A DNA stretch of 64,000 nucleotides from assembly GCA_009015555.1 (NCBI GenBank), contig GCA_009015555.1_3613.1; one strand, 5' to 3'. Below the pieces are notes generated by a model. That model worked only from the letters and a program-made list of their open reading frames with translations. It was not told the origin of the DNA and made no database searches. Positions 1 to 64,000 of this stretch are shown here, piece by piece. The position numbers and the translations under genes were made by a program. Positions within the stretch are counted from its first letter, which is position 1; each line of letters starts with the position of its first letter. Source of the DNA: a phage.

Positions 1-196
1 GCCGGAGATCATCGACATGCTTCCCTTGGTCACTCACCTCCGTGTGGTTGAGAACCAGGGTTACCCATTCGGTTTCAACGGTGACGCACAGGCATTTGGG
101 TTCGCATCGGTTTATGACTCAGAGCGTACCGGGGCAGGTGGCATGTCCACCCTAATTTATGTATCGGACGACGAGGAAGACTGGTCGTTCACGTGA
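1..196 (+). CDS. 3' end of an upstream gene truncated by the window edge (probably structural)
   Basis: Open frame from position 2 to TGA at 194-196, then GAGGAG RBS and ATG of the fibre gene at 207. Confidence 0.35.
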   Translation, partial: PEIIDMLPLVTHLRVVENQGYPFGFNGDAQAFGFASVYDSERTGAGGMSTLIYVSDDEEDWSFT

Positions 197-206
197 GGAG
201 ATTTTC

Positions 207-1862
207 ATGGCTAAACCAAAGGACCCTATTTACGTTTGGGCTGCTGCCGACGTAAACCTTCCAGGCACGGGTCGTCCTAACAAATCAAAACCTATTGACG
301 ACTTGCTCGCCAAGGGTTACGATAAAGGACAAAAGCCAGCAGCAGAAGAGTTCAACTATATCCTGAATATGTCCTCTGCCTGGGTTAACTGGATCGTCAA
401 CGAGAAGTTTCCAGAGCTTGAGGCAGAAATCGCCCGGCTCTTGGCAGAACTTGAAAACCGCATCAACCAGCAGTTGGCTGTTATCCGTCAGGATATTGCC
501 CAACTGAAGCAAGATGTCGCAGACCTTCGTCGGTATGTCGATCAGAAGGTTCAAGAACTGAAGCAAGAAATCCAAGGCGTCCGAAACGACCTGAACAAAC
601 TGCGTCAAGACTTTGATGCTGCGATTGCTCAAGTCAACGGACGAATTGATGACCTTGAGCCACGCCTTGTTCCAATCGGTGCCGTTATCCCTTGGCCTGG
701 GGCTACAGTCCCTAACGGCTGGTTGGAGTGTAACGGCCAGGTGTTTAATACCGGGACAAACCCTAAGCTGTATGGAGTCTTGGGGCGTAACGTTGTTCCT
801 GACTACCGTGGTCTCTTCCTGCGCGGCTGGGCACACGGCTCCGGTGCTAACGATCCTGATGCTGGTCGTGCTCTCGGTTCTGTTCAGGGTGACGCCATCC
901 GTAACATCACGGGTTACTTCCCTGCGGATATCGGTCAGTCAGGCTGGATCGGTCGTTACGTTGGTGGTGTGTTCCGGGACGATGGCGCACTGACCTCTGG
1001 TGACCAAGGATCTCGTAGTGGTGAAGTACGTAAGTATAGCCTCGATGCTTCCCGCCAGGTCCCAACGGCCCCGGAAAACCGTCCGAAGAACGTCGCGGTT
1101 ATGTACATCATCAAGACTGACCAGGCACAATCCTCCGGAGGCAACTCACCAACGGCGATCGTCGTCTCTCCAGACACAATCACCAACCGTGTAGGATACA
1201 CCGTCAAAGCGACTGCGAGTGTACTCCCTGCTTCCATCGCAGGTCAATACCCTGTAACATGGTCTACTCAAAATGCTGCGGTGGCAACGGTTGATGGTTC
1301 TGGCAACATCCGCCTTGTAGGGCCGGGTGAAACCAACATCATCGCTTCCATCTCTACCGGGATGAACGTAGCGATCCGTGTGACGAGCTATTCTGTTCTG
1401 ACCAGCATCTCCATTGCTGATCCGGGCCAGATTCCGGTCACAGAATCGAAGATGCTGGTTGTTACCAAAAACCCGGGGAGCGCGAACGAACCTCTGCAAT
1501 TCCTGTCAAATAACTCCGGTGTTGCGACTGTGAACGACGCAGGTTACGTAACTGGTGTTTCCCCGGGAAGTGCCACAATCACGGTTCGTGGTACTCTTTC
1601 CGGAGTGTCATCAACTCGTTCAGTGACTATTATCCCTGAGCAAGTGGAGGAGAGCGTACAGGACAACCGTCTCGGTGCGGTAGGATCTTACATCCCACCC
1701 GGCAACGAAATCAGTTGGACTTTCCAAGCCCCTCAAGGTTGTGCTCTGACAGGTATCATCGTACAAGACGTCGGGTCCAACTCCGCCGACAACATCGGTG
1801 GTGTTTATTACAAACCGATCCAGAAGAAAGTTAACGGCGTCTGGGTCACGATCACGGGGTAA
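207..1862 (+). CDS. tail fibre protein (tail-collar domain, coiled coil, Ig-like repeats)
   Basis: GAGGAG RBS 6 nt before ATG 207. Heptad-like coiled coil (LAELENRINQQLAVIRQDIAQLKQDV), tail-collar-like signature IGAVIPWPG..VPNGWLECNGQ..YP.L...LG..VPDYRGLFLRG, then two Big_2-like Ig segments. Confidence 0.8.
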   Translation: MAKPKDPIYVWAAADVNLPGTGRPNKSKPIDDLLAKGYDKGQKPAAEEFNYILNMSSAWVNWIVNEKFPELEAEIARLLAELENRINQQLAVIRQDIAQLKQDVADLRRYVDQKVQELKQEIQGVRNDLNKLRQDFDAAIAQVNGRIDDLEPRLVPIGAVIPWPGATVPNGWLECNGQVFNTGTNPKLYGVLGRNVVPDYRGLFLRGWAHGSGANDPDAGRALGSVQGDAIRNITGYFPADIGQSGWIGRYVGGVFRDDGALTSGDQGSRSGEVRKYSLDASRQVPTAPENRPKNVAVMYIIKTDQAQSSGGNSPTAIVVSPDTITNRVGYTVKATASVLPASIAGQYPVTWSTQNAAVATVDGSGNIRLVGPGETNIIASISTGMNVAIRVTSYSVLTSISIADPGQIPVTESKMLVVTKNPGSANEPLQFLSNNSGVATVNDAGYVTGVSPGSATITVRGTLSGVSSTRSVTIIPEQVEESVQDNRLGAVGSYIPPGNEISWTFQAPQGCALTGIIVQDVGSNSADNIGGVYYKPIQKKVNGVWVTITG

Positions 1863-1867
1863 TTAAC

Positions 1868-2383
1868 ATGCGTATGAATAACTTCAAACACTACAACCCG
1901 AAGGCGAAAGCCTTCGGGGACGGTGTTCAATATTTTTCTGATGACAAGGGCCGTGATTTTTACGAGAGTCTCGGCCTGTTTACCAAGAAATATGCGGTCC
2001 TTTTCGATGAGTTCGGAATGGTCCGCTTCTTGGTCAAGTCTGTGGATATTTCTATGACTTATCCATTGGGCCTGTCTATTTCTGACCTGAACAGCATCCC
2101 AAAGGACTTCGACATCATGAAGGGGCCTTGGATGTTCGATGGGAAGAAAATTACCAAGGTGGACTTCGACTTGGCTATCGGAACTGCCAAGCGTAAGAAA
2201 GCCATCATGGGGTCTCTGTCCAGCCAGATCACACCATTGGCTGATGCAGTGGGACTGGGTGAAGCAACAGAAGAGGAGATTGAGAAATATAATGCTCTTC
2301 TGAAACTTCGTGTTAAGCTAAATCGGATCTCTGATGACACTCCCGCGAGTGAAATTGATTGGTCTGAGTTCACCGCTGCATAA
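1868..2383 (+). CDS. putative tail fibre assembly chaperone
   Basis: Starts 6 nt after the fibre stop; size and position typical of fibre chaperones; no diagnostic motif. Confidence 0.45.
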   Translation: MRMNNFKHYNPKAKAFGDGVQYFSDDKGRDFYESLGLFTKKYAVLFDEFGMVRFLVKSVDISMTYPLGLSISDLNSIPKDFDIMKGPWMFDGKKITKVDFDLAIGTAKRKKAIMGSLSSQITPLADAVGLGEATEEEIEKYNALLKLRVKLNRISDDTPASEIDWSEFTAA

Positions 2384-2424
2384 CCTTTCAGGCCGGGTAT
2401 TTGCCCGGCCCCAGGAGAACACAC

Positions 2425-2763
2425 ATGGCTCTTGATATTATGTTGATTCTGAAGTCTCTTTGGGGTTTGGTGACTTTCCTTCTGTTGGGGGTACTCAAAA
2501 TCTTTTATTCCGACTTCAAGAAAATGCAGGAGAAGCAGGACGCTCTTGAAAAAGATCTGATTCGGCTTCGTGGTGAGATGGTCAGCAAAGATAGTATTGA
2601 TGACATCCTGGATCGTAAGATCAAGCATATCACCGACACTATTGGCGACATTCGTGCCGACATCACTGACATGCGGAAAGAGGCCAAAGAAGAGACTAAC
2701 GCTCTTCAGAAGGACATCCGCTCCGTACTTAACGTCATGTTGGAGAGTCGTCGCAACAAATGA
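2425..2763 (+). CDS. membrane-anchored coiled-coil protein
   Basis: AGGAGA RBS before ATG 2425; N-terminal TM segment then charged coiled coil. Track start 2401 is TTG inside a GC hairpin. Confidence 0.5.
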   Translation: MALDIMLILKSLWGLVTFLLLGVLKIFYSDFKKMQEKQDALEKDLIRLRGEMVSKDSIDDILDRKIKHITDTIGDIRADITDMRKEAKEETNALQKDIRSVLNVMLESRRNK

Positions 2764-3218
2764 TCACGTCCATTATTTTTGGACTCTGCTTCGTCATCCT
2801 GGCAACTCGCCCGGATGCCGGGGCCAAGATTATGGCGGGGCTTGGCCTCGCCTATCTTGTTCTCGAAAACCTGATGTTTTGGTTTTTCAGCGGGGCCGAG
2901 TTCTTCGACATCACGCTGTACTTTACCACAGCTTGGGCATTGGATTCAATACTTTTATTTGCCGTGGCACTCTTTGTCCGAGGGTATCGTCAGGTCGCTG
3001 TTTTGGCGCTGGCCCTGCCTCTGATGCTGGTACAAGTATTCGCAATCCAATATCCAATCTTATTCCCCGATTGGGTTTATTCCTTCGCCGTACAGGATGC
3101 ACACAGGTATTTCATCGAGGTGTTTATCTTCGTCTATTCCTGGAAGGACAATACAGTCTCCGAGTGGCTCAGAACAGGAACCGTTCTGGCACTTGTTATT
3201 GTTGCCCATCTGGTGTGA
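2760..3218 (+). CDS. multi-pass membrane protein
   Basis: ATGA overlap with upstream stop; four or more hydrophobic segments. Confidence 0.5.
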   Translation: MITSIIFGLCFVILATRPDAGAKIMAGLGLAYLVLENLMFWFFSGAEFFDITLYFTTAWALDSILLFAVALFVRGYRQVAVLALALPLMLVQVFAIQYPILFPDWVYSFAVQDAHRYFIEVFIFVYSWKDNTVSEWLRTGTVLALVIVAHLV

Positions 3219-3241
3219 CGCATTGATAATGAAGGTGTTCT

Positions 3242-3505
3242 ATGCTAAAATTCTTCAAAGACCTCGTAACTTCCCCCATCGAACCTGACAAGGCTTCCCA
3301 CACGAAGTTCTGGTCAAACGTGGGTATGGCGGCTATGACGGCAGTTTTCCTCTGGTACGGCTTCAACAACACCCTCCCGGAGTGGTATGTTTGGGTTTAT
3401 GCACCCACAGTAGTAGCACCTCACCTTCTGAGTGACCTCATCAATCTTCGTTGGGGTATTGCCAAGAAAGAGTCGGAAGTTTCCAACAACGAAGAATCCA
3501 AATAA
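3242..3505 (+). CDS. small membrane protein (one TM)
   Basis: ORF with a central hydrophobic helix (MAAMTAVFLWYGF), same strand as the fibre genes. Confidence 0.45.
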   Translation: MLKFFKDLVTSPIEPDKASHTKFWSNVGMAAMTAVFLWYGFNNTLPEWYVWVYAPTVVAPHLLSDLINLRWGIAKKESEVSNNEESK

Positions 3506-3517
3506 GAGGAGATTCGC

Positions 3518-6500
3518 GTGTCATCCAATACTGATATCATTGCCCTGTTGAGCAGCGATGCTGACAAGGCAGTTGACCAGATCATCGAAGACTCCAAACG
3601 TCTTCACATCGTGGTCAACGGGACGGGCACCGAGCAGGCTGTTGCAGAGGATGGGAGCTTGCTCCCGTCTGTTCGCAAAGCGCTGATCGACAACCTGTAT
3701 TTCAAAACCCCACCTCTTCCCTGGAGAAACGGTGGGTCTGTCAACGAGTTCAACCAGCTTTACTCCTTCACCGACGTAAGCGGGAACACCACTTGGTGGT
3801 ATGCGCCCGGAGCTACGGTATCAAACCCGGTTGTGATGCGTGACAGCCCGATCAATGACGGCAAGTTCAAGGTTTTCTTGGACAAAACCAACATCGCCGA
3901 TATCTATGCCCCTCTGAACTCTCCGAACTTCGTCGGTAACCCCCGTGTGCCTACCCCGGCCCCTGGCGACAACAGCCAAACCGTCCCGACAACCGGGTGG
4001 GTTCAGTCAGAGATGCAGGACCTGGAAGACCAGATCATTGCCTCTATGAAGGGTGATTTCGAAAACATCACCGTCCGTAACGATGCCGTTCTCAAAGACA
4101 CGTATATCAGCGGTGAGTTCATTGTCACCAGTGATAAGTTGTCCGCTGCCAGCGCCGAAGCAACCTTCCGTCGTATTCGTGTGGTCGGCACCGCAGACAA
4201 TACTGAGATCGCTTTTGAGCAGAACACCGCACCTCCAGCGGGGGCGAGCACAAAGACTAACATCAAGCCGTACACGATGTCAACAGGCATCTTGACGATT
4301 GACCAGTTGAAAGGAAAATCTGCCCAGATTGGTGATGTTGCTGTTGCCACGGACTCCCTGAATGTCGATGGGTACATGCGTGGGGATTACCTGCATCTGG
4401 AAGGTAACAACCGAAACAGCACAACCCGCCCTCAGTTGATCGTTGATGGTATTGCAGAGATCAATACGCTGCGGGTGACTGGAACCATCGAGGGTGTAAA
4501 AGCTGATGTTGATGGCTTGGATATTCATCCTCGTAGTGTTATCATCGACGAAGGTTTGACGGTTGGCAAAGATACCTCCCTGACAGGAAAGCTGACTGTC
4601 GGCGGTACAACCAAGGTGAATAACCTGGAGGTTACTGGAACCCTGTCTGGTGTTGCTATCAGTGTTGACGGTAAAGACATCAAGCCCCGCTCTGTTAACA
4701 CCGGGAACTTGGTTGCTACTGGCAACGTGCAGATCAGTGGGACGACCACTGCAACCGGGAAGATCACAACTCAAGATCTTGAAGTGCTTGGCACACTGAC
4801 AGCTAACCTCGACCTGTCCGGGTCGGATCTGAGTGTTGATAATATCAACGTTGCAGAAACCGCGACAATAAAGGATTTGGTGGTTACCGGAAAAACAACC
4901 GGGGTCAAAGGTGACGTTGATGGAACCTTGATCAAGCCTTCTTCTGTTCAGGCAACGGGCCTTGTGTCAGCAGGTTCATTGTCTACCAATGCAAATGCCT
5001 CTATCGGGGGTAACCTGACGGTGACTGGAGAGTTCCGTCCCGCCAGCATGGAAACAGGTGCAGTTGAGGCAGATAGTCTGGTTGTTAATGGTAACATTTC
5101 CCAGACGACAGGAACAACCTCTGTAGTCAACCTGGTTGTCACAGGAACGACAACTGGCGTAACAGCCGATGTCAATGGTGACGACATTTTGCCTCGCTCC
5201 GTGACTACTACTGCGGGGGTTAAAGTCGGAACCACCCTCGACGTAACTGGAAAGACTACCCTCGGAGATGTTGATTTCACTGGGGTTGTTACCGGGCTTG
5301 AACTTGATCTTTCTCAAAAGAACGTGACAGTTAAGTCAATTGCTGCTGTAGATCCTTCTGCATTTGGGGATGTGACGACAGATAATCTGACCAACAGCGA
5401 GAAGATCATCACTCAAGACATCCAAGTTCTGGGTGATATTCTGGATGCTGCGGGGAATCCTGTCAACACCTTTGATGTTACAGGCAAAGATATTCTGCCA
5501 AACAGTGTTCAATCTGCGACGTTTATTCGCGGAAAAACTCTGGACATCAGTGACGGTTCCACCCTCCGTGGCCCTGTCGAGTTCCGTAACGGGCTGACAG
5601 TAACTCTTGGAGACATCATGTCGCCCCAAGGGAAGGCAACGTTCAACGATGTACAGGTCAATGGTGCATTGACGGACGCTAACGGCAACGTCATCGGCTC
5701 CGTTGAAAGCATCAAGGGCAAGGACATTGAACCACGCTCCGTTGTGGCTACCGTGTCTGTACAGGCCCCTCGTCTCCAATCAACTGGGGATATTTTGGGC
5801 CAGAGCGCGACAATCACCAATAACGTCTCTGCGGGGACCTTGGGTGTTTCCGGGTTGACAAACCTGGCAGAAACTCGTGTGAATGCGAAGCTAACAGGGC
5901 AATCCACAGAGTTCGAAACTCTGCTCCTGAAGCGCGTTGCTGGTCAAGATACACCTCGCTTGGTTGTGCAGGGGGATTCAGATCTCCAGGGGGACCTGAA
6001 CGTCTCGGGGACCATTACCGGGATTGTTGACCTGACGGCTCAAGATATCCGTATGAACAGCCTTGTGCTCGCCGAGGATCTTTCTGCAAGGAATATTACA
6101 GGATCAGGCACGGTTCAGGGCGCTAATGGAATTTTCGGCCAGTCTTCCCAGCCCACCACCCAGTACGGTTTGCAGTCTCTTTCCAGCGCTAAGGTAGATA
6201 AAAACCTCGATGTTGGAGGAAACTTGCGGGTAACTGGGGCCATTACCGGAAGTATGGACTTCACAGGGAAGGATATTACCCCACGGAGTGTCGCGGCGTC
6301 AGCCGGAATCGGGGCCGTGGATATCACGGCATCCGGCACGACAACGACGAAGGACCTTGTGGTCACCGGGACGACAAGTTTTGCGGGAGACAGCGTTTTC
6401 AATGCAGGCCAGGTTAAGTCCAAGTTGTTCACCGTTGACATTGGTACTGATATCACTTCAGGATCGGGGTCTTGGATTCCAGACGGGCTTCAGTCCGTTT

Positions 6501-6742
6501 ATAACGTGACGGTTACCGCCGATACCGTTATCGGTTCCATTGCTCAGTTGCCGGGCGCGGGGACTTACTTCTTCTATATCGAGCAGGATGCTGTTGGGGG
6601 CCACACTGTGACCTTTGACCCAGCTTACCTCAAGATTGGTGATGGAGAAGTGGCTACAGCGCCAAACGCAATCTCTCTGGTCCAAGTAATCTACCGTGGT
6701 AAAGGTTCAATCTTCGACTACGTGATTCTTAACCGAGGTTAA
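3518..6742 (+). CDS. large tail fibre / adhesin with tandem ~30-aa repeats (1074 aa)
   Basis: GTG start after a purine-rich RBS. About 8 copies of TGx(T/S)GVxADVDGxDIxPRSV. Followed by a terminator. Confidence 0.8.
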   Translation: MSSNTDIIALLSSDADKAVDQIIEDSKRLHIVVNGTGTEQAVAEDGSLLPSVRKALIDNLYFKTPPLPWRNGGSVNEFNQLYSFTDVSGNTTWWYAPGATVSNPVVMRDSPINDGKFKVFLDKTNIADIYAPLNSPNFVGNPRVPTPAPGDNSQTVPTTGWVQSEMQDLEDQIIASMKGDFENITVRNDAVLKDTYISGEFIVTSDKLSAASAEATFRRIRVVGTADNTEIAFEQNTAPPAGASTKTNIKPYTMSTGILTIDQLKGKSAQIGDVAVATDSLNVDGYMRGDYLHLEGNNRNSTTRPQLIVDGIAEINTLRVTGTIEGVKADVDGLDIHPRSVIIDEGLTVGKDTSLTGKLTVGGTTKVNNLEVTGTLSGVAISVDGKDIKPRSVNTGNLVATGNVQISGTTTATGKITTQDLEVLGTLTANLDLSGSDLSVDNINVAETATIKDLVVTGKTTGVKGDVDGTLIKPSSVQATGLVSAGSLSTNANASIGGNLTVTGEFRPASMETGAVEADSLVVNGNISQTTGTTSVVNLVVTGTTTGVTADVNGDDILPRSVTTTAGVKVGTTLDVTGKTTLGDVDFTGVVTGLELDLSQKNVTVKSIAAVDPSAFGDVTTDNLTNSEKIITQDIQVLGDILDAAGNPVNTFDVTGKDILPNSVQSATFIRGKTLDISDGSTLRGPVEFRNGLTVTLGDIMSPQGKATFNDVQVNGALTDANGNVIGSVESIKGKDIEPRSVVATVSVQAPRLQSTGDILGQSATITNNVSAGTLGVSGLTNLAETRVNAKLTGQSTEFETLLLKRVAGQDTPRLVVQGDSDLQGDLNVSGTITGIVDLTAQDIRMNSLVLAEDLSARNITGSGTVQGANGIFGQSSQPTTQYGLQSLSSAKVDKNLDVGGNLRVTGAITGSMDFTGKDITPRSVAASAGIGAVDITASGTTTTKDLVVTGTTSFAGDSVFNAGQVKSKLFTVDIGTDITSGSGSWIPDGLQSVYNVTVTADTVIGSIAQLPGAGTYFFYIEQDAVGGHTVTFDPAYLKIGDGEVATAPNAISLVQVIYRGKGSIFDYVILNRG
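4440..6330 (+). repeat. in-frame tandem coding repeats inside the fibre gene
   Basis: Repeated protein motif V(T/D)G(K/D)DI(x)PRSV at irregular spacing; DNA copies are diverged. Confidence 0.6.
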
Positions 6743-6745
6743 TAC

Positions 6746-6771
6746 AGCCGCCTTCGGGCGGCTTTTATTTT
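6746..6771 (+). terminator. rho-independent terminator
   Basis: AGCCGCC-TTCG-GGCGGCT hairpin followed by TTTTATTTT, directly after the fibre stop. Confidence 0.8.
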
Positions 6772-6780
6772 GGAGGTATT

Positions 6781-7977
6781 ATGTTTCCTTTTGCTATTAT
6801 TCCACCGTTTGTTCTTTCAGGCAAGGAAAAAATCAAGCAGTTTTCGGTTACGTCTTACGACAGTATGGTCCTGACTGATAAGGGGAACCTGTATGTTACA
6901 GGATTCAACCGGGTGGGTGAGCTTGGTGTTGGGGACACAACTAACCGAAATAACCAATGGGTTTTGGTAATGCAGGACGTAAACTGGATTGCAAGCAACC
7001 GTGAGAAGCTGTGGGCAATTAAGAACGACGGTTCCATTTACACCCCGGATCTTCGGTCATCCAGTACAACTGCATATACTTGGCAAATCGACACGGTAGC
7101 ACCTGGAAGTATTGGGGATTTGTCTGGGGATAATATCAAGGAGATTTACAGCGACACAGAGAGCGTATATATCCTCAAAAAGGATGGTTCACTGTGGTAT
7201 CTGGGAAATAACTCTAAAGGCCAAGCTGGAAACGGGGGAACTTCCTTAACCACACGCTTTGTGAAGGTTTCAGATGGTGTGGTATCTTGGTCATCCAGTG
7301 GACCCACTGTTGTTTTCGTGAAAACAGACGGATACTTCTGGGGCTGCGGATCAAATTCCCGAAATATCATTTCCTCTGCTGGCAGCAGTATCACAACCCC
7401 TACCCGGATGTTTAGCACCACCCACGCTGACGGAGGTGTTGTAACAGATTACACGCTGGCCTCTGACCAAGCGTTTTTGATCAGATATAGTAATGGTAAA
7501 TATCGTACCAAAGGTCTCAATATCGGACAACTTCCTTCAGGGGATGCAAGTCCATACAATACCCTTACGGACGTTCCTGACGGATACACCCCCGGTGATG
7601 GAACGGAGCCTCTGGTAAGCAAAACAGGAGGGGTGTCGGCCTCTGGAACTTGGCCTAACTATAGTGGTCTTTTCTTCTACCATACGGGAGGGAAATTCAT
7701 AGTCACTGGTCAAGCAAGCGGGAGAATTTCCGGGACCAGCCAAACCAGCGGTACACTCTCAAACTGGACCAATGTCGATGCGGCAAGTGACGAGATCCCA
7801 TCTATCAAGGGAATGACCTTCGGACTGGGTTGGGTTGCTGCCTACAACGATACGCAGATTCTGTACTGGGGGTATACGGGAAACTCCTCTGCATATCCGG
7901 TTGTGGGATACCTAATGCCCGGACCTTCAAGGCTTGAATATGTGGCACGTTTTGCAACCCCGCCGATCGAGGCATAA
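6781..7977 (+). CDS. RCC1-repeat (beta-propeller-like) protein, probably fibre-associated
   Basis: GGAGG RBS. Repeated G-x-N-x-x-G-x-L/A-G-x-G motifs (GFNRVGELGVGD, GNNSKGQAGNGG, GLNIGQLPSGD). Confidence 0.65.
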   Translation: MFPFAIIPPFVLSGKEKIKQFSVTSYDSMVLTDKGNLYVTGFNRVGELGVGDTTNRNNQWVLVMQDVNWIASNREKLWAIKNDGSIYTPDLRSSSTTAYTWQIDTVAPGSIGDLSGDNIKEIYSDTESVYILKKDGSLWYLGNNSKGQAGNGGTSLTTRFVKVSDGVVSWSSSGPTVVFVKTDGYFWGCGSNSRNIISSAGSSITTPTRMFSTTHADGGVVTDYTLASDQAFLIRYSNGKYRTKGLNIGQLPSGDASPYNTLTDVPDGYTPGDGTEPLVSKTGGVSASGTWPNYSGLFFYHTGGKFIVTGQASGRISGTSQTSGTLSNWTNVDAASDEIPSIKGMTFGLGWVAAYNDTQILYWGYTGNSSAYPVVGYLMPGPSRLEYVARFATPPIEA

Positions 7978-8010
7978 TAAAAAGGCACCCTAACGGGTGC
8001 CTTTCTTTTT
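7978..8010. terminator. bidirectional rho-independent terminator between convergent blocks
   Basis: AAAAA-GGCACCC-TAAC-GGGTGCC-TTTCTTTTT: A-tract on one side and T-tract on the other. Confidence 0.8.
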
Positions 8011-8021
8011 ATCATGACAAC

Positions 8022-9254
8022 TTAGAAGGGGATGTCATCGTCGAAATCAACTTCCGGCGGAGTCATGTCGATATGACCGTTGCTGCTTGTCGCAGGAGTC
8101 GATTGTAGAGTCTCCGGTTTAGGGTCCACCTTAGGGTCAGGCTGGGACTGTGCAGTTTGTGCCACAGAGCCACCAGAACTTTGCTCACCCTTGACGTATG
8201 CAGATACGCCCGGGACAACCTCGCTCATGAGACCACGAGCATAAGCCAACAGCTTACCAGTGATCTCTTCTGGATTGTCGTTCTCACCAACCTGGATATC
8301 ACGGGTGGCGTTCAGAACAGCATGGCCCACCATCGCACCCAGATCGTAATCAGACATACCCTTGTTAGCCGGATCATTTGCAGCGTCCAGCTTCAGATGT
8401 TTGGTGACATCATGAACAACCTTGGCTACTTCCACCACCGGAGGGATAGTCAGACCGCTACGACGCAGGTTCAGGGCACCGTTCAGTGCATGGCCCGTTT
8501 CCATACCGGAGTTGTCCTTCTTGAAACCACCTTTGGAACCGCCCGCACCTGCACCAGCAGAACCTTTTGGACCGTAGGCTTTGAAACCTGACAATGTACC
8601 ATCCTCAGCACGTTGCCCTGCCAGGCGACCACCCACCTGAACTTGGGCGATCTGCTCTTTGTTCAGAACCACAGAGACTTCATTACCGTTCTCATCCTTC
8701 ACCACAGCGCCTGTATCGCTCAGGGAGAGGATTTCTCCGTAAACCTTAGTGGTTTTGCCACCTGGGGCGTTGGACGACGCAGAGGACGTCTGAGAGCCTC
8801 CTGCATTGCCTGCCGGGGCGGCATCACGGGCACCGGATTTGTCGGTAATAACGATCTTGGATTTCTTACCCTCCGGGGCAGAGCGTTCGTTGCCGTCACT
8901 ATCAGTCCACTTACGGATCTGGACAGGAACACGAATTGCCATACCCGGCTTCAGGTCAACCCATACTTCGCCTTCTTTTACCTGATACTGGCTTTCGTAT
9001 TTCATGTTCTTCACTTCGTGAGTTCCGAAGCTGATCCACACCTGATCTTCACCGTTTTTAACCAGCAGAGATGCACGGTGAGTGGCAACGATAGTCTTAC
9101 CCTTGTTCGGACCCTTGTTAATGGGGGTAATTTTCGGACTGCCGTCCTCGTTGATGCGTTTAATGTTGATACGTTCGATAGTACCAACAGCCAGGCTTAC
9201 CGTAGAGTTGTCGATCGGGTTAACTACTTCGGTAATTACTTTAACATCAGACAT
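8022..9254 (-). CDS. ssb: single-stranded DNA-binding protein
   Basis: C-terminus DFDDDIPF (bacterial SSB-type acidic tail); Gly/Ser/Ala-rich linker; N-terminal beta-rich region. Confidence 0.75.
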   Translation of the reverse strand: MSDVKVITEVVNPIDNSTVSLAVGTIERINIKRINEDGSPKITPINKGPNKGKTIVATHRASLLVKNGEDQVWISFGTHEVKNMKYESQYQVKEGEVWVDLKPGMAIRVPVQIRKWTDSDGNERSAPEGKKSKIVITDKSGARDAAPAGNAGGSQTSSASSNAPGGKTTKVYGEILSLSDTGAVVKDENGNEVSVVLNKEQIAQVQVGGRLAGQRAEDGTLSGFKAYGPKGSAGAGAGGSKGGFKKDNSGMETGHALNGALNLRRSGLTIPPVVEVAKVVHDVTKHLKLDAANDPANKGMSDYDLGAMVGHAVLNATRDIQVGENDNPEEITGKLLAYARGLMSEVVPGVSAYVKGEQSSGGSVAQTAQSQPDPKVDPKPETLQSTPATSSNGHIDMTPPEVDFDDDIPF

Positions 9255-9339
9255 TCACTTCTCCTTCGAGGATAAACAAGGCCCCAGAATTGAGGCCAGG
9301 ACAACAGGTTACCACATTTACTCAGAATTGCAAGGTGCC

Positions 9340-9525
9340 TTACCAGACACCGAACCAAACGCCGACCCCGTGGATAACACCGACCGGGGCGAAGATAGCA
9401 CCCGCAATCAGGAACAGCCACGACGCAGTTTTGATACACACCACAACGTGGGTGATCCATGCGACGATGGATGCGATTACGATTGCCAGCCAACCCAGAC
9501 CTAAACCTGCCAGTAACTTGTTCAT
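9340..9525 (-). CDS. small membrane protein (two TM)
   Basis: 61-aa ORF, almost entirely hydrophobic. Confidence 0.4.
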   Translation of the reverse strand: MNKLLAGLGLGWLAIVIASIVAWITHVVVCIKTASWLFLIAGAIFAPVGVIHGVGVWFGVW

Positions 9526-9537
9526 TTCCTCTCCTTT

Positions 9538-9915
9538 TTACAAATAGACGCGCTGCACCTCTTTGTCTGCTTGATCAAACATCAAGTTTGCAGCATTAAT
9601 GTCCTTAATCATCTCCTCCGTCATCTGATCCGGGCGCAATGCCCGCAGTGAACGTTTGAAGAGGACTTTCGGATCTTCAGTTACATCTCCCGACACATCG
9701 AACATCTTGATGATCATCTTCACCGGAACCTCACGAGAAATCTGTCCGCCGACGTTGATGGCGTATGTAGCCCCTACTTCAACTTGACGGTGGTCCAGTT
9801 CGTACATCAGATTCAGGTTAACGTATTTGTATTCGTCGCAGCGAGTAATGTTCTTCTGTGCCTGAACACAAACCCAGCCCGGCTCAACAAAAGTGTTATC
9901 GAAAATGCTCATCAT
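9538..9915 (-). CDS. hypothetical protein
   Basis: Track ORF in operon orientation; no motif recognised. Confidence 0.5.
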   Translation of the reverse strand: MMSIFDNTFVEPGWVCVQAQKNITRCDEYKYVNLNLMYELDHRQVEVGATYAINVGGQISREVPVKMIIKMFDVSGDVTEDPKVLFKRSLRALRPDQMTEEMIKDINAANLMFDQADKEVQRVYL

Positions 9916-9967
9916 GTCTTCCTCATCAGTTAATGTTGTGACCAGTATACCTACATTCCCGTAGAAG

Positions 9968-10621
9968 TCAACTTACTTTTGAAATTACCAGTTTTTGAAC
10001 GTAGCCCTGCAACAGGGCGTAAGTTACACCACCCACATAACTACCGCCGACAGAGAGTCTCTCTCCGGCACCGAACCAGTTGGGAACAGAAAAGTTCTGA
10101 ACTTCCCCGCTCACCATATTTCTCACACGGATCTGCCGAGAGTCCGGGTAAGTTTCGATCCGCAGATTAAAAACTTGGCCCTGATTACCATTGATCGAGC
10201 AACGAACATAATTTCCGCTGTTGTCTGTTGGGAACAATTGGTGCCCTCCAACCCCAACCATGCCATAATGCGCCAGTCCGGCGACGATCCTTGTGACGTA
10301 ATCGCCAGAACACCACACCATCTGGGTTGCAGAAGGACTAAGGCTTTGGAAAACAACCTCAATCACCATAGGATCTGTGGATAGATCCACTGAATACTGA
10401 GTTTGGAAATACCCTTGGCCTTGGGCAGGTATGAACTGCATGACCCTTCCAATCCCTGCAACATCGACTATCCTTGGGCCTGTGCCGACCAAAGAGAAGG
10501 TGTGGTTTTCAGACCAGTCCTTCAAAACAGTCTCGCCGAGAGATTGCCGTGTGGCATCCACGTAGAGAATGGCATCCTCTTTGCGAGATGACTTCCCTAT
10601 AATCATTATCTCGTTCATCAA
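9968..10621 (-). CDS. hypothetical protein
   Basis: 217-aa ORF; 4-nt overlap with the downstream gene. Confidence 0.55.
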   Translation of the reverse strand: MMNEIMIIGKSSRKEDAILYVDATRQSLGETVLKDWSENHTFSLVGTGPRIVDVAGIGRVMQFIPAQGQGYFQTQYSVDLSTDPMVIEVVFQSLSPSATQMVWCSGDYVTRIVAGLAHYGMVGVGGHQLFPTDNSGNYVRCSINGNQGQVFNLRIETYPDSRQIRVRNMVSGEVQNFSVPNWFGAGERLSVGGSYVGGVTYALLQGYVQKLVISKVS

Positions 10622-10989
10622 TTTCTCCGAGGTTTTAAAACACCTGATTTTGAAAGAGGGATCTCATCGGCATCTCTGCCTTTCTCTCCATCTTTCCCGT
10701 CCTTCCCGGCCTTTCCTGGTTTGCCCTCCGGGCCTGCCGGACCCGCTGGACCTGGCACATAAACATACTGCGGTTCAGTAAACGCTGCAATAAACAGCAG
10801 TATTGCCCAAGCAACACCATTCACCCACAGTGCAGGCCACATTGAAAAGAATACCGACAGCGCCAGAATCAACATCGTATTCCGATGTTCTCTCTTGCGG
10901 GCCACGAAGTAAGGGACCAGCCAGAACAGTACAAATACCCAGGCCGAGCCTGAGAACAACGACCACATCACATCGACAAACTCTGTCAT
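10618..10989 (-). CDS. membrane protein with collagen-like Gly-X-Y repeat
   Basis: Three hydrophobic helices, then GPAGPAGPEGKPGKAGKDGKDGEKG (8 G-X-Y triplets). Confidence 0.5.
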   Translation of the reverse strand: MTEFVDVMWSLFSGSAWVFVLFWLVPYFVARKREHRNTMLILALSVFFSMWPALWVNGVAWAILLFIAAFTEPQYVYVPGPAGPAGPEGKPGKAGKDGKDGEKGRDADEIPLSKSGVLKPRRN

Positions 10990-11282
10990 TTGATCAGCCC
11001 CTCTTGGATTTTAATTTGGAGGATCTCCGCATCGATCGAGTAGGTATTGCTGGTTCGGGTGTAATCTGCATCCCGGTATCGACACATCACACCTTTGGCC
11101 TCGCCGTCTCGCTGGACCACCCAGCTTGTGTCATAATTGGGTTGGCTCTTACACACCTTGTGTAATGCCACTACCTCGGTCGGCATCAGCGATTTCTTCG
11201 ACTCATAATGATCTGGTTTCCCGTCATCGAAAGGATTGCATCCCGAAAGCAGGAGCGCCGTTAATAAAATCAGTTTCTTCAC
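10986..11282 (-). CDS. lipoprotein
   Basis: GTG start giving KKLILLTALLLSGC (signal peptide plus lipobox). Track ORF begins 26 codons further upstream at a TTG. Confidence 0.5.
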   Translation of the reverse strand: MKKLILLTALLLSGCNPFDDGKPDHYESKKSLMPTEVVALHKVCKSQPNYDTSWVVQRDGEAKGVMCRYRDADYTRTSNTYSIDAEILQIKIQEGLIK

Positions 11283-11431
11283 ATCCACCCCCAGTATTTC
11301 GAAAGTTCTGTGGAGATCATGATCCCCACGACATAAGTCATTGAGAAAACCACGGTCCAATACATGAACCGGGTCCCAGCCATCGCTACCATAATGAACA
11401 ATATAACAAAAGTTTCAGGCGCGATCAACAT
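11279..11431 (-). CDS. small hydrophobic protein (50 aa)
   Basis: Hand-translated MLIAPETFVILFIMVAMAGTRFMYWTVVFSMTYVVGIMISTELSKYWGWM; stop overlaps the lipoprotein GTG (GTGA). Confidence 0.35.
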   Translation of the reverse strand: MLIAPETFVILFIMVAMAGTRFMYWTVVFSMTYVVGIMISTELSKYWGWM

Positions 11432-11844
11432 TTTGTTGCTCCCTTGCGACGTTTATCTTCATCTTCAATAGCCTCGTCTTCTGCCCGGGCCAAGATCTGA
11501 TAGATTGTCTCTGGATTGTCGAGGAACTCTGTATACTTCTTGATCCTCACTGCCAACTTGCCACGGATCTTACGCTCCTGCATCTGCTGGTTCTGCATGA
11601 AACCACGCTGGTACAGGATGAAATAGTATACCTGCTTTGCTCGATTACGATCGCAACCCAGTGCATGGGCGAAGTCATTGAAGCAGTCGCTGTCGTGTTT
11701 GACCATGAAAATGTCCCAGAACACCTCACGCGCTTTTGCAAGCTCCTCGGGAGTCACTTTTGGGAACTCCGGGTCGCCATAGCGTGGATGCTTTTTGCCA
11801 GCCCACTCGGGTTTTGCCGGATAAACTTTTCTTGTATTGCTCAT
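11425..11844 (-). CDS. hypothetical protein
   Basis: GAGGAG RBS before ATG at 11844; track start is an upstream TTG. Confidence 0.55.
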   Translation of the reverse strand: MSNTRKVYPAKPEWAGKKHPRYGDPEFPKVTPEELAKAREVFWDIFMVKHDSDCFNDFAHALGCDRNRAKQVYYFILYQRGFMQNQQMQERKIRGKLAVRIKKYTEFLDNPETIYQILARAEDEAIEDEDKRRKGATKC

Positions 11845-11910
11845 TTCATCACTCCTCAAGGTAAAACGTTATTCCACAGGATGGGGGCCGAAGCCCCCGA
11901 TATTACTTAC

Positions 11911-12603
11911 TTAATCACAGGACGAGGAACTTGAACCGCTGTCATACGAACTGGAGTCGTAAGAACTGCTGGAAGAAGAACCATAGCTCGAACTGCTGTA
12001 GCTGTCGTCAGAAGACGAGTAGCTTGAACTGTACGTTGAGGTCGCAGAGGAACTGCGGCACTCTTCCACCGGGGCAGGCTGCGCCGCCGGGGTGTCGTCA
12101 CTCAGGATCGCTCCGGCTGCATAGCCGTACATCGCCGCGTTTACGGGATCAATACCGTGAGAAACGACATGACCACCTGTGCTGTGCGGGGTATCGTCAA
12201 GACGTCGGCTTGGGGCCGGAGAACCGGACATCTTAGCCTGCTTGATGAACTGACGCTTCGCCTTCGGCGGTAGAGTCTTACCCTTCGCATACGCTGGCAG
12301 TTCCACACCTTTAAGCTGCTCGTTCAGAGGCTTTGGTGGGGTCTTTTCCACCGGGGCCTCACGAACAGTCTGGCGAGTTTCTACTGTCACCACGCGCTTG
12401 GTGTTTTCTGCTACATTTGCACTTACCAAGACTTGGTTCTTTTCCAGAGGCTCGTCCAGCGGACGGGTTTCAGCCTTGGTAAAGCGTACCTGACTTACGG
12501 TCTGGGCCTGAGATTGTTTGGCGATATACTCGTCAACCTTTGCGTCTTCGATCTTCGCCGGGGCGAACAGGGCTTTGATCCACGCCACAAATTTCTTGAT
12601 CAT
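11911..12603 (-). CDS. hypothetical protein with Ser/Tyr-rich low-complexity C-terminus
   Basis: 230-aa ORF; C-terminal SSYSSSDDSYSSSSYGSSSSSSYDSSSY. Confidence 0.5.
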   Translation of the reverse strand: MIKKFVAWIKALFAPAKIEDAKVDEYIAKQSQAQTVSQVRFTKAETRPLDEPLEKNQVLVSANVAENTKRVVTVETRQTVREAPVEKTPPKPLNEQLKGVELPAYAKGKTLPPKAKRQFIKQAKMSGSPAPSRRLDDTPHSTGGHVVSHGIDPVNAAMYGYAAGAILSDDTPAAQPAPVEECRSSSATSTYSSSYSSSDDSYSSSSYGSSSSSSYDSSSYDSGSSSSSCD

Positions 12604-12815
12604 ACTTTCTCTCCTTTCTCGTTGAGAACAGTTAGGTAATTGGTGCCCAGCAAGCCAGCGGAGATCAGATCATCAATACCCGCCTGCCCGGTAAGGCCGT
12701 CTTCGAAACAATCCTTCAGATTGTCGTTGTTGAGCATCCAGTTATTGGCGGCTTCCTCTGAAGTAAACAGAACGCCCTCCTGACCAACATCCCATTCGCA
12801 GAAAATCTCAAACAT
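12600..12815 (-). CDS. hypothetical protein
   Basis: 71-aa acidic ORF; ATGA overlap. Confidence 0.45.
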   Translation of the reverse strand: MFEIFCEWDVGQEGVLFTSEEAANNWMLNNDNLKDCFEDGLTGQAGIDDLISAGLLGTNYLTVLNEKGEKV

Positions 12816-12816
12816 C

Positions 12817-13146
12817 TCACTTCCTCCTCTTATTGTAAACTTCCCTCGCCCATTTCACAGCCGCTTCAAGTACGTCTCCGTGACATGGGTGGGGATGACA
12901 AAAGCATACCAGATCTTTACCTTCCAAATCAAGAAGATCTTCAATGGTAATTTTCCCGGTACGAATCTGTTCCCACAACCAAACACGGTAGCGTTCGATA
13001 GTGGCCCCTCTCGGCTCGTCTTTCGACAGCTTGAAGGGGTTTGCAAACTTAGACTGCTGTAGCCCGAAGTGGGGCATCCTGCGTCCTATGTATACAGCAT
13101 TATCCGGGATTACTTTACTCAGGTGGTAAAAGTTAAGGACCGCCAT
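12817..13146 (-). CDS. DUF4326-like protein
   Basis: Motif NPF...GK.L.CFCHP.PCHGD typical of a widespread phage domain of unknown function. Confidence 0.45.
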   Translation of the reverse strand: MAVLNFYHLSKVIPDNAVYIGRRMPHFGLQQSKFANPFKLSKDEPRGATIERYRVWLWEQIRTGKITIEDLLDLEGKDLVCFCHPHPCHGDVLEAAVKWAREVYNKRRK

Positions 13147-13436
13147 TATCGGTCGGCCTTTAACTTCTTGTCAACCTCCGCCACCATACGGTTCAGTTCA
13201 GCCATTTCTTCGTCCAGCTTCTTGTTGATAGGTTTCCCAAACAACCAGAATTTATCCTTCGCAAAGTCCACCTTGTCGGCTGTCCACTGGCAAAGGTCTT
13301 CCAACTTTCCCGCCAGGAAACTGCCAAAGGCAGCGAGCAGGCTGAACGGAATCAGTACCGCACGATGTGGGTTAAGCACAATGAGCGCCGTCAGCAGAAG
13401 AATGACTTTAGCAAACTTCGACAATACCTTCAACAT
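13146..13436 (-). CDS. membrane protein
   Basis: Two hydrophobic segments; start moved to an internal ATG to avoid overlap. Confidence 0.4.
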   Translation of the reverse strand: MLKVLSKFAKVILLLTALIVLNPHRAVLIPFSLLAAFGSFLAGKLEDLCQWTADKVDFAKDKFWLFGKPINKKLDEEMAELNRMVAEVDKKLKADR

Positions 13437-13437
13437 T

Positions 13438-13671
13438 TTATCGCTCCAAAAGTTCAACAGCTTGATTCACCAACGCTTGCAGTTTGAGAAGGCCCGCTTT
13501 GTCGAGGAGTATGATATCGCAGCCTTCATCATCCCCTCCTTGGTTCAACCCGAAAGATGAGGATGTTTTGCACACCCACACTTCGGTTTCCCCACCAAGA
13601 TCCCCGCCATCAATTTTGGCATGGTAGGTCTCAAACTCCGGACGGATACTTGGGTCAAGTACCAGCTTCAT
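13438..13671 (-). CDS. hypothetical protein
   Basis: 77-aa ORF, operon context. Confidence 0.4.
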   Translation of the reverse strand: MKLVLDPSIRPEFETYHAKIDGGDLGGETEVWVCKTSSSFGLNQGGDDEGCDIILLDKAGLLKLQALVNQAVELLER

Positions 13672-14072
13672 CAGTTCCCCTCCAAACGAACATGTGGGTC
13701 AGCAAGATCATCCAACCCGTAATCCCAGAGGTCCATCCCGAAGTGACGAACGCCATCCTCTGGCTCGTAGCCCGGTCGGGTGCATGGAGACACCCAAATA
13801 CCTTCGACATTTGCTTCGATAAGCCCCTCGACACCAATACGGCTGTATGTCAGATAAGGGACCAACACCGGGTCTTTTTCGCCGCAGCCGCAGTCACAGA
13901 CCCATGCTTTTCCTTCCCCGATATACGGAAGTTTCTCTGCCGGGATGAAATTTAACTGTGCCAGAGGGAATCTTTGGATCATCGCCGCCTGGTAGTCCGG
14001 GCCTACCAACCCGGATACGAAAGCATTGACTTCTTCAGATTGCTTCTCAACGAGTTCGCCGTTATTTAGCAT
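13671..14072 (-). CDS. hypothetical Cys-rich protein
   Basis: 133 aa; CDCGCG cluster. Confidence 0.5.
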   Translation of the reverse strand: MLNNGELVEKQSEEVNAFVSGLVGPDYQAAMIQRFPLAQLNFIPAEKLPYIGEGKAWVCDCGCGEKDPVLVPYLTYSRIGVEGLIEANVEGIWVSPCTRPGYEPEDGVRHFGMDLWDYGLDDLADPHVRLEGN

Positions 14073-14409
14073 CCAAAAGCTCCTTCTTGGTTTTGATTTC
14101 CTGATTAACTTTCACGTAAACATCCTTGGCGATCGGCTTGTAACAGCGGTTGTCAGAGAAGATGTACCCGGCCTGTTTGGCTTCGTACTTCTCACACGTT
14201 GCATAGTGACGCTTGTAATCACCGTAGTCCATACGAATGACCAGGGGAGACAAGATGAACCCCCAAAAAATAACCCCAACCCCCACACCTGCCAGTTTAT
14301 ATTTCCATGACTCACCGAGGCCCTGTACAAATCCAAAAAGTGCGCCTGCAATCACGAACACCAGGATAACTTCAGCGTTTTGCATCAAAAACTCAAAGAA
14401 ACCAATCAT
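14062..14409 (-). CDS. membrane protein
   Basis: Three hydrophobic segments. Confidence 0.45.
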   Translation of the reverse strand: MIGFFEFLMQNAEVILVFVIAGALFGFVQGLGESWKYKLAGVGVGVIFWGFILSPLVIRMDYGDYKRHYATCEKYEAKQAGYIFSDNRCYKPIAKDVYVKVNQEIKTKKELLDAK

Positions 14410-14419
14410 CTACTTCTCC

Positions 14420-14641
14420 TTAAAAATCAAACTGTTTAGTTAACTTTTTCATCGTGCCCTGATAAGACGGGTGTAGTTTGTAATTACACCCCTTCTCAAC
14501 ACACCAATCCGAAGCGGGGTTACGAAGCGCCACCAAACCACACCAGGCGCAGACTTGCTTGCCTGCGTGTTTGTCCAGATAGAAGTGGTGACGCTCATAA
14601 TGGTACTCTTCTTTCTGGCCCTTGTCTACCTTTTTCACCAT
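14420..14641 (-). CDS. zinc-ribbon-like small protein
   Basis: CAWCG ... CNYKLH spacing. Confidence 0.45.
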   Translation of the reverse strand: MVKKVDKGQKEEYHYERHHFYLDKHAGKQVCAWCGLVALRNPASDWCVEKGCNYKLHPSYQGTMKKLTKQFDF

Positions 14642-15309
14642 CCGAATTTCTCCGTTGGGAGGTAAACTTGCTGCTGATTACGCAGAACCAGCCGCAGATC
14701 TTTTTGTGGCTCAAGATAGTCAGTCTCGGTCACACGAATAAGGTATCGCCAGCCCGGCGCACGGGCCTGCTGTGCGGTGTGAAGTTCCCACCAGTCCCAT
14801 TCCACCACCTGCCCATCCGGTGCGTCGTAGGTGTCGAGAAGGCCCTTATTGTCCATCTCACAAACCTGACTGGAGATTCCGGCGTACAGGTTCGGGAGGT
14901 TCTCCGTCACGAGGTTGATGTTTCGTGAGGCAATGAACTTCGTCGGGCAATCTCCGCCGACAACCAGCAGGTGGTAACGAGGTGAGTCGGAACCGATCTG
15001 CATGTGGATGTGCGGAGCGCCGGAGGCCGGAGACAGAGACTTCCCGCCACGAGGAACGCCGTCCGTGTGCCAACCAGGGATCGCAGGGATCATACCCGGC
15101 ATTAGCATGTGGGTCTTCACGTCAACCACGATATGCTTTTTGTCGCCACGGATGTTCATCGCTTGCAGGGCGGCGCGGGTCACGTCCCCACCGAAGCGGA
15201 AAGCATCATCGAACGATGCGTTCCACAGGCCCTGTGTGTTCTTGATGTCGTCCTGAGACGGCTTCTCGATCTTATTGCCAAACTGTACTTCGCCACGGTT
15301 AAATTTCAT
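14635..15309 (-). CDS. hypothetical protein, possibly cupin / 2OG-Fe(II)-oxygenase-like
   Basis: H-x-D ... H spacing (WHTDG ... HIHMQ); weak, by eye only. Confidence 0.5.
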   Translation of the reverse strand: MKFNRGEVQFGNKIEKPSQDDIKNTQGLWNASFDDAFRFGGDVTRAALQAMNIRGDKKHIVVDVKTHMLMPGMIPAIPGWHTDGVPRGGKSLSPASGAPHIHMQIGSDSPRYHLLVVGGDCPTKFIASRNINLVTENLPNLYAGISSQVCEMDNKGLLDTYDAPDGQVVEWDWWELHTAQQARAPGWRYLIRVTETDYLEPQKDLRLVLRNQQQVYLPTEKFGW

Positions 15310-15318
15310 TTCGTCACC

Positions 15319-15567
15319 TCATTGATATTGGGCTTTCCAGGTAATTCGTCCGGTCTTGCATACAAACTTGTCTTCAACAACCAAGCCGCTGAAGGCACCG
15401 TCCGGGGCGTTGACCACGGAGTTGACCATCCGCTGCTCCCCAGTCTTTACACATCCGTCCTTGAAGTCTTGGTATTCCTGCATCAGGTAACCAACGAGAC
15501 CAAGTATAATCAAACCGCCGATGAAAGTAAACCACAATTTGAACCAAAAGTTACTATTTTTACGCAT
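15319..15567 (-). CDS. small membrane protein
   Basis: Start re-chosen at MRKNSNFWF..; one TM segment. Confidence 0.4.
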   Translation of the reverse strand: MRKNSNFWFKLWFTFIGGLIILGLVGYLMQEYQDFKDGCVKTGEQRMVNSVVNAPDGAFSGLVVEDKFVCKTGRITWKAQYQ

Positions 15568-15796
15568 CCGAACCCCCGAAGATCTTGTACGCCTTGCTGT
15601 AATCAATGTGCCCTTCCACAACGTGAGTCTCTTTCTTCAGGCACTTGCAGCAGATCCGGTACACATTCGTCTGCTTCGACTCCGGGACAACGTATGCCGG
15701 AGTGTCGTGGTGCCGAGTGACGTGCAGGTTCTGGGTTATTTCCCAAGTGTGGTCGCAGGTACGCTCTTTCTTTCTCTTTTTGCTGAACCAACCCAT
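15560..15796 (-). CDS. Cys-rich small protein
   Basis: CDH ... CCKC pattern. Confidence 0.4.
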   Translation of the reverse strand: MGWFSKKRKKERTCDHTWEITQNLHVTRHHDTPAYVVPESKQTNVYRICCKCLKKETHVVEGHIDYSKAYKIFGGSDA

Positions 15797-15797
15797 C

Positions 15798-16016
15798 TTA
15801 CACCCCCGGTGGTAAAGTTACGCCGCCGACGCTACGGCAGGCTGACAGGTACTGGGCTTGCGCCCGTCCGGCGTGAGCACGAAGCTCCTCATTCTCAATG
15901 TTCTGGCACTCAATGAACTGGAGCATTTCCCACAGTTTGTCGATAAGGACATCTTTCTTCAGGGATTTCCAGTGTTTGCGGAAGGCAACCTCATCTTCAC
16001 TCATCAGTCTTTTCAT
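15798..16016 (-). CDS. hypothetical protein
   Basis: Start re-chosen at an internal ATG abutting the upstream stop. Confidence 0.4.
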   Translation of the reverse strand: MKRLMSEDEVAFRKHWKSLKKDVLIDKLWEMLQFIECQNIENEELRAHAGRAQAQYLSACRSVGGVTLPPGV

Positions 16017-16384
16017 TACATCTTCCTCATTTTCTTGATGTTTTTTGGGGACACGTAAGAGATATTGTTGAAAATCTTCATCTCTTCGGTGGAAACGCAC
16101 ACATTGTCTGTTTCTGCACAGAACGTACTGCCGAGCCACACGTACATGCAGCGCTCATCGCCGATGCCGAAGCATGGCTTGTCCCGGAGGTCACCGAAGA
16201 TAAAGTTTTCATCCTTGTCCATCGGTTTCCCGTCAATAAAGATAATATACCCCTCGTCCTTTAGTTGCTGAATCTCAAAGGCCCGGTCAAAACCCTTCAT
16301 GAAGCGACGGTATGAAGACTTATTCATGAAATCACTTTCGTGGATGATTGCAGAACTTACCTGCGTGATTTTGGTGTTGGTCAT
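16016..16384 (-). CDS. hypothetical protein
   Basis: 122-aa ORF. Confidence 0.5.
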   Translation of the reverse strand: MTNTKITQVSSAIIHESDFMNKSSYRRFMKGFDRAFEIQQLKDEGYIIFIDGKPMDKDENFIFGDLRDKPCFGIGDERCMYVWLGSTFCAETDNVCVSTEEMKIFNNISYVSPKNIKKMRKM

Positions 16385-16452
16385 GTCTTTTCCTCTTTGT
16401 TGTCGATGAGAGGATTATGCGGGAAATCAGGAAGGAAGTCAACAATTTTGTG

Positions 16453-16481
16453 CAAATAAAAAGGCCACCCGAAGGTGGCCT
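16453..16481 (-). terminator. rho-independent terminator (minus strand)
   Basis: On minus strand GGCCACC-TTCG-GGTGGCC followed by TTTTTATTT. Confidence 0.75.
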
Positions 16482-16486
16482 TAATC

Positions 16487-16885
16487 TTATTCAGCGTCCA
16501 GCGCCGCCAGTTCCGCACGAAGCTCTTCTGGGGTCTTGGACTGAACTTCACGCTGCTCGGCTTCCGCCAGGGCGTTGATCAGTTTCTGACGCTGCGCCGC
16601 CTTGTTCTGCGCTGCAACGCGCTCTGCCGCTTCGGTCTCTTTCACGCCGATCACGTGCTTAACGATCTCCAGCTTCAGTTCCAGATCTTTACGCACGGCG
16701 TTTTTGTTCTGGGACAGGAAGGACTCTTCCTTCTCTGCATTGATCTGGCGGTTGATACCCTTCGCCACTTCATCCAGTTGGGTCAGAGACAGATCGAACA
16801 GGTCTTCAGTCGCCAGTGACGCGAAGCGTGGGGAAGCGAAACGGATTTTTGCACGTGCTGCGATTTCAAAGATGTTGGTAGACAT
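16487..16885 (-). CDS. hypothetical coiled-coil protein
   Basis: GAGGAG RBS; own promoter upstream and terminator downstream. Confidence 0.6.
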   Translation of the reverse strand: MSTNIFEIAARAKIRFASPRFASLATEDLFDLSLTQLDEVAKGINRQINAEKEESFLSQNKNAVRKDLELKLEIVKHVIGVKETEAAERVAAQNKAAQRQKLINALAEAEQREVQSKTPEELRAELAALDAE

Positions 16886-16917
16886 TGTATTTCTCCTCAG
16901 TAATTAAGTTCGGGTTC

Positions 16918-16946
16918 ATTATGGGGCCTTTCGGCCCCGCTGTCAA
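16918..16946 (-). promoter_or_regulatory. sigma70-type promoter with GC hairpin in spacer (minus strand)
   Basis: Minus strand TTGACA-gcGGGGCCgaaaGGCCC-CATAAT. Confidence 0.7.
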
Positions 16947-18956
16947 TTAAAAAATCACTTTCAGTGTGCGGGTGAATGCACCAGTCACTTTCACCGTCAG
17001 TTCGTTGCGCTGGGTATCAGAGAAGCCCAGGCCAGACAGTTGTTCGTCAGAGGCCGGAACCTTCATCTTACCTGCCAGATGCTCGAACACTTTACGGTGC
17101 TCGTTCAGTTCGTTACGCAGATACTCGTTGTAGAAACCGCGAGTAGTGCCCGGCTGTTTTGCGCCTTCCAGCATGAAGAAGTAATGCTTGTTACCAATCG
17201 CCTGACCGTCCCAGTGGTTCGGAGAGTTCATGATTACAGACACCTTCTGGAACTGCTCGGTAGCCATTCCCCACACATCTTTAGACTGCTTGCTGTGTGG
17301 CAGTGATTCAATGACCTCCACGCCACCTTTACGGGTGTAACGGAAGGTGATTACATCAACATCGCTACCGCGAGACATCGCCTGTGGACGACTAAACTCC
17401 AGCGTTGTATTGCCATGCTCCAGTTCAAGAGTGAAGCCAACACGGTCACGAGAACGAACATTGTACTGGTTCACCCACACCTTATAAATACCTTCTTCGA
17501 TCTGACTCTCGCGTTCGAAGATGATGTTCTCAACAGGGTTCAGATCATCATGCTTATCCATGCCGTTCATATCCAGGTCCAGATACGCACCGCCACCACG
17601 ACGATTACCGTAATACAGGTGCTCACCGCGAGGGGTACGCATATGCAGGTCAAGGTCATCGCCATTGTTCCACGCCAGAGAGATACGCAGGGCACCCTCC
17701 ACTTTACCACCCGCTGCTTTCACACGCTCTTTAATAGAGTCAGTAACTTCACCATTGTAAGACCAGGAGAAGTTGTTGTCCCACTTCAGCATGTTCGGAG
17801 CGTCCGGATATACCGGGGCCACCAGAGACACCAGGTTGCCAGTGTGGCGGTTCTCAACCAGCGCTTCGATGCTTGTTGCCGTCGGCAGAACTTCACGGAT
17901 GAATTTCTCGATGGAGATCTCTTCCACGTTAGCCGGGCCTTTAACAGGCTTCTTCGCCCCTTTCAGCAGGTCACCGAACACATCTGTGGCCTTCTGGGTG
18001 TTGCGGTCAGCAAACAGCACGTTGTTAACGGTCAGGTCTTCCAGTACAGCGTAGCGGCGAGGCAGAGAGTCCATCAGACCCAGTTGCTGAACCTTCTCCT
18101 GTGCTTTCTTGATCATCGCTTCGGTAACCAGCGCAGTCGGGCGCTTGTAGTTTGCCGGGGCCATAACCTTTTCCCAGCGCTTAACCGCAGATTCGATATC
18201 CATACCGCCGGACAGATCTTCCAGCAGGTTGCCGATCGCAGTATTACGGAACTTACCGCGCTCACCCAGCTTCAGGCCGTTTGTCCACACGAACGCTTCT
18301 TTACCTGCGGTATCCAGAGCATCGTATTTGTTCTTCAGGTCGAGGAACAGGTTGACGCTGGCGATCTGCTCGTTACCACGGTACAGGGAACCCTGTGCGT
18401 TCAGTTCGATGATCGTTTCTGCTGCGTCGGCAGTCAGTTCAATCAGGCTACGCTCCAGAACCTGCACGTTGCTACGAGAGCGGCTCAGGGCAGTTGCGAT
18501 ATCTGAGTTTGGCTTCACGAAGTTCTGCGGCAGAACGGCGTGGAAGTGGTTATACGTCACGACCTGATCGTTTTCCAGAACGTTGCTTTGTGCCGTACCC
18601 ACCTTAGTGGTGAAGTGCAGGAACTCGTCAGCGATCGGTGCTGCATGGATCAGCTTGGACAGCGAGTCAACCACCGCCTGGTAGTAACCCGGCACCTTGA
18701 TGTCCCAGATGGAGACACGCTTACCGTCAACGAAGGTCACCACACGACCAACATCACGGATGAATTGCTTACAGCAGTTGCAGTCGTACTCACGGCGCTC
18801 ACGGAACATCAGGTTGGTGCCCGCCGGGAATGAATCGAGATAATGGTTCCACACGACGTCTTTGTCAGCAGCCACTTCAAACAGGCCAGTTTTAGCCATC
18901 TTGGTCAGTTGTTTCTGGATAGCCAGTACGAAGTTATGATAGTTGTTAGTGCTCAT
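16947..18956 (-). CDS. large hypothetical protein (669 aa)
   Basis: Long uninterrupted ORF; N-terminal CNCC cluster; C-terminal Gly/Asp-rich region (WNNGDDLDLHMRTP ... LDLDMNG). No family recognised. Confidence 0.7.
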   Translation of the reverse strand: MSTNNYHNFVLAIQKQLTKMAKTGLFEVAADKDVVWNHYLDSFPAGTNLMFRERREYDCNCCKQFIRDVGRVVTFVDGKRVSIWDIKVPGYYQAVVDSLSKLIHAAPIADEFLHFTTKVGTAQSNVLENDQVVTYNHFHAVLPQNFVKPNSDIATALSRSRSNVQVLERSLIELTADAAETIIELNAQGSLYRGNEQIASVNLFLDLKNKYDALDTAGKEAFVWTNGLKLGERGKFRNTAIGNLLEDLSGGMDIESAVKRWEKVMAPANYKRPTALVTEAMIKKAQEKVQQLGLMDSLPRRYAVLEDLTVNNVLFADRNTQKATDVFGDLLKGAKKPVKGPANVEEISIEKFIREVLPTATSIEALVENRHTGNLVSLVAPVYPDAPNMLKWDNNFSWSYNGEVTDSIKERVKAAGGKVEGALRISLAWNNGDDLDLHMRTPRGEHLYYGNRRGGGAYLDLDMNGMDKHDDLNPVENIIFERESQIEEGIYKVWVNQYNVRSRDRVGFTLELEHGNTTLEFSRPQAMSRGSDVDVITFRYTRKGGVEVIESLPHSKQSKDVWGMATEQFQKVSVIMNSPNHWDGQAIGNKHYFFMLEGAKQPGTTRGFYNEYLRNELNEHRKVFEHLAGKMKVPASDEQLSGLGFSDTQRNELTVKVTGAFTRTLKVIF

Positions 18957-18989
18957 ATTTGAATCTCCTCAGTGAATGAAATGGGTTGC

Positions 18990-19274
18990 TTACTTAACTG
19001 TTACGAAGTTTACACCAGCTTGCTCAAGGATGTCAATACGCAATTGACGTTCTTTTCCACGGTAAATGTTTTTCAGGGCTTGACGCTGCTTTTCGAGGCT
19101 CTCGTACTCTCCTTCTGGGAAGATACGGATTACCGAATCAGCAGAGTAAATTCCAACACCCACGGCGTTGATCCCGCCCGTTTTTGTTAGCTTACCCTTT
19201 GTCACCAGGTAATAAGGATACAGGTCATACCCCACAATCGCCGTGACTGTCGGCAGCAGATCATCAGGATTCAT
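18990..19274 (-). CDS. hypothetical protein
   Basis: Start at internal ATG (MNPDDLL). Confidence 0.45.
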   Translation of the reverse strand: MNPDDLLPTVTAIVGYDLYPYYLVTKGKLTKTGGINAVGVGIYSADSVIRIFPEGEYESLEKQRQALKNIYRGKERQLRIDILEQAGVNFVTVK

Positions 19275-19455
19275 CAGCCTTACCCTCCACTTTTCCAATA
19301 TATGTCATATCCAGCTTGCTGCTGAATGTTTCGAGTCCGAGTTCATAAACCCCGTTCTCAACCAGACCAACACCCGGGATTTCGTGATTAATAACTTTTC
19401 CAGTGATGGTCCCGTCAGGGTGAACAGTCACCTGAGCCAGTGCTTTAAATGACAT
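19264..19455 (-). CDS. hypothetical protein
   Basis: 63-aa ORF. Confidence 0.4.
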   Translation of the reverse strand: MSFKALAQVTVHPDGTITGKVINHEIPGVGLVENGVYELGLETFSSKLDMTYIGKVEGKADES

Positions 19456-19612
19456 AATCCGTCTCCTTTATCTTCGTCAGATCTTTTATCAGTTGTGCCA
19501 GAGAATAATTCTTTGCCACCCACGTGTTGTCTTTGCCAACTCGTTCCGGGTCACCAAGATATTGCACTATTTCTTCCAGCGTGTCAAACGATTTGTTGTC
19601 ACGGGTTTTCAT
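19445..19612 (-). CDS. hypothetical protein
   Basis: Start at internal ATG (MKTRDNK). Confidence 0.35.
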   Translation of the reverse strand: MKTRDNKSFDTLEEIVQYLGDPERVGKDNTWVAKNYSLAQLIKDLTKIKETDYVI

Positions 19613-19895
19613 TTTTCCACTCCTGAAACTCTTCCCACTCATCGAACCAACGCTTGTACTTGGCGAAAGCGGCATTCGCCCGGTCCTCAGTCTTGAACTT
19701 TCCTTTCACCGGGTAAATGTCCAGTGCCATCACCAAGGTCGGGTCGATGCTGCTCGGCCCGGCGACCCAGATCTTCCAGTTGATGTCGAAAGGATCGTTA
19801 GAGTAATTCAGGCGGAGACCGTGTGGCTTCCAGTTTCGCCGGGCGAAGTATTCAACCGACTTGTCCAGAACGTCGAAGAAATCGTCTTTAGTCAT
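19599..19895 (-). CDS. hypothetical protein
   Basis: 98-aa Trp-rich ORF. Confidence 0.5.
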   Translation of the reverse strand: MTKDDFFDVLDKSVEYFARRNWKPHGLRLNYSNDPFDINWKIWVAGPSSIDPTLVMALDIYPVKGKFKTEDRANAAFAKYKRWFDEWEEFQEWKNENP

Positions 19896-20089
19896 TAGTC
19901 CTCCGCCGGGGCAGTTAACCCCGCCATGTATCGCCGGGCAACTTGGAGTCCCAACCTCTCCTGTGGGGTGGCCTCATTGAAACCCTCCCCCATCATCTGT
20001 CTCAGTTGGTACTGTGTCACGGCAGACTTGATAGTCTCCTCGTAGCACTCAATCTCAACTGTGAACTTCACAATTTTCTTCTCGGTCAT
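19895..20089 (-). CDS. hypothetical protein
   Basis: AAAGGAGG RBS; promoter just upstream. Confidence 0.5.
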   Translation of the reverse strand: MTEKKIVKFTVEIECYEETIKSAVTQYQLRQMMGEGFNEATPQERLGLQVARRYMAGLTAPAED

Positions 20090-20116
20090 GATGACCTCCT
20101 TTGTTTCGATGGGGCC

Positions 20117-20144
20117 ATATTACCAGAATGAATCTGGACGTCAA
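20117..20144 (-). promoter_or_regulatory. sigma70-type promoter (minus strand)
   Basis: Minus strand TTGACG-16-TAATAT followed by GGCCCC. Confidence 0.55.
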
Positions 20145-20159
20145 CACTTTTCTTCAGGT

Positions 20160-20187
20160 AATAAAAAACCGCCCCGAAGGGCGGTTA
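20160..20187 (-). terminator. rho-independent terminator (minus strand)
   Basis: Minus strand AACCGCCC-TTCG-GGGCGGTT followed by TTTTTATT. Confidence 0.75.
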
Positions 20188-20811
20188 TCTTTTCTTGGTT
20201 TCAATCTTGATTGAGCGCATCAAGCACCGGGAATGATACAGAGCTTGGTCTTGAGAACCGCCGATCATGAGATTAAAACTTGTCCCGTCTGCAAGATCTG
20301 GGATGGCTTTGTTGTTTATCGTTGGCGATCCATCAACAGTTACAGTGAGGCTCTTGTTAATAGACTCGAAGATTATCTCGTGATAAACACCTTTTGTCAC
20401 GGCGGGGCCTGCATTGACCCTGCTGGAATTATACCACCAGTCAAGGTATCCGTTACTCAGCATGTTGGCGATCCAAGTGCCAGACCCGTTTCCTTGAATA
20501 GATCTCCCCACAAATATCATTGGGTTTGTTGCCGCTGCCTTAACCTTCAGATTCATGGTGATCTTCCAGTCATTGTTTAGCAGCTTGTCTGGGGTGGTCC
20601 CTCCGCTCAATGCCCCATCTCCAACAAAATCCATCGCTGGCAGGCCCTCGTCGAGAACCGTCGCGGATGTTCCGGCGGTCCTGTTGAACGTTATCCCGCG
20701 ATCAGTGAATCCTGAGAATGTGCCCAAGGGATACTTGGTGAAGTCCAACTCGAACCAAGTGCTGTACTTTTTCGGATCTCCGCCCCCCGGCAGTACCAAC
20801 ATCTCTTGCAT
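20185..20811 (-). CDS. MQEML-family paralog 1; concanavalin-A/LamG-like lectin fold suspected
   Basis: N-terminus MQEMLVLPGGGD shared with three other genes; beta-rich with a LamG-like segment (LTVTVDGSPTINN). Confidence 0.6.
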   Translation of the reverse strand: MQEMLVLPGGGDPKKYSTWFELDFTKYPLGTFSGFTDRGITFNRTAGTSATVLDEGLPAMDFVGDGALSGGTTPDKLLNNDWKITMNLKVKAAATNPMIFVGRSIQGNGSGTWIANMLSNGYLDWWYNSSRVNAGPAVTKGVYHEIIFESINKSLTVTVDGSPTINNKAIPDLADGTSFNLMIGGSQDQALYHSRCLMRSIKIETKKR

Positions 20812-20825
20812 ATTGCCCCCTAAAA

Positions 20826-20851
20826 GAAAAGGGGCCGAAGCCCCCGGAATA
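20826..20851 (-). terminator. rho-independent terminator after the DNA polymerase gene (minus strand)
   Basis: Minus strand GGGGGCTTCGGCCCC followed by TTTTCTTTT. Confidence 0.7.
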
Positions 20852-20885
20852 CAAGCATTTTACCACAAATGTGTAAAAATAGCCA

Positions 20886-23522
20886 TTAGTGACAATCTCC
20901 CCAGCTTGTGCCCGTCAGGTATTCACCTGTGATGTGGACTGGAGATTTCATCATCTTAGCCGCCTGCTCCACGCACTTAACGACCATCTGCCCGACCGGG
21001 CAATGAATAATCGTGTACACGCCGTTCTCGTCCGGATCACACTTGAACTTACCTTCTTTCACACAGTGACCATCCAGAACCAGACCTTTCGCCAGGCACT
21101 GCTCAACAAAGGCTTTTGCGGTTGCCTCGTCGTTGAACTTCCATTCTTTCTTGAACTTGTGCGGCACTTCAAGCTGGTATTCATCGTGGTAGTAGATGAT
21201 ACGGCGGACGCCTTCATCATACCAGCCACGCTTAACCAACTGCCAGTGCAGCAGGATACCGACCAGATCGAACAGTGCAGCACCGCCGTTCTGCTGGTAT
21301 GCGTTCAGCAAGGAGTGTTTGGAGCGGGTGTAGATCTTACGACCATCGAGGCCGTAGATAAAGCGTTTCCCGGTCAACTCCCAGAACTTCTCAAGTGCTT
21401 CTTTACGACCTTTCAGACCGATGTTGCTATCCCAGAATGCGTCGATTACCGCCTGAGCCTTGTCGAGGGAAATACCCAACATGGAGGCGATCTTCGCGGC
21501 CTGGGCACCGTACATGATGCCGTATGTCACACCCTTACCTTCACCACGGGAAACCTTCTTACCCGCCGCTTTGGTATACGCTTCAGCGTTTCGGCTGTGG
21601 GCGTCACCTGATTCCATGATCCGGAGATATGCCCCGCCGTCGAACTCGTAGGCACCCCATGCTGCGATCATACCTTCGAGGTTTGAGCCGTCGATACCAA
21701 CCTGATATTTCCCTTCAGATGCCCGGAATAAGCCACGCATCTCTTTACCCAGTAAAACCTTCTCGTCTGGTTTAGGGACGTTAGCCACGATTGTGTGCTT
21801 ACGTCGCCCGGTGTTGGTGATCCCAGAATAACGCGCCGGGAGTTTACCGTCAATACGCAGTCGTGGGTGGTTCAGCCATCCTGTGTCAACCTTGTCTTCC
21901 TTGAGCGGGTCAAGTACAGAACGACGGTTACGCAGAGACAGCCACTTCACGATCTGCTTTGCCATATGACCGTCAACCTTCTCCAAGTTCGGACACAGGC
22001 CGCTCATATCTTTCAACTGCGGAGACGTAGGCAGGCCACGGGCCTTACGTCGCAACAGCTTGTACATCTTCTCTTTGTCCTGCCACGCCTTCGGGGTGAT
22101 GCCGAGGTATTCCAGAATAAGATCCCGGTATTCAACTTGGTCCAACTGCTCAATGTACTCACGGACAAGCCCATCGACCTCGTTATCGGGGCGTTGTTTC
22201 TTAAACTGGTCCTTCGTCACATCCTTACTGCGCCACAGGGTTGGCTTCCAGCCTGCATCACGGATAAGGAACTTCTTCACGTCATCTTGGTTACCGATAC
22301 GCATCGGAATCATAATGTCCGGCATGGTTTGGTTCTTCAGATCCAACATTGCCCGTGCCATGTCCTCTGGTGAGAGAGGGATCAGGGTCGTTTGCTTGTT
22401 GTTCTGGTCCCGGATAAACTGCGGCATCGCTGCCTCATCCTCGACACCATGCTCATTGCAATACTTGATTGCTGCCGCCGTCAGGCTACCATCGGCCTTG
22501 AAAGACTTCGCCGGGGGACCCTTAAAGTCGAGTGCCTCCCAGTTGACATTATACCCCAACTTCTCCAGCCACTTCCACCCAGTCCCGGACAAAGATCCAT
22601 CGCCCTTGAACGGCTTAGAAGGGAAGGTCGGTTGTGCTGACTTCGCCATCTCTTTCTTCGGGAGATGGGGTTCAACATCTCCCTCGATCTCTCGCATCAT
22701 TTGATCGATACGGTCACGAAGTTTAAGTGCCGCCTCTTCGTCGAAAGATACGCCCTGAATCTCCTGCTCAATCATCAGGTAGTCTGTCAGCATACCACGA
22801 CGCATGGCATTCTTCCAGTTGATCAGCTTGTACTTCTTGGCGTCCTTATCCTTATCTTCATCCTTGTACATGAAGCGTTTGTCATCTACCAGCTTGCCGT
22901 CGCAGGCGATCTCCTCCATGAGGGCCGTCCACACCATTTCGTTGATGATAACGTCTTCGATGATACGATCACAATACTTCCACAGCGGCAGGCCACGCCA
23001 GTCTTCGATTGCCACTTTCTGGTTGGCAACACGCATACCCCACGCCTCTAAGCCGTGAGGGCCGACAGGTTTCATCTTCCCGGTGACCGGGTTCTTTACC
23101 ATCTCCGGACACCCACGAGGAAGCGGTCGGTCTGGATAAAGAGTTCGAGACATTGACAGAGTGTCGAACAGGTTAACCTGCTTGCCGTTCAGGGTGCCCA
23201 TGCACTTAGGGTCGCCGAACATATCATACTGTGTTCCCAACATCTTTTTAAACAGACGAAGGTCGTAGCCGAACAGGTTGTGGATCGCGATGGATTTAGG
23301 CTCCGTCTTGAACCAATCGTTCAACTCCTCAAAGGTACGAATTTTGAAATTCTTGCCCTTCGATTGGATAAATTTCAACGCCTGATCGTACCCTTCCCGG
23401 TTGGGGTCGAGGAAGATATTCCAGTTATCGACCTTATACTCCTTGAACAGGATCACGTGAAGCTGGTCTACTTCTTCGAGCAGACCATTGGCTTCAGCAT
23501 CCCCTACAAACAACCCTTTCAT
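20886..23522 (-). CDS. family-A DNA polymerase with 3'-5' exonuclease domain
   Basis: Exo motif FVGDAEANG; motif A IDGSNLEGM; motif B R...KGVTYGIMYGA; motif C YYHDEYQLE. AGGAGA RBS before ATG at 23522. Confidence 0.9.
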   Translation of the reverse strand: MKGLFVGDAEANGLLEEVDQLHVILFKEYKVDNWNIFLDPNREGYDQALKFIQSKGKNFKIRTFEELNDWFKTEPKSIAIHNLFGYDLRLFKKMLGTQYDMFGDPKCMGTLNGKQVNLFDTLSMSRTLYPDRPLPRGCPEMVKNPVTGKMKPVGPHGLEAWGMRVANQKVAIEDWRGLPLWKYCDRIIEDVIINEMVWTALMEEIACDGKLVDDKRFMYKDEDKDKDAKKYKLINWKNAMRRGMLTDYLMIEQEIQGVSFDEEAALKLRDRIDQMMREIEGDVEPHLPKKEMAKSAQPTFPSKPFKGDGSLSGTGWKWLEKLGYNVNWEALDFKGPPAKSFKADGSLTAAAIKYCNEHGVEDEAAMPQFIRDQNNKQTTLIPLSPEDMARAMLDLKNQTMPDIMIPMRIGNQDDVKKFLIRDAGWKPTLWRSKDVTKDQFKKQRPDNEVDGLVREYIEQLDQVEYRDLILEYLGITPKAWQDKEKMYKLLRRKARGLPTSPQLKDMSGLCPNLEKVDGHMAKQIVKWLSLRNRRSVLDPLKEDKVDTGWLNHPRLRIDGKLPARYSGITNTGRRKHTIVANVPKPDEKVLLGKEMRGLFRASEGKYQVGIDGSNLEGMIAAWGAYEFDGGAYLRIMESGDAHSRNAEAYTKAAGKKVSRGEGKGVTYGIMYGAQAAKIASMLGISLDKAQAVIDAFWDSNIGLKGRKEALEKFWELTGKRFIYGLDGRKIYTRSKHSLLNAYQQNGGAALFDLVGILLHWQLVKRGWYDEGVRRIIYYHDEYQLEVPHKFKKEWKFNDEATAKAFVEQCLAKGLVLDGHCVKEGKFKCDPDENGVYTIIHCPVGQMVVKCVEQAAKMMKSPVHITGEYLTGTSWGDCH

Positions 23523-23611
23523 ACTCTCTCCTTTTTGGCATACCTCCACTCAGGATAGCCCAATGCCTCGTAAAGATCAACCTATCAATACCCGTCCTTG
23601 GGTGAATAATC

Positions 23612-24328
23612 CTAAAGTTTTTCGAACACGGGCCACCAGATCCCGTTGTTTACCGTCGTCTGCAAGTAGGTGTTGTCGAACTGCACATACTTAAAGGGGT
23701 ACGTTGCCGAGTCCGGGTAGTTAGTGTCAAACCTACCACGAATGAATGCCTTGGTGGTCAGGTTTCCTTTCACCATTGCCCCGCTTCTCGTAGACCCGGT
23801 GTAGTTAGGCTTCGTGACCTTCACCGACTCCGGGACAAAAAGATCATGAAAGTTGATGACCGCCTTTACCTGATCTGACAATGCCCACATATTGGGCACA
23901 AAAAGATCGTATTCCTGAACCGGAGTGAAGTCAGGAACATTTATGGTGGCAGAGGCTCCATAAACATCGTTGGGCACACCTGACATCAAGCGGACCCGGT
24001 AGGTATCCTGCCCAATGGTGATCTTTCTGTCCTGTGCTGTTGCTGCCACCCCTGGTGGGGTTATTCCAACACCGTCACTACCGAATACCGCCCCTTTGAG
24101 ATAAACAGCCTGGTAATTGTCCCGTCCGATGGGATGGGAGGGGACAATAATGGTCTTGCCTCCCTTTGTGTAAATGAAATATTTAAAGGAAGCCGCCTTG
24201 GCAAGTATATTCGCCGGGGCAAGATCTGCAACAAGGTCAGCGTGTGATATGAAGGAACCTTCTGAGAGAATCCCTACATACGTAGCCTCCGCGCCGGGCT
24301 TAGAGGCAACAATCAACATTTCCTGCAT
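23612..24328 (-). CDS. MQEML-family paralog 2
   Basis: N-terminus MQEMLIVASKPG; beta-rich. Confidence 0.55.
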   Translation of the reverse strand: MQEMLIVASKPGAEATYVGILSEGSFISHADLVADLAPANILAKAASFKYFIYTKGGKTIIVPSHPIGRDNYQAVYLKGAVFGSDGVGITPPGVAATAQDRKITIGQDTYRVRLMSGVPNDVYGASATINVPDFTPVQEYDLFVPNMWALSDQVKAVINFHDLFVPESVKVTKPNYTGSTRSGAMVKGNLTTKAFIRGRFDTNYPDSATYPFKYVQFDNTYLQTTVNNGIWWPVFEKL

Positions 24329-24507
24329 CAGCCCTCCAGTTTAACCATGCACGAACCGCTTTTCCATTTGCTTACGGTGCCCAGAACTTCGACCTTGGCC
24401 TTGTTCCCTTTGATCTGGCGGATGATCCCACCCTGAAGCTCATTGTAGCCCCAATAAATAGCCACCTTGTCGCCCTCTTTAAGAGGGGTCCCACGATAAT
24501 CAGTCAT
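24328..24507 (-). CDS. small hypothetical protein (59 aa)
   Basis: Hand-translated MTDYRGTPLKEGDKVAIYWGYNELQGGIIRQIKGNKAKVEVLGTVSKWKSGSCMVKLEG; AAGGA RBS; stop overlaps the next ATG. Confidence 0.35.
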   Translation of the reverse strand: MTDYRGTPLKEGDKVAIYWGYNELQGGIIRQIKGNKAKVEVLGTVSKWKSGSCMVKLEG

Positions 24508-24591
24508 TATGGTTCCTTATGTCCATGATGTACATGACAACACAAAGGAGGCCCACGGCCCCCAAGAAAACTAAACCAAACCAATCCGGCA

Positions 24592-25062
24592 TCAGTCCAC
24601 CTCAACAGGCTCGATGAAGTAGTTCTGGCCCTTCTTGACTTGCATGAAGGTCCCCTCTACCCAAGTACCTGAACCTTGAATACGTGTTTCCGAGATGTCA
24701 TACTTCGTGTTTGGATCACGTTTTCTGTGAAGCAGTTGGAGAATCAACTCCAGACTACTGAAGGAGATCTTGTATTCAAATCCCTCTTTGTCTTCAAAGA
24801 CCGCCACCGCAGAACTCCTTCCTTTCTCTGTGTGAGAAAACTGGAGAGACATCTTGCGGGTTTCGTGCTCTATCTCTTCTACACGTTTGTTTTCCGAACC
24901 GGGCCGGAACATATGAACAAAGTCACAGAGTGGGAATCGGGCAGCATACACCTCTTCTGCTTTTGGTGTAAAAGCAAATCCCTCCCATCCTGTGAACCAC
25001 TTCCCGCCTGACCCGGCTTCCGCCAAGGCAGGGTATGAACGTTTACGAAGTTTTCCCATCAC
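24592..25062 (-). CDS. hypothetical protein
   Basis: 156-aa ORF. Confidence 0.5.
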   Translation of the reverse strand: MMGKLRKRSYPALAEAGSGGKWFTGWEGFAFTPKAEEVYAARFPLCDFVHMFRPGSENKRVEEIEHETRKMSLQFSHTEKGRSSAVAVFEDKEGFEYKISFSSLELILQLLHRKRDPNTKYDISETRIQGSGTWVEGTFMQVKKGQNYFIEPVEVD

Positions 25063-26012
25063 AAACCTCCCGGTAATTTGTATTGATAGATCGTCTTCGA
25101 ACTATAACCAGATAGCCAGAAGAACAAGTCGCCCACCCTTAAACATGGGCAGTGGAACTGGTTTGTTGGGACAGAAGCTGTTGTTTTACTACCTGTCAAG
25201 ATATCGAACTGGTTAAGTACCGTACTGCTTTGTTGGACTGTATATATAACCCCTTTCCATACGCAAGACGGCATATCATAAGGGGTAAATCCCGGGCTTG
25301 TAACTTGTACTGTTGAGATCTGAAGGTTTGTCAAATCCACACGGAGGACATCCAGATATGGAGAGCCGTCACCCTCGCTTGTGTTCTTTATTGAACCCCC
25401 TCCGGTTATATAAACAAACCCGCCCATCAAAGTGGCGTCCCCACCAGACACCCCGTGAGAAAAAGCACCGGAAAGAACTACGTCTTCCCAAGCCAAGCCA
25501 TCTATCCGGCACCTGCGGATTGCATTGGATGAAAACCCGGTGGACTTGTAGACATTGGCAATAGAGTACACGTAATCGTCATCTACGTAAATAGCTCCAT
25601 AATCATAAGGCAAGGCGGGATAAGTTTTGTACACACCCGTCTCCAAGTTCAGGGATTCGATTACCCCTGTCTTTGTCCTGCCTTGTCCGAAGTAAAGAAC
25701 TCCCTTATGGAGATAACTGGCGGTATTCAACGGTATGGTTCTTCCAGCCACACCAGGGACCATACCTGAGTATGCCATGTCGCTCACATTGAAGGTGTGC
25801 AAACCATCTGCTTTCAGGACATAGATTTTTCCATTCCAATACCCGATCGCGACGGCTGCTGTGCTGGTAGGAGAAGAGCCTCCCAAAGTTCCACCACGGG
25901 ATTGGCCCGGCATCATGGCGGCTGATGCCGACACTAATGCCTCGTCAGCATTAACGTCATCCATGTCCACAGGCACCCCTTTCTTCCCTCCTGCCATTAA
26001 TAACTCGATCAT
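25059..26012 (-). CDS. MQEML-family-related protein (beta-rich, Gly-rich)
   Basis: N-terminus MIELLMAGGKKG resembles the MQEML..GG family. Confidence 0.55.
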   Translation of the reverse strand: MIELLMAGGKKGVPVDMDDVNADEALVSASAAMMPGQSRGGTLGGSSPTSTAAVAIGYWNGKIYVLKADGLHTFNVSDMAYSGMVPGVAGRTIPLNTASYLHKGVLYFGQGRTKTGVIESLNLETGVYKTYPALPYDYGAIYVDDDYVYSIANVYKSTGFSSNAIRRCRIDGLAWEDVVLSGAFSHGVSGGDATLMGGFVYITGGGSIKNTSEGDGSPYLDVLRVDLTNLQISTVQVTSPGFTPYDMPSCVWKGVIYTVQQSSTVLNQFDILTGSKTTASVPTNQFHCPCLRVGDLFFWLSGYSSKTIYQYKLPGGL

Positions 26013-26203
26013 TATTCCTCCACCAACTCGCCCGCGCCGTTGTACCGAGTGTTCCAGTCCCTCAGCACGGAATCGTACCCGTACTCAGATCTCTTTTCTG
26101 CCCCGCACCAGCCGCAGGTTATTACGTGCCTGTCTTGATAATGGGTATCTTCCCAGTAATCAGGTTGCTTACCACAGAAAGGGCATGGTTTAATATCAGT
26201 CAT
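26012..26203 (-). CDS. Lar-family restriction-alleviation-like zinc ribbon
   Basis: MTDIKPCPFCG ... CGWCG matches the Lar family signature (KPCPFCG). Confidence 0.5.
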   Translation of the reverse strand: MTDIKPCPFCGKQPDYWEDTHYQDRHVITCGWCGAEKRSEYGYDSVLRDWNTRYNGAGELVEE

Positions 26204-26570
26204 CGGACCACTCCTTGTCGTACCCGGCATCTTCACGGGTCATAGCGATATGCGGGGCATCGCACCCGTCATACCAGTTATCGACAAACATTTTCTCGGA
26301 CCCTTCTACGATGAACAGGCCCGCCTGCCGTAATTCCTCTTGCAGGTTGCCAAACATATTATCGTTCTGGTCGAAGATCACCAGGCCTGCATCATACGAC
26401 GGTCCGTCTTCATGACGGTAAACGACCATATCACCACTGTAAGTGATCTTCAGCTTGGAATCGATCTCGTCAAGCCTGTCGGAAACCTCTTGCCAAGAAT
26501 CCGTGTGCAGATTGCCCAGCGGAGGGTCTAACAGTGCAATGACGCCCACGGTTACACGTTGCTCGCTCAT
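26196..26570 (-). CDS. hypothetical acidic protein
   Basis: 124-aa ORF. Confidence 0.5.
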   Translation of the reverse strand: MSEQRVTVGVIALLDPPLGNLHTDSWQEVSDRLDEIDSKLKITYSGDMVVYRHEDGPSYDAGLVIFDQNDNMFGNLQEELRQAGLFIVEGSEKMFVDNWYDGCDAPHIAMTREDAGYDKEWSDD

Positions 26571-26585
26571 GAATACTCCTCTCTA

Positions 26586-27239
26586 TTAATCAAGAACAAA
26601 TGGTGCCGTCGGCACTGAGAAATTACCGTCGTAACGGGCCACCTTGCTGATACGGAATTGGTCAAGCCCACCAAACATAGTTTGTTCGCCGAAGCCGATT
26701 CTTGCAAAACGGCTTACGTCACTCCACCCTCCGGAAGCAAAGGACGTGGTGGTTGGTGCCACTTTACCGTTCAGATATAACTTCGTGACTCCCCCTTTGC
26801 TCACAATAGCCACATGTGTCCAGTTGGAAAGAGGCCAGTAGTTGGTACTAAAGCTCAAATAATTCTTCTGGTCCTGAAGATAAACCACACTTTGGTAAAC
26901 CTTGAGGCAACTCTGAGTACCTGTCCCAAAATACATCCACCAGGAAGAGGCAACTGAAGAGTTTCTTGACCAAAATTCGATAGTGAACTCGTCCTCTGGT
27001 TTGAAGACGAGATCTGTTTTCTCTGTCGCCATCATCTCAAAATAGCTGGCAGTGTTAGTACAGTCAAAGTATTTGTTGTTGAATTTTCCGTAACTTCCGG
27101 TGCCTACTGTTGCTACTTTTGAAAATTGCCGGGTAGGCTTGGCAACATCAATACCTCCCTTGTCTGCTTGCAGGAGAAGGAGAGTTTTATCTCCCTTCAT
27201 GCCGCCGCCTGCACCAGCCGCCAATAGGATTTCCTGCAC
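26586..27239 (-). CDS. MQEML-family paralog 3; LamG/concanavalin-A-like
   Basis: N-terminus MQEILLAAGAGGG; LamG-like segment SNWTHVAIVSKGGVTKLYLNG. Confidence 0.6.
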   Translation of the reverse strand: MQEILLAAGAGGGMKGDKTLLLLQADKGGIDVAKPTRQFSKVATVGTGSYGKFNNKYFDCTNTASYFEMMATEKTDLVFKPEDEFTIEFWSRNSSVASSWWMYFGTGTQSCLKVYQSVVYLQDQKNYLSFSTNYWPLSNWTHVAIVSKGGVTKLYLNGKVAPTTTSFASGGWSDVSRFARIGFGEQTMFGGLDQFRISKVARYDGNFSVPTAPFVLD

Positions 27240-27249
27240 TTTTTACTCC

Positions 27250-27921
27250 TTAATGATTGAAGTGGTAAACAGCCCGGGCAAACCCCTCTGGGGTCAGCGA
27301 TCGTAGCTGTTTGGTCCTCTCCGACTTACCACCTAAAAACTTCCAGCCCCAGAAGCAGCCTATATGAGGCACAGGCTTCTTGTCAGGCATCACAAAGCCA
27401 TTCCCTACCCAGAGGCAAGTTTTCTTTGTGTAGGCGTTCCTGTACGGCATTTTTGGGTGGTACGAGCCTTCAATCTGACTCAAGTACCCTCCATACTCGT
27501 AAGGGTCGAAATAATGATCCGGCTTGCGCCACAGCGTACTCATCTTACCCACCGGGTTCTCGACCATCCAAGGACAGCCAAAAACGTTAGCAACACGCTC
27601 TACCATTTTAGCATTATCTATCGACTCCATCAACTCCGATTTCGTCCGGGTATGCTTGGCCCCGGCTACAGACAGGTTGGTGCAGCTTGGAAATGCAAAG
27701 ATAATGTCCGGCTTCGGAATACCCGCTTTGGCAACGAAGGCTTCGAAGTCTTCATCGATCCAACAATTCACATACTGGATGTTGGGGTGCTCCCGGCGCA
27801 GTTCATACTGACCATGATCAGCGGTGTCTGCATTAAAGCAGAACACCTTCCAACCATTCAGGGCGTACTCATACCCCATGAAACCAGACCCATCAAACAG
27901 GCTCCAGACGACTTTAGACAT
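27250..27921 (-). CDS. putative divergent DNA (cytosine-5) methyltransferase-like protein
   Basis: Motif I-like LFDGSGFMG, PSC in place of PCQ (motif IV), ENPVG (motif VI). By-eye only. Confidence 0.45.
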   Translation of the reverse strand: MSKVVWSLFDGSGFMGYEYALNGWKVFCFNADTADHGQYELRREHPNIQYVNCWIDEDFEAFVAKAGIPKPDIIFAFPSCTNLSVAGAKHTRTKSELMESIDNAKMVERVANVFGCPWMVENPVGKMSTLWRKPDHYFDPYEYGGYLSQIEGSYHPKMPYRNAYTKKTCLWVGNGFVMPDKKPVPHIGCFWGWKFLGGKSERTKQLRSLTPEGFARAVYHFNH

Positions 27922-28168
27922 TACCAACCTCGCCGTGAATTGTGCAAGGGACAAATACATCACGTCCGAAACCATCGCGCATCTTAACTTTTTGGTAAGG
28001 GAACAGGATGTCGTCTTCATCTGCCGCGATCATGTTTTCGCCGTGTTCGATGTAAAAACGAAGCTGCCGGATCAGATAGATGGAATCTATACCGGAAGAG
28101 TCCAGCAGGTCCTCTTCGTCGTAATCTGCCATGATGCGCTGCTTATCCAGACGGACCCAATATTTCAT
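27914..28168 (-). CDS. hypothetical protein
   Basis: 84-aa acidic ORF. Confidence 0.45.
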   Translation of the reverse strand: MKYWVRLDKQRIMADYDEEDLLDSSGIDSIYLIRQLRFYIEHGENMIAADEDDILFPYQKVKMRDGFGRDVFVPCTIHGEVGNV

Positions 28169-28515
28169 TGCATTCTCTCCAAAATGATCCCTGCCTCTTT
28201 GGCCTCTTTCACAGGCACATATCCACCATGCCAGTCAAGGATGAACTCCTTGCCCTGGCGCACGAAGATTTGGTAGCGTCCGTTAACCGTCAACGCCGGA
28301 ACCTTGCGAGTTGTGCTGACCACTCTTACTGTACCACCCATCATAGCGTACCCCTCGCAATAAGTCCACCAAAAGACATCAGAACGGCGATAAAGTTGGT
28401 GGTAAACACCACCCGGCTCCAGATGCCGTCGCCATAAATCTTGGGCCAGTACACCGCAGTTAACATGAAAAACCCATTGGTAATCAGGAAGATCAGGTCT
28501 AAAATATCGCGGCAA
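28165..28515 (-). CDS. hypothetical protein
   Basis: 116-aa ORF. Confidence 0.45.
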   Translation of the reverse strand: MPRYFRPDLPDYQWVFHVNCGVLAQDLWRRHLEPGGVYHQLYRRSDVFWWTYCEGYAMMGGTVRVVSTTRKVPALTVNGRYQIFVRQGKEFILDWHGGYVPVKEAKEAGIILERMQ

Positions 28516-28516
28516 C

Positions 28517-28858
28517 TCATCGTTTAGCTCCTTTCACAGACACAACAACCAAGAACTGGAATACCGCCAAGACGCCCATCAAGAATAACCCTGCGATAGT
28601 GGCAAAAAATATGAACGGTAAACCGTATACCGATGCCAAAACGCAACCACCGATAAACCCAGCCACAATCACCTCAATGCCCTCCAAGATGAACATGGCT
28701 TCACATTTCTTGTACTGATCTCGTAAGATAAAGAACAGCGCCACTGCCGAGAAGGCTATGAGGTAAATAATTAGGGTTGTCGGTGAAGTGATGGGTTTCA
28801 GGATTTCCCACCACCAATCCTGTGCCGCCGTCATCAGCCCAATAATCCTGTCAATCAT
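28517..28858 (-). CDS. membrane protein
   Basis: Three hydrophobic helices. Confidence 0.5.
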   Translation of the reverse strand: MIDRIIGLMTAAQDWWWEILKPITSPTTLIIYLIAFSAVALFFILRDQYKKCEAMFILEGIEVIVAGFIGGCVLASVYGLPFIFFATIAGLFLMGVLAVFQFLVVVSVKGAKR

Positions 28859-29127
28859 GATCCATACCTCGCTTCATAAAGGAAAGTGTCCAAATCTGTT
28901 TTGTTGTCCCAGCCCGGCTCGGAGACAGGCATCAGCCAATCTACGTTGAGGATCAGCATATCCCCTTTGCGGTCGAAGGACTCCCACCAACCGAACTCGT
29001 CGGCCTTGCTCAGGAAGACCATCTTCCCGTGGAACTCTTTTGGCCCGGCGTAGACCAAGGCATACCCGCCGGAGAACAACGTCCCCTCGTGCAGGTTGCA
29101 AGGGTCTTTGCGTGAATCGTCAATCAT
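28855..29127 (-). CDS. hypothetical protein
   Basis: 90-aa ORF. Confidence 0.45.
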   Translation of the reverse strand: MIDDSRKDPCNLHEGTLFSGGYALVYAGPKEFHGKMVFLSKADEFGWWESFDRKGDMLILNVDWLMPVSEPGWDNKTDLDTFLYEARYGS

Positions 29128-29333
29128 TTACGTGGTTTCCTCTTTGAGGGTTGTGGTTCACAGACCCGCGCCCGGTAGCAACTGTACTCAACGTAGCGCC
29201 AGGTTTTCTTTAAGTGCTCGATCAGTTCTTTGAGATGTTCCTCGGTCCGGGCATAGCCGCACACATGATAACAGTCCCCGACTGACATCCGGCACTTCAC
29301 ACTGTAGTGTGTTTCGAAGTTCTTGTCAATCAC
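29124..29333 (-). CDS. Cys-rich small protein
   Basis: GTG start overlapping the upstream stop (GTGA); CYHVCGY ... CYRARVC. Confidence 0.3.
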   Translation of the reverse strand: MIDKNFETHYSVKCRMSVGDCYHVCGYARTEEHLKELIEHLKKTWRYVEYSCYRARVCEPQPSKRKPRK

Positions 29334-29470
29334 TTCAACAACTCCCCTATCGCCAGCCCGGCGATCAGAAGCTCCAGCATACCAACCATCATTGCAATCA
29401 CCCAAATCACCTCATCCACAGGTCGGCGACCAAAACAGTGTGCCAGCAGCGTCATGAAAAATGTGATCAT
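29330..29470 (-). CDS. tiny membrane protein (46 aa)
   Basis: Hand-translated MITFFMTLLAHCFGRRPVDEVIWVIAMMVGMLELLIAGLAIGELLK; ATGA overlap. Confidence 0.3.
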   Translation of the reverse strand: MITFFMTLLAHCFGRRPVDEVIWVIAMMVGMLELLIAGLAIGELLK

Positions 29471-29763
29471 AATCCAAGTTCCTCCGCAGAATAAATGTCG
29501 TTGCCCTCATAACCACGGAACAGTACCATCACTGGGTCACAGCGGCCCTTGGTAGACATGAAACGCGACTTCTCGGCATTCACCAAGTAAACATCTTTGT
29601 TCACCGGAAATGTCTTTGGCTGACCCATACCGGGCGTTGCCACCGTGATACGGCTGTGCTTAGGGATCTTCTTGACGACTTCGACCTGCTTGCCGACCAG
29701 CGACTCGATCCCTTCACGTTCTGCGACCATATCCCGCACTACCGGGACCAGTAACTTAATCAT
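29467..29763 (-). CDS. hypothetical protein
   Basis: Start at internal ATG (MIKLLVPV). Confidence 0.4.
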   Translation of the reverse strand: MIKLLVPVVRDMVAEREGIESLVGKQVEVVKKIPKHSRITVATPGMGQPKTFPVNKDVYLVNAEKSRFMSTKGRCDPVMVLFRGYEGNDIYSAEELGL

Positions 29764-29971
29764 CCACAACCTCCACTTCATCTTCAAACAGGCAAACCGA
29801 CAATCCATCGGTGTTCTTCACCACATAGTACACCGGGGTTCCATCGTAGCCACCATAGGGTACACCTTGAACTTCCAGAATATCCCCGACCTTAGTCCGA
29901 GTGAACAGGGCCGGGTGCGACCAGCAACGGTTCATGCTGGCTACCTTGACCTTGACTTTAGTCACAATCAT
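29756..29971 (-). CDS. hypothetical protein
   Basis: 71-aa ORF. Confidence 0.45.
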   Translation of the reverse strand: MIVTKVKVKVASMNRCWSHPALFTRTKVGDILEVQGVPYGGYDGTPVYYVVKNTDGLSVCLFEDEVEVVDD

Positions 29972-30057
29972 ATAACCTCCTACTGGTTGATAAGGGGAGT
30001 TTACAGGGGTTTTATCGGGGAGTCAAACGAAAAAAGGCCCCCGAAGGGACCTTTTTA

Positions 30058-30576
30058 TTATTCTGCCGCTGCTTCAGGCATTGCCTCAGCAACTTCCGGC
30101 TCCGGAGTGAATACACGGAAAGAGGTTTCTGTCTCGATAGAGAAACGGTCATTGTGCCGACGCAGAAATGCGTATACCGAACGGGCCTGCGTGTTTGCGT
30201 ACATGATCATATCTGCCGGGTGGAACTCCAAACAGGAGTGGCCTGACGCCTGCACACGCTGAATAACATTATTCGCCTGCACGGTGATCACTTGGGCGAT
30301 AAAGTTACGCAGTTCGGTAGATGCCGTTCCAGTACGAACAAACTCCGACAGGTGCGGATAAAGATATTGCGGCACATTCCGATCCAGCGGATAGAACTGA
30401 GAGTCGTTCGGCACAGACGTCGAGAAGGTCACCTTCACAGAGTTACCAAGATTCTGCAAGATCGCATTCTCAAAAGCGGTTGTCACAATATCGGTGATGT
30501 CCACAACCGCACCATTTTTCATCGGCGGGATGTCAAAATCGTTACGTTCGCCACCACGTTGACGTTCAATAATCAT
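30058..30576 (-). CDS. hypothetical protein
   Basis: GAGGTGA RBS before ATG at 30576; follows the primase-helicase after a GC hairpin. Confidence 0.55.
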   Translation of the reverse strand: MIIERQRGGERNDFDIPPMKNGAVVDITDIVTTAFENAILQNLGNSVKVTFSTSVPNDSQFYPLDRNVPQYLYPHLSEFVRTGTASTELRNFIAQVITVQANNVIQRVQASGHSCLEFHPADMIMYANTQARSVYAFLRRHNDRFSIETETSFRVFTPEPEVAEAMPEAAAE

Positions 30577-30613
30577 AATCACCTCGAAGTAAATGGGGCC
30601 GAAGCCCCGTTAA

Positions 30614-32686
30614 TTAAAATGGGCAGTCATCATCCATTTCATCAGGCATGTCCGGGACTTCCGGGATGTCTGGGATAACGACAGGTTTTGTTTGAACAGG
30701 CTCCGGAGTTTCCTCCTTCGTCTGTTCCTCTTCCGGAACTTCCAGGCCCAGATCCTGCTGTTCAACCTGCTGTTCCTTGGCCTCTTCCTGTGCTGCCAGG
30801 AACTGCTCGTCCGCCGGAGGGATGTCATCATCCGTCAGGTCAGATCCGGTCTTATCTTGGTTCTCCGGAGACAGAGGTTGTGCTGCACTTCCCGTCGGCT
30901 CCTGATAAGAATCGTTGCTCGGATCATGTTCCGGGTGGACCGCATACCACTCACGGAGAGTTTCGTATGGACTGTCCAAGAACCCCTCTGGCGGTTCCAG
31001 ATAATCACCTGTGTCGATGTCGTAGAACACCGGGAACTTACCAGCACGACCGTGCTTACGGTCATCCAACAGCACAAACCAAGAGGTGTTGCGCTGCTTC
31101 ATTGGAAGCTCCGGGTCCTTATTACGCTCAATACCTACCATGTAGTAGGTGTTACGCATCATTGCACGGGAACCAGCAAACTGTGCCGACTGAACCTGAC
31201 CACCGAACTCGTGAGGCTTACCAGTCTCCGGCTTGTTCAGGTGACAGAAGCAACAATACCAGAAGCCCAGTTCCTTCGCAAGTTTGGAGATTTCATCAGA
31301 GAAACGCTCCAACTCCACGTTCGCTTCGGATGCAGACATACCCTGCACCAGACGAGTGATCGGGTCAATGAAGATGTCCTCACAACCCTCTACGATAACC
31401 GCATGGCGGATAGCGCCCTTAACCTCGTCCCATACTGCACGACCGTAGTTGTTGTAGTAGATGATGTTGTCACCTACCTTGTCGGTAGCCTCAATCAGTT
31501 CTTCCTGTTTGAAGTAACCACGCTGACCCTCGAAGACTTCCTCACCCCAGATGTCCCGGTAAGTTCCGTCCTCTTGTGGGATCATCACCTTCTCTGCGTT
31601 CACGAAATCCTTGTGGTACAGCTTACCAGCGACCTTCTTACACGTGATCTCGTTCTCTTCCTCGAACTTGAACACTGCGGCCTTACGGCCCTCTGTACCG
31701 ATGATGTGCTCCACAAGCTGGTTAAGCCACTCGGACTTACCCATCTTAACCCCGGCACCGACGAACATACCTTCCCCGAGACGACGGCCCAACGTCAGGC
31801 GCGTCATTGTAGGCCAAGGCCATTTCTTCCCGAGTTTAGGGATCTCGTGTGCCTTCTCACGGAACTGAGAGTAGGTCGCAAAGCCGTCCGGCACGTACTC
31901 TTTAGGCTTCATCGCTGCCCAGAAAAGCTGCTGCGCCAAGCCCTTATTGTACATGTCACAAGGGTCCATGTCTTCAGGGATATCGACGACTTTCATCTGT
32001 GGGATGACAGAATACACTGCCGCCACGGCATCTTTACCCTTCATGATACCCTTGGCTTTCTCAGTTTCGTTCGCCCGGTCGGCGTCGAAAGCCACAATGA
32101 TCTCTTCGAACTTACTCAGGAGCTTATAGTTGTTCTTCTGAGACAGGTTCTGTACTGCGTTGGATGTGCCGTTGGAGATTGACACAACCGTGAAGTTAGG
32201 CTTACGGGCATTGCCGTCCTTCGATTTGTAGTTCTCGCGGAGAACCTGCCACAAAATCGCTGCATCGTACTCACCTTCGGTGATGAAGATCATACGCTTG
32301 GACGACTTGTTGGCACCTTCCAGGCCAAACAGATCACAGGCTACTGACTGGAAGCCGATGGTGCTGAAGTGGCCCTTCTGCTGCTTAGGGATGGTCAGGT
32401 CGCGCTTCTTAAAACCAACGATCTTTCCTTCCAAAGTATATGGAAAATAATGCGCTTCCGGCGTCATACCGTCCTTAGCAGACAGTTTTGTGCGAATACC
32501 GAAGCGTTCAGCCGTCTTCTCATCAATCCCGCGCTCTGGGATCGCCTTGAAGGGATACGTCTTTACATCTTCAACTGTCTCTTCAACTCGCTGCACTCCG
32601 CCTCCAAAACCACGGGTGGTTGACGCCTTCGGGTTGGTGTACCCCGTCTTATATCCACCGAACAACCCTTCACCAAATGTGCTCAC
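30614..32686 (-). CDS. bifunctional primase-helicase (T7 gp4-like: TOPRIM + DnaB-type helicase)
   Basis: GTG start. TOPRIM-like FITEGEYDA ... VAFDAD; Walker A GAGVKMGKSEW; acidic C-terminal tail. Confidence 0.85.
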   Translation of the reverse strand: MSTFGEGLFGGYKTGYTNPKASTTRGFGGGVQRVEETVEDVKTYPFKAIPERGIDEKTAERFGIRTKLSAKDGMTPEAHYFPYTLEGKIVGFKKRDLTIPKQQKGHFSTIGFQSVACDLFGLEGANKSSKRMIFITEGEYDAAILWQVLRENYKSKDGNARKPNFTVVSISNGTSNAVQNLSQKNNYKLLSKFEEIIVAFDADRANETEKAKGIMKGKDAVAAVYSVIPQMKVVDIPEDMDPCDMYNKGLAQQLFWAAMKPKEYVPDGFATYSQFREKAHEIPKLGKKWPWPTMTRLTLGRRLGEGMFVGAGVKMGKSEWLNQLVEHIIGTEGRKAAVFKFEEENEITCKKVAGKLYHKDFVNAEKVMIPQEDGTYRDIWGEEVFEGQRGYFKQEELIEATDKVGDNIIYYNNYGRAVWDEVKGAIRHAVIVEGCEDIFIDPITRLVQGMSASEANVELERFSDEISKLAKELGFWYCCFCHLNKPETGKPHEFGGQVQSAQFAGSRAMMRNTYYMVGIERNKDPELPMKQRNTSWFVLLDDRKHGRAGKFPVFYDIDTGDYLEPPEGFLDSPYETLREWYAVHPEHDPSNDSYQEPTGSAAQPLSPENQDKTGSDLTDDDIPPADEQFLAAQEEAKEQQVEQQDLGLEVPEEEQTKEETPEPVQTKPVVIPDIPEVPDMPDEMDDDCPF

Positions 32687-32862
32687 TTCTTACCTCCCTC
32701 TTTCGGAGATTCAACCATTGTGGCAACATAAATCGTACTGCCATTGGGGTTAGTTCCCACAGAAACAGACCCTTGCAAGGTGTAACCGTAATCCCTGATC
32801 CATTTTCGGATCTGGCGCTCTAACTCCACCGGGTGAGTATACACCAACAGTTTAACTTCCAT
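32683..32862 (-). CDS. small hypothetical protein (59 aa)
   Basis: Hand-translated MEVKLLVYTHPVELERQIRKWIRDYGYTLQGSVSVGTNPNGSTIYVATMVESPKEGGKK; stop overlaps the primase GTG. Confidence 0.4.
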   Translation of the reverse strand: MEVKLLVYTHPVELERQIRKWIRDYGYTLQGSVSVGTNPNGSTIYVATMVESPKEGGKK

Positions 32863-33137
32863 TAAAAACCCCCGTCTTCTTCCAAAAACGCACGTGACAT
32901 TTCGGCATCACGAATTTGAGCCGAGATCTCAGCATAAATCACTTGACGGGGAATGTCAATGTCCAGCACATCACCTTCGAAGTAGACGGAAACCGAAATG
33001 ATGTCGAGGTAATCCTCTGCATCCCAGTCGCTTGCGGCGTTGGGAATGCCCTTATACAGCATCACTTCGGCTTCGACTACAACTTCCTGTCCGAAATCCT
33101 TGTGAAAATATGGGAACTCTACAGTTGTGCTACGCAT
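32862..33137 (-). CDS. hypothetical acidic protein
   Basis: 91-aa ORF. Confidence 0.5.
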   Translation of the reverse strand: MRSTTVEFPYFHKDFGQEVVVEAEVMLYKGIPNAASDWDAEDYLDIISVSVYFEGDVLDIDIPRQVIYAEISAQIRDAEMSRAFLEEDGGF

Positions 33138-33172
33138 GATAACTCCTTATTGATGATTTCTTAACTGATCTG

Positions 33173-33364
33173 TTACTTCTTACCGGAAATTTGGTCTTCT
33201 CTGACCTGTGTCTTGACTCCATCCGGCATTTCGACCAGATAAGCATTGCAGGTCAGGTATTCCTGTTGAAGCAGGACCTTACCTTCCCCGCGATAATCCC
33301 AGCGCTGATTGCCCTGGTCAAAGAGAACAACGTCGTTGATCTCATAAGCAAAAACAGGTTTCAT
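33173..33364 (-). CDS. hypothetical protein
   Basis: 63-aa ORF. Confidence 0.4.
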   Translation of the reverse strand: MKPVFAYEINDVVLFDQGNQRWDYRGEGKVLLQQEYLTCNAYLVEMPDGVKTQVREDQISGKK

Positions 33365-33576
33365 CGGAACTCCACCGCAGATACCTTTTCGAAACCATCC
33401 TCTGCGAGGTGCTTTTCGAACAGCTTTAGTAAACGTTCAGGGGTCGTACAGGCGCTCCCCGGGTAAATCAACCACATATAACCCTCAGCGCAGTTCAGGT
33501 TGATGGCGTATCCCAGCCCTGCGGCCCGATCAAAATCCCCTTCACCCTTCTTCACCAAACAACGGACATCTTTCAT
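33361..33576 (-). CDS. hypothetical protein
   Basis: Start at internal ATG; ATGA overlap. Confidence 0.4.
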   Translation of the reverse strand: MKDVRCLVKKGEGDFDRAAGLGYAINLNCAEGYMWLIYPGSACTTPERLLKLFEKHLAEDGFEKVSAVEFR

Positions 33577-33842
33577 CTTGGCCTCGTATGTGAATGGTCC
33601 GGCACAACGTACTTGGAGATAACTCCGACCAGCTTGGTCCGGCACTGCTGGGTCGCACCATAGGTCTTAACGGTATCCATGATGTCGATCACCAGCTTGT
33701 TGAACAAATCCGGGCGGATTCGAGGAGTTTCACGCTCACGCTGTAAAAGCTCCTCAATCGCGCTCTCAGCGATTTCTGCCATTTGCTGGGCGTTTCCATG
33801 ACATGCCTCGTCAAAACGCTCCCAGTGGCGTTCTGCGGTCAT
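33573..33842 (-). CDS. hypothetical protein
   Basis: Start at internal ATG. Confidence 0.4.
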   Translation of the reverse strand: MTAERHWERFDEACHGNAQQMAEIAESAIEELLQRERETPRIRPDLFNKLVIDIMDTVKTYGATQQCRTKLVGVISKYVVPDHSHTRPR

Positions 33843-33849
33843 TCTGACC

Positions 33850-34014
33850 CTATTCTGCTGCTCGGTTTCCACGGACTTCGATCTCCAGCTTAATTGCCGC
33901 CAACATTTCTTCCAGTTCTGCTTTGTTCTTCTCCACACGGCGAAGATCATCACGGCCCAGATCACGCAGGGCCAGAAGGTGACTCATGGACAGATTGCTC
34001 AGGTCTTTAGTCAT
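33850..34014 (-). CDS. small coiled-coil protein
   Basis: Start at internal ATG with 8-nt overlap on the upstream stop. Confidence 0.3.
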   Translation of the reverse strand: MTKDLSNLSMSHLLALRDLGRDDLRRVEKNKAELEEMLAAIKLEIEVRGNRAAE

Positions 34015-34435
34015 TGAGAGACTCCTCATATTTTTCCACCAGAGCATCAACAAAGTACGCATGGTGAACCCACGCAGATGCACATCCGTCTTTGTGAAGC
34101 TCTTCGGAGATTTCTCTACGAAGTTCTGCCGCAGGACCAACAATATTGCGGACGTGTTTGTCAAACGACTCCCAAGCGTTGGCCCGGCCCTCTTTGCCGG
34201 GGTCTCGTTTCGTCGTGTCAATTACGAAACAACCCTCTCCCCGGCGAAGCTCGTCGGAAGCAGAACGGTACATGGACCCGGTTTTACCGGAGAAGAAAAC
34301 GGATTTCTCCGTCATCTTCGTGATCACTGCCATCTCGAATGGCTTGGCCCCGGCATTTCCCCGGGAAAAGGCGATGTGGTCACCCACACGCGCCTCGATT
34401 CCGAAACAGTCCTTAATCACCACACACCTCAACAT
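34007..34435 (-). CDS. hypothetical protein (start uncertain)
   Basis: Frame open 34007-34519; start placed at an internal ATG to limit overlap. Confidence 0.4.
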   Translation of the reverse strand: MLRCVVIKDCFGIEARVGDHIAFSRGNAGAKPFEMAVITKMTEKSVFFSGKTGSMYRSASDELRRGEGCFVIDTTKRDPGKEGRANAWESFDKHVRNIVGPAAELRREISEELHKDGCASAWVHHAYFVDALVEKYEESLND

Positions 34436-34631
34436 CAGTTTCGAAACAGTAGAAGCCCTCGCATACCGTGCCGTCTTGGCGGGTAAAGTTGACGATGACC
34501 TCATCGTCATCGGCGTCAACAGAGACTACGACGCCCTTATCCCCCGGACTAACCCCGTCGAGGCTATAATCTTCCAGATTTTCCGGATTGAAGATAACCT
34601 TTTCGCCTACCGCTACCAGTTTGTTGCTCAT
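34413..34631 (-). CDS. hypothetical acidic protein
   Basis: 72-aa ORF; ATGA overlap with the helicase stop. Confidence 0.45.
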   Translation of the reverse strand: MSNKLVAVGEKVIFNPENLEDYSLDGVSPGDKGVVVSVDADDDEVIVNFTRQDGTVCEGFYCFETDVEVCGD

Positions 34632-35989
34632 ACCTCACCTCCAAAAATTTCAGGGAATGTCTCATGATAGAACTTACGGACACCTTGGTCAACAATAATG
34701 TCCTTCACACGTAGGCGCTTCATCAGGCGAAGACCTTCGGTGCTCGTCGCTCGGGACAGCATAACATAGGCTTGGCCCGGCGTGAAGGTGCCGAAACCTA
34801 AATCAATGTTCACTTTACCCAGCGTCAGGCCCTGTGCTTTGTGTCCGGTGATAGCATAGCCCAATTTGAACGGGAACTGCAAGTATTTCCCGATCTCTTT
34901 GTCAACCAGTACGGTCTGCTTCTCCATCACCTTGACAGTCTGCTTGGTGCCGTCTTCCAGTTCGATCTCCTTTTCAACCTGGACCATCTTTTCTTCCGGG
35001 ACCTGTGTCACGTTGGTCCACTCGTACTTGCCGATGTGGATCGGCTTTCCGTCAATGTCCACGATGACAAAAGTCTTGGCGATTTTCTTGATGATCCCCA
35101 CCGTACCGTTGACGTAATCTGGCTCCTTTTTCTTCTGGTCGTTGTCGTTAACAACAATCATGACCTTCAGACCTTCTTTCAGGTTCAGAACTTCGTTGAC
35201 CGGACGCTCCGGGAACTCGCCCGAGATCTTGGCTTCGAACACATGAGGCTGGGCCTTGATCTTCTCAAACTCCCGCTGGTTGATTTCCTCTGCGAGTTTG
35301 TTGGTGGTCGTTAAAGTCACCGCCCCTGGCAGGGCCGGGCCGAAACAGTGTTGGTTGAAGTAATCAACCGCCGCCCCGACGTTATTACCCACACGGATGT
35401 TGTTCAGGTGTTGAGCGAACACAGGATCAGACTGGCGGTGTACCTTCGGAAGATACGCATTGGTAAAATCCAGTTGGTTCCAAATATCCGAACCGAACGG
35501 GATTTCATTGCCGTGCAGTTCACGGAACATCGCCGTCTCTTCGCGCTTCAGAACAGGCTTGATCTGGAAACCGTCGCCAAACATGATGACCTGAAGGCCA
35601 CCGAAAGGCTTGTTTACCTTGCGGTGATAACGCAGCTTCATGTCGATCTCCCGCAGCTTGTCGCTACGAATCATGGAGATTTCGTCGAACACGATAGCGT
35701 CCAGCGCATTAGATGCCATCAGCATCGCAGGCTTCTTGGACTTCGCTTTGTAATCTTCCTTGGTGGTAACACCAAACGTCAGACCAAAAGCCTTGTGAGC
35801 GGTGATCCCTGAAATGTTCAGCGCCGCAATCCCTGTCGGTGCAACGAACAGGAAACTGTCAGCGAAGAACTCACGCAGAGTGGCAATCATCAAGCTCTTG
35901 CCAGATCCACCTGGCCCGGTGATGAACACGTTATCACCCGCCATGATGGCTCGCATTGCTTCTTCGTTACCAATTACTGTTTTACCCAT
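34628..35989 (-). CDS. SF1 DNA helicase (Dda/RecD/Pif1-like)
   Basis: Walker A GPGGSGKS; Walker B VFDEISM; further helicase-like motifs toward the C-terminus. Confidence 0.85.
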   Translation of the reverse strand: MGKTVIGNEEAMRAIMAGDNVFITGPGGSGKSLMIATLREFFADSFLFVAPTGIAALNISGITAHKAFGLTFGVTTKEDYKAKSKKPAMLMASNALDAIVFDEISMIRSDKLREIDMKLRYHRKVNKPFGGLQVIMFGDGFQIKPVLKREETAMFRELHGNEIPFGSDIWNQLDFTNAYLPKVHRQSDPVFAQHLNNIRVGNNVGAAVDYFNQHCFGPALPGAVTLTTTNKLAEEINQREFEKIKAQPHVFEAKISGEFPERPVNEVLNLKEGLKVMIVVNDNDQKKKEPDYVNGTVGIIKKIAKTFVIVDIDGKPIHIGKYEWTNVTQVPEEKMVQVEKEIELEDGTKQTVKVMEKQTVLVDKEIGKYLQFPFKLGYAITGHKAQGLTLGKVNIDLGFGTFTPGQAYVMLSRATSTEGLRLMKRLRVKDIIVDQGVRKFYHETFPEIFGGEV

Positions 35990-36174
35990 TACGCCTCTGC
36001 CTCAAATTTGGTGGTGCCAATGATTTTGGCCTCACTGATTTCAATATTCGTGTGGCCTTTCTTTGCCAAACGGCTGGCCTTCAGTGTTGCCGCCTGCGGA
36101 TCGTCAACTTTGGCGCGAACGCTTTGACCATAACCCGCATCGGATGATACCAGAAAAACAGACTTCTCTTCCAT
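35989..36174 (-). CDS. hypothetical protein
   Basis: 61-aa ORF. Confidence 0.4.
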   Translation of the reverse strand: MEEKSVFLVSSDAGYGQSVRAKVDDPQAATLKASRLAKKGHTNIEISEAKIIGTTKFEAEA

Positions 36175-36183
36175 ACACTCCCC

Positions 36184-36372
36184 TTAATCGTGAGCCAAAC
36201 AAGCAGTGATTACAGTTGCCAAGAGGAACATCAAGGCTCCCCACCCCATCAAATACGGGACCTGGGATGAGAACTGTGCCATCATCTCAGGGAAAAAGAA
36301 CTGTGCGCCCCAGCGGGCCGGGAATATCCAAACCAGCATGAATGTAATGAACAGAATGATAAGATTTCTCAT
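36184..36372 (-). CDS. small membrane protein (two TM)
   Basis: 62 aa, two hydrophobic helices; immediately downstream of the wall hydrolase. Confidence 0.4.
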   Translation of the reverse strand: MRNLIILFITFMLVWIFPARWGAQFFFPEMMAQFSSQVPYLMGWGALMFLLATVITACLAHD

Positions 36373-36902
36373 GTCGCCTTTTCCTCTTTTGGTTTATAAA
36401 ACACATGGTAGCCGATAGTGGCTGTTTTCGTAAAGAACTTTCTCCAGTATGGCTTGACCTTCTTCGTGTGGAAGTGAGTCGCACCATGTGTTGGGTCCAG
36501 CTTGTTGTACAATACCTCATTATTCCGGATCTTGTAAAGGAATCTCGCAATATCTTGTGCGACCATCCAAGACTCCCGATCCCTGACTGCATAGCCGTTT
36601 CTTGCCATTGTCCAGGAAAATTGTGCAGATTGATACACAACCTTCCTGACTGACCCGGGATACCCGTCGTGCTTTAGCCTGTTCAGAGTAACAAATCCAA
36701 CCGCCATCTGTCCACTGATATTTTCCCCACGCGACTCGAAATAAATATTGCAGGCCAGTGCGTTGACCGACGAGTCATTGTTTTTGCACACATGAACAAC
36801 CGGGGCGAGCTTTTTCTTCGGTGCGTTATCTTTTGCCAAAGCAGATACTGGGGCGAAAGATAAAGCGCTGGCTGCGAATAGTGCAGCGATGCTCTTTTTC
36901 AT
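36369..36902 (-). CDS. secreted cell-wall hydrolase (SleB/CwlJ Hydrolase_2 family)
   Basis: Signal peptide MKKSIAALFAASALSFAPVSALA; NIYFESRGE ... GQMAVGFVTLNR ... YQSAQFSW conserved block. Confidence 0.75.
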   Translation of the reverse strand: MKKSIAALFAASALSFAPVSALAKDNAPKKKLAPVVHVCKNNDSSVNALACNIYFESRGENISGQMAVGFVTLNRLKHDGYPGSVRKVVYQSAQFSWTMARNGYAVRDRESWMVAQDIARFLYKIRNNEVLYNKLDPTHGATHFHTKKVKPYWRKFFTKTATIGYHVFYKPKEEKAT

Positions 36903-36951
36903 CCAAACTCCTAAATGAGAAAGGCCCAGTTTATCACTGAGCCTTTAGAAG

Positions 36952-37332
36952 TCAAGCCTTTTTGGAGGCTTGAGCGAGAACTCCCTTCTTAACATCTTCC
37001 CAAAGAGAATTGAGGAAAGGGTCGTTGGTGATCACGTCGGCATACCAAGGGCCGTAGATACGGTACACGGAATCGACGGTGATCGCGTACAAATGCCCAG
37101 AATGGACGGCAAGGCCAGTCACGTAGCCAGTACGCACTTGGGTCCCATCCTTACCTGTCTTCCGGCGCTTCGCCTCATTGAACTCGATATAACCTGTCAA
37201 TGTGACAATCTTCTCCGGGACCTGAAGATCCGGGAGTTTTTCGTGGCTAAGGACCTGATTCCCAGATTTACATCCCTCCAGGCACAGATTTCCGCCGTAC
37301 TTCTTCCCGTACTTACGGGCAAACTCAGCCAT
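36952..37332 (-). CDS. hypothetical protein
   Basis: Start at internal ATG (MAEFARK). Confidence 0.45.
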   Translation of the reverse strand: MAEFARKYGKKYGGNLCLEGCKSGNQVLSHEKLPDLQVPEKIVTLTGYIEFNEAKRRKTGKDGTQVRTGYVTGLAVHSGHLYAITVDSVYRIYGPWYADVITNDPFLNSLWEDVKKGVLAQASKKA

Positions 37333-37855
37333 TTTGATCGTGGACAATTTCACTCTCCTTCAGAACATAAATGGTCACATCGAAGTCTCTCAGGCGACCT
37401 TCAATCATCCGAGATATGATACCCCAATCGCCACCTGCGAGTCCAGCCCCTATTTTTGGTAGCCCGATACGAAGGTCTTGGGTACTCATATCCAGAGTAC
37501 GACACTTGGCATGGAGAGATACCGCCATTGCAGACAGGGCCGAACGCAATGCCCAGTAATCGAGGTCCATCTTACCCTCTCTGCGCCCGGTGAAGGTGTA
37601 TTGACCGTACAGATTGTAAACCAGTAAACCATTTTTGCAGAAGGCCGACGACAAAGTTCCCAGTTTAGCCCGATCACCACGGGTGGTCATTTGGTCTGCC
37701 GTCCACGCTTCCGGAAAAGCTGACGCAATCTTTGGGGCAATACCAGACTTCATGGTATTCATGCAGTTACAGCAGTGGGCTATCACGTTTACCTCTCCAG
37801 CCTGCGCCGCAGAGATCAGATCGCCCACACGGTATGTCATTTTACCACAAGGCAT
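37325..37855 (-). CDS. macro-domain protein (ADP-ribose binding / ADP-ribosyl hydrolase-like)
   Basis: VNVIAHCCNCMNTMKSGIAPKIA resembles the macro vvNAAN..l.gGgGva.aI block; later GLPKIGAGLAGG resembles fPaIstGiyG. Start chosen at MPCGK. Confidence 0.65.
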   Translation of the reverse strand: MPCGKMTYRVGDLISAAQAGEVNVIAHCCNCMNTMKSGIAPKIASAFPEAWTADQMTTRGDRAKLGTLSSAFCKNGLLVYNLYGQYTFTGRREGKMDLDYWALRSALSAMAVSLHAKCRTLDMSTQDLRIGLPKIGAGLAGGDWGIISRMIEGRLRDFDVTIYVLKESEIVHDQNG

Positions 37856-37856
37856 A

Positions 37857-38069
37857 TTAAAGTTCACCCCGCTTCGCCTTCTGGCACATCTGGAGAACGT
37901 CATAGCAAGACTGCTTGACGATCCACGGCTCGCCACGGTACAGGGTAATCAGGGTTCCCTTGCGGTCTTTCCCTTCTACTTCGGTCACCTGCGGGTGAAA
38001 CTCCCGGATATTTGCAACATCGAGGCAGATTGGTTCTTCAGACGCTAGTTGGTTCAGGTATACGAACAT
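37857..38069 (-). CDS. hypothetical protein
   Basis: 70-aa ORF. Confidence 0.4.
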   Translation of the reverse strand: MFVYLNQLASEEPICLDVANIREFHPQVTEVEGKDRKGTLITLYRGEPWIVKQSCYDVLQMCQKAKRGEL

Positions 38070-38077
38070 AAACCCTC

Positions 38078-38344
38078 CTACAGGTATTGATTTTCAAGCC
38101 ACTGCGCCGCCTCATCAGGGGACTTGCAGTCTCGCTTTTCGTTGATGGTGAACCAGCCGTCAACACAATGACACGCCCAGTCCTCTTCATCCTCTTCCTC
38201 AGCACGTTCTTGAACCTCAACGTGCCAAGTGCCGTCCCAGTTCTGGTCGATAATTACCTGAACCTCATTGTGGAGTTCTTTTTCCACACGGTCAGCAACT
38301 TCATTGAACTGATCCATAATATCAATTTCATTTTCCACTTTCAA
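38078..38344 (-). CDS. hypothetical acidic protein
   Basis: 88-aa ORF; acidic stretch EEEDEEDW. Confidence 0.45.
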   Translation of the reverse strand: MKVENEIDIMDQFNEVADRVEKELHNEVQVIIDQNWDGTWHVEVQERAEEEDEEDWACHCVDGWFTINEKRDCKSPDEAAQWLENQYL

Positions 38345-38705
38345 TCTCCTTCAGTTTGAGAGACAGAGCTTCAACTTCCCTCTTGAGGTCCTCAGCCAAC
38401 AGCGTTGTCCGGGACCACTCTCGGGCTTTCTCCATGAGTTGGCGACCAATAGCGAGCGCCTCAGTGGCGCACACAATTTCACCTTTGCTGTAACGAACTT
38501 TCACAGTGCTGTTGTATGGAACATCACACCAACCGACCGCCCCAAGGTTAGTGTAGTGGCTGAATTTGTACGGCCCCCACACCTTCCCCGTCTTTTGGTT
38601 AAAGACCCAGAAGTCATCACCCCGTTTCAGTTGCGGGTTCCAACTTTTGTCGATCTCTTCCTGATAGCGATAATCGGTCGGTTTGTATTCAGGACGTCTT
38701 GACAT
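38328..38705 (-). CDS. hypothetical protein
   Basis: 125-aa ORF. Confidence 0.5.
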   Translation of the reverse strand: MSRRPEYKPTDYRYQEEIDKSWNPQLKRGDDFWVFNQKTGKVWGPYKFSHYTNLGAVGWCDVPYNSTVKVRYSKGEIVCATEALAIGRQLMEKAREWSRTTLLAEDLKREVEALSLKLKEIESGK

Positions 38706-39150
38706 GTTTGCCTTCTCCGGTCCCCATGCAATTCAGTTCTCGGCCTGTACGCATCTCTAAAAATGCCTTCAGGTCCCCAAACTTCCCTGTTGCCACCGCT
38801 CCTGCTGGCGCTCGGTTGTAGTCCCAAGTGTCCTTCGCCTCCTCGATATCACCAACCCGAGTTTCGACCTGCTTACGGAATTTGTATGCAGAGAACTTCG
38901 ACTTGATTTTTCTGGGCGGTACATAACGCATCGTATCACAGAACCCACCGTGCAGACGGACCTTGTTCTGGTGCAACTTAATGCAGCGTTTTGTGTACTC
39001 TTCGAACTCCACTTTGAACGCCGGGTGAATCAATTCTTCAGGGGCCGTAATCGTCACTTCACGGTAATTGCCGTTACCGTCATTGTGGTAAACGATCTCG
39101 GGCTTACCCGCCAGAACTGTCACCTCAAAATCTTCAATCGTAAATTTCAT
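38689..39150 (-). CDS. hypothetical protein
   Basis: 153-aa ORF. Confidence 0.5.
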   Translation of the reverse strand: MKFTIEDFEVTVLAGKPEIVYHNDGNGNYREVTITAPEELIHPAFKVEFEEYTKRCIKLHQNKVRLHGGFCDTMRYVPPRKIKSKFSAYKFRKQVETRVGDIEEAKDTWDYNRAPAGAVATGKFGDLKAFLEMRTGRELNCMGTGEGKHVKTS

Positions 39151-39193
39151 CTAAAAAGCCCTCTCTGTTTCCAATGAGGGCAGATTACATGAC

Positions 39194-39382
39194 TTACTGG
39201 TCGGTGTCAACCTTTTCGATAAACACAATGTCGCCATACTTCAATTTACGACGTTTGTCTTCGTCCTGCTCTTGGTTCAGGTTGAATGAACCCTTACCAT
39301 TAGAACGACGCCAGCCAGATGCTCCCGTGAACTGCTTCAACAGGGCCGCAAAGTCTTCTTTCGTCACTTCAACCTTGTGCAT
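39194..39382 (-). CDS. hypothetical protein
   Basis: 62-aa ORF. Confidence 0.4.
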   Translation of the reverse strand: MHKVEVTKEDFAALLKQFTGASGWRRSNGKGSFNLNQEQDEDKRRKLKYGDIVFIEKVDTDQ

Positions 39383-39705
39383 TACAGGCTCCCCGGCAGT
39401 ACCAGTTTAGGACCCTCGCCCTTCTTAGATTCACGGATACGCTCACGAACGTATACCTCGATGTCCGTCGGACGCCACAGTTCAACAGCGACAACCTGGA
39501 ATCGACCAATGTGGGCACCCGGTTGTTTGTCCATGTGGTTAGCCATCAGTTTGGCGCTGTCTTCGTCAGCAAACACAGCTTTCACCACAATCGGATGACC
39601 GTCATCGGTCTGCCCGAGGCTCATGGAAGGCACATTGTGCCCGGCGGCGGTGTCGTCGATTGCATACATCAGGGTGGTGCCGCCAACGTTATTAGTCAGT
39701 TCCAT
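39382..39705 (-). CDS. hypothetical protein
   Basis: GGAGA RBS before internal ATG (MELTNNV). Confidence 0.4.
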   Translation of the reverse strand: MELTNNVGGTTLMYAIDDTAAGHNVPSMSLGQTDDGHPIVVKAVFADEDSAKLMANHMDKQPGAHIGRFQVVAVELWRPTDIEVYVRERIRESKKGEGPKLVLPGSL

Positions 39706-39910
39706 CAATTTTCTCCACTTTGCTACCAAAAGAGGCCATAAAACAACGGCCCTCGTCTCCACCGAACGGGATCATCACGGTCCCGCCGATGATAATTGCA
39801 TCATCACTTGCCAGGATCGGCTGGCTCATGATCGGCTTGCCGAACAGGTCGCAATCACACACGTATTTGAACGTGTCGCCAACCTTGATGTCTTGTGCCA
39901 ACACTTGCAT
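39692..39910 (-). CDS. hypothetical protein
   Basis: Start at internal ATG (MQVLAQD). Confidence 0.4.
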   Translation of the reverse strand: MQVLAQDIKVGDTFKYVCDCDLFGKPIMSQPILASDDAIIIGGTVMIPFGGDEGRCFMASFGSKVEKIDGTD

Positions 39911-39914
39911 CCGA

Positions 39915-40034
39915 TTACCCCACGCAGACTTCGTACCAGCCGCATTTTGTGCATTCACGAACAAAAGCGTGTACGCTGCCCTTGGTAATGAACTTATGCT
40001 CACAATTTTGCTGCTTCACAGATTTTACTGTCAT
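39915..40034 (-). CDS. tiny zinc-ribbon-like protein (39 aa)
   Basis: MTVKSVKQQNCEHKF ... CTKCGWYEVCVG; ATGA overlap with the upstream stop. Confidence 0.3.
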   Translation of the reverse strand: MTVKSVKQQNCEHKFITKGSVHAFVRECTKCGWYEVCVG

Positions 40035-40375
40035 ACAACACCCCTCGGTTTTACCAGTTCCAGATCTGATTGCGGGATGAAGTAGAACCCGCTGCGATAG
40101 AACCATTCGTACCCGTCGCTACCTTCCTGTACCTCGGCATCGCTCACATAAAACGACTTGCCGTTGAACTTGTCACGAACAAAGTCGCCACGGGTAAAGC
40201 CCGGGATGCCACACTTACGAACGTGATAAAGCTCATGACGAACTCCCTCGAACGCCCCACGCAGATCCATAACCTCACGAAGCTCGAACTCTACGTCCTC
40301 TTCGTCGTTACCGATCCCGTGGATTTTGGCATCAATCCGGGTCAGCAGGTCCTCTACTGTAGCCCAATCTGTCAT
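40031..40375 (-). CDS. hypothetical protein
   Basis: 114-aa ORF. Confidence 0.5.
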   Translation of the reverse strand: MTDWATVEDLLTRIDAKIHGIGNDEEDVEFELREVMDLRGAFEGVRHELYHVRKCGIPGFTRGDFVRDKFNGKSFYVSDAEVQEGSDGYEWFYRSGFYFIPQSDLELVKPRGVV

Positions 40376-41103
40376 CCTTTGTCCTCCAACTCCAGAGGCT
40401 TCATGCCCAGCGCCTTGATCCCGGTGCGGGTGATCAGGCTGTTGAGGGACGCTTCAATCTCTGCATTGGCACGGGCCATGACCGTCTCCGAGTGCTCAGT
40501 GAAGGTATGGAGTGCATATGCCGTTACTTCTGGCAGCTTGGCATGAATGGTCTGGAACTTCTCCATCGCCGCCTGCAACTCTCCCTTGTTGGCCTTGCCT
40601 TTGGCAATCAATGCCGACAGCGCTTCCAGACCCTCTGCATGGCGTTTCATCATGATCTTGAGGGATGCCTCAATCTCACGGTTGGCCTGCTCGGTACTGG
40701 TGTTCTGCCCATCAATCAGAGGAAGGTTACCCTGCCCATGAGGGGTAATGTAACGCAAGGTACACGGTACACCATTCCCGCTGTGGGATGCAACCAAACC
40801 TGCCCACTGGTAAGCTGTCAGTTCCAGTTCCAGCACACGCCCTCCACGGCTCTGTGGCTGGCTGCGGTAATTAGGAATACCGTAGGCCGTCTCTTCATAC
40901 GCCAGGTCGATACGCAGCGCTATGCGCTCATTGTGGATGATGTCCGAACCAAACATCTCCGTATTGCCACCGGACGGGTGGGTCAGGGTGATGCGACCAT
41001 ACGCCGGGTGCTCTTGGATAATACGATCACAACCTGAACCCGTCATTTCAGAACGGATCGTTGGTCGTTCCTTCGGGTAAGGTTTGAACTCCTCTTTACT
41101 CAT
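40372..41103 (-). CDS. hypothetical protein
   Basis: 243-aa ORF; ATGA overlaps on both sides. Confidence 0.55.
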   Translation of the reverse strand: MSKEEFKPYPKERPTIRSEMTGSGCDRIIQEHPAYGRITLTHPSGGNTEMFGSDIIHNERIALRIDLAYEETAYGIPNYRSQPQSRGGRVLELELTAYQWAGLVASHSGNGVPCTLRYITPHGQGNLPLIDGQNTSTEQANREIEASLKIMMKRHAEGLEALSALIAKGKANKGELQAAMEKFQTIHAKLPEVTAYALHTFTEHSETVMARANAEIEASLNSLITRTGIKALGMKPLELEDKG

Positions 41104-41303
41104 TTCGCCACCTTAATTACATAGTCGGAAGTTTTCTTGGTGGTTTTCGTCTCACCGTAATGGGAATACTCTACGATGACCATCCCCATACCTTTAGAAA
41201 ACCCTTTCACGGTGCCACGGGTCAAGGCGTGGCGGTTATATTCGGTGAAGGCGACATCATCACCCTCTTTCAGTTCATTGCCCACAAAATCACGCATTTG
41301 CAT
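41100..41303 (-). CDS. hypothetical protein
   Basis: GAGGAG RBS before internal ATG (MQMRDF). Confidence 0.4.
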   Translation of the reverse strand: MQMRDFVGNELKEGDDVAFTEYNRHALTRGTVKGFSKGMGMVIVEYSHYGETKTTKKTSDYVIKVAK

Positions 41304-41535
41304 TGGCTCGTTGCTCCTCAAAGAACAGTTGGTCTGCCAGTGCATTAAGGTGATCCGCCATCTGGCGGGCCTGCTCACGGGTAAGTCGGATACCTGCACT
41401 ATCACGGTCCCCGTTTTCAATGTCTTTCATCCAGAGTTGGATGAGAATCATACCAGGGTTCGCTTTTGATTCCATCACCTCGATGTCACCACGATAGAAA
41501 CGAGTATCTTCTTTCAAATTCAGGTACTTTTCCAT
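41290..41535 (-). CDS. hypothetical protein
   Basis: 81-aa ORF. Confidence 0.45.
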   Translation of the reverse strand: MEKYLNLKEDTRFYRGDIEVMESKANPGMILIQLWMKDIENGDRDSAGIRLTREQARQMADHLNALADQLFFEEQRANANA

Positions 41536-42731
41536 TATTTCTTCCCCTTACGTTTAAATTTATTGTGGCCCTTACCACGGCGGAGTCGCCCCTGCTCCCA
41601 GTCACGTGCTGGCTTGTCCAGCTTCGCAATGTTGGCGAAGTCTTTGAAGTTCCACGTGTCGAAAGAGTCAACACATACAGACAGGCCATGCTGATCTGCG
41701 ATAATCCGCTTCACCATCCCGCTGATTCCGCCGCCACCGACAATTGCGACCCTGCGGAGCTTGCTTTCGTACATCTCGATGGCTTTCTCCACAGAGATCT
41801 CGTCAAGCTGCGACATGTCGAGGTCTTCCTTCTTGGCACCGTACATCAAAGAGTACAAAGCAGTCTTCAATGCAGGCTTGGTGCCGAAGTAGATCTGCAC
41901 TTTATACTTTCTTGCGAGCGCTGTCAACTGAGACATTACGTCTGCCGCCGCACGGGCCACAATGTTGGCATCGGGGATTGCTTCGATGAACATAGGTGGC
42001 GCAGGCCAGCCGATCATCTCTTCAATTTCTTTGTTGCGCTCCAGAGTCTCTTGCAGGCGCTTCATCTCTTGTGCCTCTTCCACCAGGTCGGTGATCTTGA
42101 AGATCATCGGATGCTTACGGACCTTCAGCGCCGGGTCATCGCCGGAGATGTGCAGGTCCGGGCGAGGCAGGTCGGCCTTGCAGAGTTCTTCCAGACGAGA
42201 CCAATCCATCTCGCTCTCCATGCAGATAAAGGCATCACCATCTTTAGGTGGCATGTACGTCTTGTTCAGGCGTGGCATGTGGTGCATGTCCGGCAGGAAC
42301 GGATAATCGAAACGCCCGGTAGAGCTACGGCCCTTGAGGATCTCGAAGGTTACAAATTCCTCTTTCGGTGCATTGACCTCATCAAAACAAACCAAGTTGA
42401 TGTCACGAACTTCCGGCATGTTGGCAATCTTGTCCTTGAGAGCTTCACGCTGCTCGGCGGTCTCGACCCCGTGCGCCGCACAAACCTGGTCAATGTCGAT
42501 AACCAAAGTGCGATTACGGATATCCTTCGGCAGGTCAGAATAGTCGATGCCAGACACGGCGTCTTCGACAACCTTTTTCGCCTTCTCCATATCAAATCCC
42601 AAGCCCAACTCACGTTGCTTACGGATGTTTTCCATGTGGTTCTTGAAGAACGGATCTTCAACGAAGACATCATCTGCCAGCGCGGAACGAACTTCTTCGA
42701 AAGTCTGACCTTGGGATTTGTAATTGTTCAT
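41535..42731 (-). CDS. hypothetical protein (398 aa) with Gly-rich GGGGISG loop
   Basis: Start MNNYKSQ with GAGGAAA RBS and own promoter; track start lies inside the promoter. VAIVGGGGISGMV near the C-terminus. Confidence 0.6.
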   Translation of the reverse strand: MNNYKSQGQTFEEVRSALADDVFVEDPFFKNHMENIRKQRELGLGFDMEKAKKVVEDAVSGIDYSDLPKDIRNRTLVIDIDQVCAAHGVETAEQREALKDKIANMPEVRDINLVCFDEVNAPKEEFVTFEILKGRSSTGRFDYPFLPDMHHMPRLNKTYMPPKDGDAFICMESEMDWSRLEELCKADLPRPDLHISGDDPALKVRKHPMIFKITDLVEEAQEMKRLQETLERNKEIEEMIGWPAPPMFIEAIPDANIVARAAADVMSQLTALARKYKVQIYFGTKPALKTALYSLMYGAKKEDLDMSQLDEISVEKAIEMYESKLRRVAIVGGGGISGMVKRIIADQHGLSVCVDSFDTWNFKDFANIAKLDKPARDWEQGRLRRGKGHNKFKRKGKK

Positions 42732-42763
42732 CGGTGTTTCCTCATTTGTGTTGGTATGGGGCC

Positions 42764-42792
42764 ATAATACAGGCCCCATTTATTACTGTCAA
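42764..42792 (-). promoter_or_regulatory. sigma70-type promoter with -10 inside a hairpin loop (minus strand)
   Basis: Minus strand TTGACA-17-TATTAT; -10 flanked by GGGGCC / GGCCCC inverted repeat. Confidence 0.65.
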
Positions 42793-43052
42793 CCGAATTT
42801 AATGATTTCGGTAAACAAAATGTACACGATCTGCGGGATGAGGATCACAACATAGATTCGGATTGGCATCCAAGCCACAGTTTTCCACGTGTAACCTTGT
42901 CGCAGGCCCTTATTGAACAGGGCGCGGACGCGCTCATAGATGCAATAGACTTCCACACAGAACAGCCATAATACCCCGATCAGTCCGAAGGTCAGCAGGG
43001 TAATCAGTGCGCCAGCAGGTTCAGCGGTGAAAAACGCGATTACAGCTTCCAT
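42789..43052 (-). CDS. membrane protein
   Basis: Three hydrophobic helices. Confidence 0.45.
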   Translation of the reverse strand: MEAVIAFFTAEPAGALITLLTFGLIGVLWLFCVEVYCIYERVRALFNKGLRQGYTWKTVAWMPIRIYVVILIPQIVYILFTEIIKFG

Positions 43053-43327
43053 TATTTAATCTCCTCAAGATTGGATTCACATTGGTAAAAATTAAAAGCC
43101 GGGACGTAATACACCCAAGAGTGCAGTAAGTCCGACCAAAACATCCCTTCAACTACGAACTGATGCCCGGCGTACCCGGCACCTGAACTCCCATCAAGCC
43201 GCAGGATGTCCCCACAGCAATACTTCGGCATCCCGTACAAGGAGATGCTCTGGCGGTCATGCCCATACAGTTCACGACCGAAGAACTTTTCCAGGAGGTC
43301 TGGCCCAGTCTCTACGATCTCACCCAT
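43052..43327 (-). CDS. hypothetical protein
   Basis: Start at internal ATG. Confidence 0.4.
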   Translation of the reverse strand: MGEIVETGPDLLEKFFGRELYGHDRQSISLYGMPKYCCGDILRLDGSSGAGYAGHQFVVEGMFWSDLLHSWVYYVPAFNFYQCESNLEEIK

Positions 43328-43586
43328 GATACACCCCGTCAATGGTGGTAACAGACTGCTGCGGTGACTTACCTGCCTTAGTGCGGGATGTCACCTGTGC
43401 GTTCGGGCAGTACACCACATCGAGGGAGTTCTCATACTTCCCTTCCATGTGGTAGATCTTGCAGCCCTTTTCCAGCAGGTCCTTCGGGAGGACATAGCTG
43501 TCAGTGGATTCACGGGTGCTGGCGTCGCAACCAGCCAGGACGAAGCCCATCAGTGCAGCCATCAGAATCAGTCGTGTACGTTTCAT
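43320..43586 (-). CDS. lipoprotein
   Basis: MKRTRLILMAALMGFVLAGC: signal peptide plus lipobox. Confidence 0.55.
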   Translation of the reverse strand: MKRTRLILMAALMGFVLAGCDASTRESTDSYVLPKDLLEKGCKIYHMEGKYENSLDVVYCPNAQVTSRTKAGKSPQQSVTTIDGVYHG

Positions 43587-43816
43587 GCTCTTTCCTCCAA
43601 GGTTAGGCGGTCGTTAACAGGTTTCTTGATCACATCGTACCCTTTAGTTTTCAGGTACAGGGCGCAGTATTGCTCCAGCAGCGGGGAGAACCAACCCATC
43701 CCATGCTCCAGTTCATCCACGCCTACCACAAAGCCAATGAGGCGTTTGTCCGGCTCGTTAGTCTTTGGTGCATTCGACAGGCGCAGGTTAATCTGTCCAG
43801 TCAGATCTTCTTTCAT
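43583..43816 (-). CDS. hypothetical protein
   Basis: 77-aa ORF. Confidence 0.45.
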   Translation of the reverse strand: MKEDLTGQINLRLSNAPKTNEPDKRLIGFVVGVDELEHGMGWFSPLLEQYCALYLKTKGYDVIKKPVNDRLTLEERA

Positions 43817-44109
43817 GATGCCTCCGGAAACGAATAAAAGGTTCTCACAACCACAATCTCAAGGTTAATACCCGGATTGTCTCTTGTCAAGGCTTCTTTT
43901 TTCCTTTCTGCATTTTTCAGTTTGGAGAAAACTTGGAACTTCTTGTTGATGACCGGAAGGGTGTCAGACCCAACCATCTTTATCGCAAAGTACACATCTC
44001 CGCCACGCAACCCTTGGCCCAGCTTATGCTGGAACCAGGCGTTGAACTCATCAGGCGTGGTGTCAATACCTGCGAATCTTTTCAGCCACAGCCTCAGCTT
44101 ATTCATCAT
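43813..44109 (-). CDS. hypothetical basic protein
   Basis: Start at internal ATG. Confidence 0.45.
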   Translation of the reverse strand: MMNKLRLWLKRFAGIDTTPDEFNAWFQHKLGQGLRGGDVYFAIKMVGSDTLPVINKKFQVFSKLKNAERKKEALTRDNPGINLEIVVVRTFYSFPEAS

Positions 44110-44626
44110 AGTCCCCTTTCGCATAACGTGGGCCACGAAGTTCAAGGCCCGTCTTATCCAGTGAATGTGGGGATATCATGCCATTACTGTTCCAGAACTT
44201 CAAGTCTTTTTTCACCTGCTCCGCCTTTCGGTCCACGAAAGCCGCAACGATGTCGGGGTTTGTCTTCGGCATTGCCCGGTACACAGCACTGCGGGCATTT
44301 TCAAACTGGTCCTCGATAATCTTCAACTGATCCATCATTTCCAGTTCGTCCATTGCCTCTTTACACACGCAGCAATGACCTTTGGAGAAATACTCCCGGC
44401 TATCCTTGAAGTGGTCCCAACGCTCACCTTGGATAGGGAGGGCCATACGCCCACAGTAAGCACAGACGTGGGTAGATTTGTCAGACAGGACGGTGGTAGG
44501 GCGGATGCCTTCCTTTGTACTGTTCCAGCCGTAATGGTGACCTTCCCTGCCATACATATAAGAGAAGAATTTATAGGCGCGTTCATCGACGTGCTCTTCG
44601 TCACGATTTTTGGTACGTTCGAACAT
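44099..44626 (-). CDS. Cys-rich hypothetical protein (first gene of the leftward block)
   Basis: AAGAGGAA RBS; promoter upstream; CAYCG ... HCCVCK. Confidence 0.55.
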   Translation of the reverse strand: MFERTKNRDEEHVDERAYKFFSYMYGREGHHYGWNSTKEGIRPTTVLSDKSTHVCAYCGRMALPIQGERWDHFKDSREYFSKGHCCVCKEAMDELEMMDQLKIIEDQFENARSAVYRAMPKTNPDIVAAFVDRKAEQVKKDLKFWNSNGMISPHSLDKTGLELRGPRYAKGDYDE

Positions 44627-44658
44627 ATTTTCGTTCCTCTTTTGTGTTTGATGGTGGG

Positions 44659-44687
44659 ACTATACCGAGTCTCGATCGGGAAATCAA
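44659..44687 (-). promoter_or_regulatory. sigma70-type promoter heading the leftward block
   Basis: Minus strand TTGATT-17-TATAGT; spacer contains CGATCGAGAC, the motif repeated at 55.5-55.7 kb. Confidence 0.6.
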
Positions 44688-44750
44688 CCCTTGCATCGTG
44701 TTTTTGTTCATGGTACTTTATTGTTCACTCAACATGAACAGGAGATTACT

Positions 44751-45314
44751 ATGAACAAAGTATTATCCCCGGCAGAGCAGCTTGCCATGATGATTAAGTT
44801 GGCTGCAACACACCACATGCAACAGTTTGATAAGGGCGGGCGTCCTTATGTTCTGCACGTCCTGAAGGTAATGCACTACCTTAAGGTAAAGGATGACGAC
44901 GAACTGAACTGTATTGCCGTGGGCCACGACATCGTTGAAGATACCCCGGTACAACCCTGCGATTTGGAACGGCTGGGTATGTCCAACAGGGTTATCTCTG
45001 GGATCGCTCGGCTGACCAAGGTAGAAGGTCAGACCCACGGCGAATACCTCAAAGGTGTCCTGGAGAGTTATGATGCCTGCCGTGTTAAGCTGGCAGACCT
45101 GCGTCACAACACCGATATCCGCCGTCTGAAAGGACTGCGTAAAAAGGACTTGCAGCGAATCCAGAAATATCATAAAATGCACATGCAGATTAAAGACATG
45201 ATCGCATGGTACGAAAACAACCATTTGAGCATGTTCTCTTTCCCGGGCGATTATTTTTCTGCCCGTGATGAGCAGGTGAAATCAATCATGGAGAAAGAAT
45301 ACGATGCGGATTAA
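44751..45314 (+). CDS. HD-domain phosphohydrolase, (p)ppGpp-hydrolase (SpoT/RelA HD)-like
   Basis: AGGAG RBS. H..H ... GHDIVEDT, resembling the HD motif of alarmone hydrolases. Confidence 0.65.
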   Translation: MNKVLSPAEQLAMMIKLAATHHMQQFDKGGRPYVLHVLKVMHYLKVKDDDELNCIAVGHDIVEDTPVQPCDLERLGMSNRVISGIARLTKVEGQTHGEYLKGVLESYDACRVKLADLRHNTDIRRLKGLRKKDLQRIQKYHKMHMQIKDMIAWYENNHLSMFSFPGDYFSARDEQVKSIMEKEYDAD

Positions 45315-45465
45315 GGTTTTAGATGCCCCTCTGGGGCATAAATTCGACCCGGACAAGCACTATCTGGTTTACGGGACACACGGCTATGCCTTCGTTTTTG
45401 ATGACGACTGTGAATCTTGCTTTTTGAGCGATATGGAATGGGAGGAAGTGACAAGTGAAAGTTGA
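45304..45465 (+). CDS. small hypothetical protein (53 aa)
   Basis: Hand-translated MRIKVLDAPLGHKFDPDKHY..; overlaps both neighbours. Confidence 0.3.
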   Translation: MRIKVLDAPLGHKFDPDKHYLVYGTHGYAFVFDDDCESCFLSDMEWEEVTSES

Positions 45466-45661
45466 AATCATTGAGCGCGGTACTGAGGTGATCTTGGTAA
45501 GCCGAGATACTGCGGTCAACCCGGGGTTTATCGTCCCCCGCAAAAACGAGCGAATCTGCGCCCACGGAGATAACTATTTTGTCCGTGAGGTTAACCATTA
45601 CTACTACCGTGCCATCCCTGGTGAAGATGATTTCATTGAGATTTTGGTGGAGGCAGAATGA
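45455..45661 (+). CDS. hypothetical protein
   Basis: GTG start 7 nt after GGAGGAAG. Confidence 0.45.
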   Translation: MKVEIIERGTEVILVSRDTAVNPGFIVPRKNERICAHGDNYFVREVNHYYYRAIPGEDDFIEILVEAE

Positions 45662-46188
45662 AAAAGACACTAAGCATTAAACCTGTTATCTCCACATACC
45701 TCGGTTGTCCTGACCGATACGGGAGTGCCGAGGTTATGGACGATGGTGATTGGTTGGACCTCGAAGAGGACAAGCAATACCCTATCACTCGTTTGGGTTG
45801 CCTGATCAACGGCAAAGAGCCGGAGGAGACGTACTGCATGTACTACTTCCTCCAAGCAATGAAGCCCGGCTATAAGGGCGATTATCAGGACGGTTGGACG
45901 TGGAACACGTTCTTTACCTGTTCCTGCGGTCACGGCGGTTGCGCCGGGTATCACGAGAACGTCCGTATCCACCGTAAAAAGGCTACCGTCCGGGTCATGG
46001 GTAAGGTATCCGACGGTTATAAAAACGGCGTGGTGGGCACTGGGGAGGCCGTGGTGTACTTCGATAAGAAGGAGTGGGATGCGGTCCGTGATTACTACAT
46101 GGACCTGTTCCGCAAGAACCCGGATGGCATCTTCCAGGATAACGAAATCTTCTTTACCGGGCGTTACGGCCTGAAAGCATGGGGTTGA
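45658..46188 (+). CDS. hypothetical Cys/His-rich protein
   Basis: 176 aa; CSCGHGGCAGYH. Confidence 0.55.
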   Translation: MKKTLSIKPVISTYLGCPDRYGSAEVMDDGDWLDLEEDKQYPITRLGCLINGKEPEETYCMYYFLQAMKPGYKGDYQDGWTWNTFFTCSCGHGGCAGYHENVRIHRKKATVRVMGKVSDGYKNGVVGTGEAVVYFDKKEWDAVRDYYMDLFRKNPDGIFQDNEIFFTGRYGLKAWG

Positions 46189-46190
46189 GA

Positions 46191-46805
46191 ATGAAGCGTA
46201 CCAAAGTAATCAACAAGGCGCGATTCCGTAAATCCTTTCTGGGGTTTGCTGTCGCGGCTGTTGTAACCTTCACCCTGTCCGGCTGTGAGCAAGCTGACGA
46301 AACGGTGAAACTGTACATGAACTCTGAGCAGTGTGCCAAAGAAAGCGGAAATACGCTCGAACAGTGCCAAACTGCGGAGAAAGAGGCCCAGAAGGTTGCC
46401 GCAGAAACGGCACCGAAATTTGGGACGTATGCCGAGTGTTACGAAGAGTTTGGCAGTATGTGCCAACATAACTCGGCGGCTGCTGCCAGTACGGGCGGGG
46501 AATCCCCGTGGATGCCTCTGATGATGGGTTACATGCTGGGCAATATGATGGGGTCAAGTAACTCCTATCACGCAGCACCGATGTACCAGAGCCGTTCTGG
46601 TCAGTGGGTTGACAACAAGGCCCGGTCTTACGACGTGAAGCCGGGGAAATCGTTCAAAGTAACGAAGTCTGCCATTAAGCCAAAGGTTGAGGCACCGCGA
46701 TCCACTTGGTCCGGTTCCAAATCCGGCTTCTCCTCGTCAAAGACAACCACCCGTGGCGGGTTCGGTTCCTCTGTGGGGCGTAGTAGCAGTTCTTTTGGTG
46801 GATAA
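46191..46805 (+). CDS. lipoprotein
   Basis: MKRTKVINKARFRKSFLGFAVAAVVTFTLSGC signal plus lipobox; Gly/Ser-rich C-terminus. Confidence 0.55.
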   Translation: MKRTKVINKARFRKSFLGFAVAAVVTFTLSGCEQADETVKLYMNSEQCAKESGNTLEQCQTAEKEAQKVAAETAPKFGTYAECYEEFGSMCQHNSAAAASTGGESPWMPLMMGYMLGNMMGSSNSYHAAPMYQSRSGQWVDNKARSYDVKPGKSFKVTKSAIKPKVEAPRSTWSGSKSGFSSSKTTTRGGFGSSVGRSSSSFGG

Positions 46806-46810
46806 AAGTA

Positions 46811-46838
46811 TTGACTTATCAGATGGCCCATATATAAT
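46811..46838 (+). promoter_or_regulatory. sigma70-type promoter with -10 inside a palindrome
   Basis: TTGACT-16-TATAAT; the -10 sits in the loop of GGCCCAT...ATGGGCC. Confidence 0.65.
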
Positions 46839-46870
46839 GGGCCTCATTGACAACAAAGAGGAGAAATTCA

Positions 46871-48109
46871 ATGCAGCAGACTTACAAACGTACTGACCAA
46901 ACCATGTTTAAGAAACGAATCAGTATCCGACAGATGGAAGATCTGATCCGCCTTGGTGCCCGTATCGGTAAAACCACTTTCTTCTTCGGTGGTGCAGGTC
47001 TCGGTAAGTCCCAAAAAGTGTTGCAGGTAGCCAACAACATGTTCCCCCACCGCATCGGGGACAACCTGTGTGACGTTCGCCTGTCCGACAAAGAGCCGCA
47101 GGATATTGCAGGTATCCCGGTCCCGGTAACCTATTTCGATCCGGTTCAGGGCAAAGAAGTTACCCGTACTGTGTACGCATGTCCGAGCTTCTGGCCTACA
47201 GACCCGAACTGGGAAGGTATCGTATTCCTGGATGAACTGCCGAACGCAATGCTGGGCACTCAGCACTCTGCGTATCAGGTTATTCTGGACCACGTTGCAG
47301 GTGACCACCGCTTCCCGAAAGGTTGTGTGTTCGTTGGTGCAGGTAACCGTGACACCGATAACGCAGGCACCACCGAAATGCCTGGGCCGCTGGTTAACCG
47401 TATGATCATGGCAGAGGTTGAATACAATCTGGATGTGTGGATTGAGGACTTCGCAGTCCCATTCAAACTGCACCCACACGTAATCGGCTTCCTGAAGCAG
47501 TTCCCGGAGCATTTCTACACTGGTGACGTAGAGAAGCGCTCTACTCCGGTGTTCGCATCACCTCGTCAGTGGAAAACTGTTTCTGACATTCTGTACGATT
47601 ACGAAGTACAGAAGAATGAGTACATCACCGAGATCGCTATCGCGGGTTCTGTTGGTGAAGGTCTGGAAACTGCGGTTCTTGCGTACCACTTACGTGCCGC
47701 TGAACTGCCGAAAGTTGAAGACATCTTCTCCGGTAAGGTGAAAAAGCACGAACTGTCTCGTGAGAAGAACGACCTGGTTTACGTACTGGCACAGACCTGC
47801 TTACGTCAACTGGAGAAAGAAGTGATGGACAATGGCATGAATGATGAGATCTTCATCGAACGTGCTTCTAACTTCCTAAACTTCATGTTCAACAACTATT
47901 ACAAGGCGAACAAAGACACCATGATCGCGCTGATGATTGGTATCTTCCGTGCATCCAATACGGATCAACAGGCGATCCTGAGCCTGAACCCGAAACGTAC
48001 CAAGATGATCCCGGCGCTGCGTAAGAACTGCGAAGCTGTTATGACTATCGTAATGGAGTATCAGACTCGTTATGGTAAAATCATGGAGGATTTCAACGTT
48101 AAAGGTTGA
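46871..48109 (+). CDS. MoxR-type AAA+ ATPase
   Basis: GAGGAG RBS. Walker A GGAGLGKSQ; Walker B VFLDELPNA. Confidence 0.8.
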   Translation: MQQTYKRTDQTMFKKRISIRQMEDLIRLGARIGKTTFFFGGAGLGKSQKVLQVANNMFPHRIGDNLCDVRLSDKEPQDIAGIPVPVTYFDPVQGKEVTRTVYACPSFWPTDPNWEGIVFLDELPNAMLGTQHSAYQVILDHVAGDHRFPKGCVFVGAGNRDTDNAGTTEMPGPLVNRMIMAEVEYNLDVWIEDFAVPFKLHPHVIGFLKQFPEHFYTGDVEKRSTPVFASPRQWKTVSDILYDYEVQKNEYITEIAIAGSVGEGLETAVLAYHLRAAELPKVEDIFSGKVKKHELSREKNDLVYVLAQTCLRQLEKEVMDNGMNDEIFIERASNFLNFMFNNYYKANKDTMIALMIGIFRASNTDQQAILSLNPKRTKMIPALRKNCEAVMTIVMEYQTRYGKIMEDFNVKG

Positions 48110-48133
48110 CATCACAATATAAGCTGATAGAAT
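48106..48133 (+). promoter_or_regulatory. candidate promoter ahead of the VWA gene
   Basis: TTGACA-16-TAGAAT overlapping the MoxR stop codon. Confidence 0.4.
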
Positions 48134-48167
48134 GGGGTCATCTTTCGAGATGGCCCCTTTTTCTTTT
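48134..48167 (+). terminator. terminator-like hairpin / leader stem-loop
   Basis: GGGGTCATC-TTTCGA-GATGGCCCC followed by TTTTTCTTTT, between the MoxR stop and the VWA RBS. Confidence 0.6.
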
Positions 48168-48176
48168 GGAGGAAAT

Positions 48177-49733
48177 ATGTTCGACAATATCATGAGTGCC
48201 GAGGAGCTTGAGCTTGCCAACGCCAATACAGAAGAGGCAGAGAAACTCCTTGAGGCTGCAAGTCTTCAACTGATGCGCTACAAACCTTTCTATGGTGTTA
48301 TGTTGGCGTCAATGCCGATTATCCGTGCCACAGAGACCATCAACACGATGGCTACCAATGGGCGCGACCTGTTCTATTCTCCGGAATTTGTTGCCGGGAT
48401 GTGCGATAAGCGCAAGGCGCTGGTAAAACAGCGCATTGACCAGCAAATCACCGACAAGAAGAAGAATGCTGAGATGAAGTTGATGATCGATGTGTTCTAT
48501 CGTAGAAAGACTGCCCGTGAGGTGGCCTTGGTGTTGGAGCACGAGTGTGATCACGTGGTTTCTGAGCACATGTACCGTGGAAAGGGTTACAACTTCGCGC
48601 TGTTCAACATTGCTGCCGACCACCGTATCAATACGAACGCTGTTCTTAACCACACAACGAATAATGAAATGGGGACAGCGTGGTTCCCTCTGGGTGCCAA
48701 AACAGTGTTCGACCCAGGCAAAGAGTTCGGCTTCATGAAGTGGGCATACTGTGACTTCCAGTATGCAGATATGTATGCCGAGCAGATCTATGAGCTTCTC
48801 GTTAAGCAGACCCCTCCCCCTCCGCCGAGCGGTGGTGGCGGTGGTGAATCGGGAAGCGGAGAGGAAGGTCAAGGTGATTCCGGTGGTCAGGGTAATGGCC
48901 CAATGGGTACTGACCAACACCCGAATGCAGACGGGACCTTCAGTGAGCAAGATGGGGAAGACGATCTGTCCAAAGCAATGGGCACTGACCCGGGGGCTAT
49001 GAAGCCGCTGACCCAGGATCAAAAGAACTATAACGACACGGTAATGCGTCGGGCAATCGAGAACGCTGTTCAGGCAGCGGGCAAGGGAGCGCCAGCGGAT
49101 GCTCGTAAGTTTGTGGAGGAGGCAGGAAAGCCGAAGGTTAACTACCTGCGACTGTTACGTCGGACAATTGAGCGGCTGTTCAAAGACAACGTTTCATACC
49201 GTCGTTTAAACCGCCGTAGCTACTCCCTGACGCGATCTTTACGTCAAGCAGGGCATCTTACTTCCCGGCAGACGATCGGCCTTCCTTCGTACACTAAGGC
49301 TAAGACAATCCGTGCTCACGTATTCTTCGACGTGTCTGGATCTTTTACTGATGATTTGCTGGCTCCGACCAAACGTGAGATCAAGGGCCTGTGCAACCAG
49401 TACGAGGACTTTGAGGTCACTATGGCGGCATGGTCCACAAAGGTTGGTAATATCTGTACTTACACGAAGAAGAACCTGAAGGAGATTGATAACTACAAGA
49501 TCAAGACTACCTACGGGACCGATGTACAGTGCGTGTTCGAATGTCTTGATAATCTTGACAAAGAACCCGATCAGATTGTAATCTATACAGATGGTTACTT
49601 CTCTGATGTGTCCAATGTTAAAAACTGGGCCGAGAAGTATGGCAAGAAGACGCTGTGGATCATCCTGGGCCGTCACGGACCGGAATGGACCCCTCCGTTC
49701 GGCACTGCCATCGACTTCGACAAATATCTGTAA
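48177..49733 (+). CDS. von Willebrand factor A (VWA) domain protein with MIDAS motif
   Basis: GGAGG RBS. MIDAS D-x-S-x-S (VFFDVSGSF) and TDG (IYTDGYF); Pro/Gly-rich linker. Confidence 0.8.
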   Translation: MFDNIMSAEELELANANTEEAEKLLEAASLQLMRYKPFYGVMLASMPIIRATETINTMATNGRDLFYSPEFVAGMCDKRKALVKQRIDQQITDKKKNAEMKLMIDVFYRRKTAREVALVLEHECDHVVSEHMYRGKGYNFALFNIAADHRINTNAVLNHTTNNEMGTAWFPLGAKTVFDPGKEFGFMKWAYCDFQYADMYAEQIYELLVKQTPPPPPSGGGGGESGSGEEGQGDSGGQGNGPMGTDQHPNADGTFSEQDGEDDLSKAMGTDPGAMKPLTQDQKNYNDTVMRRAIENAVQAAGKGAPADARKFVEEAGKPKVNYLRLLRRTIERLFKDNVSYRRLNRRSYSLTRSLRQAGHLTSRQTIGLPSYTKAKTIRAHVFFDVSGSFTDDLLAPTKREIKGLCNQYEDFEVTMAAWSTKVGNICTYTKKNLKEIDNYKIKTTYGTDVQCVFECLDNLDKEPDQIVIYTDGYFSDVSNVKNWAEKYGKKTLWIILGRHGPEWTPPFGTAIDFDKYL

Positions 49734-49741
49734 GGAGAATT

Positions 49742-50119
49742 ATGTCACAGTATGGTTATCAATTAGAGTGTGGTCGCCGGGGGGCGACCCTCTCTGTGTT
49801 CCGTTTGGATAAGGCTGGGCAGGTAGAATACACCTGGCGATCGATGTTCAACAGCCGGGGTATGGAAGTTGTCAGGGCCAATGCCGAGGGTATCGAGACA
49901 GAACTTGCCCATTTTGAGACATTCCTTTACCCGGATCGTGTAGACGAGGATGAACTTGCCTTTGTGGATCTTCTGTCGATGTCTCCGGTAAAAGAGGATC
50001 ATGATTTCATTATGCTGTGCTCTTTCTTGGTTGCCAAGTGGGCAGCGGGACATAACGAAGAGATGTTGCATGATGCTATTCGCCCGACCCTGAAAAAGTG
50101 GGCAGAAAAGACAACATAG
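49742..50119 (+). CDS. hypothetical protein
   Basis: AAGGAG RBS before ATG 49742. Confidence 0.55.
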   Translation: MSQYGYQLECGRRGATLSVFRLDKAGQVEYTWRSMFNSRGMEVVRANAEGIETELAHFETFLYPDRVDEDELAFVDLLSMSPVKEDHDFIMLCSFLVAKWAAGHNEEMLHDAIRPTLKKWAEKTT

Positions 50120-50359
50120 TATGTAGCCCTGAAAGGCACACGAAGTAATAATAGATCTAACACCTTCGCTACGCTCACCCATCCGGGCCTACGGGGTGTT
50201 GATCTGATCTTATAATAAAACTTCCCCACTCACATTCGTTCGGAGTCAGTTTTATTAAATTTCTTCGAAATTGTATTGACACCAACATTTCTCTCATGTA
50301 TCTTTGTGTTCAAGGGAGAGAACTCCCACACACAACAAACAACATGAAGGAGAGATAAT

Positions 50360-50602
50360 ATGAGAGTTCGACAGCATCGCGGTTCACTGGTGGAAAGCCT
50401 GAAGACTGTGAAACAGATCCCAGCCACCAAAGAGGCTCTGGCAGATCATATCAACATGGTGATGGACTTCCCGGTGAAGTTTGGACCAGGCTCGATCAGC
50501 CTGATCTACCAGGGTGTTGATGATCGTATTGGGTGGAAGACCTATATGATCACGGTTGCAGGTCTGGGTGTGTTTGGATATTGTGATGAGGAGGTCAAAT
50601 GA
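50360..50602 (+). CDS. hypothetical protein
   Basis: GAAGGAGAG RBS. Confidence 0.55.
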   Translation: MRVRQHRGSLVESLKTVKQIPATKEALADHINMVMDFPVKFGPGSISLIYQGVDDRIGWKTYMITVAGLGVFGYCDEEVK

Positions 50603-50908
50603 CCGTACTGATTGCAGGTATTGCTTTGACACTTGTTGTGGATTTCTTCTACTCAAAATATCGAAGGAATCCATATGGAACTTGGGGATAAGATCTATAA
50701 GGGTCTTGTAATCCTCGGTGGGTCTATGCTACTGTTAGGCGTGATCGGAAAGATCATTGTGTTTGTTATCCAAATCTGTGGAGGTTATAATGGGTAATAT
50801 CAAATGGTGGGCACTTATGCCTGCGGCAAACGAAGATAAGGGTGGCGACGGTAAACGTGCCCCGGCACAGCAGTATTTCTGGTGGCCTTCCAACATTCAG
50901 CCGGGGGC

Positions 50909-51262
50909 ATGATGGAGCACATTTACTTCTATCTCCTCTGGGTACTGTTCTCAGTGGTCGGCATCTGGCGTATGTTGTCCCTGATGTCCGTTTCTGGTCG
51001 TGTAGGCAATGATGACCGGGTAATGCTCTTTTTTATGCTTACCCCGGCTTGCTTTTTGATGACACCCGTGCTACTGTTCGTAGAGTTGATGTTCTGGGTC
51101 GGCAGGAAGATCGATAAGTTCAGAGAGTCCCCTCGTTACGTGACGTGGAAGATCCAACGCCAAATCCGTAAGCGCCGCCGGGGGCCGCTGGTCCGTGTTG
51201 TTGAGCACCTGCACAATAAACGTAAGGAGAAGACACGTGAAGAAGACGTACCTGAAGTATAA
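50909..51262 (+). CDS. membrane protein with basic C-terminus
   Basis: Start at ATGATG; three hydrophobic helices then RQIRKRRRGPLVR. Confidence 0.45.
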   Translation: MMEHIYFYLLWVLFSVVGIWRMLSLMSVSGRVGNDDRVMLFFMLTPACFLMTPVLLFVELMFWVGRKIDKFRESPRYVTWKIQRQIRKRRRGPLVRVVEHLHNKRKEKTREEDVPEV

Positions 51263-51395
51263 GTGGCGGTTCTGGGAGCATACCCTTGTCTTTACCGGGT
51301 GGTTGTTCGGTTACGGGCATGATGCCTATTACGGCGTGAAAAATAGCCGCAATAAAGCATACTTTGCCTATGCTTTCTACAAGGAACGGGTATGA
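51237..51395 (+). CDS. small aromatic-rich protein
   Basis: GTG start 5 nt after AAGGAGAAG. Confidence 0.4.
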   Translation: MKKTYLKYKWRFWEHTLVFTGWLFGYGHDAYYGVKNSRNKAYFAYAFYKERV

Positions 51396-51634
51396 ACCTT
51401 GGGAAAAACCAAATCGGGGTCCTGAAGTGTCTCAGCGACGGTCGTTACGGCTATATCGCCTTCCCCTGGGGCTGTGGGTGGGTGTGGAACACACGCCAGG
51501 GAACCATCAAGATCCTTGAGACCCTTGTCAAAAAGGGTCTGGTGGAGAAAGGGACATATACAACCGAAGAGGGTAAAACTTACCCTCAATATACCATCTC
51601 CCGCACCGGGAAAGTGTATATTCTCGGCAGATAA
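51392..51634 (+). CDS. hypothetical protein
   Basis: 80 aa; ATGA overlap. Confidence 0.5.
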   Translation: MNLGKNQIGVLKCLSDGRYGYIAFPWGCGWVWNTRQGTIKILETLVKKGLVEKGTYTTEEGKTYPQYTISRTGKVYILGR

Positions 51635-51665
51635 CAGCACAATCCTATTGATAAAGGAAGAAATA

Positions 51666-51863
51666 ATGGCTAAACTAACTAAACCCCAGCAAAAATTCCT
51701 GCTGGCTGCACTCGGTGGTGACCACAATCGTGACCTGAAGGGAAAGGTTCAGGACAACCTGGCTTCCCAAGGACTGATCCGTTATCTCCCGCCGTTTGGC
51801 TGGGTACTCACCGCAGAAGGCGGGGAAATTGCCCGTGAACTGGAGGCCCGCCGTGCAGATTAA
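51666..51863 (+). CDS. hypothetical protein
   Basis: AAAGGAAG RBS before ATG 51666. Confidence 0.5.
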   Translation: MAKLTKPQQKFLLAALGGDHNRDLKGKVQDNLASQGLIRYLPPFGWVLTAEGGEIARELEARRAD

Positions 51864-52392
51864 ACGTTCCACAATCGAAAAGATCCGTATCGAAGACATT
51901 CAGGATTCCCACCGTCTCGACCCGGTTGAGGTTATTGTGGAAAACTTTGAACCGGGCACTGGCAAGATTACCATCTCTTGCTACGGGCAGGTCTGGACAG
52001 GCTTCTGGGGCAGCATGGGCGGCACAGTGGAGGAGTTCTTCCAGCGTGTGTCCAATGACTACCTGATCGACAAGATGTCTGATTACCGAGCCACTGAGCC
52101 GGACCCGGACAGAGACCCGGACTACCTGAAGTCTTTAATTCTGAAACACCGCCGTTCCGGAGACATCACCAAAGACCAAGCCAAACAGGCGTGGTACTAC
52201 GTTGATAGCTACGGCCCGGATCGTAACTCTTTGTGTTACGGTCATGTGCCGGAGGAGTTGCGGGTCATCGAGGGGATGTGTGAGCCGTGGCACATTGACT
52301 GGCCTAAAATGCCAAGCCACCAATACGCATACCTGGAGCGTATTCTTGATCTCGTTCGTGAAGTTATAAAACCCGGAGGAAACAATGAATAA
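51853..52392 (+). CDS. hypothetical protein
   Basis: GTG start after GGAGG, overlapping the upstream stop. Confidence 0.5.
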   Translation: MQIKRSTIEKIRIEDIQDSHRLDPVEVIVENFEPGTGKITISCYGQVWTGFWGSMGGTVEEFFQRVSNDYLIDKMSDYRATEPDPDRDPDYLKSLILKHRRSGDITKDQAKQAWYYVDSYGPDRNSLCYGHVPEELRVIEGMCEPWHIDWPKMPSHQYAYLERILDLVREVIKPGGNNE

Positions 52393-52594
52393 GGTACGCT
52401 GTACGTATGTCGAAGAGGATATGGAATGCCACTTCACCGTAGGTAAAGAATATGCCTGCAAGGTTGACGAGTCAGCGGCAGATCCTAACTCAATGATCGT
52501 TGTTGGGGAGGATAAAGAGCGGTGGTATGCGGAGCGTCTCGACGACAAAAACGCCGCTTTGCTGGGGATGTTTGTAAAATTTGAATTTATTTAA
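52385..52594 (+). CDS. hypothetical protein
   Basis: 69 aa; overlap with upstream stop. Confidence 0.5.
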   Translation: MNKVRCTYVEEDMECHFTVGKEYACKVDESAADPNSMIVVGEDKERWYAERLDDKNAALLGMFVKFEFI

Positions 52595-52597
52595 TTA

Positions 52598-52625
52598 AAG
52601 GGGTTGACTTCGGTCAACCCCTTTT
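52598..52625 (+). terminator. rho-independent terminator
   Basis: AAAGGGGTTGAC-TTCG-GTCAACCCCTTTT. Confidence 0.8.
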
Positions 52626-52671
52626 GCTATTCTTAGTCCATCGAAACGAAACAGAGAAAAGGAACGACAAG

Positions 52672-52902
52672 ATGAGCATGAAGAAAAAAGCAAATGACCT
52701 GGCTCGTGTCGCAGTACAGAAAGGCCACATCGAGGCAGTTCGCCGCTTGCAGCAGGCTTTCGAACTGGAACTCCGCGCCGCAGGTGTGAAGGGAGAGGAA
52801 GTGAACAAGGCACTGGCAATCATCAATGCCAACATCGGGTTCTACGAAGACAAGATCGGCGGCGAGTATGACAACGCACTGTTCGAGATGGAGGATCTGT
52901 AA
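52672..52902 (+). CDS. hypothetical protein
   Basis: AAAAGGAA RBS before ATG 52672. Confidence 0.55.
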   Translation: MSMKKKANDLARVAVQKGHIEAVRRLQQAFELELRAAGVKGEEVNKALAIINANIGFYEDKIGGEYDNALFEMEDL

Positions 52903-53264
52903 TGGATATTCGTAAAATCGTCCCGCAGTTCATGGTTCGCCAGGGCCTCGGCGACTGCGAGTGCCACATCAACGACTCCTGTGACTGTATGCCGGAACTG
53001 ATCCTAACCCGCAACGGCCTGTCCGGGTTCGGTGTGGCTCACTGGACGTACACCGACGAGACCTGCCCGAAGTCCATCGACTCATGGGGAAAGGCGTACT
53101 GGTGTGAGTTCCTCGGCCTGCCCGGCTTCTGGGCTATGGGTGAGGATGATGCAGCAGAAACTCTGCTGGAACGTCTTGACATGATGGGGCAGAGTGCTAC
53201 AATCAACTTCCGAAATACAAAACAGGCGTCCGCCGTGATTGCCGAACTGGAGAAGAACAAATGA
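52902..53264 (+). CDS. Cys-rich hypothetical protein
   Basis: 120 aa; CECHINDSCDC. Confidence 0.55.
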   Translation: MDIRKIVPQFMVRQGLGDCECHINDSCDCMPELILTRNGLSGFGVAHWTYTDETCPKSIDSWGKAYWCEFLGLPGFWAMGEDDAAETLLERLDMMGQSATINFRNTKQASAVIAELEKNK

Positions 53265-53602
53265 GCCACATTTTCGACAATATCCGCAACATCGAAGCCC
53301 AAGCAGAGATCTGCGAGAAAGACCAGCGCCAGTACATGGCGATGCGTTCCGGCGGTGCGGAGCGCTGGGAACTGGATGCGTTCATCCCCCGCATGGATGA
53401 TAACGATCACCACTTCACCCAAACGGTGCGGGAACTGAGTCTCGACAACCCGGCGCAGATGGTTCGCTTCATCAAGGCCATCAAGGCCCTCGGTGCCGTT
53501 GAAGCACTGGAGCGCATCCAAGAGGGCCAAGAGTTCTCCAACTGGGTAAACCTGGGTCTGGAGTCATGGGTAAACCGTATCACTGCGGAGGCACACGAAT
53601 GA
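53261..53602 (+). CDS. hypothetical protein
   Basis: 113 aa; ATGA overlap. Confidence 0.55.
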   Translation: MSHIFDNIRNIEAQAEICEKDQRQYMAMRSGGAERWELDAFIPRMDDNDHHFTQTVRELSLDNPAQMVRFIKAIKALGAVEALERIQEGQEFSNWVNLGLESWVNRITAEAHE

Positions 53603-53823
53603 AGTTGATTAGTCAGAAGAATGCGTGTAAACTCATTGACAGGGCCTATGCTCTTAACCGGGCACACCCTCAGTTACGAGTAGGCCAGAACCTGTGGAAC
53701 TACGTCAACGAAGATTTTCCTGACGTGGCTAATATGTTCCACGGGACGGTGAACGATTTCTTTTATCAAACCAACGCCGCATTGGCGGTAGAAACTTTCC
53801 TTACCCATTACGTGGAGAAATAA
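53599..53823 (+). CDS. hypothetical protein
   Basis: Start MKLISQK; ATGA overlap. Confidence 0.5.
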   Translation: MKLISQKNACKLIDRAYALNRAHPQLRVGQNLWNYVNEDFPDVANMFHGTVNDFFYQTNAALAVETFLTHYVEK

Positions 53824-53824
53824 C

Positions 53825-54097
53825 ATGAAAGACCTGAAGATCACACGCACTATCAGCACCGGGGTAATGTTCTTCGTTCCTCATGACGAAGACCGTTATG
53901 ATGAAATTGAAACCACGATCCTGAATGAGTTTATCGATCTGGATTGCGGGTCTGTCGCGCTTCACACCGATGATGCCGAGTTCTGTCAGTATTACCTAAC
54001 TGCCGACATCGGGGATGAGGAAGAGTTCCACAAGGTGTGCCAGTGGCTTCTGAAGCGTATGGAAGAACTGGGCACCACATTGGACTTCGTATCATGA
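53825..54097 (+). CDS. hypothetical acidic protein
   Basis: 90-aa ORF. Confidence 0.55.
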   Translation: MKDLKITRTISTGVMFFVPHDEDRYDEIETTILNEFIDLDCGSVALHTDDAEFCQYYLTADIGDEEEFHKVCQWLLKRMEELGTTLDFVS

Positions 54098-54366
54098 TCG
54101 CCTACGACAAGTACGGTAAGATGACGCCGGAGTTCCAGGCTTACCAACAAGAGGCTTGGGACAAGCTGCGGGCCATTGCCGGGCAACTGACGAAGCAAGC
54201 CATTGCCAGTGGTGTTTGTCCTAATGCAATGCGGGATACAATGACCAAGGCCATCGAATGCGGCTGTGTTGTTGCAAGCGCAGAGGTCTTCGTCGAAGAC
54301 AATAAGAAGGAAGTGCCTCACAGAGGCTCTCCTGACTGGCACATGGGTCTCGTGAAGGGTCTTTGA
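54094..54366 (+). CDS. hypothetical protein
   Basis: Start MIAYDKY; ATGA overlap. Confidence 0.5.
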   Translation: MIAYDKYGKMTPEFQAYQQEAWDKLRAIAGQLTKQAIASGVCPNAMRDTMTKAIECGCVVASAEVFVEDNKKEVPHRGSPDWHMGLVKGL

Positions 54367-54424
54367 TAAATCATACCGGGAGAGGCTTGCGCCTCTCCTG
54401 ATGCGTTACAGGAGCTTTTAGAGC

Positions 54425-55264
54425 ATGTCCTCATTTGATGCAGCTTTTCTACACGGTGTCGCTGATTATTCCAAGGGCACCAGTCCAACGCCCGAGATCC
54501 CCGATTGGAAAAATTTACAGCGGCGGCTGTCTGATGTCCAAGATACTTTGCTGAAGGAATGGCAGAGCAATGATTCTGTAGCTTCCGACATCAAAGACAT
54601 AGCCAGTGATTTTGACTTTGATTCTTCTCTTGAGGATTTTGTTTACAGGGCCAACGAAAAGATAGATACTTTGCACCGCGCTGTGCGTGATTCGTGTTAC
54701 GATCTGAAGATGAACTGGGACCCGGATGGAATGACCCGTGACCAGATGGTGACCTTTGTCGAAAACTTGAAGGACCAACTTGAAGAGTACCTACCACAAT
54801 CCCACATAATGAAAGATGTGGTTATGGGTTGGTACGGGTACAATGTGGCCCGGTTTGTTCAGGATTACCATGCACTGGGTCAAGCCTGGTTGTCATATAC
54901 CCACGATGATACGTACATGGGGGATCTGGAAGATTCCAAACTTGGAGACTTGACCATCAAGGCGTGTTCGAACGGCATCCTCCGATTATCCACCCAGTGG
55001 GTGCCAGGCTACCTGTACTTTACCAGTGATAATAAGATTATCCTTGGGGGTGAGAAGCACAGTCTTGCCATGAAAGTAGAAGAGTTCAGGACTTTCTTTG
55101 ATGACTGGAAGCGACCAACGGAAGAAGAGATTGCCCTGTTTGATGTCCTCAACCCTGGGGCCAACTGGTCTGTGTTCAGATACTTGAGGGATTACGAAGG
55201 GAAGAACTACATCTCGAACGTGAAACCGATCACATTGCAGGTGTCGGTTAGCACCAAGCTGTGA
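54425..55264 (+). CDS. hypothetical protein (279 aa), last gene before the repeat region
   Basis: Long ORF; no motif recognised. Confidence 0.6.
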   Translation: MSSFDAAFLHGVADYSKGTSPTPEIPDWKNLQRRLSDVQDTLLKEWQSNDSVASDIKDIASDFDFDSSLEDFVYRANEKIDTLHRAVRDSCYDLKMNWDPDGMTRDQMVTFVENLKDQLEEYLPQSHIMKDVVMGWYGYNVARFVQDYHALGQAWLSYTHDDTYMGDLEDSKLGDLTIKACSNGILRLSTQWVPGYLYFTSDNKIILGGEKHSLAMKVEEFRTFFDDWKRPTEEEIALFDVLNPGANWSVFRYLRDYEGKNYISNVKPITLQVSVSTKL

Positions 55265-55440
55265 TATTTGTGGGCCAAGGACGGCTCAGTTTTCAGATCG
55301 GATTTCGATTTGATATTTGCCTGTGATATTTGCGCCGATATTTGAAATCAGATTTCAATTCGAAATTCAATTTGAGATTTTATTTGAGATGGCCCGCCGG
55401 GCCGGGACTCAGATCAGATTCCTTTTTCAGATTTACTCAA
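55263..55440. repeat. cluster of short A/T-rich direct repeats (GATATTTG / GATTTCGA / ATTTGAGAT)
   Basis: gtGATATTTGtg ... GATTTCGATTTGATATTTGcctgtGATATTTGcgccGATATTTGaaatcaGATTTCAATTCGAAATTCAATTTGAGATTTTATTTGAGAT. Confidence 0.7.
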
Positions 55441-55564
55441 CAATGTACCAGCACACCCGGCCCCGGTCAAGGGCTAATGTACCATAAATGTTACATTAAG
55501 GGGCTTATGCACCACTAACGGCACATATACGTTACAATACGGGAGTTATCTCTGGTCAAAAAAT

Positions 55565-55735
55565 TTGAGGGTCTCGATCGGTTTTTCGTTTTGCCGATCG
55601 TATTCTCTGCCCGCCGGGCCGGACTGGGGTCTCGGTACAGAAAGCAGGGTCTCGATCGAAAACTCAATTTCGAGATCGTATTCTCGATACAGGTACAGGT
55701 CTCCGCCCGGGGTCTCGATCGAGATTTCATTTTCA
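55565..55735. repeat. three ~45-bp direct repeats GGGTCTCGATCG-N-CGTATTCTC
   Basis: GGGTCTCGATCG at 55569, 55647 and 55710, each followed 14-18 nt later by CGTATTCTC; GCCCGCCGGGCCGG blocks in between. Confidence 0.75.
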
Positions 55736-55769
55736 AAAACGTATTCTCAAAATCTATACAGAGGTGAAA

Positions 55770-55895
55770 ATCGAAATGAGAATTTTTATCATTCACGTTA
55801 GGCCCGAGGCGAAATGAGAATCGTTCTCATTTGCAAATTGAAATGATAATTATTCGCATTTACGTAGTTGAATGAGAATCATTCTCATCTCCAGA
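55770..55895. repeat. four palindromic repeats GAAATGAGAAT-n-ATTCTCATTT
   Basis: Four copies, two of them perfect palindromes (AAATGAGAA-TCG-TTCTCATTT; ATGAGAAT-C-ATTCTCAT). Confidence 0.75.
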
Positions 55896-56164
55896 ATAGC
55901 GGGCACCCCCGGTGATTGTCTCCGGGTCATTTCTCCCCGCTATGTGTATAATATAGCCCAACCCCGGCCCGGTTGCAAGCGTCTTTACAGTTCTTTACAA
56001 AACTATTTTGGACGAACTACCGGCGATCCACCTTCCGACCTGGCCCCGGTGCCCGGTACGTTAGCCCCGCCTTTTCGCCGTGGGGTGGCGTCTCCTCTCC
56101 TGTATGTGTACATTATGGACTAGCCCCGCCGGGCCGTCAATACCAAAACGAAAATAAATTTTTC

Positions 56165-56193
56165 TTGACCTGCCAGGCAAGCCGGGCCACAAT
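56165..56193 (+). promoter_or_regulatory. sigma70-type promoter
   Basis: TTGACC-17-CACAAT ahead of ORF 56223. Confidence 0.55.
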
Positions 56194-56222
56194 GCAGGCA
56201 CACCAACAAAGGAGATCGACCG

Positions 56223-56555
56223 ATGCAACAGACGAAATATTTTATTGAAGGTAACGCCGCCGCCCACGCCGGGCAGATCCGCGCCTGCCGCTACAATAAA
56301 GAAGAGAACCGCCGCGAATGGTTCGCCGGGTTCGATAGTGTGGATCGTGGTTTCGCCGTGTTTAAGATCCTGCCTGGTCCCGGCGCTGTTAAGCTGGCGG
56401 ACCTGGACCCGGTTTATATTGGTGGCGTCAAGCAATGCCAGGATCGCGCCGTCACACTGCAACAGGCGGACCGCGCCGGGCAATATGTGATCTATGATAT
56501 GACAACGGGCAAGCCGTACCAGGAAAGCACAAAATTAAATTACAAAAAGATTTAA
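56223..56555 (+). CDS. small early-type protein (110 aa)
   Basis: AAGGAG RBS; own promoter; no homolog recognised. Confidence 0.6.
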   Translation: MQQTKYFIEGNAAAHAGQIRACRYNKEENRREWFAGFDSVDRGFAVFKILPGPGAVKLADLDPVYIGGVKQCQDRAVTLQQADRAGQYVIYDMTTGKPYQESTKLNYKKI

Positions 56556-56563
56556 AATAATGC

Positions 56564-56592
56564 TTGACGGGGCCAGCGATAGGCCCCATAAT
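56564..56592 (+). promoter_or_regulatory. sigma70 promoter with GGGGCC...GGCCCC spacer hairpin
   Basis: TTGACG-gGGGCCagcgataGGCCC-CATAAT. Confidence 0.75.
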
Positions 56593-56647
56593 TCACCACA
56601 TAGCGACGCACACCGCGCCGCGCTAACAGAAGAGAGAGACCGTTATC

Positions 56648-57088
56648 ATGTTACATTCAATCAATAAAGAACAACGCCTTTACGTTATGCCTTGCGGGAA
56701 TGGCTTTACCTGCTACGGGTTCGACGTGTTAGACAAACGCGCCCGCGCCTTGTCTGCCTGGTACTTTGAACAGAATCCGCAAGCTATCGCACAGATCCCC
56801 GCCCGGATTGGCACTAAAAAACATTTTAAAGCCTGCCAGGCAGTGATCCAGCAGGTGGGCCGCTATTGCACCCATAAGGGCATTAAATGCCCGGTTGAAT
56901 TGTCGCCACAATTAAAAGGCCTGGAGGGTCGCCGGGTTGAGGTTGTCACCATGTACGGCGAAAAGCGCCGCTTTATTGTGGGCCGTTCTACTGGCTGGCT
57001 GGTCACTCATCTGGAGATCCCCCGCGCCAACAGTAGCGGCGGTATGAGCGCCGAAAAACAATACAAATCTGTAACCGTCATAAAATAA
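56648..57088 (+). CDS. small early-type protein (146 aa)
   Basis: Own promoter and a conserved leader shared with ORFs 60528 and 63616. Confidence 0.6.
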   Translation: MLHSINKEQRLYVMPCGNGFTCYGFDVLDKRARALSAWYFEQNPQAIAQIPARIGTKKHFKACQAVIQQVGRYCTHKGIKCPVELSPQLKGLEGRRVEVVTMYGEKRRFIVGRSTGWLVTHLEIPRANSSGGMSAEKQYKSVTVIK

Positions 57089-57101
57089 TTTAAAAATAGT
57101 A

Positions 57102-57130
57102 TTGACACCGGGGCCACCTGGCCCCATACT
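57102..57130 (+). promoter_or_regulatory. sigma70 promoter with spacer hairpin
   Basis: TTGACA-ccGGGGCCacctGGCCC-CATACT. Confidence 0.7.
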
Positions 57131-57180
57131 ACAAACAAGCCCGGCAAATGGTGCCCGGCAAAATCAGAGAGTAAAAGAAA

Positions 57181-57402
57181 ATGGCTAAAGTAACCTATAA
57201 AAAATCACGTGGCATTTCCTCTGTTAACCTGGCGGCGGTTGTAACCCTGCCCGCATACCGTACCCGCGACGAGGCCCGCGCCGTTGCCAGTAAGATCCGC
57301 GCCGCTGGCGTGACCCCGACAACGCCAACCAAAACGGCGGACGGCTGGCGCGTTACCGCAAAGCATAACGGCGGCACACTTTCCCGCAACACTCACCGCT
57401 AA
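57181..57402 (+). CDS. small early-type protein (73 aa)
   Basis: Purine-rich RBS; own promoter. Confidence 0.55.
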   Translation: MAKVTYKKSRGISSVNLAAVVTLPAYRTRDEARAVASKIRAAGVTPTTPTKTADGWRVTAKHNGGTLSRNTHR

Positions 57403-57409
57403 CCAATTG

Positions 57410-57434
57410 CAGGCCCCCGCCGGGGGCCTTTCGT
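57410..57434 (+). terminator. GC hairpin with weak T-tract (possible terminator or processing site)
   Basis: GGCCCCC-GCCG-GGGGCC followed by TTTCGTGT. Confidence 0.4.
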
Positions 57435-57448
57435 GTGGAGTCAGTACC

Positions 57449-57793
57449 ATGACCAAACAGATCCCCGCTGTCCAGATCACGCCGCTTTTCCGTTGCCATA
57501 TCTTTTATGACTGTAATGATCTTGCGGGGCAATGGATCGGCGATACCGATCAACAATATGATTTCCCGGAATGGGACGAACTAAACCGCCGTGTAAGCAA
57601 CGCCGCACACAATGCCGATCCTGATAGCCTGGCGGACGTGGAACACTTCCCCGGCGGGGCCGCTTGCTTTCCTTATATTGAGATCACCGCGCCAACGTGG
57701 GCGCTATGTAAAGCGATGAGCGACGCCGTGATCCGTTGCATCCTGGACAATGGCGGGATCGTCGAACCAAAAGACAACGGAATAAATATTTAA
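57449..57793 (+). CDS. small early-type protein (114 aa)
   Basis: GGAG RBS; no promoter of its own. Confidence 0.5.
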   Translation: MTKQIPAVQITPLFRCHIFYDCNDLAGQWIGDTDQQYDFPEWDELNRRVSNAAHNADPDSLADVEHFPGGAACFPYIEITAPTWALCKAMSDAVIRCILDNGGIVEPKDNGINI

Positions 57794-57812
57794 ATTATTT
57801 TGCTTTTGGGGG

Positions 57813-57841
57813 TTGACGCCCGGCGGCGCTTCCCCCATAAT
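57813..57841 (+). promoter_or_regulatory. sigma70 promoter with GC-rich spacer
   Basis: TTGACG-17-CATAAT, flanked by GGGGG / CCCCC. Confidence 0.7.
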
Positions 57842-57894
57842 ACACCACATAGGGCGACGGAATAACCCGCCGCCAAAAACCAAAAGGTAACAGT

Positions 57895-58134
57895 ATGCAA
57901 ACCGTAATGATTAGCCACCCGGATCACGCTTCAGATTTCTACGCACCGATCTACGCCCCGCTTGAATGGCAACGCCAGGGCCTGCAAAAAACCGCCACGG
58001 GCTATGGCACCAAGATCCCCACGTCCTATATGTTGGACTATCAAGGCAAGCGCCGCCGGATCTATGTTGACCAGTACAGCAACGCCGGGCACACTTACAT
58101 AATGATCAAAGGCGAAAAAATTACAGTTTGCTAA
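57895..58134 (+). CDS. small early-type protein (79 aa)
   Basis: AAAAGG RBS; own promoter. Confidence 0.55.
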   Translation: MQTVMISHPDHASDFYAPIYAPLEWQRQGLQKTATGYGTKIPTSYMLDYQGKRRRIYVDQYSNAGHTYIMIKGEKITVC

Positions 58135-58143
58135 AAATAATTG

Positions 58144-58172
58144 TTGACCGGGGGCCGGGTAGGCCCCATAAT
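58144..58172 (+). promoter_or_regulatory. sigma70 promoter with spacer hairpin
   Basis: TTGACC-gGGGGCCgggtaGGCCC-CATAAT. Confidence 0.75.
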
Positions 58173-58212
58173 ACCAGACATACCAAACAGACAAGAAAAC
58201 GAGGCTTACAAA

Positions 58213-58443
58213 ATGAATCTGACTACTATCGGCGCTAACCAAACCATGATCACCCTGGCCGACGGCTCACAGGTTTTCTTTTCCTACAATACCCCGGTTG
58301 CGGCATACCTGCCCGGCGTGGGCTATGTAGTGACCGCCAAAAAGCACAGCGCCACCACGTCAAAACATGTTAATGCTTGGGCTGGCAAAGGTTGCGACAC
58401 CCGCCCACAGGAATTTTTTGATAATCTCATTAAATCCGCTTGA
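58213..58443 (+). CDS. small early-type protein (76 aa)
   Basis: GAGG RBS; track start 58141 lies inside the promoter. Confidence 0.55.
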   Translation: MNLTTIGANQTMITLADGSQVFFSYNTPVAAYLPGVGYVVTAKKHSATTSKHVNAWAGKGCDTRPQEFFDNLIKSA

Positions 58444-58469
58444 CGTTTGAATTATGCCGGGGTTATAAT
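58440..58469 (+). promoter_or_regulatory. sigma70 promoter with -10 in a hairpin loop
   Basis: TTGACG-18-TATAAT; GCCGGGG-ttataat-TCCCGGC. Confidence 0.7.
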
Positions 58470-58519
58470 TCCCGGCATAGACAAGCGAAAGCAAACAACC
58501 AAACCGAAAGGATCACACA

Positions 58520-58900
58520 ATGAACATTATCAACACTGTAAACGCCGCCGACATCAAAGAAATTTCCGTAACTGGTAAACGTTGGTTCCAGCGTAGCTAC
58601 GGCAACACTTATCACAGCGTAAGCCTGGGGGCGCTGGTATCCGTTGAAGTGGCGGACCGCTTAGGCGCTAACAAGTACGGCAACAAAAGCGGCGACGTGT
58701 GGATCGACCTGGCTTATGTTGGTTTCGCCTATGGTTATGATCGCGGGTTCGAACAAACCGCATTAAGCGCGATGATCGAGGCGGTGAAGGATGCCCCGGC
58801 GGCGTGGCGTGGTATGTCCTACGCTTGCCAGGCGGCGGCGGATCTCGGGGTTGTCTACACTGATAACGTTTATGATGTTAGCCGCAAAAAAGATTTATAA
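58520..58900 (+). CDS. small early-type protein (126 aa)
   Basis: AAAGGA RBS; GYDRGFEQTAL segment loosely resembles GYNREDAAFQEAI in ORF 59264. Confidence 0.6.
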   Translation: MNIINTVNAADIKEISVTGKRWFQRSYGNTYHSVSLGALVSVEVADRLGANKYGNKSGDVWIDLAYVGFAYGYDRGFEQTALSAMIEAVKDAPAAWRGMSYACQAAADLGVVYTDNVYDVSRKKDL

Positions 58901-58906
58901 TTTTGG

Positions 58907-58936
58907 TTGACACGGGGCCGGGTTAGGCCCCATAAT
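58907..58936 (+). promoter_or_regulatory. sigma70 promoter with spacer hairpin
   Basis: TTGACA-cGGGGCCgggttaGGCCC-CATAAT. Confidence 0.75.
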
Positions 58937-58968
58937 ACCCCCACACCAACAGAAAAGAGATTGACACC

Positions 58969-59178
58969 ATGATCAACGAACAGCAAGTAAACGACGTTAA
59001 ACATGAGGCTTACCAGGTGGCGATCCGTAGTGGTTCCCGCGCCGCCTTCAATCTGGTTATTGAGTTGTACCCTGAACAGGCGGAAAATATTTTAATGCAG
59101 GTTTCCGTATTACTGGAAGCAACAAAGCACACCAAATTAAGCGCCGGGATCGATAAGCTGGCAAAAAGTTTAAAATAG
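58969..59178 (+). CDS. small early-type protein (69 aa)
   Basis: AAGAGA RBS; own promoter. Confidence 0.55.
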   Translation: MINEQQVNDVKHEAYQVAIRSGSRAAFNLVIELYPEQAENILMQVSVLLEATKHTKLSAGIDKLAKSLK

Positions 59179-59181
59179 TTG

Positions 59182-59211
59182 TTGACTCTTACCCCGTCCC
59201 GCTGGCATAAT
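59182..59211 (+). promoter_or_regulatory. sigma70 promoter with -10 in a hairpin loop
   Basis: TTGACT-18-CATAAT; GTCCCGCT-ggcataat-AGCGGGAC. Confidence 0.7.
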
Positions 59212-59263
59212 AGCGGGACTGATTAAGAGAAACACCACAAACCAAACGAAGAGAGAAAACATT

Positions 59264-59650
59264 ATGAACGCTACTTACGATTTTTCCAACATGGTTGTAA
59301 CTTCTGGCGACCTGGGCAAGGCCCGTAACCAAAACAATTTTTACAAGGCCGTTCACCTGGTCGGGCTGGTAGACAATGAGATCAAAGATCTGGCGGAGGT
59401 CCGCTTCTACGGCACCGGGAAAACTAACACGGCGATCCTTTGGATTCACTCCCCGATCCTGGGTCTGTATGGTTCGGAGTTTGGCAAGGCTGGCGGCTAT
59501 GGCTATAATCGCGAAGATGCAGCATTTCAGGAGGCGATCCGCAAGATGGGGGTTAAGGGTGACGGATACCATACGCCCCGCGATTTTTTCGAGGCCCTTG
59601 CTAAATATCTTGGGGTTGCTGTATACTCTGTTATTGAATCCCATGCTTAA
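59264..59650 (+). CDS. small early-type protein (128 aa)
   Basis: AAGAGAGAAA RBS; own promoter. Confidence 0.6.
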   Translation: MNATYDFSNMVVTSGDLGKARNQNNFYKAVHLVGLVDNEIKDLAEVRFYGTGKTNTAILWIHSPILGLYGSEFGKAGGYGYNREDAAFQEAIRKMGVKGDGYHTPRDFFEALAKYLGVAVYSVIESHA

Positions 59651-59659
59651 TGGTGTATA

Positions 59660-59971
59660 ATGACAATCGTAACTCTGATTTGTTTAGCACTGGCGGCGCT
59701 TTATTGCGTCGCCACTCACAAAGCCGCACTATGGCGAAAGGGTCAAAAAATGTACGGTTATTTTGAATACGAGTACAAAGGGGAGAAGGGATCAAGCCGG
59801 GACTATGGCGCAATGTGTGAGATCGATATGGTTGGCGCTATGAACTACCGCCAGGAGTTGGGCGCGGTGATCACTTATGAGGTTTACGACTCCTCAGAAG
59901 AGAAGATCGGAGAAATAATCGATCAACGTTACTACATGGAACAACAGCAAAACAAACGCCGGAGAAGATGA
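59660..59971 (+). CDS. hypothetical protein with N-terminal hydrophobic segment (start uncertain)
   Basis: Track ORF; alternative start at MYGYFEYEY; no clear promoter. Confidence 0.4.
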   Translation: MTIVTLICLALAALYCVATHKAALWRKGQKMYGYFEYEYKGEKGSSRDYGAMCEIDMVGAMNYRQELGAVITYEVYDSSEEKIGEIIDQRYYMEQQQNKRRRR

Positions 59972-59973
59972 GA

Positions 59974-60108
59974 ATGATTCACACTAACATTAACCGCGAT
60001 AAACAACCGCGCCGCGCCCGTCTCTCATACGCTGAAGCAGGCGAGCGCCTGCAACGTGAGAAGGCCAACAAACAACAGCGCCGTAAAACGCGCTATAACT
60101 GGGAGTAA
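59974..60108 (+). CDS. tiny Arg/Lys-rich protein (44 aa)
   Basis: Hand-translated MIHTNINRDKQPRRARLSYAEAGERLQREKANKQQRRKTRYNWE; GGAGAAGATGAGA before the ATG. Confidence 0.35.
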   Translation: MIHTNINRDKQPRRARLSYAEAGERLQREKANKQQRRKTRYNWE

Positions 60109-60143
60109 GCGCCCCGGCATGGAAACACCAGGCCAAACAGTTT

Positions 60144-60170
60144 AAACCGCACAGGGGGCCGCTTAGGCCC
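60144..60170 (+). terminator. rho-independent terminator
   Basis: GGGGGCC-GCTTA-GGCCCC followed by TTATTTTTT. Confidence 0.75.
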
Positions 60171-60184
60171 CTTATTTTTTATCT

Positions 60185-60424
60185 ATGGGGTACACAATGC
60201 AAAACCTTTTAACCTTAACAGATTTTATCCGGGCTATGGGGTCCCGTCCGATGGGGTTTAGCGCCCTTTACCTGGTAACCGATGGCAAAGGATACCGCGC
60301 CACCTGCAAAGCGCTTGCCGCCGTTGCGGCCCGCGAAGGGGTCAAGATCTCCACGGGTCAAGCCTTGGTAGTTGACCCGGCGACATTGGCAACGGCGGAG
60401 GCGATCCGGGTCACTGTAAAATAA
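60185..60424 (+). CDS. small early-type protein (75-79 aa)
   Basis: ATG at 60185 or 60197; no promoter of its own. Confidence 0.5.
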   Translation: MGYTMQNLLTLTDFIRAMGSRPMGFSALYLVTDGKGYRATCKALAAVAAREGVKISTGQALVVDPATLATAEAIRVTVK

Positions 60425-60448
60425 TTTAAAATATTTTCATCCTGGGGC

Positions 60449-60477
60449 TTGACGTCCGGCCCCGGTTCCCCCATAAT
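60449..60477 (+). promoter_or_regulatory. sigma70 promoter with GC-rich spacer
   Basis: TTGACG-tccGGCCCCggttcccc-CATAAT. Confidence 0.75.
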
Positions 60478-60527
60478 CTAACCCATAGCGACGCACACCG
60501 CGCCGCACTAACAGAAGAGAGACCGTT

Positions 60528-60962
60528 ATGACTTCCCCAATTTTCCGTATCAAATCAGGTTTATCCGTTTACGCACTGGCTTGCGGCTATATCCAAGAGA
60601 TCGACACAAAGATCACCGGGAAAAATATCCGGGTACAGCTTTTAATGGAACACGGCGCTTTTCACGTCAAGGCACATGATTTTGATGACGTGGGCCGGAT
60701 CGAGTGGGTTGTTGAAGATCAGATCGGCGACGCCCGCACACAATGGAAAGCGCTTGTTAATCAGCTTTTCGGGGAAGTTATCCGCACAATCAAAAAAGAT
60801 AAGCGCTACACCGTAACCCGTGAATTTTCCGGCGACCCTTGCGGGGCCTTGTATGTTACCCGTTTTTGTGGGGAATTTGTAAGCCGTGCCGACACAATCC
60901 CCGGCGCATGGGTAAAAGCCGCCGAACACAACGCCGAAAGAATGAAAAATTATCAAAAATAA
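60528..60962 (+). CDS. small early-type protein (144 aa)
   Basis: Shares the conserved leader with ORFs 56648 and 63616. Confidence 0.6.
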   Translation: MTSPIFRIKSGLSVYALACGYIQEIDTKITGKNIRVQLLMEHGAFHVKAHDFDDVGRIEWVVEDQIGDARTQWKALVNQLFGEVIRTIKKDKRYTVTREFSGDPCGALYVTRFCGEFVSRADTIPGAWVKAAEHNAERMKNYQK

Positions 60963-60964
60963 TT

Positions 60965-60993
60965 GTTGACCGGGGCCGGGTTAGGCCCCATAA
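60965..60993 (+). promoter_or_regulatory. sigma70 promoter with spacer hairpin
   Basis: TTGACC-GGGGCCgggttaGGCCC-CATAAT. Confidence 0.75.
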
Positions 60994-61025
60994 TACCCCC
61001 AGACAAACAAACCGGAGTTAGACCA

Positions 61026-61178
61026 ATGAAACAATATCTTGTAAACATCCCTGGCGTGGCTGGCCCGTTGAAAGTTTATGGCTATGATGAGCAGGACGCA
61101 AGAAAGCGCCTACGTGATCGGGAAGGTTTCGGATCACGCCTCCCACGTGGCACAAAATTTTATTTGCAAAACGCTTGA
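61026..61178 (+). CDS. tiny basic protein (50 aa)
   Basis: GGAG RBS; track start 60963 lies inside the promoter. Confidence 0.45.
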   Translation: MKQYLVNIPGVAGPLKVYGYDEQDARKRLRDREGFGSRLPRGTKFYLQNA

Positions 61179-61203
61179 CGTGTGGTTATGCCGTCGCCTA
61201 TAA
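61174..61203 (+). promoter_or_regulatory. sigma70 promoter with -10 in a hairpin loop
   Basis: TTGACG-18-TATAAT; ATGCCGTC-gcctataat-GACGGCAT. Confidence 0.7.
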
Positions 61204-61257
61204 TGACGGCATAGACAAACGAAAGCAACACCAGACAACCAAACGAGGGTTAAAATT

Positions 61258-61515
61258 ATGTTTGAAGTATTCGCCGGAATGTGTTTTTATGCCGCCGCCG
61301 CTTTAAAACAGTGTGATGATTACACCGTTGAAGCATACGACGATCAGTTAACTTGCGAGATCGTCGCCAACGGCTACCGCCAGGACCCGCGCTGGATTAA
61401 TCCGGCTTGTATCCCTGGGCCGGAAGTTGAAGCAATGCCGGAAGGTGAGCCGCTATTAGAACCGATCCCGGCGGCTAATCACTTGAACGTAAACCCGGCG
61501 CAAAAAGAGTATTAA
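61258..61515 (+). CDS. small early-type acidic protein (85 aa)
   Basis: GAGGG RBS; own promoter. Confidence 0.55.
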   Translation: MFEVFAGMCFYAAAALKQCDDYTVEAYDDQLTCEIVANGYRQDPRWINPACIPGPEVEAMPEGEPLLEPIPAANHLNVNPAQKEY

Positions 61516-61521
61516 AAGCGC

Positions 61522-61551
61522 TTGACGCCGGGACGGTTCCCGGCTTATAAT
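61522..61551 (+). promoter_or_regulatory. sigma70 promoter, CCGGGA...TCCCGG spacer palindrome
   Basis: TTGACG-CCGGGAcggtTCCCGGC-TTATAAT. Confidence 0.8.
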
Positions 61552-61588
61552 CTCAGACATACCAAACAGGCAAATGAGGCCGCAAATC

Positions 61589-61795
61589 ATGACACGTTAT
61601 TTTGTTACTCGCAATGTTTACCGCTTAGAAAATGGCAACGTTTACCGCTGGAGTGGGGCGCGTGGTGGCTGGTTGCACCGTGACGGCTTTACCCCTTCAG
61701 ATCTCACCGATGGGACCGTGATCGGCGCGGTTGAGGTATCAGAAGAGGAAGCAAACCGCCGGATCTCTGAATTGTTAAAAGGCGGTGCAAAATGA
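61589..61795 (+). CDS. small early-type protein (68 aa)
   Basis: GAGG RBS; own promoter. Confidence 0.5.
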   Translation: MTRYFVTRNVYRLENGNVYRWSGARGGWLHRDGFTPSDLTDGTVIGAVEVSEEEANRRISELLKGGAK

Positions 61796-61971
61796 AATCA
61801 TCTTTACTTTTCGCCCTGGTTGACATCGTGATCGGCAATGGTTGCGGGCAACATACATTTATTGCTAACCGCCCCTATCCGCTAAAGTCATTGCAGGCTG
61901 ACGCCCGATTAACAGCGGCACAGATCCGCCGCTACTTTCGGGAACCACACCCGGCAAAGAATGCAAAATAA
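61792..61971 (+). CDS. small protein (59 aa), translationally coupled
   Basis: Hand-translated MKSSLLFALVDIVIGNGCGQHTF..; ATGA overlap. Confidence 0.4.
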   Translation: MKSSLLFALVDIVIGNGCGQHTFIANRPYPLKSLQADARLTAAQIRRYFREPHPAKNAK

Positions 61972-61974
61972 TTG

Positions 61975-62004
61975 TTGACGCCGGGCACCGTCCCGGCTTA
62001 CAAT
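61975..62004 (+). promoter_or_regulatory. sigma70 promoter, GCCGGG...CCCGGC spacer palindrome
   Basis: TTGACG-CCGGGCaccgTCCCGGC-TTACAAT. Confidence 0.75.
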
Positions 62005-62034
62005 GACCCCACACAAACAAACGAGGCTTTAAAC

Positions 62035-62340
62035 ATGCAACAGGCTAACACTCTTTTCATTCTGGCAAACGTAGCGGATCACGTCGTGGCGTCGCTGTCC
62101 AACGTAGCGGGCACCGTCCAGATCATTTGTCGTCATATGGATGACAAAGCGCCGAACCGCTTACAAATCAACGTAGACCGCGACGGGAAAGAATTTGTGA
62201 TCTCTTATGACGCTATCTATAATGGCAACCGGATCACGCAAGCCAAAAGCCAACCGATCCCCGCCGATTTTATCCAGCAAGTGATCGCCGAAATCGTAAA
62301 CGACACGATCCCAGCGGGGGCGCTGTATGAATCCGCATAA
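62035..62340 (+). CDS. small early-type protein (101 aa)
   Basis: GAGG RBS; track start 61972 lies inside the promoter. Confidence 0.55.
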   Translation: MQQANTLFILANVADHVVASLSNVAGTVQIICRHMDDKAPNRLQINVDRDGKEFVISYDAIYNGNRITQAKSQPIPADFIQQVIAEIVNDTIPAGALYESA

Positions 62341-62482
62341 ACTCTTAATCACCAGTTACCCCAGCAAGGCGGATCGCCGTGAAACTTTGGACCGCTTAAC
62401 GCGCTACTATCAGGAGGCCGGGCACAATAAGACAACCGCCCGCGCCCTGGCTAAAAAGCGTTTGCGATTTGGTAAAAATTAG
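62327..62482 (+). CDS. tiny basic protein (51 aa)
   Basis: Hand-translated MNPHKLLITSYPSKADRRETLDRLTRYYQEAGHNKTTARALAKKRLRFGKN; overlaps the upstream gene by 14 nt. Confidence 0.4.
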   Translation: MNPHKLLITSYPSKADRRETLDRLTRYYQEAGHNKTTARALAKKRLRFGKN

Positions 62483-62483
62483 C

Positions 62484-62513
62484 TTGACGCCGGGAACCGT
62501 CCCGGCTTATAAT
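62484..62513 (+). promoter_or_regulatory. sigma70 promoter, GCCGGG...CCCGGC spacer palindrome
   Basis: TTGACG-CCGGGAaccgTCCCGGC-TTATAAT. Confidence 0.8.
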
Positions 62514-62564
62514 CTCTCACATAGCGCGGGGGATGGTCCCCGCATTATCTAAGAGGTTATGAAT

Positions 62565-62717
62565 ATGTTTACTTTGATGACTTGGGAACACGAAACAAGC
62601 TCCCCGATCCGCCGCACTTTTGAAGACCTATGCGCCGCTTATCGCCTGGCGCAAGGCGGTTATTATAAGGCCCAAATCATTGATGAAAACAATGTGATCA
62701 TGTACGAATTTAAATGA
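62565..62717 (+). CDS. tiny protein (50 aa)
   Basis: Hand-translated MFTLMTWEHETSSPIRRTFEDLCAAYRLAQGGYYKAQIIDENNVIMYEFK; AAGAGG RBS 8 nt upstream. Confidence 0.45.
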   Translation: MFTLMTWEHETSSPIRRTFEDLCAAYRLAQGGYYKAQIIDENNVIMYEFK

Positions 62718-62746
62718 TTGACATCCGGCCCGAAAGGGCCGATAAT
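62718..62746 (+). promoter_or_regulatory. sigma70 promoter with spacer hairpin
   Basis: TTGACA-tccGGCCCgaaaGGGCC-GATAAT. Confidence 0.7.
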
Positions 62747-62777
62747 GACCCACACCAACAAAAGAGAGACCGTAAAA

Positions 62778-62984
62778 ATGATTACAATGATTCTGCAAAA
62801 GTCCCGCCTGATTGATGTTACTGTTACCCTGTCCGCTTGCGGTGAATCATCCCGCCGGGCCGATCATTACCAGGTTACCGCTGTAAGCGACAACGGCGCG
62901 ATCCTTCTCTCTGAAGCGACCCCCGCGCTACATGAGGCATTTTTGACCTATTCGAAGTGGAAAGGGCCGGAAGAAATAAAATAA
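62778..62984 (+). CDS. small early-type protein (68 aa)
   Basis: Track start 62718 lies inside the promoter; start taken at MITMILQ. Confidence 0.5.
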   Translation: MITMILQKSRLIDVTVTLSACGESSRRADHYQVTAVSDNGAILLSEATPALHEAFLTYSKWKGPEEIK

Positions 62985-62991
62985 AAAGTAG

Positions 62992-63020
62992 TTGACGGCG
63001 GGGCCGATAGGCCCCATAAT
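62992..63020 (+). promoter_or_regulatory. sigma70 promoter with spacer hairpin
   Basis: TTGACG-gcGGGGCCgataGGCCC-CATAAT. Confidence 0.75.
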
Positions 63021-63052
63021 ACCCCCACACCAAACGAAATAGGATTCACAAA

Positions 63053-63307
63053 ATGTTAAAATTCATCAAATCACTTTTCACCCGCACCGCCCCGGCTTGC
63101 AAGTTGCCACCGCTGGAGGCGCAAGGCGTGATCGCTCGCAAAGTCTCAGAACTGTTTATCATTTCATTGGTTCACAATGGCGGCGACTGTTACGAAATCA
63201 TCGAAATGGGCCGCTACACCAACACCGGATCAAGCCGTGTCCGCTACGGTGAACACCGCGCCCGGAATCATTTTGATTCTGTATGCTGTATGGTTGGTGC
63301 AAAATGA
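63053..63307 (+). CDS. small early-type protein (84 aa)
   Basis: AGGA RBS; own promoter. Confidence 0.55.
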   Translation: MLKFIKSLFTRTAPACKLPPLEAQGVIARKVSELFIISLVHNGGDCYEIIEMGRYTNTGSSRVRYGEHRARNHFDSVCCMVGAK

Positions 63308-63516
63308 TCGCGTTTACCTTTGAGCGCCTGCCGGACACCTCCCCCCGCTGGGGGGAGTGTGAAGAGGTTGTGATCCTTGCCCGCGATGAGGCGCAAGCCT
63401 GGCAGATGTTAGGGGAATATGTAGCGGCGCACACGTTGCCAGCCTGGAAGCTGGCAGAACAAAAGCCAGCCGCGCCCGGCGTGATCTTTTTCACGTCCTA
63501 CACGTTAGGCGTTTAA
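63304..63516 (+). CDS. small protein (70 aa), translationally coupled
   Basis: ATGA overlap with the upstream stop. Confidence 0.5.
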   Translation: MIAFTFERLPDTSPRWGECEEVVILARDEAQAWQMLGEYVAAHTLPAWKLAEQKPAAPGVIFFTSYTLGV

Positions 63517-63533
63517 TCTTTACAAAACTATTG

Positions 63534-63563
63534 TTGACGCCGGGCACCGTCCCGGCCTATAAT
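63534..63563 (+). promoter_or_regulatory. sigma70 promoter, GCCGGG...CCCGGC spacer palindrome
   Basis: TTGACG-CCGGGCaccgTCCCGGC-CTATAAT, followed by the conserved leader. Confidence 0.8.
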
Positions 63564-63615
63564 TCACCACATAGCGACGCACACCGCGCCGCGCTAACAG
63601 AAGAGAGATCGTAAA

Positions 63616-63984
63616 ATGAGCAAATACACCCCGTGGGAACCAATGTATAAAATCAGCCTGGTTGAGTGCAGCAAAAACGAACTGGATGGAATTGTCCGCG
63701 CCGCTACCGCCGTGATCCGGGGTCTTAACTTCAAACACCTGAGATTCAAAGAAGTAAAACAGATTTTCGAGATGCCGGATCACAAGGCCGCTTCCCGCTT
63801 GGGTCTTACTGTAACCTCGCAAGGGCTTTACAAAGATCACGACCTGAAAGGGCCGCATGTTTGGCTTTTGGCTTGCGCCGTGGGCCGTACCATCGCCGAC
63901 ACCATAAAGAGCATGAAAGCGTTACGCGATGCCGCAAAGGCCCGCCGGGCCGAACTGGAAACAATGATCAGCACTAAATGCTAA
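63616..63984 (+). CDS. small early-type protein (122 aa)
   Basis: Shares the conserved leader with ORFs 56648 and 60528. Confidence 0.6.
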   Translation: MSKYTPWEPMYKISLVECSKNELDGIVRAATAVIRGLNFKHLRFKEVKQIFEMPDHKAASRLGLTVTSQGLYKDHDLKGPHVWLLACAVGRTIADTIKSMKALRDAAKARRAELETMISTKC

Positions 63985-63991
63985 AAATAAA

Positions 63992-64000
63992 GTTGACGCC
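63992..64000 (+). promoter_or_regulatory. start of another promoter of the same family, cut by the window edge
   Basis: AAAATAAAGTTGACGCC at the last bases, matching the -35 context of the family. Confidence 0.4.

Follow-up and report, generated by a model that had tools for sequence, protein, structure and literature searches.

An overlapping terminator and promoter predicted between two tandem genes of a Certrevirus phage

Phages of the T4 type carry promoter-early stem-loop (PeSL) elements, in which a sigma70 promoter, a stem-loop and a Shine-Dalgarno (SD) sequence are combined (Arbiol et al. 2010, PMC2839356; Comeau et al. 2014, PMC4122927). The PeSL stem-loop has been shown to terminate transcription, and lacZ fusions supported the activity of the promoter (PMC2839356). 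For the genus Certrevirus, a sigma70-like early promoter consensus, AAAA(N3-4)TGTTGAC(N17-19)TATAAT, has been described, with no mention of stem-loops in or beside the promoters (Buttimer et al. 2020, PMC7344957). Terminators placed shortly after promoters are known from Pseudomonas phages, in which ONT-cappable-seq mapped 42 5'UTR terminators (PMC10914365). A further report, checked for transcription starts inside terminators, describes only convergent and divergent overlaps (Conway 2014, PMC4161252). Reports on promoter-terminator coupling and on polymerase recycling after intrinsic termination describe that RNA is usually released while the polymerase is still on the DNA, from where it can start again (bioRxiv 10.64898/2026.08.19.745784; Kang et al. 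2020, PMC6978380; Harden et al. 2020, PMC6978322).

The locus compared here with these systems is a 75-base gap between two genes in 64,000 nt of phage DNA (contig GCA_009015555.1_3613.1; this whole stretch is called the window). The phage genome belongs to Certrevirus (CR3/PBES02-like), within the Vequintavirinae. The product of the gene upstream of the gap has Walker A and Walker B motifs and matches PHROG 1297 'ATPase' (E 2.6e-107). Pfam and PDB sequence searches returned no match for this protein, so that the name MoxR, found in the annotation of phiTE and CB7, rests on the annotations of relatives. The product of the downstream gene has Pfam domains PF13203 (1.2e-22) and PF09967 (1.4e-08). 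The junction is probably an overlapping terminator/promoter cassette that divides two tandem transcription units, with the downstream VWA-metallopeptidase gene as the first gene of the predicted cassette-driven unit and small genes coming after it (Table 1).

Table 1. Features of the junction and of the units on either side (positions in the window)
Feature	Position	Strand	Remarks
Promoter-like site of the upstream ATPase unit, TTGACT-16-TATAAT	46811..46838	+	11/12 match
Upstream gene, P-loop ATPase ('MoxR')	46871..48109	+	stop codon TGA 48107-48109
-35 hexamer TTGACA	48106-48111	+	overlaps the upstream stop TGA 48107-48109
Extended -10 TGaTAGAAT	48125-48133	+	TG 48125-48126, hexamer 48128-48133
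Hairpin GGGGTCATCT-TTCG-AGATGGCCCC	48134-48157	+	5' arm 48134-48143, loop TTCG 48144-48147, 3' arm 48148-48157
Predicted transcription start A48140	48140..48140	+	7th base past the -10, A of the conserved CA
T-tract TTTTTCTTTT	48158-48167	+	about +19 to +28 of the downstream unit; predicted 3' end of the upstream transcript
Shine-Dalgarno GGAGG and start ATG of the downstream gene	48168-48172 and 48177-48179	+	annotated starts in relatives
Downstream gene, DUF2201_N metallopeptidase and VWA-like DUF2201 domain	48177..49733	+	
Next strong terminator on the + strand	52597..52633	+	overlapped by a promoter-like site

The initial annotation had noted TTGACA-16-TAGAAT over the MoxR stop, followed by a hairpin with a T-tract, and it rightly recognised both parts: a sigma70-like promoter and a hairpin resembling an intrinsic terminator. 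The hexamers lie where it placed them, and the TG extension of the -10 is to be added to its description. With its 16-nt spacer, the whole site matches the consensus in 11 of 12 positions. The window holds 14 matches of at least 11/12 to TTGACA-N16-18-TATAAT (0.5 expected from dinucleotide shuffles), two of which also have the TG extension (0.035 expected). An AT-rich UP element is missing: AT makes up 60% of the 20 coding nt ahead of the -35, compared with 77% for the early promoters. Other -10 candidates further upstream, such as TATAAG at 48117, were discarded for their lack of T-7 and of a -35 partner, and as unconserved in relatives. We infer promoter activity in infection, the exact +1 and termination at the hairpin from the DNA, because a literature search for published start-site, transcriptome or 3'-end data for Certrevirus or Vequintavirinae found none.

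The stem following the promoter has 10 pairs, one of them a U.G wobble, and not the 9 bp first given; six of the pairs are G-C, and the folding energy is -16.2 kcal/mol. A GC-rich stem, a short loop and a directly adjoining U-tract give it the form of an intrinsic (Rho-independent) terminator, and the depositor of the phiTE GenBank record labels the orthologous hairpin as a terminator. Even when up to three mismatches are allowed, the hairpin sequence is found just once in the window (0 expected). The hairpin is under selection as a + strand RNA structure. Among relatives, 94% of the cells are paired and six of the ten pairs have changed on both sides, a covariation matched by 0/500 shuffles, and slid controls pair at 24-58%. 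The U.G wobble is kept; its - strand counterpart cannot pair, which weakens the stem there (-11.7 vs -16.2 kcal/mol). A function on the - strand was rejected, given this weaker stem, the lack of a T-tract in that direction and the orientation of the surrounding genes, all of which are on the + strand from 44 to 64 kb of the window. Next to the freely covarying outer pairs, the CATC of the 5' arm is near-invariant, which fits a double constraint from the start site and from pairing. In an Rfam scan of 46500-49000, no family reached its gathering score. The match to ctRNA_p42d (RF00489) at 48129-48169, which scored 21.6 bits where the gathering score is 50 (E 0.17), was put down to generic terminator resemblance, the shared features being a short hairpin and a U-tract, which do not amount to membership.

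The relation between these two elements is set by the position of the transcription start. The sigma70 polymerase initiates ∼7 nt (range 6-9) past the -10. Since the -10 ends at 48133 and directly adjoins the stem, which begins at 48134, the predicted +1 falls at about A48140, within the 5' arm. RNA begun there is without GGGGTC and keeps -0.4 of the -16.2 kcal/mol structure, and therefore should not be able to form the terminator. Starts at 48139-48142 leave 0 to -3.6 kcal/mol, and any start 6-9 nt past the -10 strips at least GGGGT from the 5' arm. In the promoter-derived RNA, GGCCCC stands between the mini-stem that is left and the U-tract. The promoter's own RNA would thus escape the hairpin, which could act only on transcripts arriving from upstream. 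In the initial annotation, every transcript made from this promoter would begin with a terminator, an arrangement at odds with a +1 inside the 5' arm.

The same geometry recurs among relatives. In 17 of 21 sequences, 0-2 nt separate the -10 from the core GG...CC stem; the four sequences of the phiTE group have their -10 (GATCAT, weak and with no TG) inside the 5' arm itself. The 7th base past the -10 falls within the hairpin in all 21, on the 3' arm for the phiTE group and on the 5' arm for the other 17. It is usually the A of the conserved CA, and RNA starting there keeps 0 to -4.3 kcal/mol.

Conservation of the promoter was assessed in a footprint set of 12 distinct cassettes, drawn from several lineages of the Vequintavirinae in which the VWA proteins are as little as about 35% identical; ∼70 very distant VWA loci in IMG/VR (22-27% identity, L027-L098) lie outside this comparison. 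The mean pairwise identity is 0.74 in the -35 and 0.77 in the -10, and 0.28-0.31 in the spacer; A-11 and T-7 are present in 12/12 cassettes and TGn in 7/12. An A-rich sequence ahead of a terminator stem is common and partly expected from terminator anatomy, so the conservation of the -10 is somewhat inflated. Hexamers resembling TTGACA and TAnAAT are kept in Certrevirus, A5-4, Kashira, Mydovirus-like and Seunavirus-like relatives. The -35 overlaps the TGA in most Certreviruses and lies 3-4 nt past a TAA in POP15, A5-4 and Kashira. In every relative the stem runs into a T-rich tail, and the loop is 3-6 nt long. Gene insertions have occurred on both sides of the cassette: an HNH gene of P7_Pc lies between the ATPase gene and the -35, with the promoter, hairpin and ribosome-binding site remaining with the VWA gene, and in phiTE, A5-4 and L024 the inserted gene stands after the intact cassette. 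The rV5-like phage Murica has just a hairpin with a poor T-tract and lacks a convincing promoter, which means that not every member of the subfamily has one.

In the proposed mechanism, transcripts of the ATPase gene would carry the full hairpin and U-tract and would terminate at about 48160-48167. The promoter-like site at 46811, the -10 of which sits in the loop of a GGCCC/GGGCC hairpin, is their likely source. Host sigma70 RNA polymerase would bind the promoter of the cassette and initiate inside the 5' arm, which thereby would double as a GC-rich discriminator and start site. Of the cassette, the new RNA would retain no more than the loop with the 3' arm, followed by the U-tract and ribosome-binding site; unable to form the terminator, it would continue into the VWA-metallopeptidase gene and the small genes, probably up to 52597. 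The terminator at that position is probably the end of the unit; the promoter-like site overlapping it has its -35, TTGACT, within the stem, followed by TGcTATTCT. The upstream mRNA would end 20-28 nt beyond the point where the next mRNA begins. Polymerases coming from upstream traverse the entire promoter before terminating, so the promoter is not shielded from occlusion as it is in the classic terminator-then-promoter pair.

There is a small chance that the overlap is a coupling device and not merely economy of space. Under coupling, the upstream RNA may be released at +19 to +28, within the footprint of the overlapping promoter, and a polymerase retained post-termination could be handed to that promoter, tying the output of the VWA unit to transcription of the ATPase unit. 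The opposite effect could also arise, with paused terminating polymerases occluding the promoter and the two units alternating. The invariance of CATC/GATG across lineages would then represent a constraint beyond pairing and start-site choice. Polymerase recycling is similar in that termination and the next initiation site lie within one polymerase footprint, a correspondence that serves as a lead only.

The overlapping cassette has to be weighed against other readings of the same sequence. The initial annotation allowed that the hexamers were fortuitous and that the region was a terminator only; the hairpin would then end the ATPase transcript, no working promoter would be present, and the VWA gene would be expressed by read-through. 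A canonical hairpin with a T-tract, the label in the phiTE record, the frequency of A-rich sequence before terminator stems and the state of Murica are compatible with this view. It is nonetheless unlikely in the light of the conservation of the hexamers across lineages (73-77% identity vs 28-31% in a randomised spacer, A-11/T-7 in 12/12 and TGn in 7/12) and the excess of consensus matches in the window (14 vs 0.5); an 11/12 match with a TG is expected just 0.035 times per window. TTGACA is kept where it no longer overlaps a stop codon, and in P7_Pc the module moves with the VWA gene. Moreover, a -16 kcal/mol terminator with no promoter would mean poor expression of the VWA gene and of the genes up to 52597. 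The other option offered initially, an attenuator gating the VWA gene, supposes that a hairpin in the leader aborts transcripts unless an antiterminator acts. Premature terminators in 5'UTRs that give short aborted RNAs are documented in phages (PMC10914365), and here too promoter and terminator adjoin, within a few tens of bases. In those cases, however, the whole hairpin is transcribed, whereas here the start is predicted inside the stem: a start 6-9 nt past the -10 leaves -3.6 kcal/mol at best and -0.4 at A48140, no leader lies between +1 and the hairpin that could hold an antiterminator structure, a leader peptide or a ligand-binding element, and the geometry is the same in 21/21 relatives. 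With the complete hairpin absent from the promoter-derived RNA, attenuation is geometrically excluded at the predicted start and is scarcely credible overall.

Two further readings assign the sequence a role as DNA. An inverted repeat across +1 is in a typical operator position, and its CATC...GATG core is nearly invariant across lineages with proteins only about 35% identical, as might be expected if a dimeric phage or host repressor bound there and the terminator-like appearance were secondary or additional. What is conserved, however, is pairing rather than sequence (6/10 pairs covary), the conserved U.G wobble makes for an imperfect DNA palindrome, and loops of 3 to 6 nt would shift the spacing of the half-sites; the T-tract is always present after the stem, and start-site constraints explain the conserved CATC equally well. 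A DNA-level operator is accordingly quite improbable. It is less probable still that the cassette is mainly a homology patch for gene shuffling, a role of recombination linker that has been proposed for PeSLs (PMC2839356, PMC4122927) and with which the at least three independent gene insertions beside the cassette in relatives would agree. The hairpin is single-copy in the window, and a query with the 83-nt cassette finds one matching place per phage record; with no second copy, there is nothing to recombine with. The inserted genes are also mostly HNH homing endonucleases, and such genes have a means of moving that is their own.

As an overlapping terminator and promoter, the cassette at 48106 resembles the PeSL elements in its intergenic, strong sigma70-like promoter, its GC-rich terminating stem-loop and its SD and start codon, and in the transcriptional isolation of neighbouring phage genes. 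In both, the promoter's own RNA is without the stem-loop because the stem-loop overlaps the promoter. The position of the stem-loop differs: here it follows the -10 and extends over the discriminator and +1, whereas the PeSL stem-loop is most often found over the -10 or in the interval that separates it from the -35. The cassette also has a full canonical U-tract, which therefore puts the termination point 20-28 nt downstream of the start point, and it has no AT-rich UP tract. PeSLs are a dispersed repeat with many copies in hyperplastic regions, in contrast with a single-copy cassette that is orthologous at one gene junction, in a phage of the Vequintavirinae and not a T4-type myovirus. No evidence for recombination between copies was found here, the flanking insertions in relatives being mostly HNH homing genes. 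The cassette would thus work like the PeSL cassettes, but as a single copy and in another subfamily. The Certrevirus early promoters, which are from the same genus, share with the 48106 site the dependence on host RNA polymerase and the TTGAC / TAnAAT core; the site differs from them in its 16-nt spacer, its TGn, the absence of AAAA/UP and its location outside the early cluster. The early region of the window (56-64 kb) has recurrences of the same architecture that are much closer to the PeSL description.

The apparent paradox of a promoter followed at once by a terminator would be resolved by a simple geometric rule: an RNA initiated at a promoter whose -10 directly adjoins the stem begins within the hairpin and so is not caught by it. 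Such a rule could be used elsewhere by annotators and synthetic biologists, for whom the 62-bp element is a compact part with putative terminator and promoter function. Composite promoter/terminator cassettes, so far described for T4-type phages, would also organise transcription in the Vequintavirinae, the rV5-like subfamily. A single cassette has been kept at the same junction across lineages with ∼35% protein identity and has survived at least three insertions of neighbouring genes. The prediction that follows from the cassette is that the ATPase and VWA-metallopeptidase genes form separate, slightly overlapping transcription units.

Sequestration of the SD by the freed 3' arm in the promoter-derived RNA was considered as well. 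In a 76-nt fold, the predicted accessibility of the SD is somewhat lower in that RNA than in read-through RNA, but the difference depends on long-range pairs with the coding sequence, is not robust and was set aside.

The window belongs to a Certrevirus (Vequintavirinae, rV5-like myoviruses) and is ~96-97% identical to Cronobacter phages PBES 02, CR3 and CR8 over 46000-50000. Between its genes for a P-loop ATPase and a VWA-metallopeptidase, at 48106-48167, lies what is probably an overlapping terminator/promoter cassette, for which we infer both promoter activity and termination from the sequence. The initial annotation had placed TTGACA-16-TAGAAT across the ATPase stop codon, with a hairpin and T-tract directly behind. 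That arrangement is exact, but a TG extension was missed, and the stem, given as 9 bp, has 10 pairs including one U.G (-16.2 kcal/mol on folding).

Positions of the cassette elements, of example early-region promoters and of insertions in relatives
Feature	Position	Strand	Remark
-35, TTGACA	48106-48111	+	overlaps upstream stop codon TGA, 48107-48109
Spacer, 16 nt	48112-48127	+	TG at 48125-48126, near its end
-10, TAGAAT	48128-48133	+	
Hairpin, GGGGTCATCT-TTCG-AGATGGCCCC	48134-48157	+	immediately 3' of the -10
T-tract, TTTTTCTTTT	48158-48167	+	
Shine-Dalgarno, GGAGG	48168-48172	+	
ATG start codon	48177-48179	+	downstream gene
Early-region promoter	57102-57130	+	example
Early-region promoter	61522-61551	+	example
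Early-region promoter	62718-62746	+	example
Insertion, locus L001 of a relative	2950-3475		
Insertion, locus L013 of a relative	1217-1711		
Insertion, locus L002 of a relative	3604-4101		
Insertion, locus L024 of a relative	1354-1980		

The upstream gene (46871-48109) falls in PHROG 1297 and encodes Walker A (GGAGLGKS) and Walker B (IVFLDE) motifs. Its name, 'MoxR', is taken from the annotation of relatives; the protein has no Pfam match at E < 0.01 and no PDB sequence relative, and, its clear motifs notwithstanding, is a divergent AAA+/P-loop protein of putative family. The downstream gene (48177-49733) combines a DUF2201_N metallopeptidase with a VWA-like DUF2201 domain (Pfam). It is labelled 'HNH endonuclease' in RefSeq CR3, CR8 and PBES02 and in PHROG 1314, and its counterpart 'anti-sigma factor' in some rV5-like records; the HNH label is probably a mis-annotation propagated from HNH genes inserted alongside. 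Its start lies 4 nt past GGAGG, in agreement with annotation in relatives, and was preferred to the in-frame ATG at 48132 of the ORF list, which straddles the end of the -10 and the stem's first base.

Matches to at least 11/12 positions of the sigma70 consensus number 14 in the window, against 0.5 expected from dinucleotide-preserving shuffles; with a TG extension there are two, against 0.035. The junction was sampled in 12 GenBank Certreviruses, to which the more distant A5-4, Kashira, KPP-1, 4MG and Murica (found via the VWA protein) and IMG/VR contigs (L019-L026) were added. Among 12 distinct cassettes, mean pairwise identity is 0.74 for the -35 and 0.77 for the -10, whereas ten-base spacer stretches are at 0.28-0.31, equal to random. 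A-11 and T-7, the pair of positions that matter most in a -10, are present in 12/12, and TGn in 7/12. In most Certreviruses the -35 overlaps the TGA, preceded by a sense codon that always ends in T (GGT, GCT or TCT), while in POP15, A5-4 and Kashira it sits a few bases 3' of a TAA; it is thus retained despite differing coding constraints. In P7_Pc an HNH gene separates the ATPase gene from the -35, with promoter, hairpin and RBS still joined to the VWA gene; in the phiTE group, A5-4 and the L024/L026 contigs the inserted gene lies 3' of an intact cassette. Because the hexamers are conserved while the spacer diverges, in varied coding contexts and as a module kept through insertions, they are not fortuitous, contrary to one of the two initial suggestions.

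The hairpin itself bears the marks of selection. In an alignment of 15 distinct sequences, 94% of cells in the 10-pair stem are paired and six of the ten pairs have changed on both sides; none of 500 column shuffles equalled the alignment in pairing, covariation score or count of covarying pairs, and with the 3' partners displaced by 1-3 columns pairing falls to 24-58%. One position keeps a U.G wobble, where other lineages have C-G. The - strand has a mismatch at that position, a weaker stem (-11.7 kcal/mol) and no T-tract; selection therefore acts on the structure as + strand RNA. The orthologous hairpin was annotated as a terminator by the depositors of phiTE.

The spacing of the two elements is the key to their relationship. 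A sigma70 -10 occupies -12 to -7, and transcription starts ~7 nt (range ~6-9) past its last base. With the -10 ending at 48133 and the stem beginning at 48134, the predicted start is therefore ~A48140, the seventh of ten nucleotides in the 5' arm. RNA beginning at 48139, 48140 or 48141 retains only -3.6, -0.4 or 0 of the -16.2 kcal/mol, and GGCCCC sets the remnant apart from the U-tract, so promoter-derived RNA should be unable to terminate. The core GG...CC stem begins 0-2 nt past the -10 in 17 of 21 sequences; in three of these, pairing extends to the final AAT or AGT of the -10 and the first bases of the T-tract. The four phiTE-group sequences have a weaker -10, GATCAT, embedded in the 5' arm. 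The seventh base past the -10 is within the hairpin in all 21 and mostly corresponds to the A in a conserved CA, the favoured -1/+1 context; across relatives the promoter-derived RNA retains 0 to -4.3 kcal/mol. CATC in the 5' arm is near-invariant, while the outer pairs beside it covary freely, a pattern that fits a double constraint, from start site and from pairing.

The cassette is real and functional-looking, and neither alternative in the initial annotation explains it. That the element is only a terminator is unlikely: the promoter footprint contradicts this, and the VWA unit would be left promoterless behind a strong terminator. The other proposal, a terminator at the 5' end of the promoter's own transcript acting as an attenuator, has a phage precedent in terminators within 5'UTRs of Pseudomonas phages (PMC10914365), but the -10 abuts the stem, no leader precedes the hairpin and the start would fall within its 5' arm, making this the least credible reading. 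A DNA operator across +1 could account for the conserved CATC/GATG core; it is nonetheless quite improbable, since covariation keeps pairing and not sequence, the wobble is conserved, the loop varies from 3 to 6 nt among relatives and the T-tract is always present. A recombination linker of the kind formed by the promoter-early stem-loops (PeSL) of T4-type phages is very improbable, the element being single-copy in each genome and the hairpin sequence occurring once in the window.

In the overlapping terminator/promoter reading, transcripts from upstream, most likely begun at TTGACT-16-TATAAT at 46811 before the ATPase gene, would include the terminator in full and end at ~48160-48167. Host polymerase would re-initiate inside the stem to transcribe the VWA-metallopeptidase gene and small genes beyond, probably as far as a strong terminator at 52597, and the two units would overlap by ~20-28 nt. 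No published start-site or 3'-end mapping was found in the literature on Vequintavirinae.

Conserved and compact, the cassette is a variant of a type of phage regulatory element already known. The closest described system, which works alike, is PeSL: an AT-rich tract, sigma70 promoter, stem-loop, and SD with start codon. Termination by its stem-loop has been demonstrated, and evidence of promoter activity is reported (PMC2839356; PMC4122927). The present cassette differs in lacking the AT-rich tract, in not being a dispersed repeat and in its occurrence in a Certrevirus; its stem-loop lies 3' of the -10 with a full U-tract, and termination would therefore occur downstream of the start point. 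The Certrevirus promoter published in PMC7344957, AAAA(N3-4)TGTTGAC(N17-19)TATAAT, is of a different class, with a UP element, longer spacer and early-region location, and stem-loops go unmentioned there. According to the accessible parts of PMC6978380 and PMC6978322, polymerase can stay on the DNA once intrinsic termination has released the RNA, and can then re-initiate; promoter-terminator coupling is addressed by a 2026 preprint, as far as its available text goes (bioRxiv 10.64898/2026.08.19.745784). By analogy, termination and initiation might be physically coupled here, and the cassette would be more interesting if this mechanistic coupling were true.

The ATPase/VWA junction (orthologous to ~48110-48176) is also an insertion hot spot, at which the cassette is always intact and genes inserted 3' use its RBS. 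The phiTE group and A5-4 have HNH genes 3' of the cassette, 68% identical to each other; P7_Pc has a different HNH gene 5' of it, and L024/L026 carry an unrelated 208-aa ORF 3' of it. In KPP-1 (L016 ~1680-1702), L025 and L024 the same stem, GGCCATC/GATGGCC, precedes the VWA gene, with loops AGTTAC in KPP-1 and GTAACT in the other two; these are exact reverse complements, apparently the signature of hairpin inversion.

Overlap of promoter and hairpin recurs as a design in this genome. Each of the 17 early-region promoters (56165-63563, +), of the pattern AT-rich tract, TTGAC[GAC], N17-18, [TC]ATAAT, has a GC-rich hairpin, placed either in the spacer or about the -10 (-11 to -20 kcal/mol; Mann-Whitney p ~1e-6 vs all region windows), and spacer GC is 78% vs 51% for the region. 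They match the PeSL description and go unmentioned in the available portion of PMC7344957. Within the window, 48134 is the one clear case of a -10-abutting stem with +1 in its 5' arm; a weak 9/12 site at 7981 likewise puts +1 in the arm. At 52597-52633 (+), a strong hairpin, AAAGGGGTTGAC-TTCG-GTCAACCCCTTT (-18.5 kcal/mol), terminator-like on the - strand too, has a -35-like TTGACT within its stem, and TGcTATTCT comes after the hairpin; terminator and promoter thus overlap a second time, though in another register. At 36945-36921 (-), the terminator AAGGCTCAGT-GATAA-ACTGGGCCTT is overlapped by a promoter-like TTGACT-16-(TG)TAAACT, from which transcription is predicted to start at the hairpin's 3' edge. 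In the promoter-like sequence before the ATPase gene (46811-46845), a GGCCC...GGGCC hairpin carries the -10 in its loop, and phiTE has a terminator annotated in the orthologous gap. Three early leaders (~56593-56640, 60478-60520 and 63564-63610) share ~40 nt of near-identical CA(C/T)AGCGACGCACACCGCGCCGCGCTAACAGAAGAGAGA, a repeated 5'UTR element that includes a GC-rich inverted repeat between promoter and SD.

Follow-up and report, generated by a model that had tools for sequence, protein, structure and literature searches.

The gene-free interval preceding CR3_128 in a phage genome close to Cronobacter phage CR3 was characterized as a dense region of promoters and predicted protein-binding sites that is assembled from separate modules. 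We infer that its palindromic units are near-consensus operators of Fur, the iron regulator of the host. They belong to a 29-bp unit which, with its spacer, is also found in Vequintavirinae, Stephanstirmvirinae and T5-like phages; unit and period together are shared by six phage groups. The interval occupies positions 55265-56222 of the analysed stretch of DNA (the window, 64 kb, ∼99.8% identical to CR3, genus Certrevirus) and is bounded by the CR3_127 stop codon (55264) and the CR3_128 start codon, ATG (56223).

A sequence-only reading of the window had proposed a non-coding stretch of ∼0.9 kb here. We confirmed this, with a length of 0.95 kb. In the longest internal ORF the substitutions showed no bias among codon positions (48/46/42, P = 0.81); the counts in the flanking gene were 144/95/231 (P = 7e-14). 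Most other internal ORFs are interrupted by stops or frameshifts in relatives. An 83-aa ORF (55872-56123) is open in several close relatives, with inter-genus indels of 1, 4, 5 and 6 nt inside it. The possibility that the repeats encode protein was checked because their spacings, 78 and 63 nt, are divisible by three and one ORF is uninterrupted in close relatives; it was rejected, as the substitutions favour no codon position and all three frames are in use among other genera. Likewise, conserved translated ORFs in related phages, a prospect raised in the same reading, were rejected on the lack of codon-position bias and on broken frames. Annotators of related genomes place ORFs over the repeats in differing frames, and several automated annotations have put spurious genes in the region.

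Between genera, identity is 78–84% in the non-coding core, compared with only 22% for the flanking protein; thus, selection acts on the DNA of the region, whose position is conserved across two subfamilies. A search of 5,426 E. coli genomes gave no match that could represent a chromosomal counterpart. No second similar module was seen in the window, where the strand-switch points at ∼8 and ∼44 kb have a bidirectional terminator or no gap only. A Pfam search with the small gene that reads leftward in phiTE, ESCO5 and Mydo gave no informative family.

All three repeat families named in the sequence-only reading (A/T-rich repeats, 40-nt repeats and palindromic units) were found, and all are conserved and unique within 64 kb. 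The palindromic family consists of four Fur-box-like 19-bp palindromes of 9-1-9 layout, with no strand assigned (55775-55793, 55813-55831, 55842-55860 and 55871-55889), in a segment with GC content of 35.6% (55761-55895); the last three units (55813, 55842 and 55871) follow a 29-bp period. The four units are identical to the Fur consensus AATGAgAATcATTctCATT in 16–18 of 19 positions, and the Xanthomonas Fur consensus, AATGAgAATcATTctCATT, is identical to the phage palindromic unit (PMC1790865). On an independent matrix, derived from 17 Fur sites of A. baumannii (PMC3055841), the units score 21.5–22.6 bits, whereas the rest of the 64 kb stays at or below 13 bits. On the same scale the training sites score 13–29 bits in leave-one-out calibration, and listed E. 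coli iron boxes score 14–25. One unit reaches 28.7 bits in every genus, except the rV5-type (25.5) and Justusliebigvirus arall (21.3). The operators of Zur, KdgR, CRP and the LacI family, compared by eye, were each a poorer fit than Fur and were rejected. In the literature searched we found no link between Fur and the repeats of T5 or rV5.

The palindromes could, instead, be operators for a dimeric protein encoded by the phage itself, with the resemblance to Fur sites being mimicry or coincidence. The entire 29-bp unit is conserved with its spacer, beyond the needs of a 19-bp Fur site, and at positions that are T/A in the E. coli consensus many units read G/C (TGAGAAT, ATTCTCA/ATTCGCA). Such G/C variants, however, do occur in bona fide Fur sites, both in the iron box GATAATGAGAATCATTATT and in the Xanthomonas and Acinetobacter sets. 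Moreover, the arrays belong to unrelated phages (T5-like, rV5-like and phAPEC8-like), beside whose arrays no common DNA-binding protein was seen. Overlapping sites offset by 6 bp, a hallmark of Fur, also argue against a phage-specific operator: these offsets, typical of Fur sites, were seen in T5-like arrays, the 6-bp spacing occurring 49 times in T5-like and other viral arrays, and CR3 has a single weaker 6-bp-offset site (at 55836, 15.7 bits). We consider a phage-encoded binder of the palindromes improbable.

Three leftward promoters of the sigma-70 type in the region, as well as the link to T5, had been overlooked in the sequence-only reading. Promoter P1 (TTGACG-17 nt GC-hairpin spacer-CATAAT; 56112..56140, minus strand) belongs to the early-promoter family. 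It is divergent, back to back with the first rightward promoter of the early array (TTGACC-17 nt-CACAAT; 56165-56193, plus strand), which is predicted to drive CR3_128 and whose position bears out the earlier statement that the region adjoins a promoter array. The promoter-like P2 (TTGCAA-17 nt-TATATT; 55950..55978, minus strand) is conserved in all genera examined, and the promoter-like P3 (TTGACC-17 nt-TACATT; 55442..55470, minus strand) in most Certrevirus sequences; the GC-rich spacer of P3 is hairpin-capable in some relatives via different sequences. Just upstream of the −35 element of P3 there is a dyad, TAATGTACC-N6-GTTACATTA (55475-55498), and a pair of 27-nt direct repeats (55483-55509 and 55524-55550) lies within 55475..55550. 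The GC blocks mentioned in the earlier reading are real, at 55391-55406, 55609-55622 and 56123-56134. An early sigma-70-like promoter family, AAAA-N3-TGTTGAC-N17-19-TATAAT, is described for Certrevirus including CR3 (PMC7344957); P1 and the rightward array promoters fit it. As far as its promoter description goes, that paper lists promoters upstream of genes, and leftward gene-free members are not discussed there.

Five nucleotides upstream of the −35 element of P2 we found a perfect tandem GTAAA-N5-GTAAA box, GTAAAGAACTGTAAA (55984..55998, minus strand), which is the only match in the window with 0.02 expected. The CpxR-type consensus is a tandem GTAAA-N(4-8)-GTAAA (PMC9603713); GTAAAGAACTGTAAA, with its tandem GTAAA upstream of a promoter, has the sequence of a CpxR box, and CpxR binding is predicted. 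A GTAAA direct repeat could also be used by other OmpR-family regulators or as an UP-like element. All Vequintavirinae and Stephanstirmvirinae loci, apart from the rV5-type and the PcCB7V deletion, have the box at the equivalent position, and it stays conserved while its N5 varies.

Downstream of P2, within the first ∼50 nt of its predicted transcript, there is a conserved GC-rich hairpin, ATAGCGGG...CCCGCTAT, with inner CCCGG/CCGGG (55896..55944, minus strand); 93.9% of its cells are paired compared with 25–51% in slid controls, covariation is weak, and its G-U pairs fit the minus-strand (leftward) RNA. Read leftward, the order of modules is the GTAAA box, P2, the conserved 5′ hairpin and the four phased Fur boxes, the latter at about +55 to +170 relative to the predicted P2 start. 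Strong predicted promoters do not overlap with Fur boxes; unit 4 is overlapped by a weak candidate, TTGAAT-N18-CAGAAT, in CR3, Mydo and the rV5-type but not in KE23, ESCO5 and arall. Of the three options offered in the sequence-only reading, the near-consensus Fur boxes, the CpxR-type box abutting a promoter and the conserved motifs support the 'dense operator array', so that its interpretation was partly borne out.

Promoters with no ORF behind them may also suggest a cluster of small RNA genes, with P1, P2 and P3 each producing a short leftward RNA, either regulatory or an anti-defence decoy of the pseudo-ToxI-like kind, and with the repeats being RNA hairpins. A repeat-based decoy RNA has a precedent in Certrevirus itself, pseudo-ToxI of phiTE (PMC3475682); that locus, however, is elsewhere, at 106.7 kb in phiTE (escape locus 106,714-106,772, between genes 202 and 203; PMC3475682), while the CR3 region corresponds to phiTE 38.9–39.8 kb. 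A type III antitoxin mimic of this kind was rejected, as there was no similarity in addition to the different location. The conserved 5′ hairpin after P2 and the folding of the P2 leader (z = −4.6) speak for structured RNAs, as do the removal of a whole unit in PcCB7V and the doubling of one in P7_Pc, both between paralogous promoter units. On the other side, a search against Rfam 15 gave noise only (E-values of at least 0.7 with a cut-off of E ≤ 10), no tRNA-like elements or Rfam families were found in the region, and no clear intrinsic terminators were found for the leftward RNAs. Any DNA palindrome can fold on each of its strands simply because it is a palindrome, and those of the region are better explained as double-stranded operators.

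The same question arises for the GC-rich block of ∼90 bp at 56010..56103 (no strand assigned), which is non-coding and almost invariant across genera (84% identical to Justusliebigvirus, with inter-genus indels of 1, 4, 5 and 6 nt). The block is dispensable in PcCB7V, where it is cleanly deleted (the stretch shown to be dispensable is 55945-56107), and has an extra unit in P7_Pc. Folding z values close to 0 for either strand, with next to no covariation, led us to reject a structured RNA for it; this counts against small RNA genes as well, which we regard as a rather doubtful explanation of the region.

The remaining two repeat families, like the palindromes, are frame-independent, conserved DNA motifs. 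GATATTT(G) has four clustered copies on the plus strand (55263, 55312, 55325 and 55337; 55263..55343) compared with 19 GATATTT matches on both strands across 64 kb; the first copy overlaps the CR3_127 stop codon, and the last three are 12–13 bp apart. These repeats are invariant in 8 Certrevirus sequences, and GATATTT occurs two to three times at the equivalent place in Seunavirus, Mydovirus, rV5-type and Stephanstirmvirinae loci. They are followed by conserved, degenerate A/T-rich short repeats (GATTTCAATTCGAAATTCAATTTGAGATTT...; 55344..55434, no strand assigned, GC 40%), which are interrupted by the GC hairpin GGCCCGCCGGGCC (55391-55406).

The bipartite 40-nt direct repeats, GGGTCTCGATCG-N18-CGTATTCTC, have three copies on the plus strand (55568-55607, 55646-55685 and 55709-55748), mutually 75% identical and with the spacer between anchors fixed at 18 nt. 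Each of the anchors GGGTCTCGATCG and CGTATTCTC occurs exactly three times, is absent from the rest of the window and is invariant in the Certrevirus comparison. The block also holds a half copy (55627) and a GC hairpin (55609-55622); internal dyads in copies 1 and 2 are built from different sequences. Three equivalent repeats are present in Seunavirus, Mydovirus and the rV5-type; Stephanstirmvirinae have three unrelated long repeats in their place. The GATATTT repeats and the three 40-bp repeats may be binding arrays for a protein that is probably encoded by the phage.

Such repeats bring to mind a replication origin, also among the options of the sequence-only reading. Early leftward transcripts from P1–P3 would open or prime the downstream A/T-rich repeat DNA, and a phage initiator would use the palindromes, 40-bp repeats or GATATTT repeats as its iterons. 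Several repeat families with promoters directed into A/T-rich DNA, a position conserved across two subfamilies and the lowest-GC 300-bp stretch of the window (41.3%) fit this possibility, and skew analysis by the rV5 authors did not locate an origin (PMC3606486). The drop in GC is marginal, though, with other windows at 41.7–42.3%. The minimum, or switch, of GC skew is at ∼44 kb, away from the region; there is no cluster of DnaA boxes, with one consensus 9-mer in the region and 6 in the window compared with 5 expected, and GATC is not enriched. In T5 the homologous palindrome array is at 8% of the genome, whereas origins are near the centre (Davison, bioRxiv 10.1101/866236). Spacings of 63–78 and 29 bp are unlike the 22 bp of classical iterons, and the palindromes match a host repressor consensus and nothing phage-specific. 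Origins of the promoter-plus-unwinding-element or iteron type include lambda ori, T4 oriF/oriG and the T7 primary origin. The CR3 region resembles them in having several repeat families, palindromic units in fours and promoters into A/T-rich DNA, but has no nearby initiator gene, DnaA boxes or skew signal, and its repeat spacing differs. A lytic origin, in either form, appears unlikely.

We tentatively favour, at somewhat less than an even chance, a control or insulator region that responds to host signals at the upstream edge of the early-gene array, a reading drawn from predicted sites. Host RNA polymerase would fire P1–P3 early and transcribe leftward over non-coding DNA, while iron-loaded Fur dimers of the host would occupy the four operators; with the 29-bp operator spacing successive dimers would spiral round the helix. 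Bound Fur could then form a nucleoprotein block. Such a block would either gate the leftward transcription or shield the early array, be it from transcripts running on out of the upstream operon or from silencers that spread. In this way the onset of the phage programme would be coupled to the iron status of the host and possibly, through the GTAAA box, to envelope stress. Since the array would need only host factors, its movement between the unrelated T5-like, rV5-like and phAPEC8-like lineages would be explained. Two of the three repeat families and the ∼90-bp invariant block are left unaccounted for by the control-region model.

The third option of the sequence-only reading, a terminal-repeat boundary, is a misfit for the genus. 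Genomes of phiTE (PMC3475682) and CB7 (PMC7344957) are circularly permuted and have neither a peak in coverage nor ends sensitive to BAL-31; from this literature, rather than from CR3 reads, no fixed or preferred virion ends are indicated at the locus. The idea was not baseless, as related motif sets are present at real terminal repeats in T5, KPP-1 and BME3. In T5 the untranslated repeats that include the Fur-like palindromes extend from 9194 to 10409, across the point where the left terminal repeat ends (10139). The 514-bp DTR of KPP-1 contains a 26.5-bit Fur box and, at its edge, a leftward promoter with a paralogous GTAAA box; AAATATC motifs with GGGCCAAG are located ∼70–130 bp outside its left edge. 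In BME3 a 28.5-bit Fur box is 53 bp from the DTR start.

One could therefore think of the region as a pac site for headful packaging, or a relic of a terminal repeat, with repeats bound by the small terminase subunit. In 31 of 119 IMG/VR loci the exact box is ≤400 bp from a contig end, and phiTE is a generalised transducer (PMC3475682). Yet enrichment at contig ends can stem from assemblies breaking at repeats, and the permuted genomes of phiTE and CB7 have neither a coverage peak nor a BAL-31-sensitive band. In BME3 the syntenic copy of the region is 11.6 kb away from the DTR. Furthermore, the KPP-1 DTR has essentially no BLAST similarity to the CR3 region or to the Mydovirus counterpart of that region (one 26-nt match), and thus appears to be a different locus. 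We regard a role in packaging as very unlikely.

If Fur does bind, early development of these phages, and possibly the two-step injection of T5, would be tied to the iron status of the host, which varies strongly between gut, plants and infection sites. Fur operators offer a testable identity for catalogued but unexplained repeats of the T5 injection-stop region and of the rV5 'non-coding box' (2013), and the module is common to three lineages of phages that find wide use in therapy and biocontrol.

Compared with Fur operators of bacteria, the phage boxes are alike in matching the consensus and the matrix and in being clustered. Classical Fur boxes overlap the −35/−10 elements of the repressed promoter, while the phage boxes are phased at 29 bp, are located downstream of the promoter and belong to a virulent phage. 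An upstream multi-site Fur array that acts against H-NS silencing is known at ftnA. In rV5 the locus syntenic to the CR3 region is the 'non-coding' box of the genome map, noted in 2013 as having no ORFs and left unexplained there (PMC3606486); the rV5-type has two promoter–hairpin–Fur-box modules and lacks the GTAAA box and the invariant block.

Counterparts of the 29-bp unit in T5 are palindromes E-I, at the calculated injection-stop point. The T5 array of palindromes E-I and direct repeat C can be aligned to the CR3 array with 77–86% identity and a shared 29-bp unit; BLAST similarity between the CR3 region and T5 is limited to about 76–82 bp, and homology of flanking genes between Certrevirus and T5-like phages was looked for and rejected. 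Repeat Region 3 of T5 additionally has paired DnaA boxes, a LexA-type palindrome, nine 15-bp DRD repeats, the 7.9% nick and the terminal-repeat end, all of which are absent from the CR3 region. There, in place of paired DnaA boxes of the T5 IRD′-spacer-IRC′ type, we found one isolated consensus 9-mer only, and a location in a long terminal repeat by a fixed nick or FST end does not apply, given that Certrevirus genomes are circularly permuted. The T5 flanking genes converge on the repeat region, while both CR3 flanks read rightward; the T5 array is located where genes converge and promoters are few, which favours a structural role over that of a promoter operator.

The T5 boxes (9473-9636) coincide with the calculated stop of first-step transfer (9618), just left of the 7.9% nick, so that Fur, alone or with adjacent DnaA and LexA, could be a pre-existing host component of this stop. 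It is conceivable, though we would call it a long shot, that the 29-bp Fur-box array is a portable cis element, dependent on host factors only, at genome ends or edges of early regions in three unrelated virulent enterobacterial lineages, with Fur (alone or together with DnaA/LexA) being a part of the T5 injection stop; if true, iron status would gate entry of the phage genome or early transcription. What Repeat Region 3 of T5 and the CR3 region share is the 29-bp unit with its spacer, the same period and a large untranslated multi-repeat setting that is more conserved than the adjacent genes (Davison, bioRxiv 10.1101/866236).

The safest statement about positions 55265-56222 is that they represent a conserved multi-module non-coding control region heading the early-gene array; judging by its sequence, this region would hold a phased array of predicted host Fur operators, common to the injection-stop region of T5, as well as predicted leftward early promoters, one with a CpxR-type box.

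With positions 55200-56250 as a query we observed 99.8% identity to Cronobacter phage CR3 (Certrevirus, Vequintavirinae). The region is a 958-bp gap from the stop of CR3_127 (55264) to the ATG of CR3_128 (56223), both flanking genes being on the plus strand. Short early genes start to its right, each with a sigma-70-type promoter that has a GC hairpin in the spacer. Sixteen such plus-strand promoters, following the pattern TTGAC-N-(GC hairpin)-CATAAT, were found within 56165-63534; their spacer hairpins differ in sequence with pairing kept. This promoter family of CR3 and its relatives was already known (PMC7344957). A single outlying member is located on the minus strand at 16946, distant from the array. 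No tRNA genes were detected by ARAGORN in the window (1-64000); as CR3 was reported to encode 18 tRNAs, these must sit in the remaining part of the genome.

The three repeat families noticed in the sequence-only reading are real and non-random. The GATATTT motif occurs in four copies inside 80 bp, compared with 19 matches when both strands of the full window are counted. The three 40-nt direct repeats have two common anchors, GGGTCTCGATCG and CGTATTCTC, separated by a constant 18 nt, exact in all three copies and absent from the rest of the 64 kb. The four palindromic units (starting at 55775, 55813, 55842 and 55871) were detected by three independent tools, with a 29-bp period in the last three. 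The GATATTT motifs, like the 40-bp repeats, form candidate protein-binding arrays.

The absence of a convincing ORF, claimed in the same reading, was borne out by ORFs broken in relatives, lack of codon-position bias and frame-shifting indels. In close relatives, stops or frameshifts disrupt most ORFs of the region, with 55565-55801 and 55872-56123 remaining open. For ORF 55565-55801, the longer one tested, substitutions by codon position were 48/46/42 (p=0.81), with no third-position excess, while the same test in a flanking gene gave 144/95/231 (p=7e-14). Coding in ORF 55872-56123 is argued against chiefly by the inter-genus indels of 1, 4, 5 and 6 nt in the conserved core. Automated or manual annotation puts one to five ‘hypothetical protein’ genes in the region in phages F2M1E, P7_Pc, KE23 and Mydo. 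In Mydo, KE23 and F2M1E the ORFs annotated across the repeats are in differing frames (in KE23 the three long repeats occupy all three frames); as the frames differ between genomes, these are likely to be false gene calls.

Certrevirus, Seunavirus, Mydovirus and Vequintavirus have a syntenic ORF-free gap of 1-1.5 kb, as do Phapecoctavirus and Justusliebigvirus of the Stephanstirmvirinae. In all of them the modules follow one order: the stop codon of the upstream gene, GATATTT repeats, short A/T-rich repeats, three long direct repeats, palindromic units, a GC hairpin, a leftward promoter, CTTTACA-N-CTTTACA, a nearly invariant block of ∼90 bp and a second leftward promoter. Identity of the core is 78-84% between genera, whereas the upstream proteins of CR3 and a Seunavirus are only 22% identical, indicating that the DNA itself is under strong selection. 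In the rV5 paper the gap was drawn as a grey ‘non-coding’ box without explanation (PMC3606486).

Three sigma-70-type sites were predicted on the minus strand: P1 (56140-56112), P2 (55978-55950) and P3 (55470-55442). P1 is not distinguishable from the rightward early promoters and stands back-to-back with the first of them; P3 is preceded by the dyad TAATGTACC-N6-GTTACATTA. P2 was kept in all genera examined. Five nucleotides upstream of its -35 element lies GTAAAGAACTGTAAA, the sole GTAAA-N5-GTAAA in the window (0.02 expected); the box is conserved with N5 variable, and it fits the CpxR consensus GTAAA(N)4-8GTAAA. PcCB7V (L012) has cleanly lost the stretch between its paralogous P2 and P1 units, corresponding to 55945-56107 of the window, and with it the invariant block; the deletion falls between two 34-nt direct repeats (D7) flanking this block. 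P7_Pc (L010, about 2080-2330) has an extra diverged promoter unit at the same insertion place. The promoter units act like a small tandem family.

The P2 transcript is predicted to start within a conserved hairpin, with 93.9% of cells paired versus 25-51% in slid controls, and its G-U pairs agree with a leftward RNA. Still, that the region is a cluster of small non-coding RNA genes appears unlikely. The invariant block (56010-56103) had no Rfam match and minimal covariation; as a structured RNA it was rejected, folding no better than shuffled sequence on both strands (z from -1.4 to +1.2), and coding was ruled out by indel lengths that three does not divide. Between this block and the first rightward promoter phiTE and several Stephanstirmvirinae have a small leftward gene (motif LGWQGGTVHQVA), with no informative Pfam family and with no counterpart in CR3; at 143 aa, the phiTE gene seems to have been annotated too long. 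Small leftward genes of related loci are on the minus strand at 3941-4222 (L001), 1838-2050 (L015), 2838-3104 (L005) and about 1660-1930 (L016), and Mydo has a different, unrelated one (DUF7170) in the same position.

By sequence, the palindromes are predicted Fur boxes. The unit AATGAGAATCATTCTCATT is the same as the Xanthomonas-derived Fur consensus AATGAgAATcATTctCATT, which reportedly has 84% identity with those of Shewanella and Bacillus (PMC1790865), and GATAATGAGAATCATTATT is among listed Gram-negative iron boxes (PMC10665472). With a matrix made from 17 Acinetobacter Fur sites (PMC3055841) the four units scored 21.5-22.6 bits, compared with 13-29 bits for the training sites (leave-one-out) and 14-25 for listed E. 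coli boxes; no further site in the 64 kb exceeded 13 bits. A lone weaker site at 59967-59985 (GATGAGAATGATTCACACT, 12.6 bits), seemingly at or close to the junction of two genes in the early-gene array, probably arose by chance. Most genera have one unit of 28.7 bits. A 9-1-9 reading fits a proposal, based on E. coli footprints, for the minimal Fur unit; 6-bp overlapping site offsets, reported in the same work (PMC2189734), are present in T5-like arrays and other viral contigs. In the mechanism proposed from this anatomy, Fur occupancy would gate or insulate transcription, tying the early programme to iron status.

The sequence-only reading was right in seeing a gene-free, repeat-packed region; its proposal of a terminal-repeat boundary does not suit the genus, as the phiTE and CB7 genomes are circularly permuted (PMC3475682; PMC7344957). 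A replication origin, also proposed there from the repeats, is doubtful, with GC skew, DnaA boxes, GATC density and GC content negative or weak for the region. Both GC skew sign and gene orientation switch at ∼8000, a plain bidirectional terminator (7981-8010), and at ∼44 000, a divergent point with no sizeable non-coding gap. A packaging signal, to which the same motif classes at the ends of fixed-end relatives could point, we consider very unlikely. In the Mydovirus KPP-1 (MT438396) the 514-bp DTR holds a Fur box of 26.5 bits and, at its left edge, a GTAAA-box promoter; AAATATC motifs and GGGCCAAG are found just beyond this edge. In BME3 a Fur box of 28.5 bits lies 53 bp away from where the 342-bp DTR begins. 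Both DTR loci differ from the syntenic region: the published KPP-1 DTR is within a second multi-motif region (1900-2600), non-syntenic with that of CR3, where the common motifs are AAATATC, GGGCCAAG, GTAAA-N5-GTAAA by a leftward promoter, Fur boxes and A/T repeats resembling TTTCGAATTCAATTTCGAAAT. An exact 19-mer Fur box was found in at least 120 IMG/VR contigs, ranging widely in size (4-170 kb); among 119 loci examined, 25 had three or more strong Fur matches within 400 bp and 31 (26%) had the box at most 400 bp from a contig end, with one contig having it at both ends. These may be real ends or assembly breaks at repeats.

In a sensitive BLAST search, 55812-55888 aligned to T5-like phages, with the matches located in the large untranslated ‘Repeat Region 3’, a candidate injection stop signal (Davison, bioRxiv 10.1101/866236). 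Their T5 counterparts (9468-9637) were annotated as palindromes E-I and direct repeat C; on one side they have the DnaA-box inverted repeat and on the other the 7.9% nick. Fur-matrix matches in T5 begin at 9473, 9577, 9612 and 9618; the shear point of first-step-transfer DNA was calculated by Davison as 9618. In the literature searched we found no published connection between Fur and the T5 or rV5 repeats. The 29-bp unit, spacer included, is common to both groups (CR3 CATTTACGTAGTTGAATGAGAAT, T5-like KEY CATTTAGGAAGTTGAATGAGAAT), which points either to common descent via horizontal transfer or to strong constraint on the unit. While the DnaA boxes, LexA-type palindrome and DRD repeats of T5 are not present in CR3, the Fur-like palindrome module is the one, and the sole, module common to the two phages.

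Follow-up and report, generated by a model that had tools for sequence, protein, structure and literature searches.

The window analysed here, a stretch of 64,000 nucleotides, carries at positions 56165-64000 a dense array of small genes and promoters that is 95.8% identical over its whole length to Cronobacter phage PBES 02 and 95% identical to CR3. Sequence records place these phages in Certrevirus (Vequintavirinae), of the Cronobacter/Pectobacterium type, and the segment is the proximal 8 kb of an accessory, presumably early, gene region of ~11.5 kb in these rV5-like myoviruses. The CR3 array spans record positions 80515 to about 92000, with ~22 promoter cassettes over ~11.5 kb, and ends at convergent minus-strand genes, bearing out the suggestion of a first-pass annotation that the array continues beyond the window.

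Twenty-four plus-strand genes of 46-146 aa share the orientation of the cassettes, each promoter serving from one to three of them; the first-pass annotation had reckoned with about 23 products of 44-146 aa and one or two genes per promoter, and the layout it described is confirmed. Genes 1 (56223-56555, 110 aa) and 2 (56648-57088, 146 aa) are followed by genes 3 (57181-57402, 73 aa) and 4 (57449-57793, 114 aa), which share cassette 3, and by four genes each with its own cassette: 5 (57895-58134, 79 aa), 6 (58213-58443, 76 aa), 7 (58520-58900, 126 aa), and 8 (58969-59178, 69 aa). Genes 9 (59264-59650, 128 aa), 10 (59660-59971, 103 aa, with a hydrophobic N-terminus), and 11 (59968-60108, 46 aa) are predicted to be transcribed together from cassette 8. 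Then come genes 12 (60185-60424, 79 aa), 13 (60528-60962, 144 aa), 14 (61026-61178, 50 aa), 15 (61258-61515, 85 aa), 16 (61589-61795, 68 aa), 17 (61792-61971, 59 aa), 18 (62035-62340, 101 aa), 19 (62327-62482, 51 aa), 20 (62559-62717, 52 aa), 21 (62778-62984, 68 aa), 22 (63053-63307, 84 aa), 23 (63304-63516, 70 aa), and 24 (63616-63984, 122 aa).

These open reading frames are real genes under purifying selection, because codon changes are predominantly synonymous (991 versus 431 non-synonymous); substitutions at codon positions 1/2/3 number 318/195/1166. The products have no recognisable motifs, as had been noted earlier: for 22 of the 24, matches were confined to PHROG families whose function is unknown, and the sole Pfam match is DUF7170 in gene 20. 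Homology to structural proteins, which the first-pass annotation had named as incompatible with its reading, was not detectable with PHROG or Pfam, nor was homology to other annotated proteins, and a confident structural model of the gene 9 product had no structural neighbour. The products are candidate host-shutoff, host-takeover, or anti-defence effectors only; apart from the purifying selection, the lack of such homology, and the variation among relatives, nothing speaking for or against such a role was found. The gene content varies between related phages: gene 2 is missing from CB7, and CR3, CR8, and CR9 have unrelated sequence in its place; gene 23 is found only in PBES 02 and CR3.

A scan of the 64-kb window with a strict promoter pattern (TTGAC-N17/18-YAYAAT) gave 18 matches relative to 0.34 expected from shuffles; 15 lie on the plus strand between 56165 and 63563, and all those inside the array are co-oriented with the genes. 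A looser consensus scan of 54000-64000 identified 34 sites compared with 11.4 +/- 3.3 in shuffles. Together with two sites having a single mismatch (57102, CATACT; 62718, GATAAT), there are 17 complete intergenic cassettes and an eighteenth starting at 63984 that is cut by the window end, in agreement with the earlier estimate of about 18 promoters. Two further features of that description hold: the -35 hexamer begins at -4 to +24 nt relative to the preceding stop codon, and the 20 nt upstream of it form a UP-like tract with 79% A+T (48.6% for the region), a value not reached in 10,000 draws of 18 random 20-mers (maximum 62%). The core observation, of small genes mostly of unknown function, nearly each with its own host-type promoter of predicted high strength, is thus confirmed at the level of sequence. 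The array is real but largely known: the promoters of CB7, CR3, CR8, and CR9 were reported by Buttimer et al. 2020 as a "likely early gene region" (PMC7344957), and the hairpin design described below is known from T4-like phages. We sought transcript data for any Certrevirus and found none; an early role can reasonably be inferred, because the promoters fit the unaided sigma70 consensus and Certreviruses encode no RNA polymerase (PMC7344957).

Each of the 17 cassettes, all on the plus strand, contains a GC-rich stem-loop, a built-in element that the first-pass annotation had missed. In eleven it occupies the spacer, abutting the -10 and ending 0-1 nt before it: cassette 2 (56542..56647; -35 TTGACG 56564, -10 CATAAT 56587-56592; stem GGGGCC 56569-56574 / GGCCCC 56582-56587; leader with CAUAG and a 5' hairpin), cassette 3 (57080..57180; TTGACA 57102, CATACT 57125-57130; 57110-57115 / 57120-57125; leader with hairpin), cassette 5 (58122..58212; TTGACC 58144, CATAAT 58167-58172; 58151-58156 / 58162-58167; CA-rich, unstructured leader), cassette 7 (58885..58968; TTGACA 58907, CATAAT 58931-58936; 58914-58919 / 58926-58931; CA-rich leader), cassette 10 (60944..61025; TTGACC 60966, CATAAT 60989-60994; 60972-60977 / 60984-60989), cassette 12 (61500..61588; TTGACG 61522, TATAAT 61546-61551; GCCGGGA 61527-61533 / TCCCGGC 61538-61544), cassette 13 (61953..62034; TTGACG 61975, TACAAT 61999-62004; 61980-61985 / 61992-61997), cassette 14 (62462..62558; TTGACG 62484, TATAAT 62508-62513; 62489-62495 / 62500-62506; leader with CAUAG and hairpin), cassette 15 (62696..62777; TTGACA 62718, GATAAT 62741-62746; CGGCCC 62726-62731 / GGGCCG 62736-62741), cassette 16 (62970..63052; TTGACG 62992, CATAAT 63015-63020; 63000-63005 / 63010-63015), and cassette 17 (63512..63615; TTGACG 63534, TATAAT 63558-63563; 63539-63544 / 63551-63556; leader with CAUAG and hairpin). 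The leaders of cassettes 17 and 2 are 98% identical over 53 nt.

The -10 lies in the loop in three or four cassettes, including cassette 6 (58418..58519; TTGACG 58440, TATAAT 58464-58469; 10-bp stem 58453-58462 / 58470-58479, z -3.4), cassette 8 (59160..59263; TTGACT 59182, CATAAT 59206-59211; 9-bp stem 59196-59204 / 59211-59219; three genes served), and cassette 11 (61153..61257; TTGACG 61175, TATAAT 61199-61204; 10-bp stem 61187-61196 / 61204-61213). Two have the stem around the -35: cassette 4 (57791..57894; TTGACG 57813, CATAAT 57836-57841; TGGGGG 57807-57812 / CCCCCA 57832-57837, with an inner stem CGCC/GGCG) and cassette 9 (60427..60527; TTGACG 60449, CATAAT 60472-60477; CTGGGGCT 60442-60449 / GGCCCCGG 60458-60465), both having CAUAG and a hairpin in the leader. 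Cassette 1, the first and weakest in the array (56143..56222; TTGACC 56165-56170, 17-nt spacer, CACAAT 56188-56193, CA-rich leader), has a weak 5-bp stem (56169-56173 / 56194-56198; z -1.0). The truncated cassette 18 (63962..64000, plus strand; AAATAAAGTTGACGCC) is complete in CR3 and PBES 02, where it reads TTGACG-18-TATACT without a strong hairpin.

Predicted folding energies are -11 to -21 kcal/mol in all 17 cassettes, with a mean z of -2.6 relative to shuffles that keep the promoter hexamers, and p<=0.023 in 15 of 17. The short GGGGCC...GGCCCC fragment alone is not individually significant against dinucleotide-preserving shuffles (z -0.2), and the case for the hairpins rests on the aggregate and on an arm-swap test, in which native cassettes average -14.6 kcal/mol versus -9.0 for chimeras that combine arms from unlike stem classes (Mann-Whitney p=5e-7). 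Pairing is kept in at least six distinct stem sequences; the commonest, GGGGCC/GGCCCC, is present in 6 of 17. Loops are 4-8 nt in the compact spacer and -10-loop stems, and lengthen to 19-20 nt when the stem surrounds the -35 or the entire promoter core. The cassette at 58440 and its CR3 orthologue (record position 82816) differ by a compensatory change, G..T to T..A. No such hairpin is present at sigma70-like sites that lie beyond the array, nor at those of the homologous small-ORF region in the Vequintavirus EmilHeitz (-1.5 to -8 kcal/mol, z about 0). A count of mismatches intended to tell an RNA-level from a DNA-level hairpin gave 7 G.U versus 11 A.C, with no clear preference for either.

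None of the cassette hairpins passes an intrinsic-terminator scan and none is followed by a U-run, so efficient termination by them is doubtful, at least for the three with the -10 in the loop. A canonical intrinsic terminator occurs just once in the array, at 60153..60182 on the plus strand (stem AGGGGGCC/GGCCCCTT, then a T-run); its stem-loop at 60153-60173 passes the scan, and its orthologous site in phiTE is annotated as a terminator. A GC hairpin with no promoter is located between genes 3 and 4 (57411-57429).

Comparison with eight relatives yielded 26 homology breakpoints, 18 of them within the 22.8% of bases that the cassette zones cover (p=6e-7), and gene gain, loss, and replacement among relatives break at cassettes. 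Selection alone, whichever the recombination mechanism, would be expected to place some breakpoints at gene boundaries. In CB7, which lacks gene 20, a hybrid joins the upstream flank of cassette 14 to the spacer of cassette 15 with the crossover at TTGAC; CR8 has an additional gene carrying its own cassette, and cassette 9 and gene 13 have been exchanged together in comparison with PBES 02 and CR3. The cassettes constitute dispersed direct-repeat families sharing 41-76 nt at 60-98% identity. This cassette-bounded shuffling was not part of the first-pass annotation.

The explanation we favour, with a probability of about three in four, is that this Certrevirus early region is built of composite cassettes combining insulating stem-loops with homology anchors. 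Each intergenic gap is a composite regulatory cassette of 60-105 nt. An AT-rich UP-like tract reaches into the final codons of the gene upstream; the sigma70 -35 and -10, both near consensus, stand 17 or 18 nt apart; most often the spacer between them is filled by a GC-rich stem-loop whose end falls on the initial base of the -10, and in some cassettes its loop holds the -10 or the -35. The remaining parts are a short leader, which is CA-rich and unstructured or else has CAUAG and a 5' hairpin, and a Shine-Dalgarno sequence and start codon. All of the promoters would be fired by unmodified host sigma70 RNA polymerase directly upon DNA entry, and each small gene would therefore be expressed separately. 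The stem-loop would be missing from its own promoter's transcript and present only in read-through RNA from upstream, where it would most likely attenuate or terminate read-through, with the A/U-rich -10 as a weak-hybrid tract, and/or shield the 3' end of the upstream message; either action would insulate neighbouring units. The cassettes would serve as homology anchors too, allowing individual promoter-plus-gene modules to be gained, lost, or traded among related phages.

The inverted repeats could instead be operators, through which a dimeric phage or host regulator switches the early promoters together, the hairpin potential being incidental. Between the -35 and -10 they occupy the very place at which a bound repressor would obstruct RNA polymerase, a large lytic phage is expected to shut off early promoters coordinately, and one stem recurs in 6 of 17 cassettes. 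We regard this as unlikely, because the stems belong to at least six unrelated sequences, loop length and stem position relative to the hexamers vary, and complementarity is kept rather than sequence, which a sequence-specific protein does not explain; a different conserved palindrome outside the cassettes, TGAGAAT-N-ATTCTCA, is a better operator candidate. Equally improbable is that there is no dedicated early class, and that the region is an accessory-gene dump, lacking temporal specialisation, served by constitutive or middle-class promoters. Promoters with a similar hairpin do head a few operons, in the replication block and in other places (16946, 42792, and 9971 on the minus strand; 46811 on the plus strand), and sigma70-type promoters are spread over the rV5 genome (PMC3606486). 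However, the array packs 17 of them into 7.8 kb, a far higher density than that of the handful in the remaining 56 kb, unmodified host polymerase turns first to consensus sigma70 promoters with UP elements, and a separate T4-late-like motif has been proposed for the rV5 structural genes (PMC3606486).

A structure-specific recombination signal, integron-attC-like or a target of a phage nuclease or recombinase, with promoter-ORF cassettes moving as small circles and transcriptional effects secondary, would account for the clustering of breakpoints at cassettes and for the junction at a -35 beside a stem. It has a precedent in RB49 and phi1, whose ORFs flanked by PeSLs (promoter-early stem-loops) give mini-circles, the crossovers lying within or next to the loop (PMC2839356), and a single-copy promoter of the form TTGACA-GGGGCC-loop-GGCCCCATAAT is present in three IMG/VR contigs that have no detectable nucleotide similarity to the window. 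But the junctions are placed within shared sequence (TTGAC, and AAAAGGTAACAGTATG), not at one set point of the hairpin, and therefore fit ordinary homologous recombination between 41-76-nt repeats, leaving such a signal with little likelihood relative to the composite-cassette explanation.

The array cassettes match the PeSL elements so far described in T4-like phages (Arbiol/Comeau/Krisch 2010, 2014), including gene gain, loss, and replacement breaking at cassettes; PeSLs were defined, with reporter evidence for promoter and terminator activity, in PMC2839356. The resemblance to the SPO1 terminal-repeat module and the T5 pre-early region drawn in the first-pass annotation is a loose analogy only, as Certrevirus genomes are reported to be circularly permuted and headful-packaged (PMC7344957, PMC3475682), and so have no terminal repeat or first-step-transfer segment. 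The PeSL-bearing hyperplastic regions of T4-type phages are the closer match.

The window carries on its + strand, at 56165-64000, an array of sigma70-type promoters set among small genes of a Certrevirus. Over its full length the 7.8-kb array is 95.8% identical to Cronobacter phage PBES 02, CR3 and CR8 are 95-97% identical to it, and KaOmega, F1M1E, phiTE and CB7 – phages of Klebsiella, Enterobacter and Pectobacterium – align piecewise at 84-90%; all of these relatives are members of the genus Certrevirus (subfamily Vequintavirinae), which are rV5-like myoviruses. According to the PBES 02 annotation, the remainder of the window (genome G+C approximately 50%) contains tail-fiber genes on the + strand (1-8000), a replication block on the - strand from approximately 8000 to 44000 that includes PolA, primase/helicase, PIF1 helicase and methylase genes, and a + strand block with HD phosphohydrolase and MoxR-type ATPase genes that reaches 55264. 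A 900-nt non-coding stretch (55265-56160) lies between this block and the array.

A search of the window with the strict pattern TTGAC-N17/18-YAYAAT gives 18 sites where 0.34 are expected, 15 of them on the + strand within 56165-63563, and a looser consensus scan of 54000-64000 yields 34 sites against 11.4 +/- 3.3 in shuffled sequences. Once two one-mismatch sites are added there are 17 complete intergenic cassettes, located here by the start of the -35 hexamer, and an 18th that begins at 63984 is cut by the window end. The 17 cassettes agree with the E. coli sigma70 -35 and -10 consensus at 9-11 of 12 positions and have spacers of 17 or 18 nt. Each -35 hexamer starts within -4 to +24 nt of the preceding stop codon; cassette-bearing gaps are 60-103 nt long, and the cassette-free junctions are mostly overlapping or 9 nt apart. 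In the 20 nt 5′ of each -35 the A+T content is 79%, compared with 48.6% regionally, a value unmatched in 10,000 random draws, and these UP-like tracts overlap the final lysine-rich codons of the preceding genes. The first-pass annotation had described just such an arrangement – sigma70 promoters before small ORFs, close to the previous stop, behind A-rich UP-like sequence, in an array continuing past the window – and it holds in all of these respects, the last being seen in CR3, where about 22 cassettes are spread from record position 80515 to about 92000, more sparsely in the distal third, with convergent - strand genes beyond. An early promoter array ahead of ORFans is a reasonable basic interpretation.

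A few further promoters of this design (e.g. TTGACAGCGGGGCCGAAAGGCCCCATAAT) head operons of the replication block and the blocks next to it, at 16946..16918, 16442..16414, 42792 and 9971 on the - strand and at 46811 on the + strand, with those at 42792 and 46811 having a stem with the -10 in its loop; these sites agree with the CB7 report of some promoter sites near helicase, methylase and polymerase genes (PMC7344957). The T4-late-type motif TATAAATA has a single occurrence in the window, which is chance level, so no temporal contrast can be drawn from it.

Twenty-four genes (46-146 aa) were placed in the array from the ORF list, ribosome-binding sites, and the annotation of PBES 02 and CR3, and each is present in two to eight of eight relatives. 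In comparison with these relatives, substitutions at codon positions 1, 2 and 3 number 318, 195 and 1166, and 991 codon changes are synonymous versus 431 non-synonymous; because this third-position and synonymous excess extends down to the smallest genes (46-52 aa), the ORFs are, on comparative grounds, real coding genes. Twenty-two of the 24 match PHROG families, all of unknown function, and DUF7170 is the sole accepted Pfam match, sub-threshold matches to SPOR, GYD and RWP-RK not being accepted; the first-pass annotation's view that the products lack recognizable motifs thus stands. The same annotation had named homology to structural proteins as evidence against its reading, and none was found in PHROG, Pfam and PDB searches, the last of which returned nothing at E<0.05 for five of the larger ORFs. 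No homology of the array products to annotated families was detected, and a specific host-directed function found no support in these searches; we hypothesize that the products are candidates for host takeover or anti-defense. A GenBank name of ‘putative acetyltransferase’ for the homologue of gene 9 (59264-59650) in Pectobacterium phage PcCB7V is unsupported by Pfam, PHROGs, or fold comparison, in which the confident gene 9 model had no structural neighbor, and a possible helix-turn-helix in gene 24 is likewise unsupported, its AF2 model (pLDDT 54) being too poor for use.

The SPO1 host-takeover module and the T5 pre-early region are characterized by dense strong host-type promoters before many small genes, whose products, where known, act on the host; the SPO1 module is located in the terminal repeat, and the T5 region in the first-injected 8% of the genome. 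The earlier comparison of the array with these modules is apt as regards the density of strong promoters before small genes of a virulent phage. However, Certrevirus DNA is reported to be circularly permuted, on BAL-31 and read-depth evidence from CB7 and phiTE (PMC7344957), which speaks against a terminal-repeat or first-step-transfer location of the SPO1/T5 type and makes the analogy weaker.

All 17 cassettes fold through their own promoters, with energies of -11 to -21 kcal/mol for the segment from -8 of the -35 through +14 of the -10. Relative to shuffles in which both hexamers are held fixed the mean z is -2.6, with p<=0.023 in 15 of the 17. In 11 cassettes the spacer is filled by a 6-7-bp G/C stem whose 3′ arm ends on, or one base before, the first base of the -10; in three (58440, 59182, 61175) the -10 lies inside the loop of a 9-10-bp stem, as it does weakly at 56165, and in two (57813, 60449) the stem encloses the -35. 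The stem sequences vary, and include GGGGCC/GGCCCC, GCCGGG(A)/(T)CCCGGC, CGGCCC/GGGCCG, GTCCCGCTG/TAGCGGGAC and TATGCCGTCG/TGACGGCATA, with others in relatives, such as TATAGGTCTG in KaOmega. Complementarity is nonetheless kept, in that the cassettes average -14.6 kcal/mol as they stand and -9.0 once 3′ halves are exchanged between different stem classes (p=5e-7), whereas exchange within one class leaves the average at -14.3. Core stems are nearly invariant within orthologous families; one two-sided change between orthologues is seen at 58440, where G..T in the window copy corresponds to T..A in the CR3 copy. Counts of G.U versus A.C mismatches among stem variants in nine genomes, made to distinguish an RNA-level from a DNA-level hairpin, were 7 versus 11 and are contaminated by spurious outer helices. 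Because the short GGGGCC...GGCCCC fragment taken alone is not significant against dinucleotide-preserving shuffles, the case for the hairpins is made by the aggregate and by the kept complementarity. Sigma70-like sites elsewhere in these genomes do not form such a stem; like the EmilHeitz promoters treated below, they fold at -1.5 to -8 kcal/mol with z about 0.

An Rfam scan of 55000-64000 gave no match at E<=1. The idea that the GC stems are merely GGCC/CCGG restriction or methylation sites was rejected, GTCCCGCTG, TATGCCGTCG and the KaOmega stem containing neither. Between genes 3 and 4 there is also a promoter-less GC-rich hairpin, GGCCCCCG-CCG-GGGGGCC (57411-57429; -19 kcal/mol for a 49-nt segment), that could be an internal attenuator or a cassette remnant.

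With +1 taken as 7 nt past the -10, the predicted transcripts begin (C)A(C/T)A and have leaders of 23-49 nt that end in a purine-rich Shine-Dalgarno sequence and ATG. Eleven of these leaders are short and lack structure, with 71-80% C+A, and the other six open with CAUAG (in cassette 3, AAGCC) and then form a GC hairpin whose sequence varies; a 53-nt leader is shared with 91-98% identity by three sites (56585, 60470, 63556). Whole cassettes form direct-repeat families of 41-76 nt with 60-98% identity, and because spacer and leader classes are combined differently among them, the cassettes are themselves mosaic.

Leaders of similar design are present in the coliphage EmilHeitz/Bas49, an rV5-like Vequintavirus of the same subfamily that encodes a gene 9 homologue with 37% identity. 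Its homologous small-ORF region (record 77315-91695) likewise has sigma70-consensus promoters before small ORFs, and leaders in which an initial CA(C/T)A precedes a GC hairpin (e.g. CACACAGGCGGGAAAACTTCCCGCC), but a spacer stem-loop is found in none of the eight promoters examined (z about 0), in contrast to the window array. As all eight of these promoters and the sigma70-like sites elsewhere are stem-less, the promoter hairpin is, on this comparison, a genus-level addition that is dispensable for promoters in the subfamily, and because EmilHeitz has the leader design without the spacer hairpin, the 5′ leader hairpin appears to be the older of the two.

The closest described counterparts of the cassettes are the promoter-early stem-loop (PeSL) cassettes of the T4-type phages RB49/phi1, T4/PST and KVP40/nt-1 (Arbiol et al. 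2010, PMC2839356; Comeau et al. 2014, PMC4122927). PeSLs are conserved over approximately 100 nt, combine a sigma70-consensus promoter and an AT-rich tract 5′ of the -35 with a stem-loop, often a G-run paired to a C-run, that in most cases occupies the spacer or overlaps the -10, and end in a Shine-Dalgarno sequence and ATG; copies cluster among small ORFans, and indels or replacements between close relatives break at the cassettes. The window cassettes are alike in all of these, and thus display every sequence-level feature used by Arbiol et al. 2010: the sigma70 match, upstream AT tract, placed stem-loop, Shine-Dalgarno/start, ORFan clustering, and junctions in cassettes. They differ in being carried by an rV5-like Certrevirus and in being described here from sequence, whereas promoter activity, terminator activity and mini-circles are experimental for RB49/phi1. 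In the searchable literature no PeSLs are characterized outside of the T4-type phages. The term is reportedly also used in a cyanophage study (PMC4503421) and in a review of haloarchaeal tailed viruses (PMC3950731).

The promoter itself is the sigma70-like element described for Certrevirus by Buttimer et al. 2020, with the consensus AAAA(N3-4)TGTTGAC(N17-19)TATAAT and with 13, 21, 21 and 13 sites in CB7, CR3, CR8 and CR9, concentrated among short hypothetical ORFs and considered "likely early" (PMC7344957). The cassettes match the core of this consensus (TGTTGAC exactly in five, GCTTGAC in most others), and the window shares 95-96% identity with CR3 and PBES 02. The main text of that paper gives the promoter consensus and map positions only, and the word ‘stem’ is absent from it (PMC7344957); the embedded hairpin, the leader classes, and the cassette-bounded mosaicism are described here. 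The array is thus a real and correctly observed feature but one that is largely known already, the promoter array having been published for Certrevirus and the cassette concept for T4-like phages. What is new is the recognition of PeSL-type cassettes in a non-T4 lineage, the hairpin geometry with its kept complementarity, and the mosaicism bounded by cassettes.

This mosaicism is evident in that nearest relatives differ between adjacent genes; gene 13 is 99% identical to CR8 and 78% to PBES 02 and CR3, and gene 6 is 95% identical to CB7 and CR9 and 83% to PBES 02. Divergence from PBES 02 is limited to blocks, the chief one of which (60421-60923) corresponds to cassette 9 and gene 13, swapped together. 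Gene 2 (56648-57088) is replaced in CR3, CR8 and CR9 over 56651-57093, a stretch that begins at its start codon and reaches the UP tract that follows; gene 20 (62559-62717) is missing from CB7, which has there a single cassette whose upstream flank is that of cassette 14 and whose spacer is that of cassette 15, with the join at TTGAC; and CR8 carries an additional gene, CR8_136, together with a cassette of its own, inserted at a junction consisting of the repeat AAAAGGTAACAGTATG. In all, cassette zones, at 22.8% of the bases, contain 18 of 26 unique breakpoints (p=6e-7); of the remainder, three coincide with gene junctions that have no cassette and another three are no more than 20 nt from a cassette zone. 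Recombination through the cassettes is supported by this enrichment but not proven, because selection against broken genes would alone also drive junctions to gene boundaries.

How the hairpins might act can be considered in light of the PeSLs. Because the phage has no RNA polymerase of its own, according to the CB7 paper (PMC7344957), and the promoters are of sigma70 consensus with UP tracts, we infer that host polymerase would fire them at once after infection. The spacer stem sits 5′ of its own promoter's start site, so the hairpin would occur only in read-through RNA of the preceding unit, in which the (U)AUAAU directly 3′ of it would be A/U-rich and form a weak hybrid. On the most economical reading, that of the PeSLs, the hairpin would be an attenuator, terminator or 3′-end protector of the preceding message that is built into the next promoter, a design that would insulate the units and keep intergenic gaps below approximately 100 nt. 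A stem-loop of this kind from RB49 reduced downstream lacZ to the same extent as rrnB T1 did, and intact PeSLs had promoter activity so high that -35 or -10 mutations appeared in the clones (PMC2839356). Efficient termination is disfavored, since an intrinsic-terminator scan requiring at least 5 T in 8 nt called none of the 17 promoter hairpins, which lack a U-run and continue into (T)ATAAT or leader sequence; where the loop contains the -10, as in three cassettes, the stem is followed by no weak tract of any kind. The sole canonical intrinsic terminator in the array (60153-60173) is also annotated in phiTE, where it is the one annotated terminator to coincide with an array feature and where the promoter hairpins are unannotated. 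The phiTE paper has no data on the array region, its pseudo-ToxI locus being elsewhere (106.7 kb), and we found no expression time course for Certrevirus or Vequintavirinae in the literature.

A more far-reaching proposal is that the promoter hairpins belong to a lineage-independent system of mobile cassettes in lytic phages, with stem-loops serving as structure-specific recombination signals functionally like the attC sites of integrons; single promoter-ORF units would be excised as circles and then reinserted, the whole system having arisen in, or spread into, the rV5-like Certreviruses independently. We consider this decidedly unlikely. Nucleotide similarity to the cassettes was detected nowhere outside Certrevirus but for a short partial match in Salmonella phage SSBI34, and the exact GGGGCC-type promoter is found in IMG/VR almost only on Certrevirus-like contigs. 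Three other IMG/VR contigs (loci L016 at 6508, - strand; L021 at 5558, - strand; L022 at 1650, + strand) have one TTGACA-N-GGGGCC-loop-GGCCCCATAAT promoter each; these contigs are 43-45% G+C, have no BLAST match to the window, and their neighboring consensus promoters are hairpin-less. Their promoters could reflect cassette spread, as the proposal would have it, or equally convergence.

If the PeSL-type reading is confirmed, such cassettes are not peculiar to T4-like phages, and would represent a recurrent means by which large lytic phages pack, insulate and exchange small accessory genes. The motif would also be a cheap signature for the fast-evolving accessory and early genes of Certrevirus, and the genes so located plausible host-takeover or anti-defense candidates. 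The 17 predicted starts and the hairpins ending on the -10 give precise predictions for 5′ and 3′ ends, and inter-cassette recombination predicts which genes are dispensable and how variants originate, which is relevant to the Cronobacter and Pectobacterium phages proposed for biocontrol.

The non-coding regions flanking the array have repeats of their own. A 7-1-7 palindrome, TGAGAAT-N-ATTCTCA, is clustered in both, with four copies at 29-38 nt spacing upstream (55776-55888) and five copies just past the array end in CR3 (16615-17169 of the CR3 locus, record 92614-93168); single copies are at 59968-59984 in the window and at 13743 and 15013 in the CR3 locus, and strand-hits in the window number 12 against 0.11 expected. 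The E. coli Fur-box core consensus is GATAATCATTATC, to which the palindrome core corresponds at 11 of 13 positions, several half-sites being exactly TGATAAT; the palindromes may be sites for host Fur or an operator for a regulator encoded by the phage. The upstream region (55265-56160) also contains a 40-nt unit, GGGTCTCGATCG...CGTATTCTC, in three copies (55568-55748, 63-78-nt spacing), short GATTTC/GAAATT-type repeats (55285-55433), and GC-rich ACCCGGCCCCGGT motifs; Rfam gave nothing for this 900-nt region, which from its repeat content looks like an origin or complex control region. Two leftward sigma70-like promoters on its - strand (56140..56112, TTGACG-17-CATAAT; 55978..55950, TTGCAA-17-TATATT) are 162 nt apart, diverge from the array, and have in common a 34-nt repeat (55933-55966 / 56095-56128). 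After each comes a CACATA(G/C) start resembling the array leaders. Transcription from either would enter the palindrome cluster, no convincing ORF follows, and the product could be a non-coding RNA.
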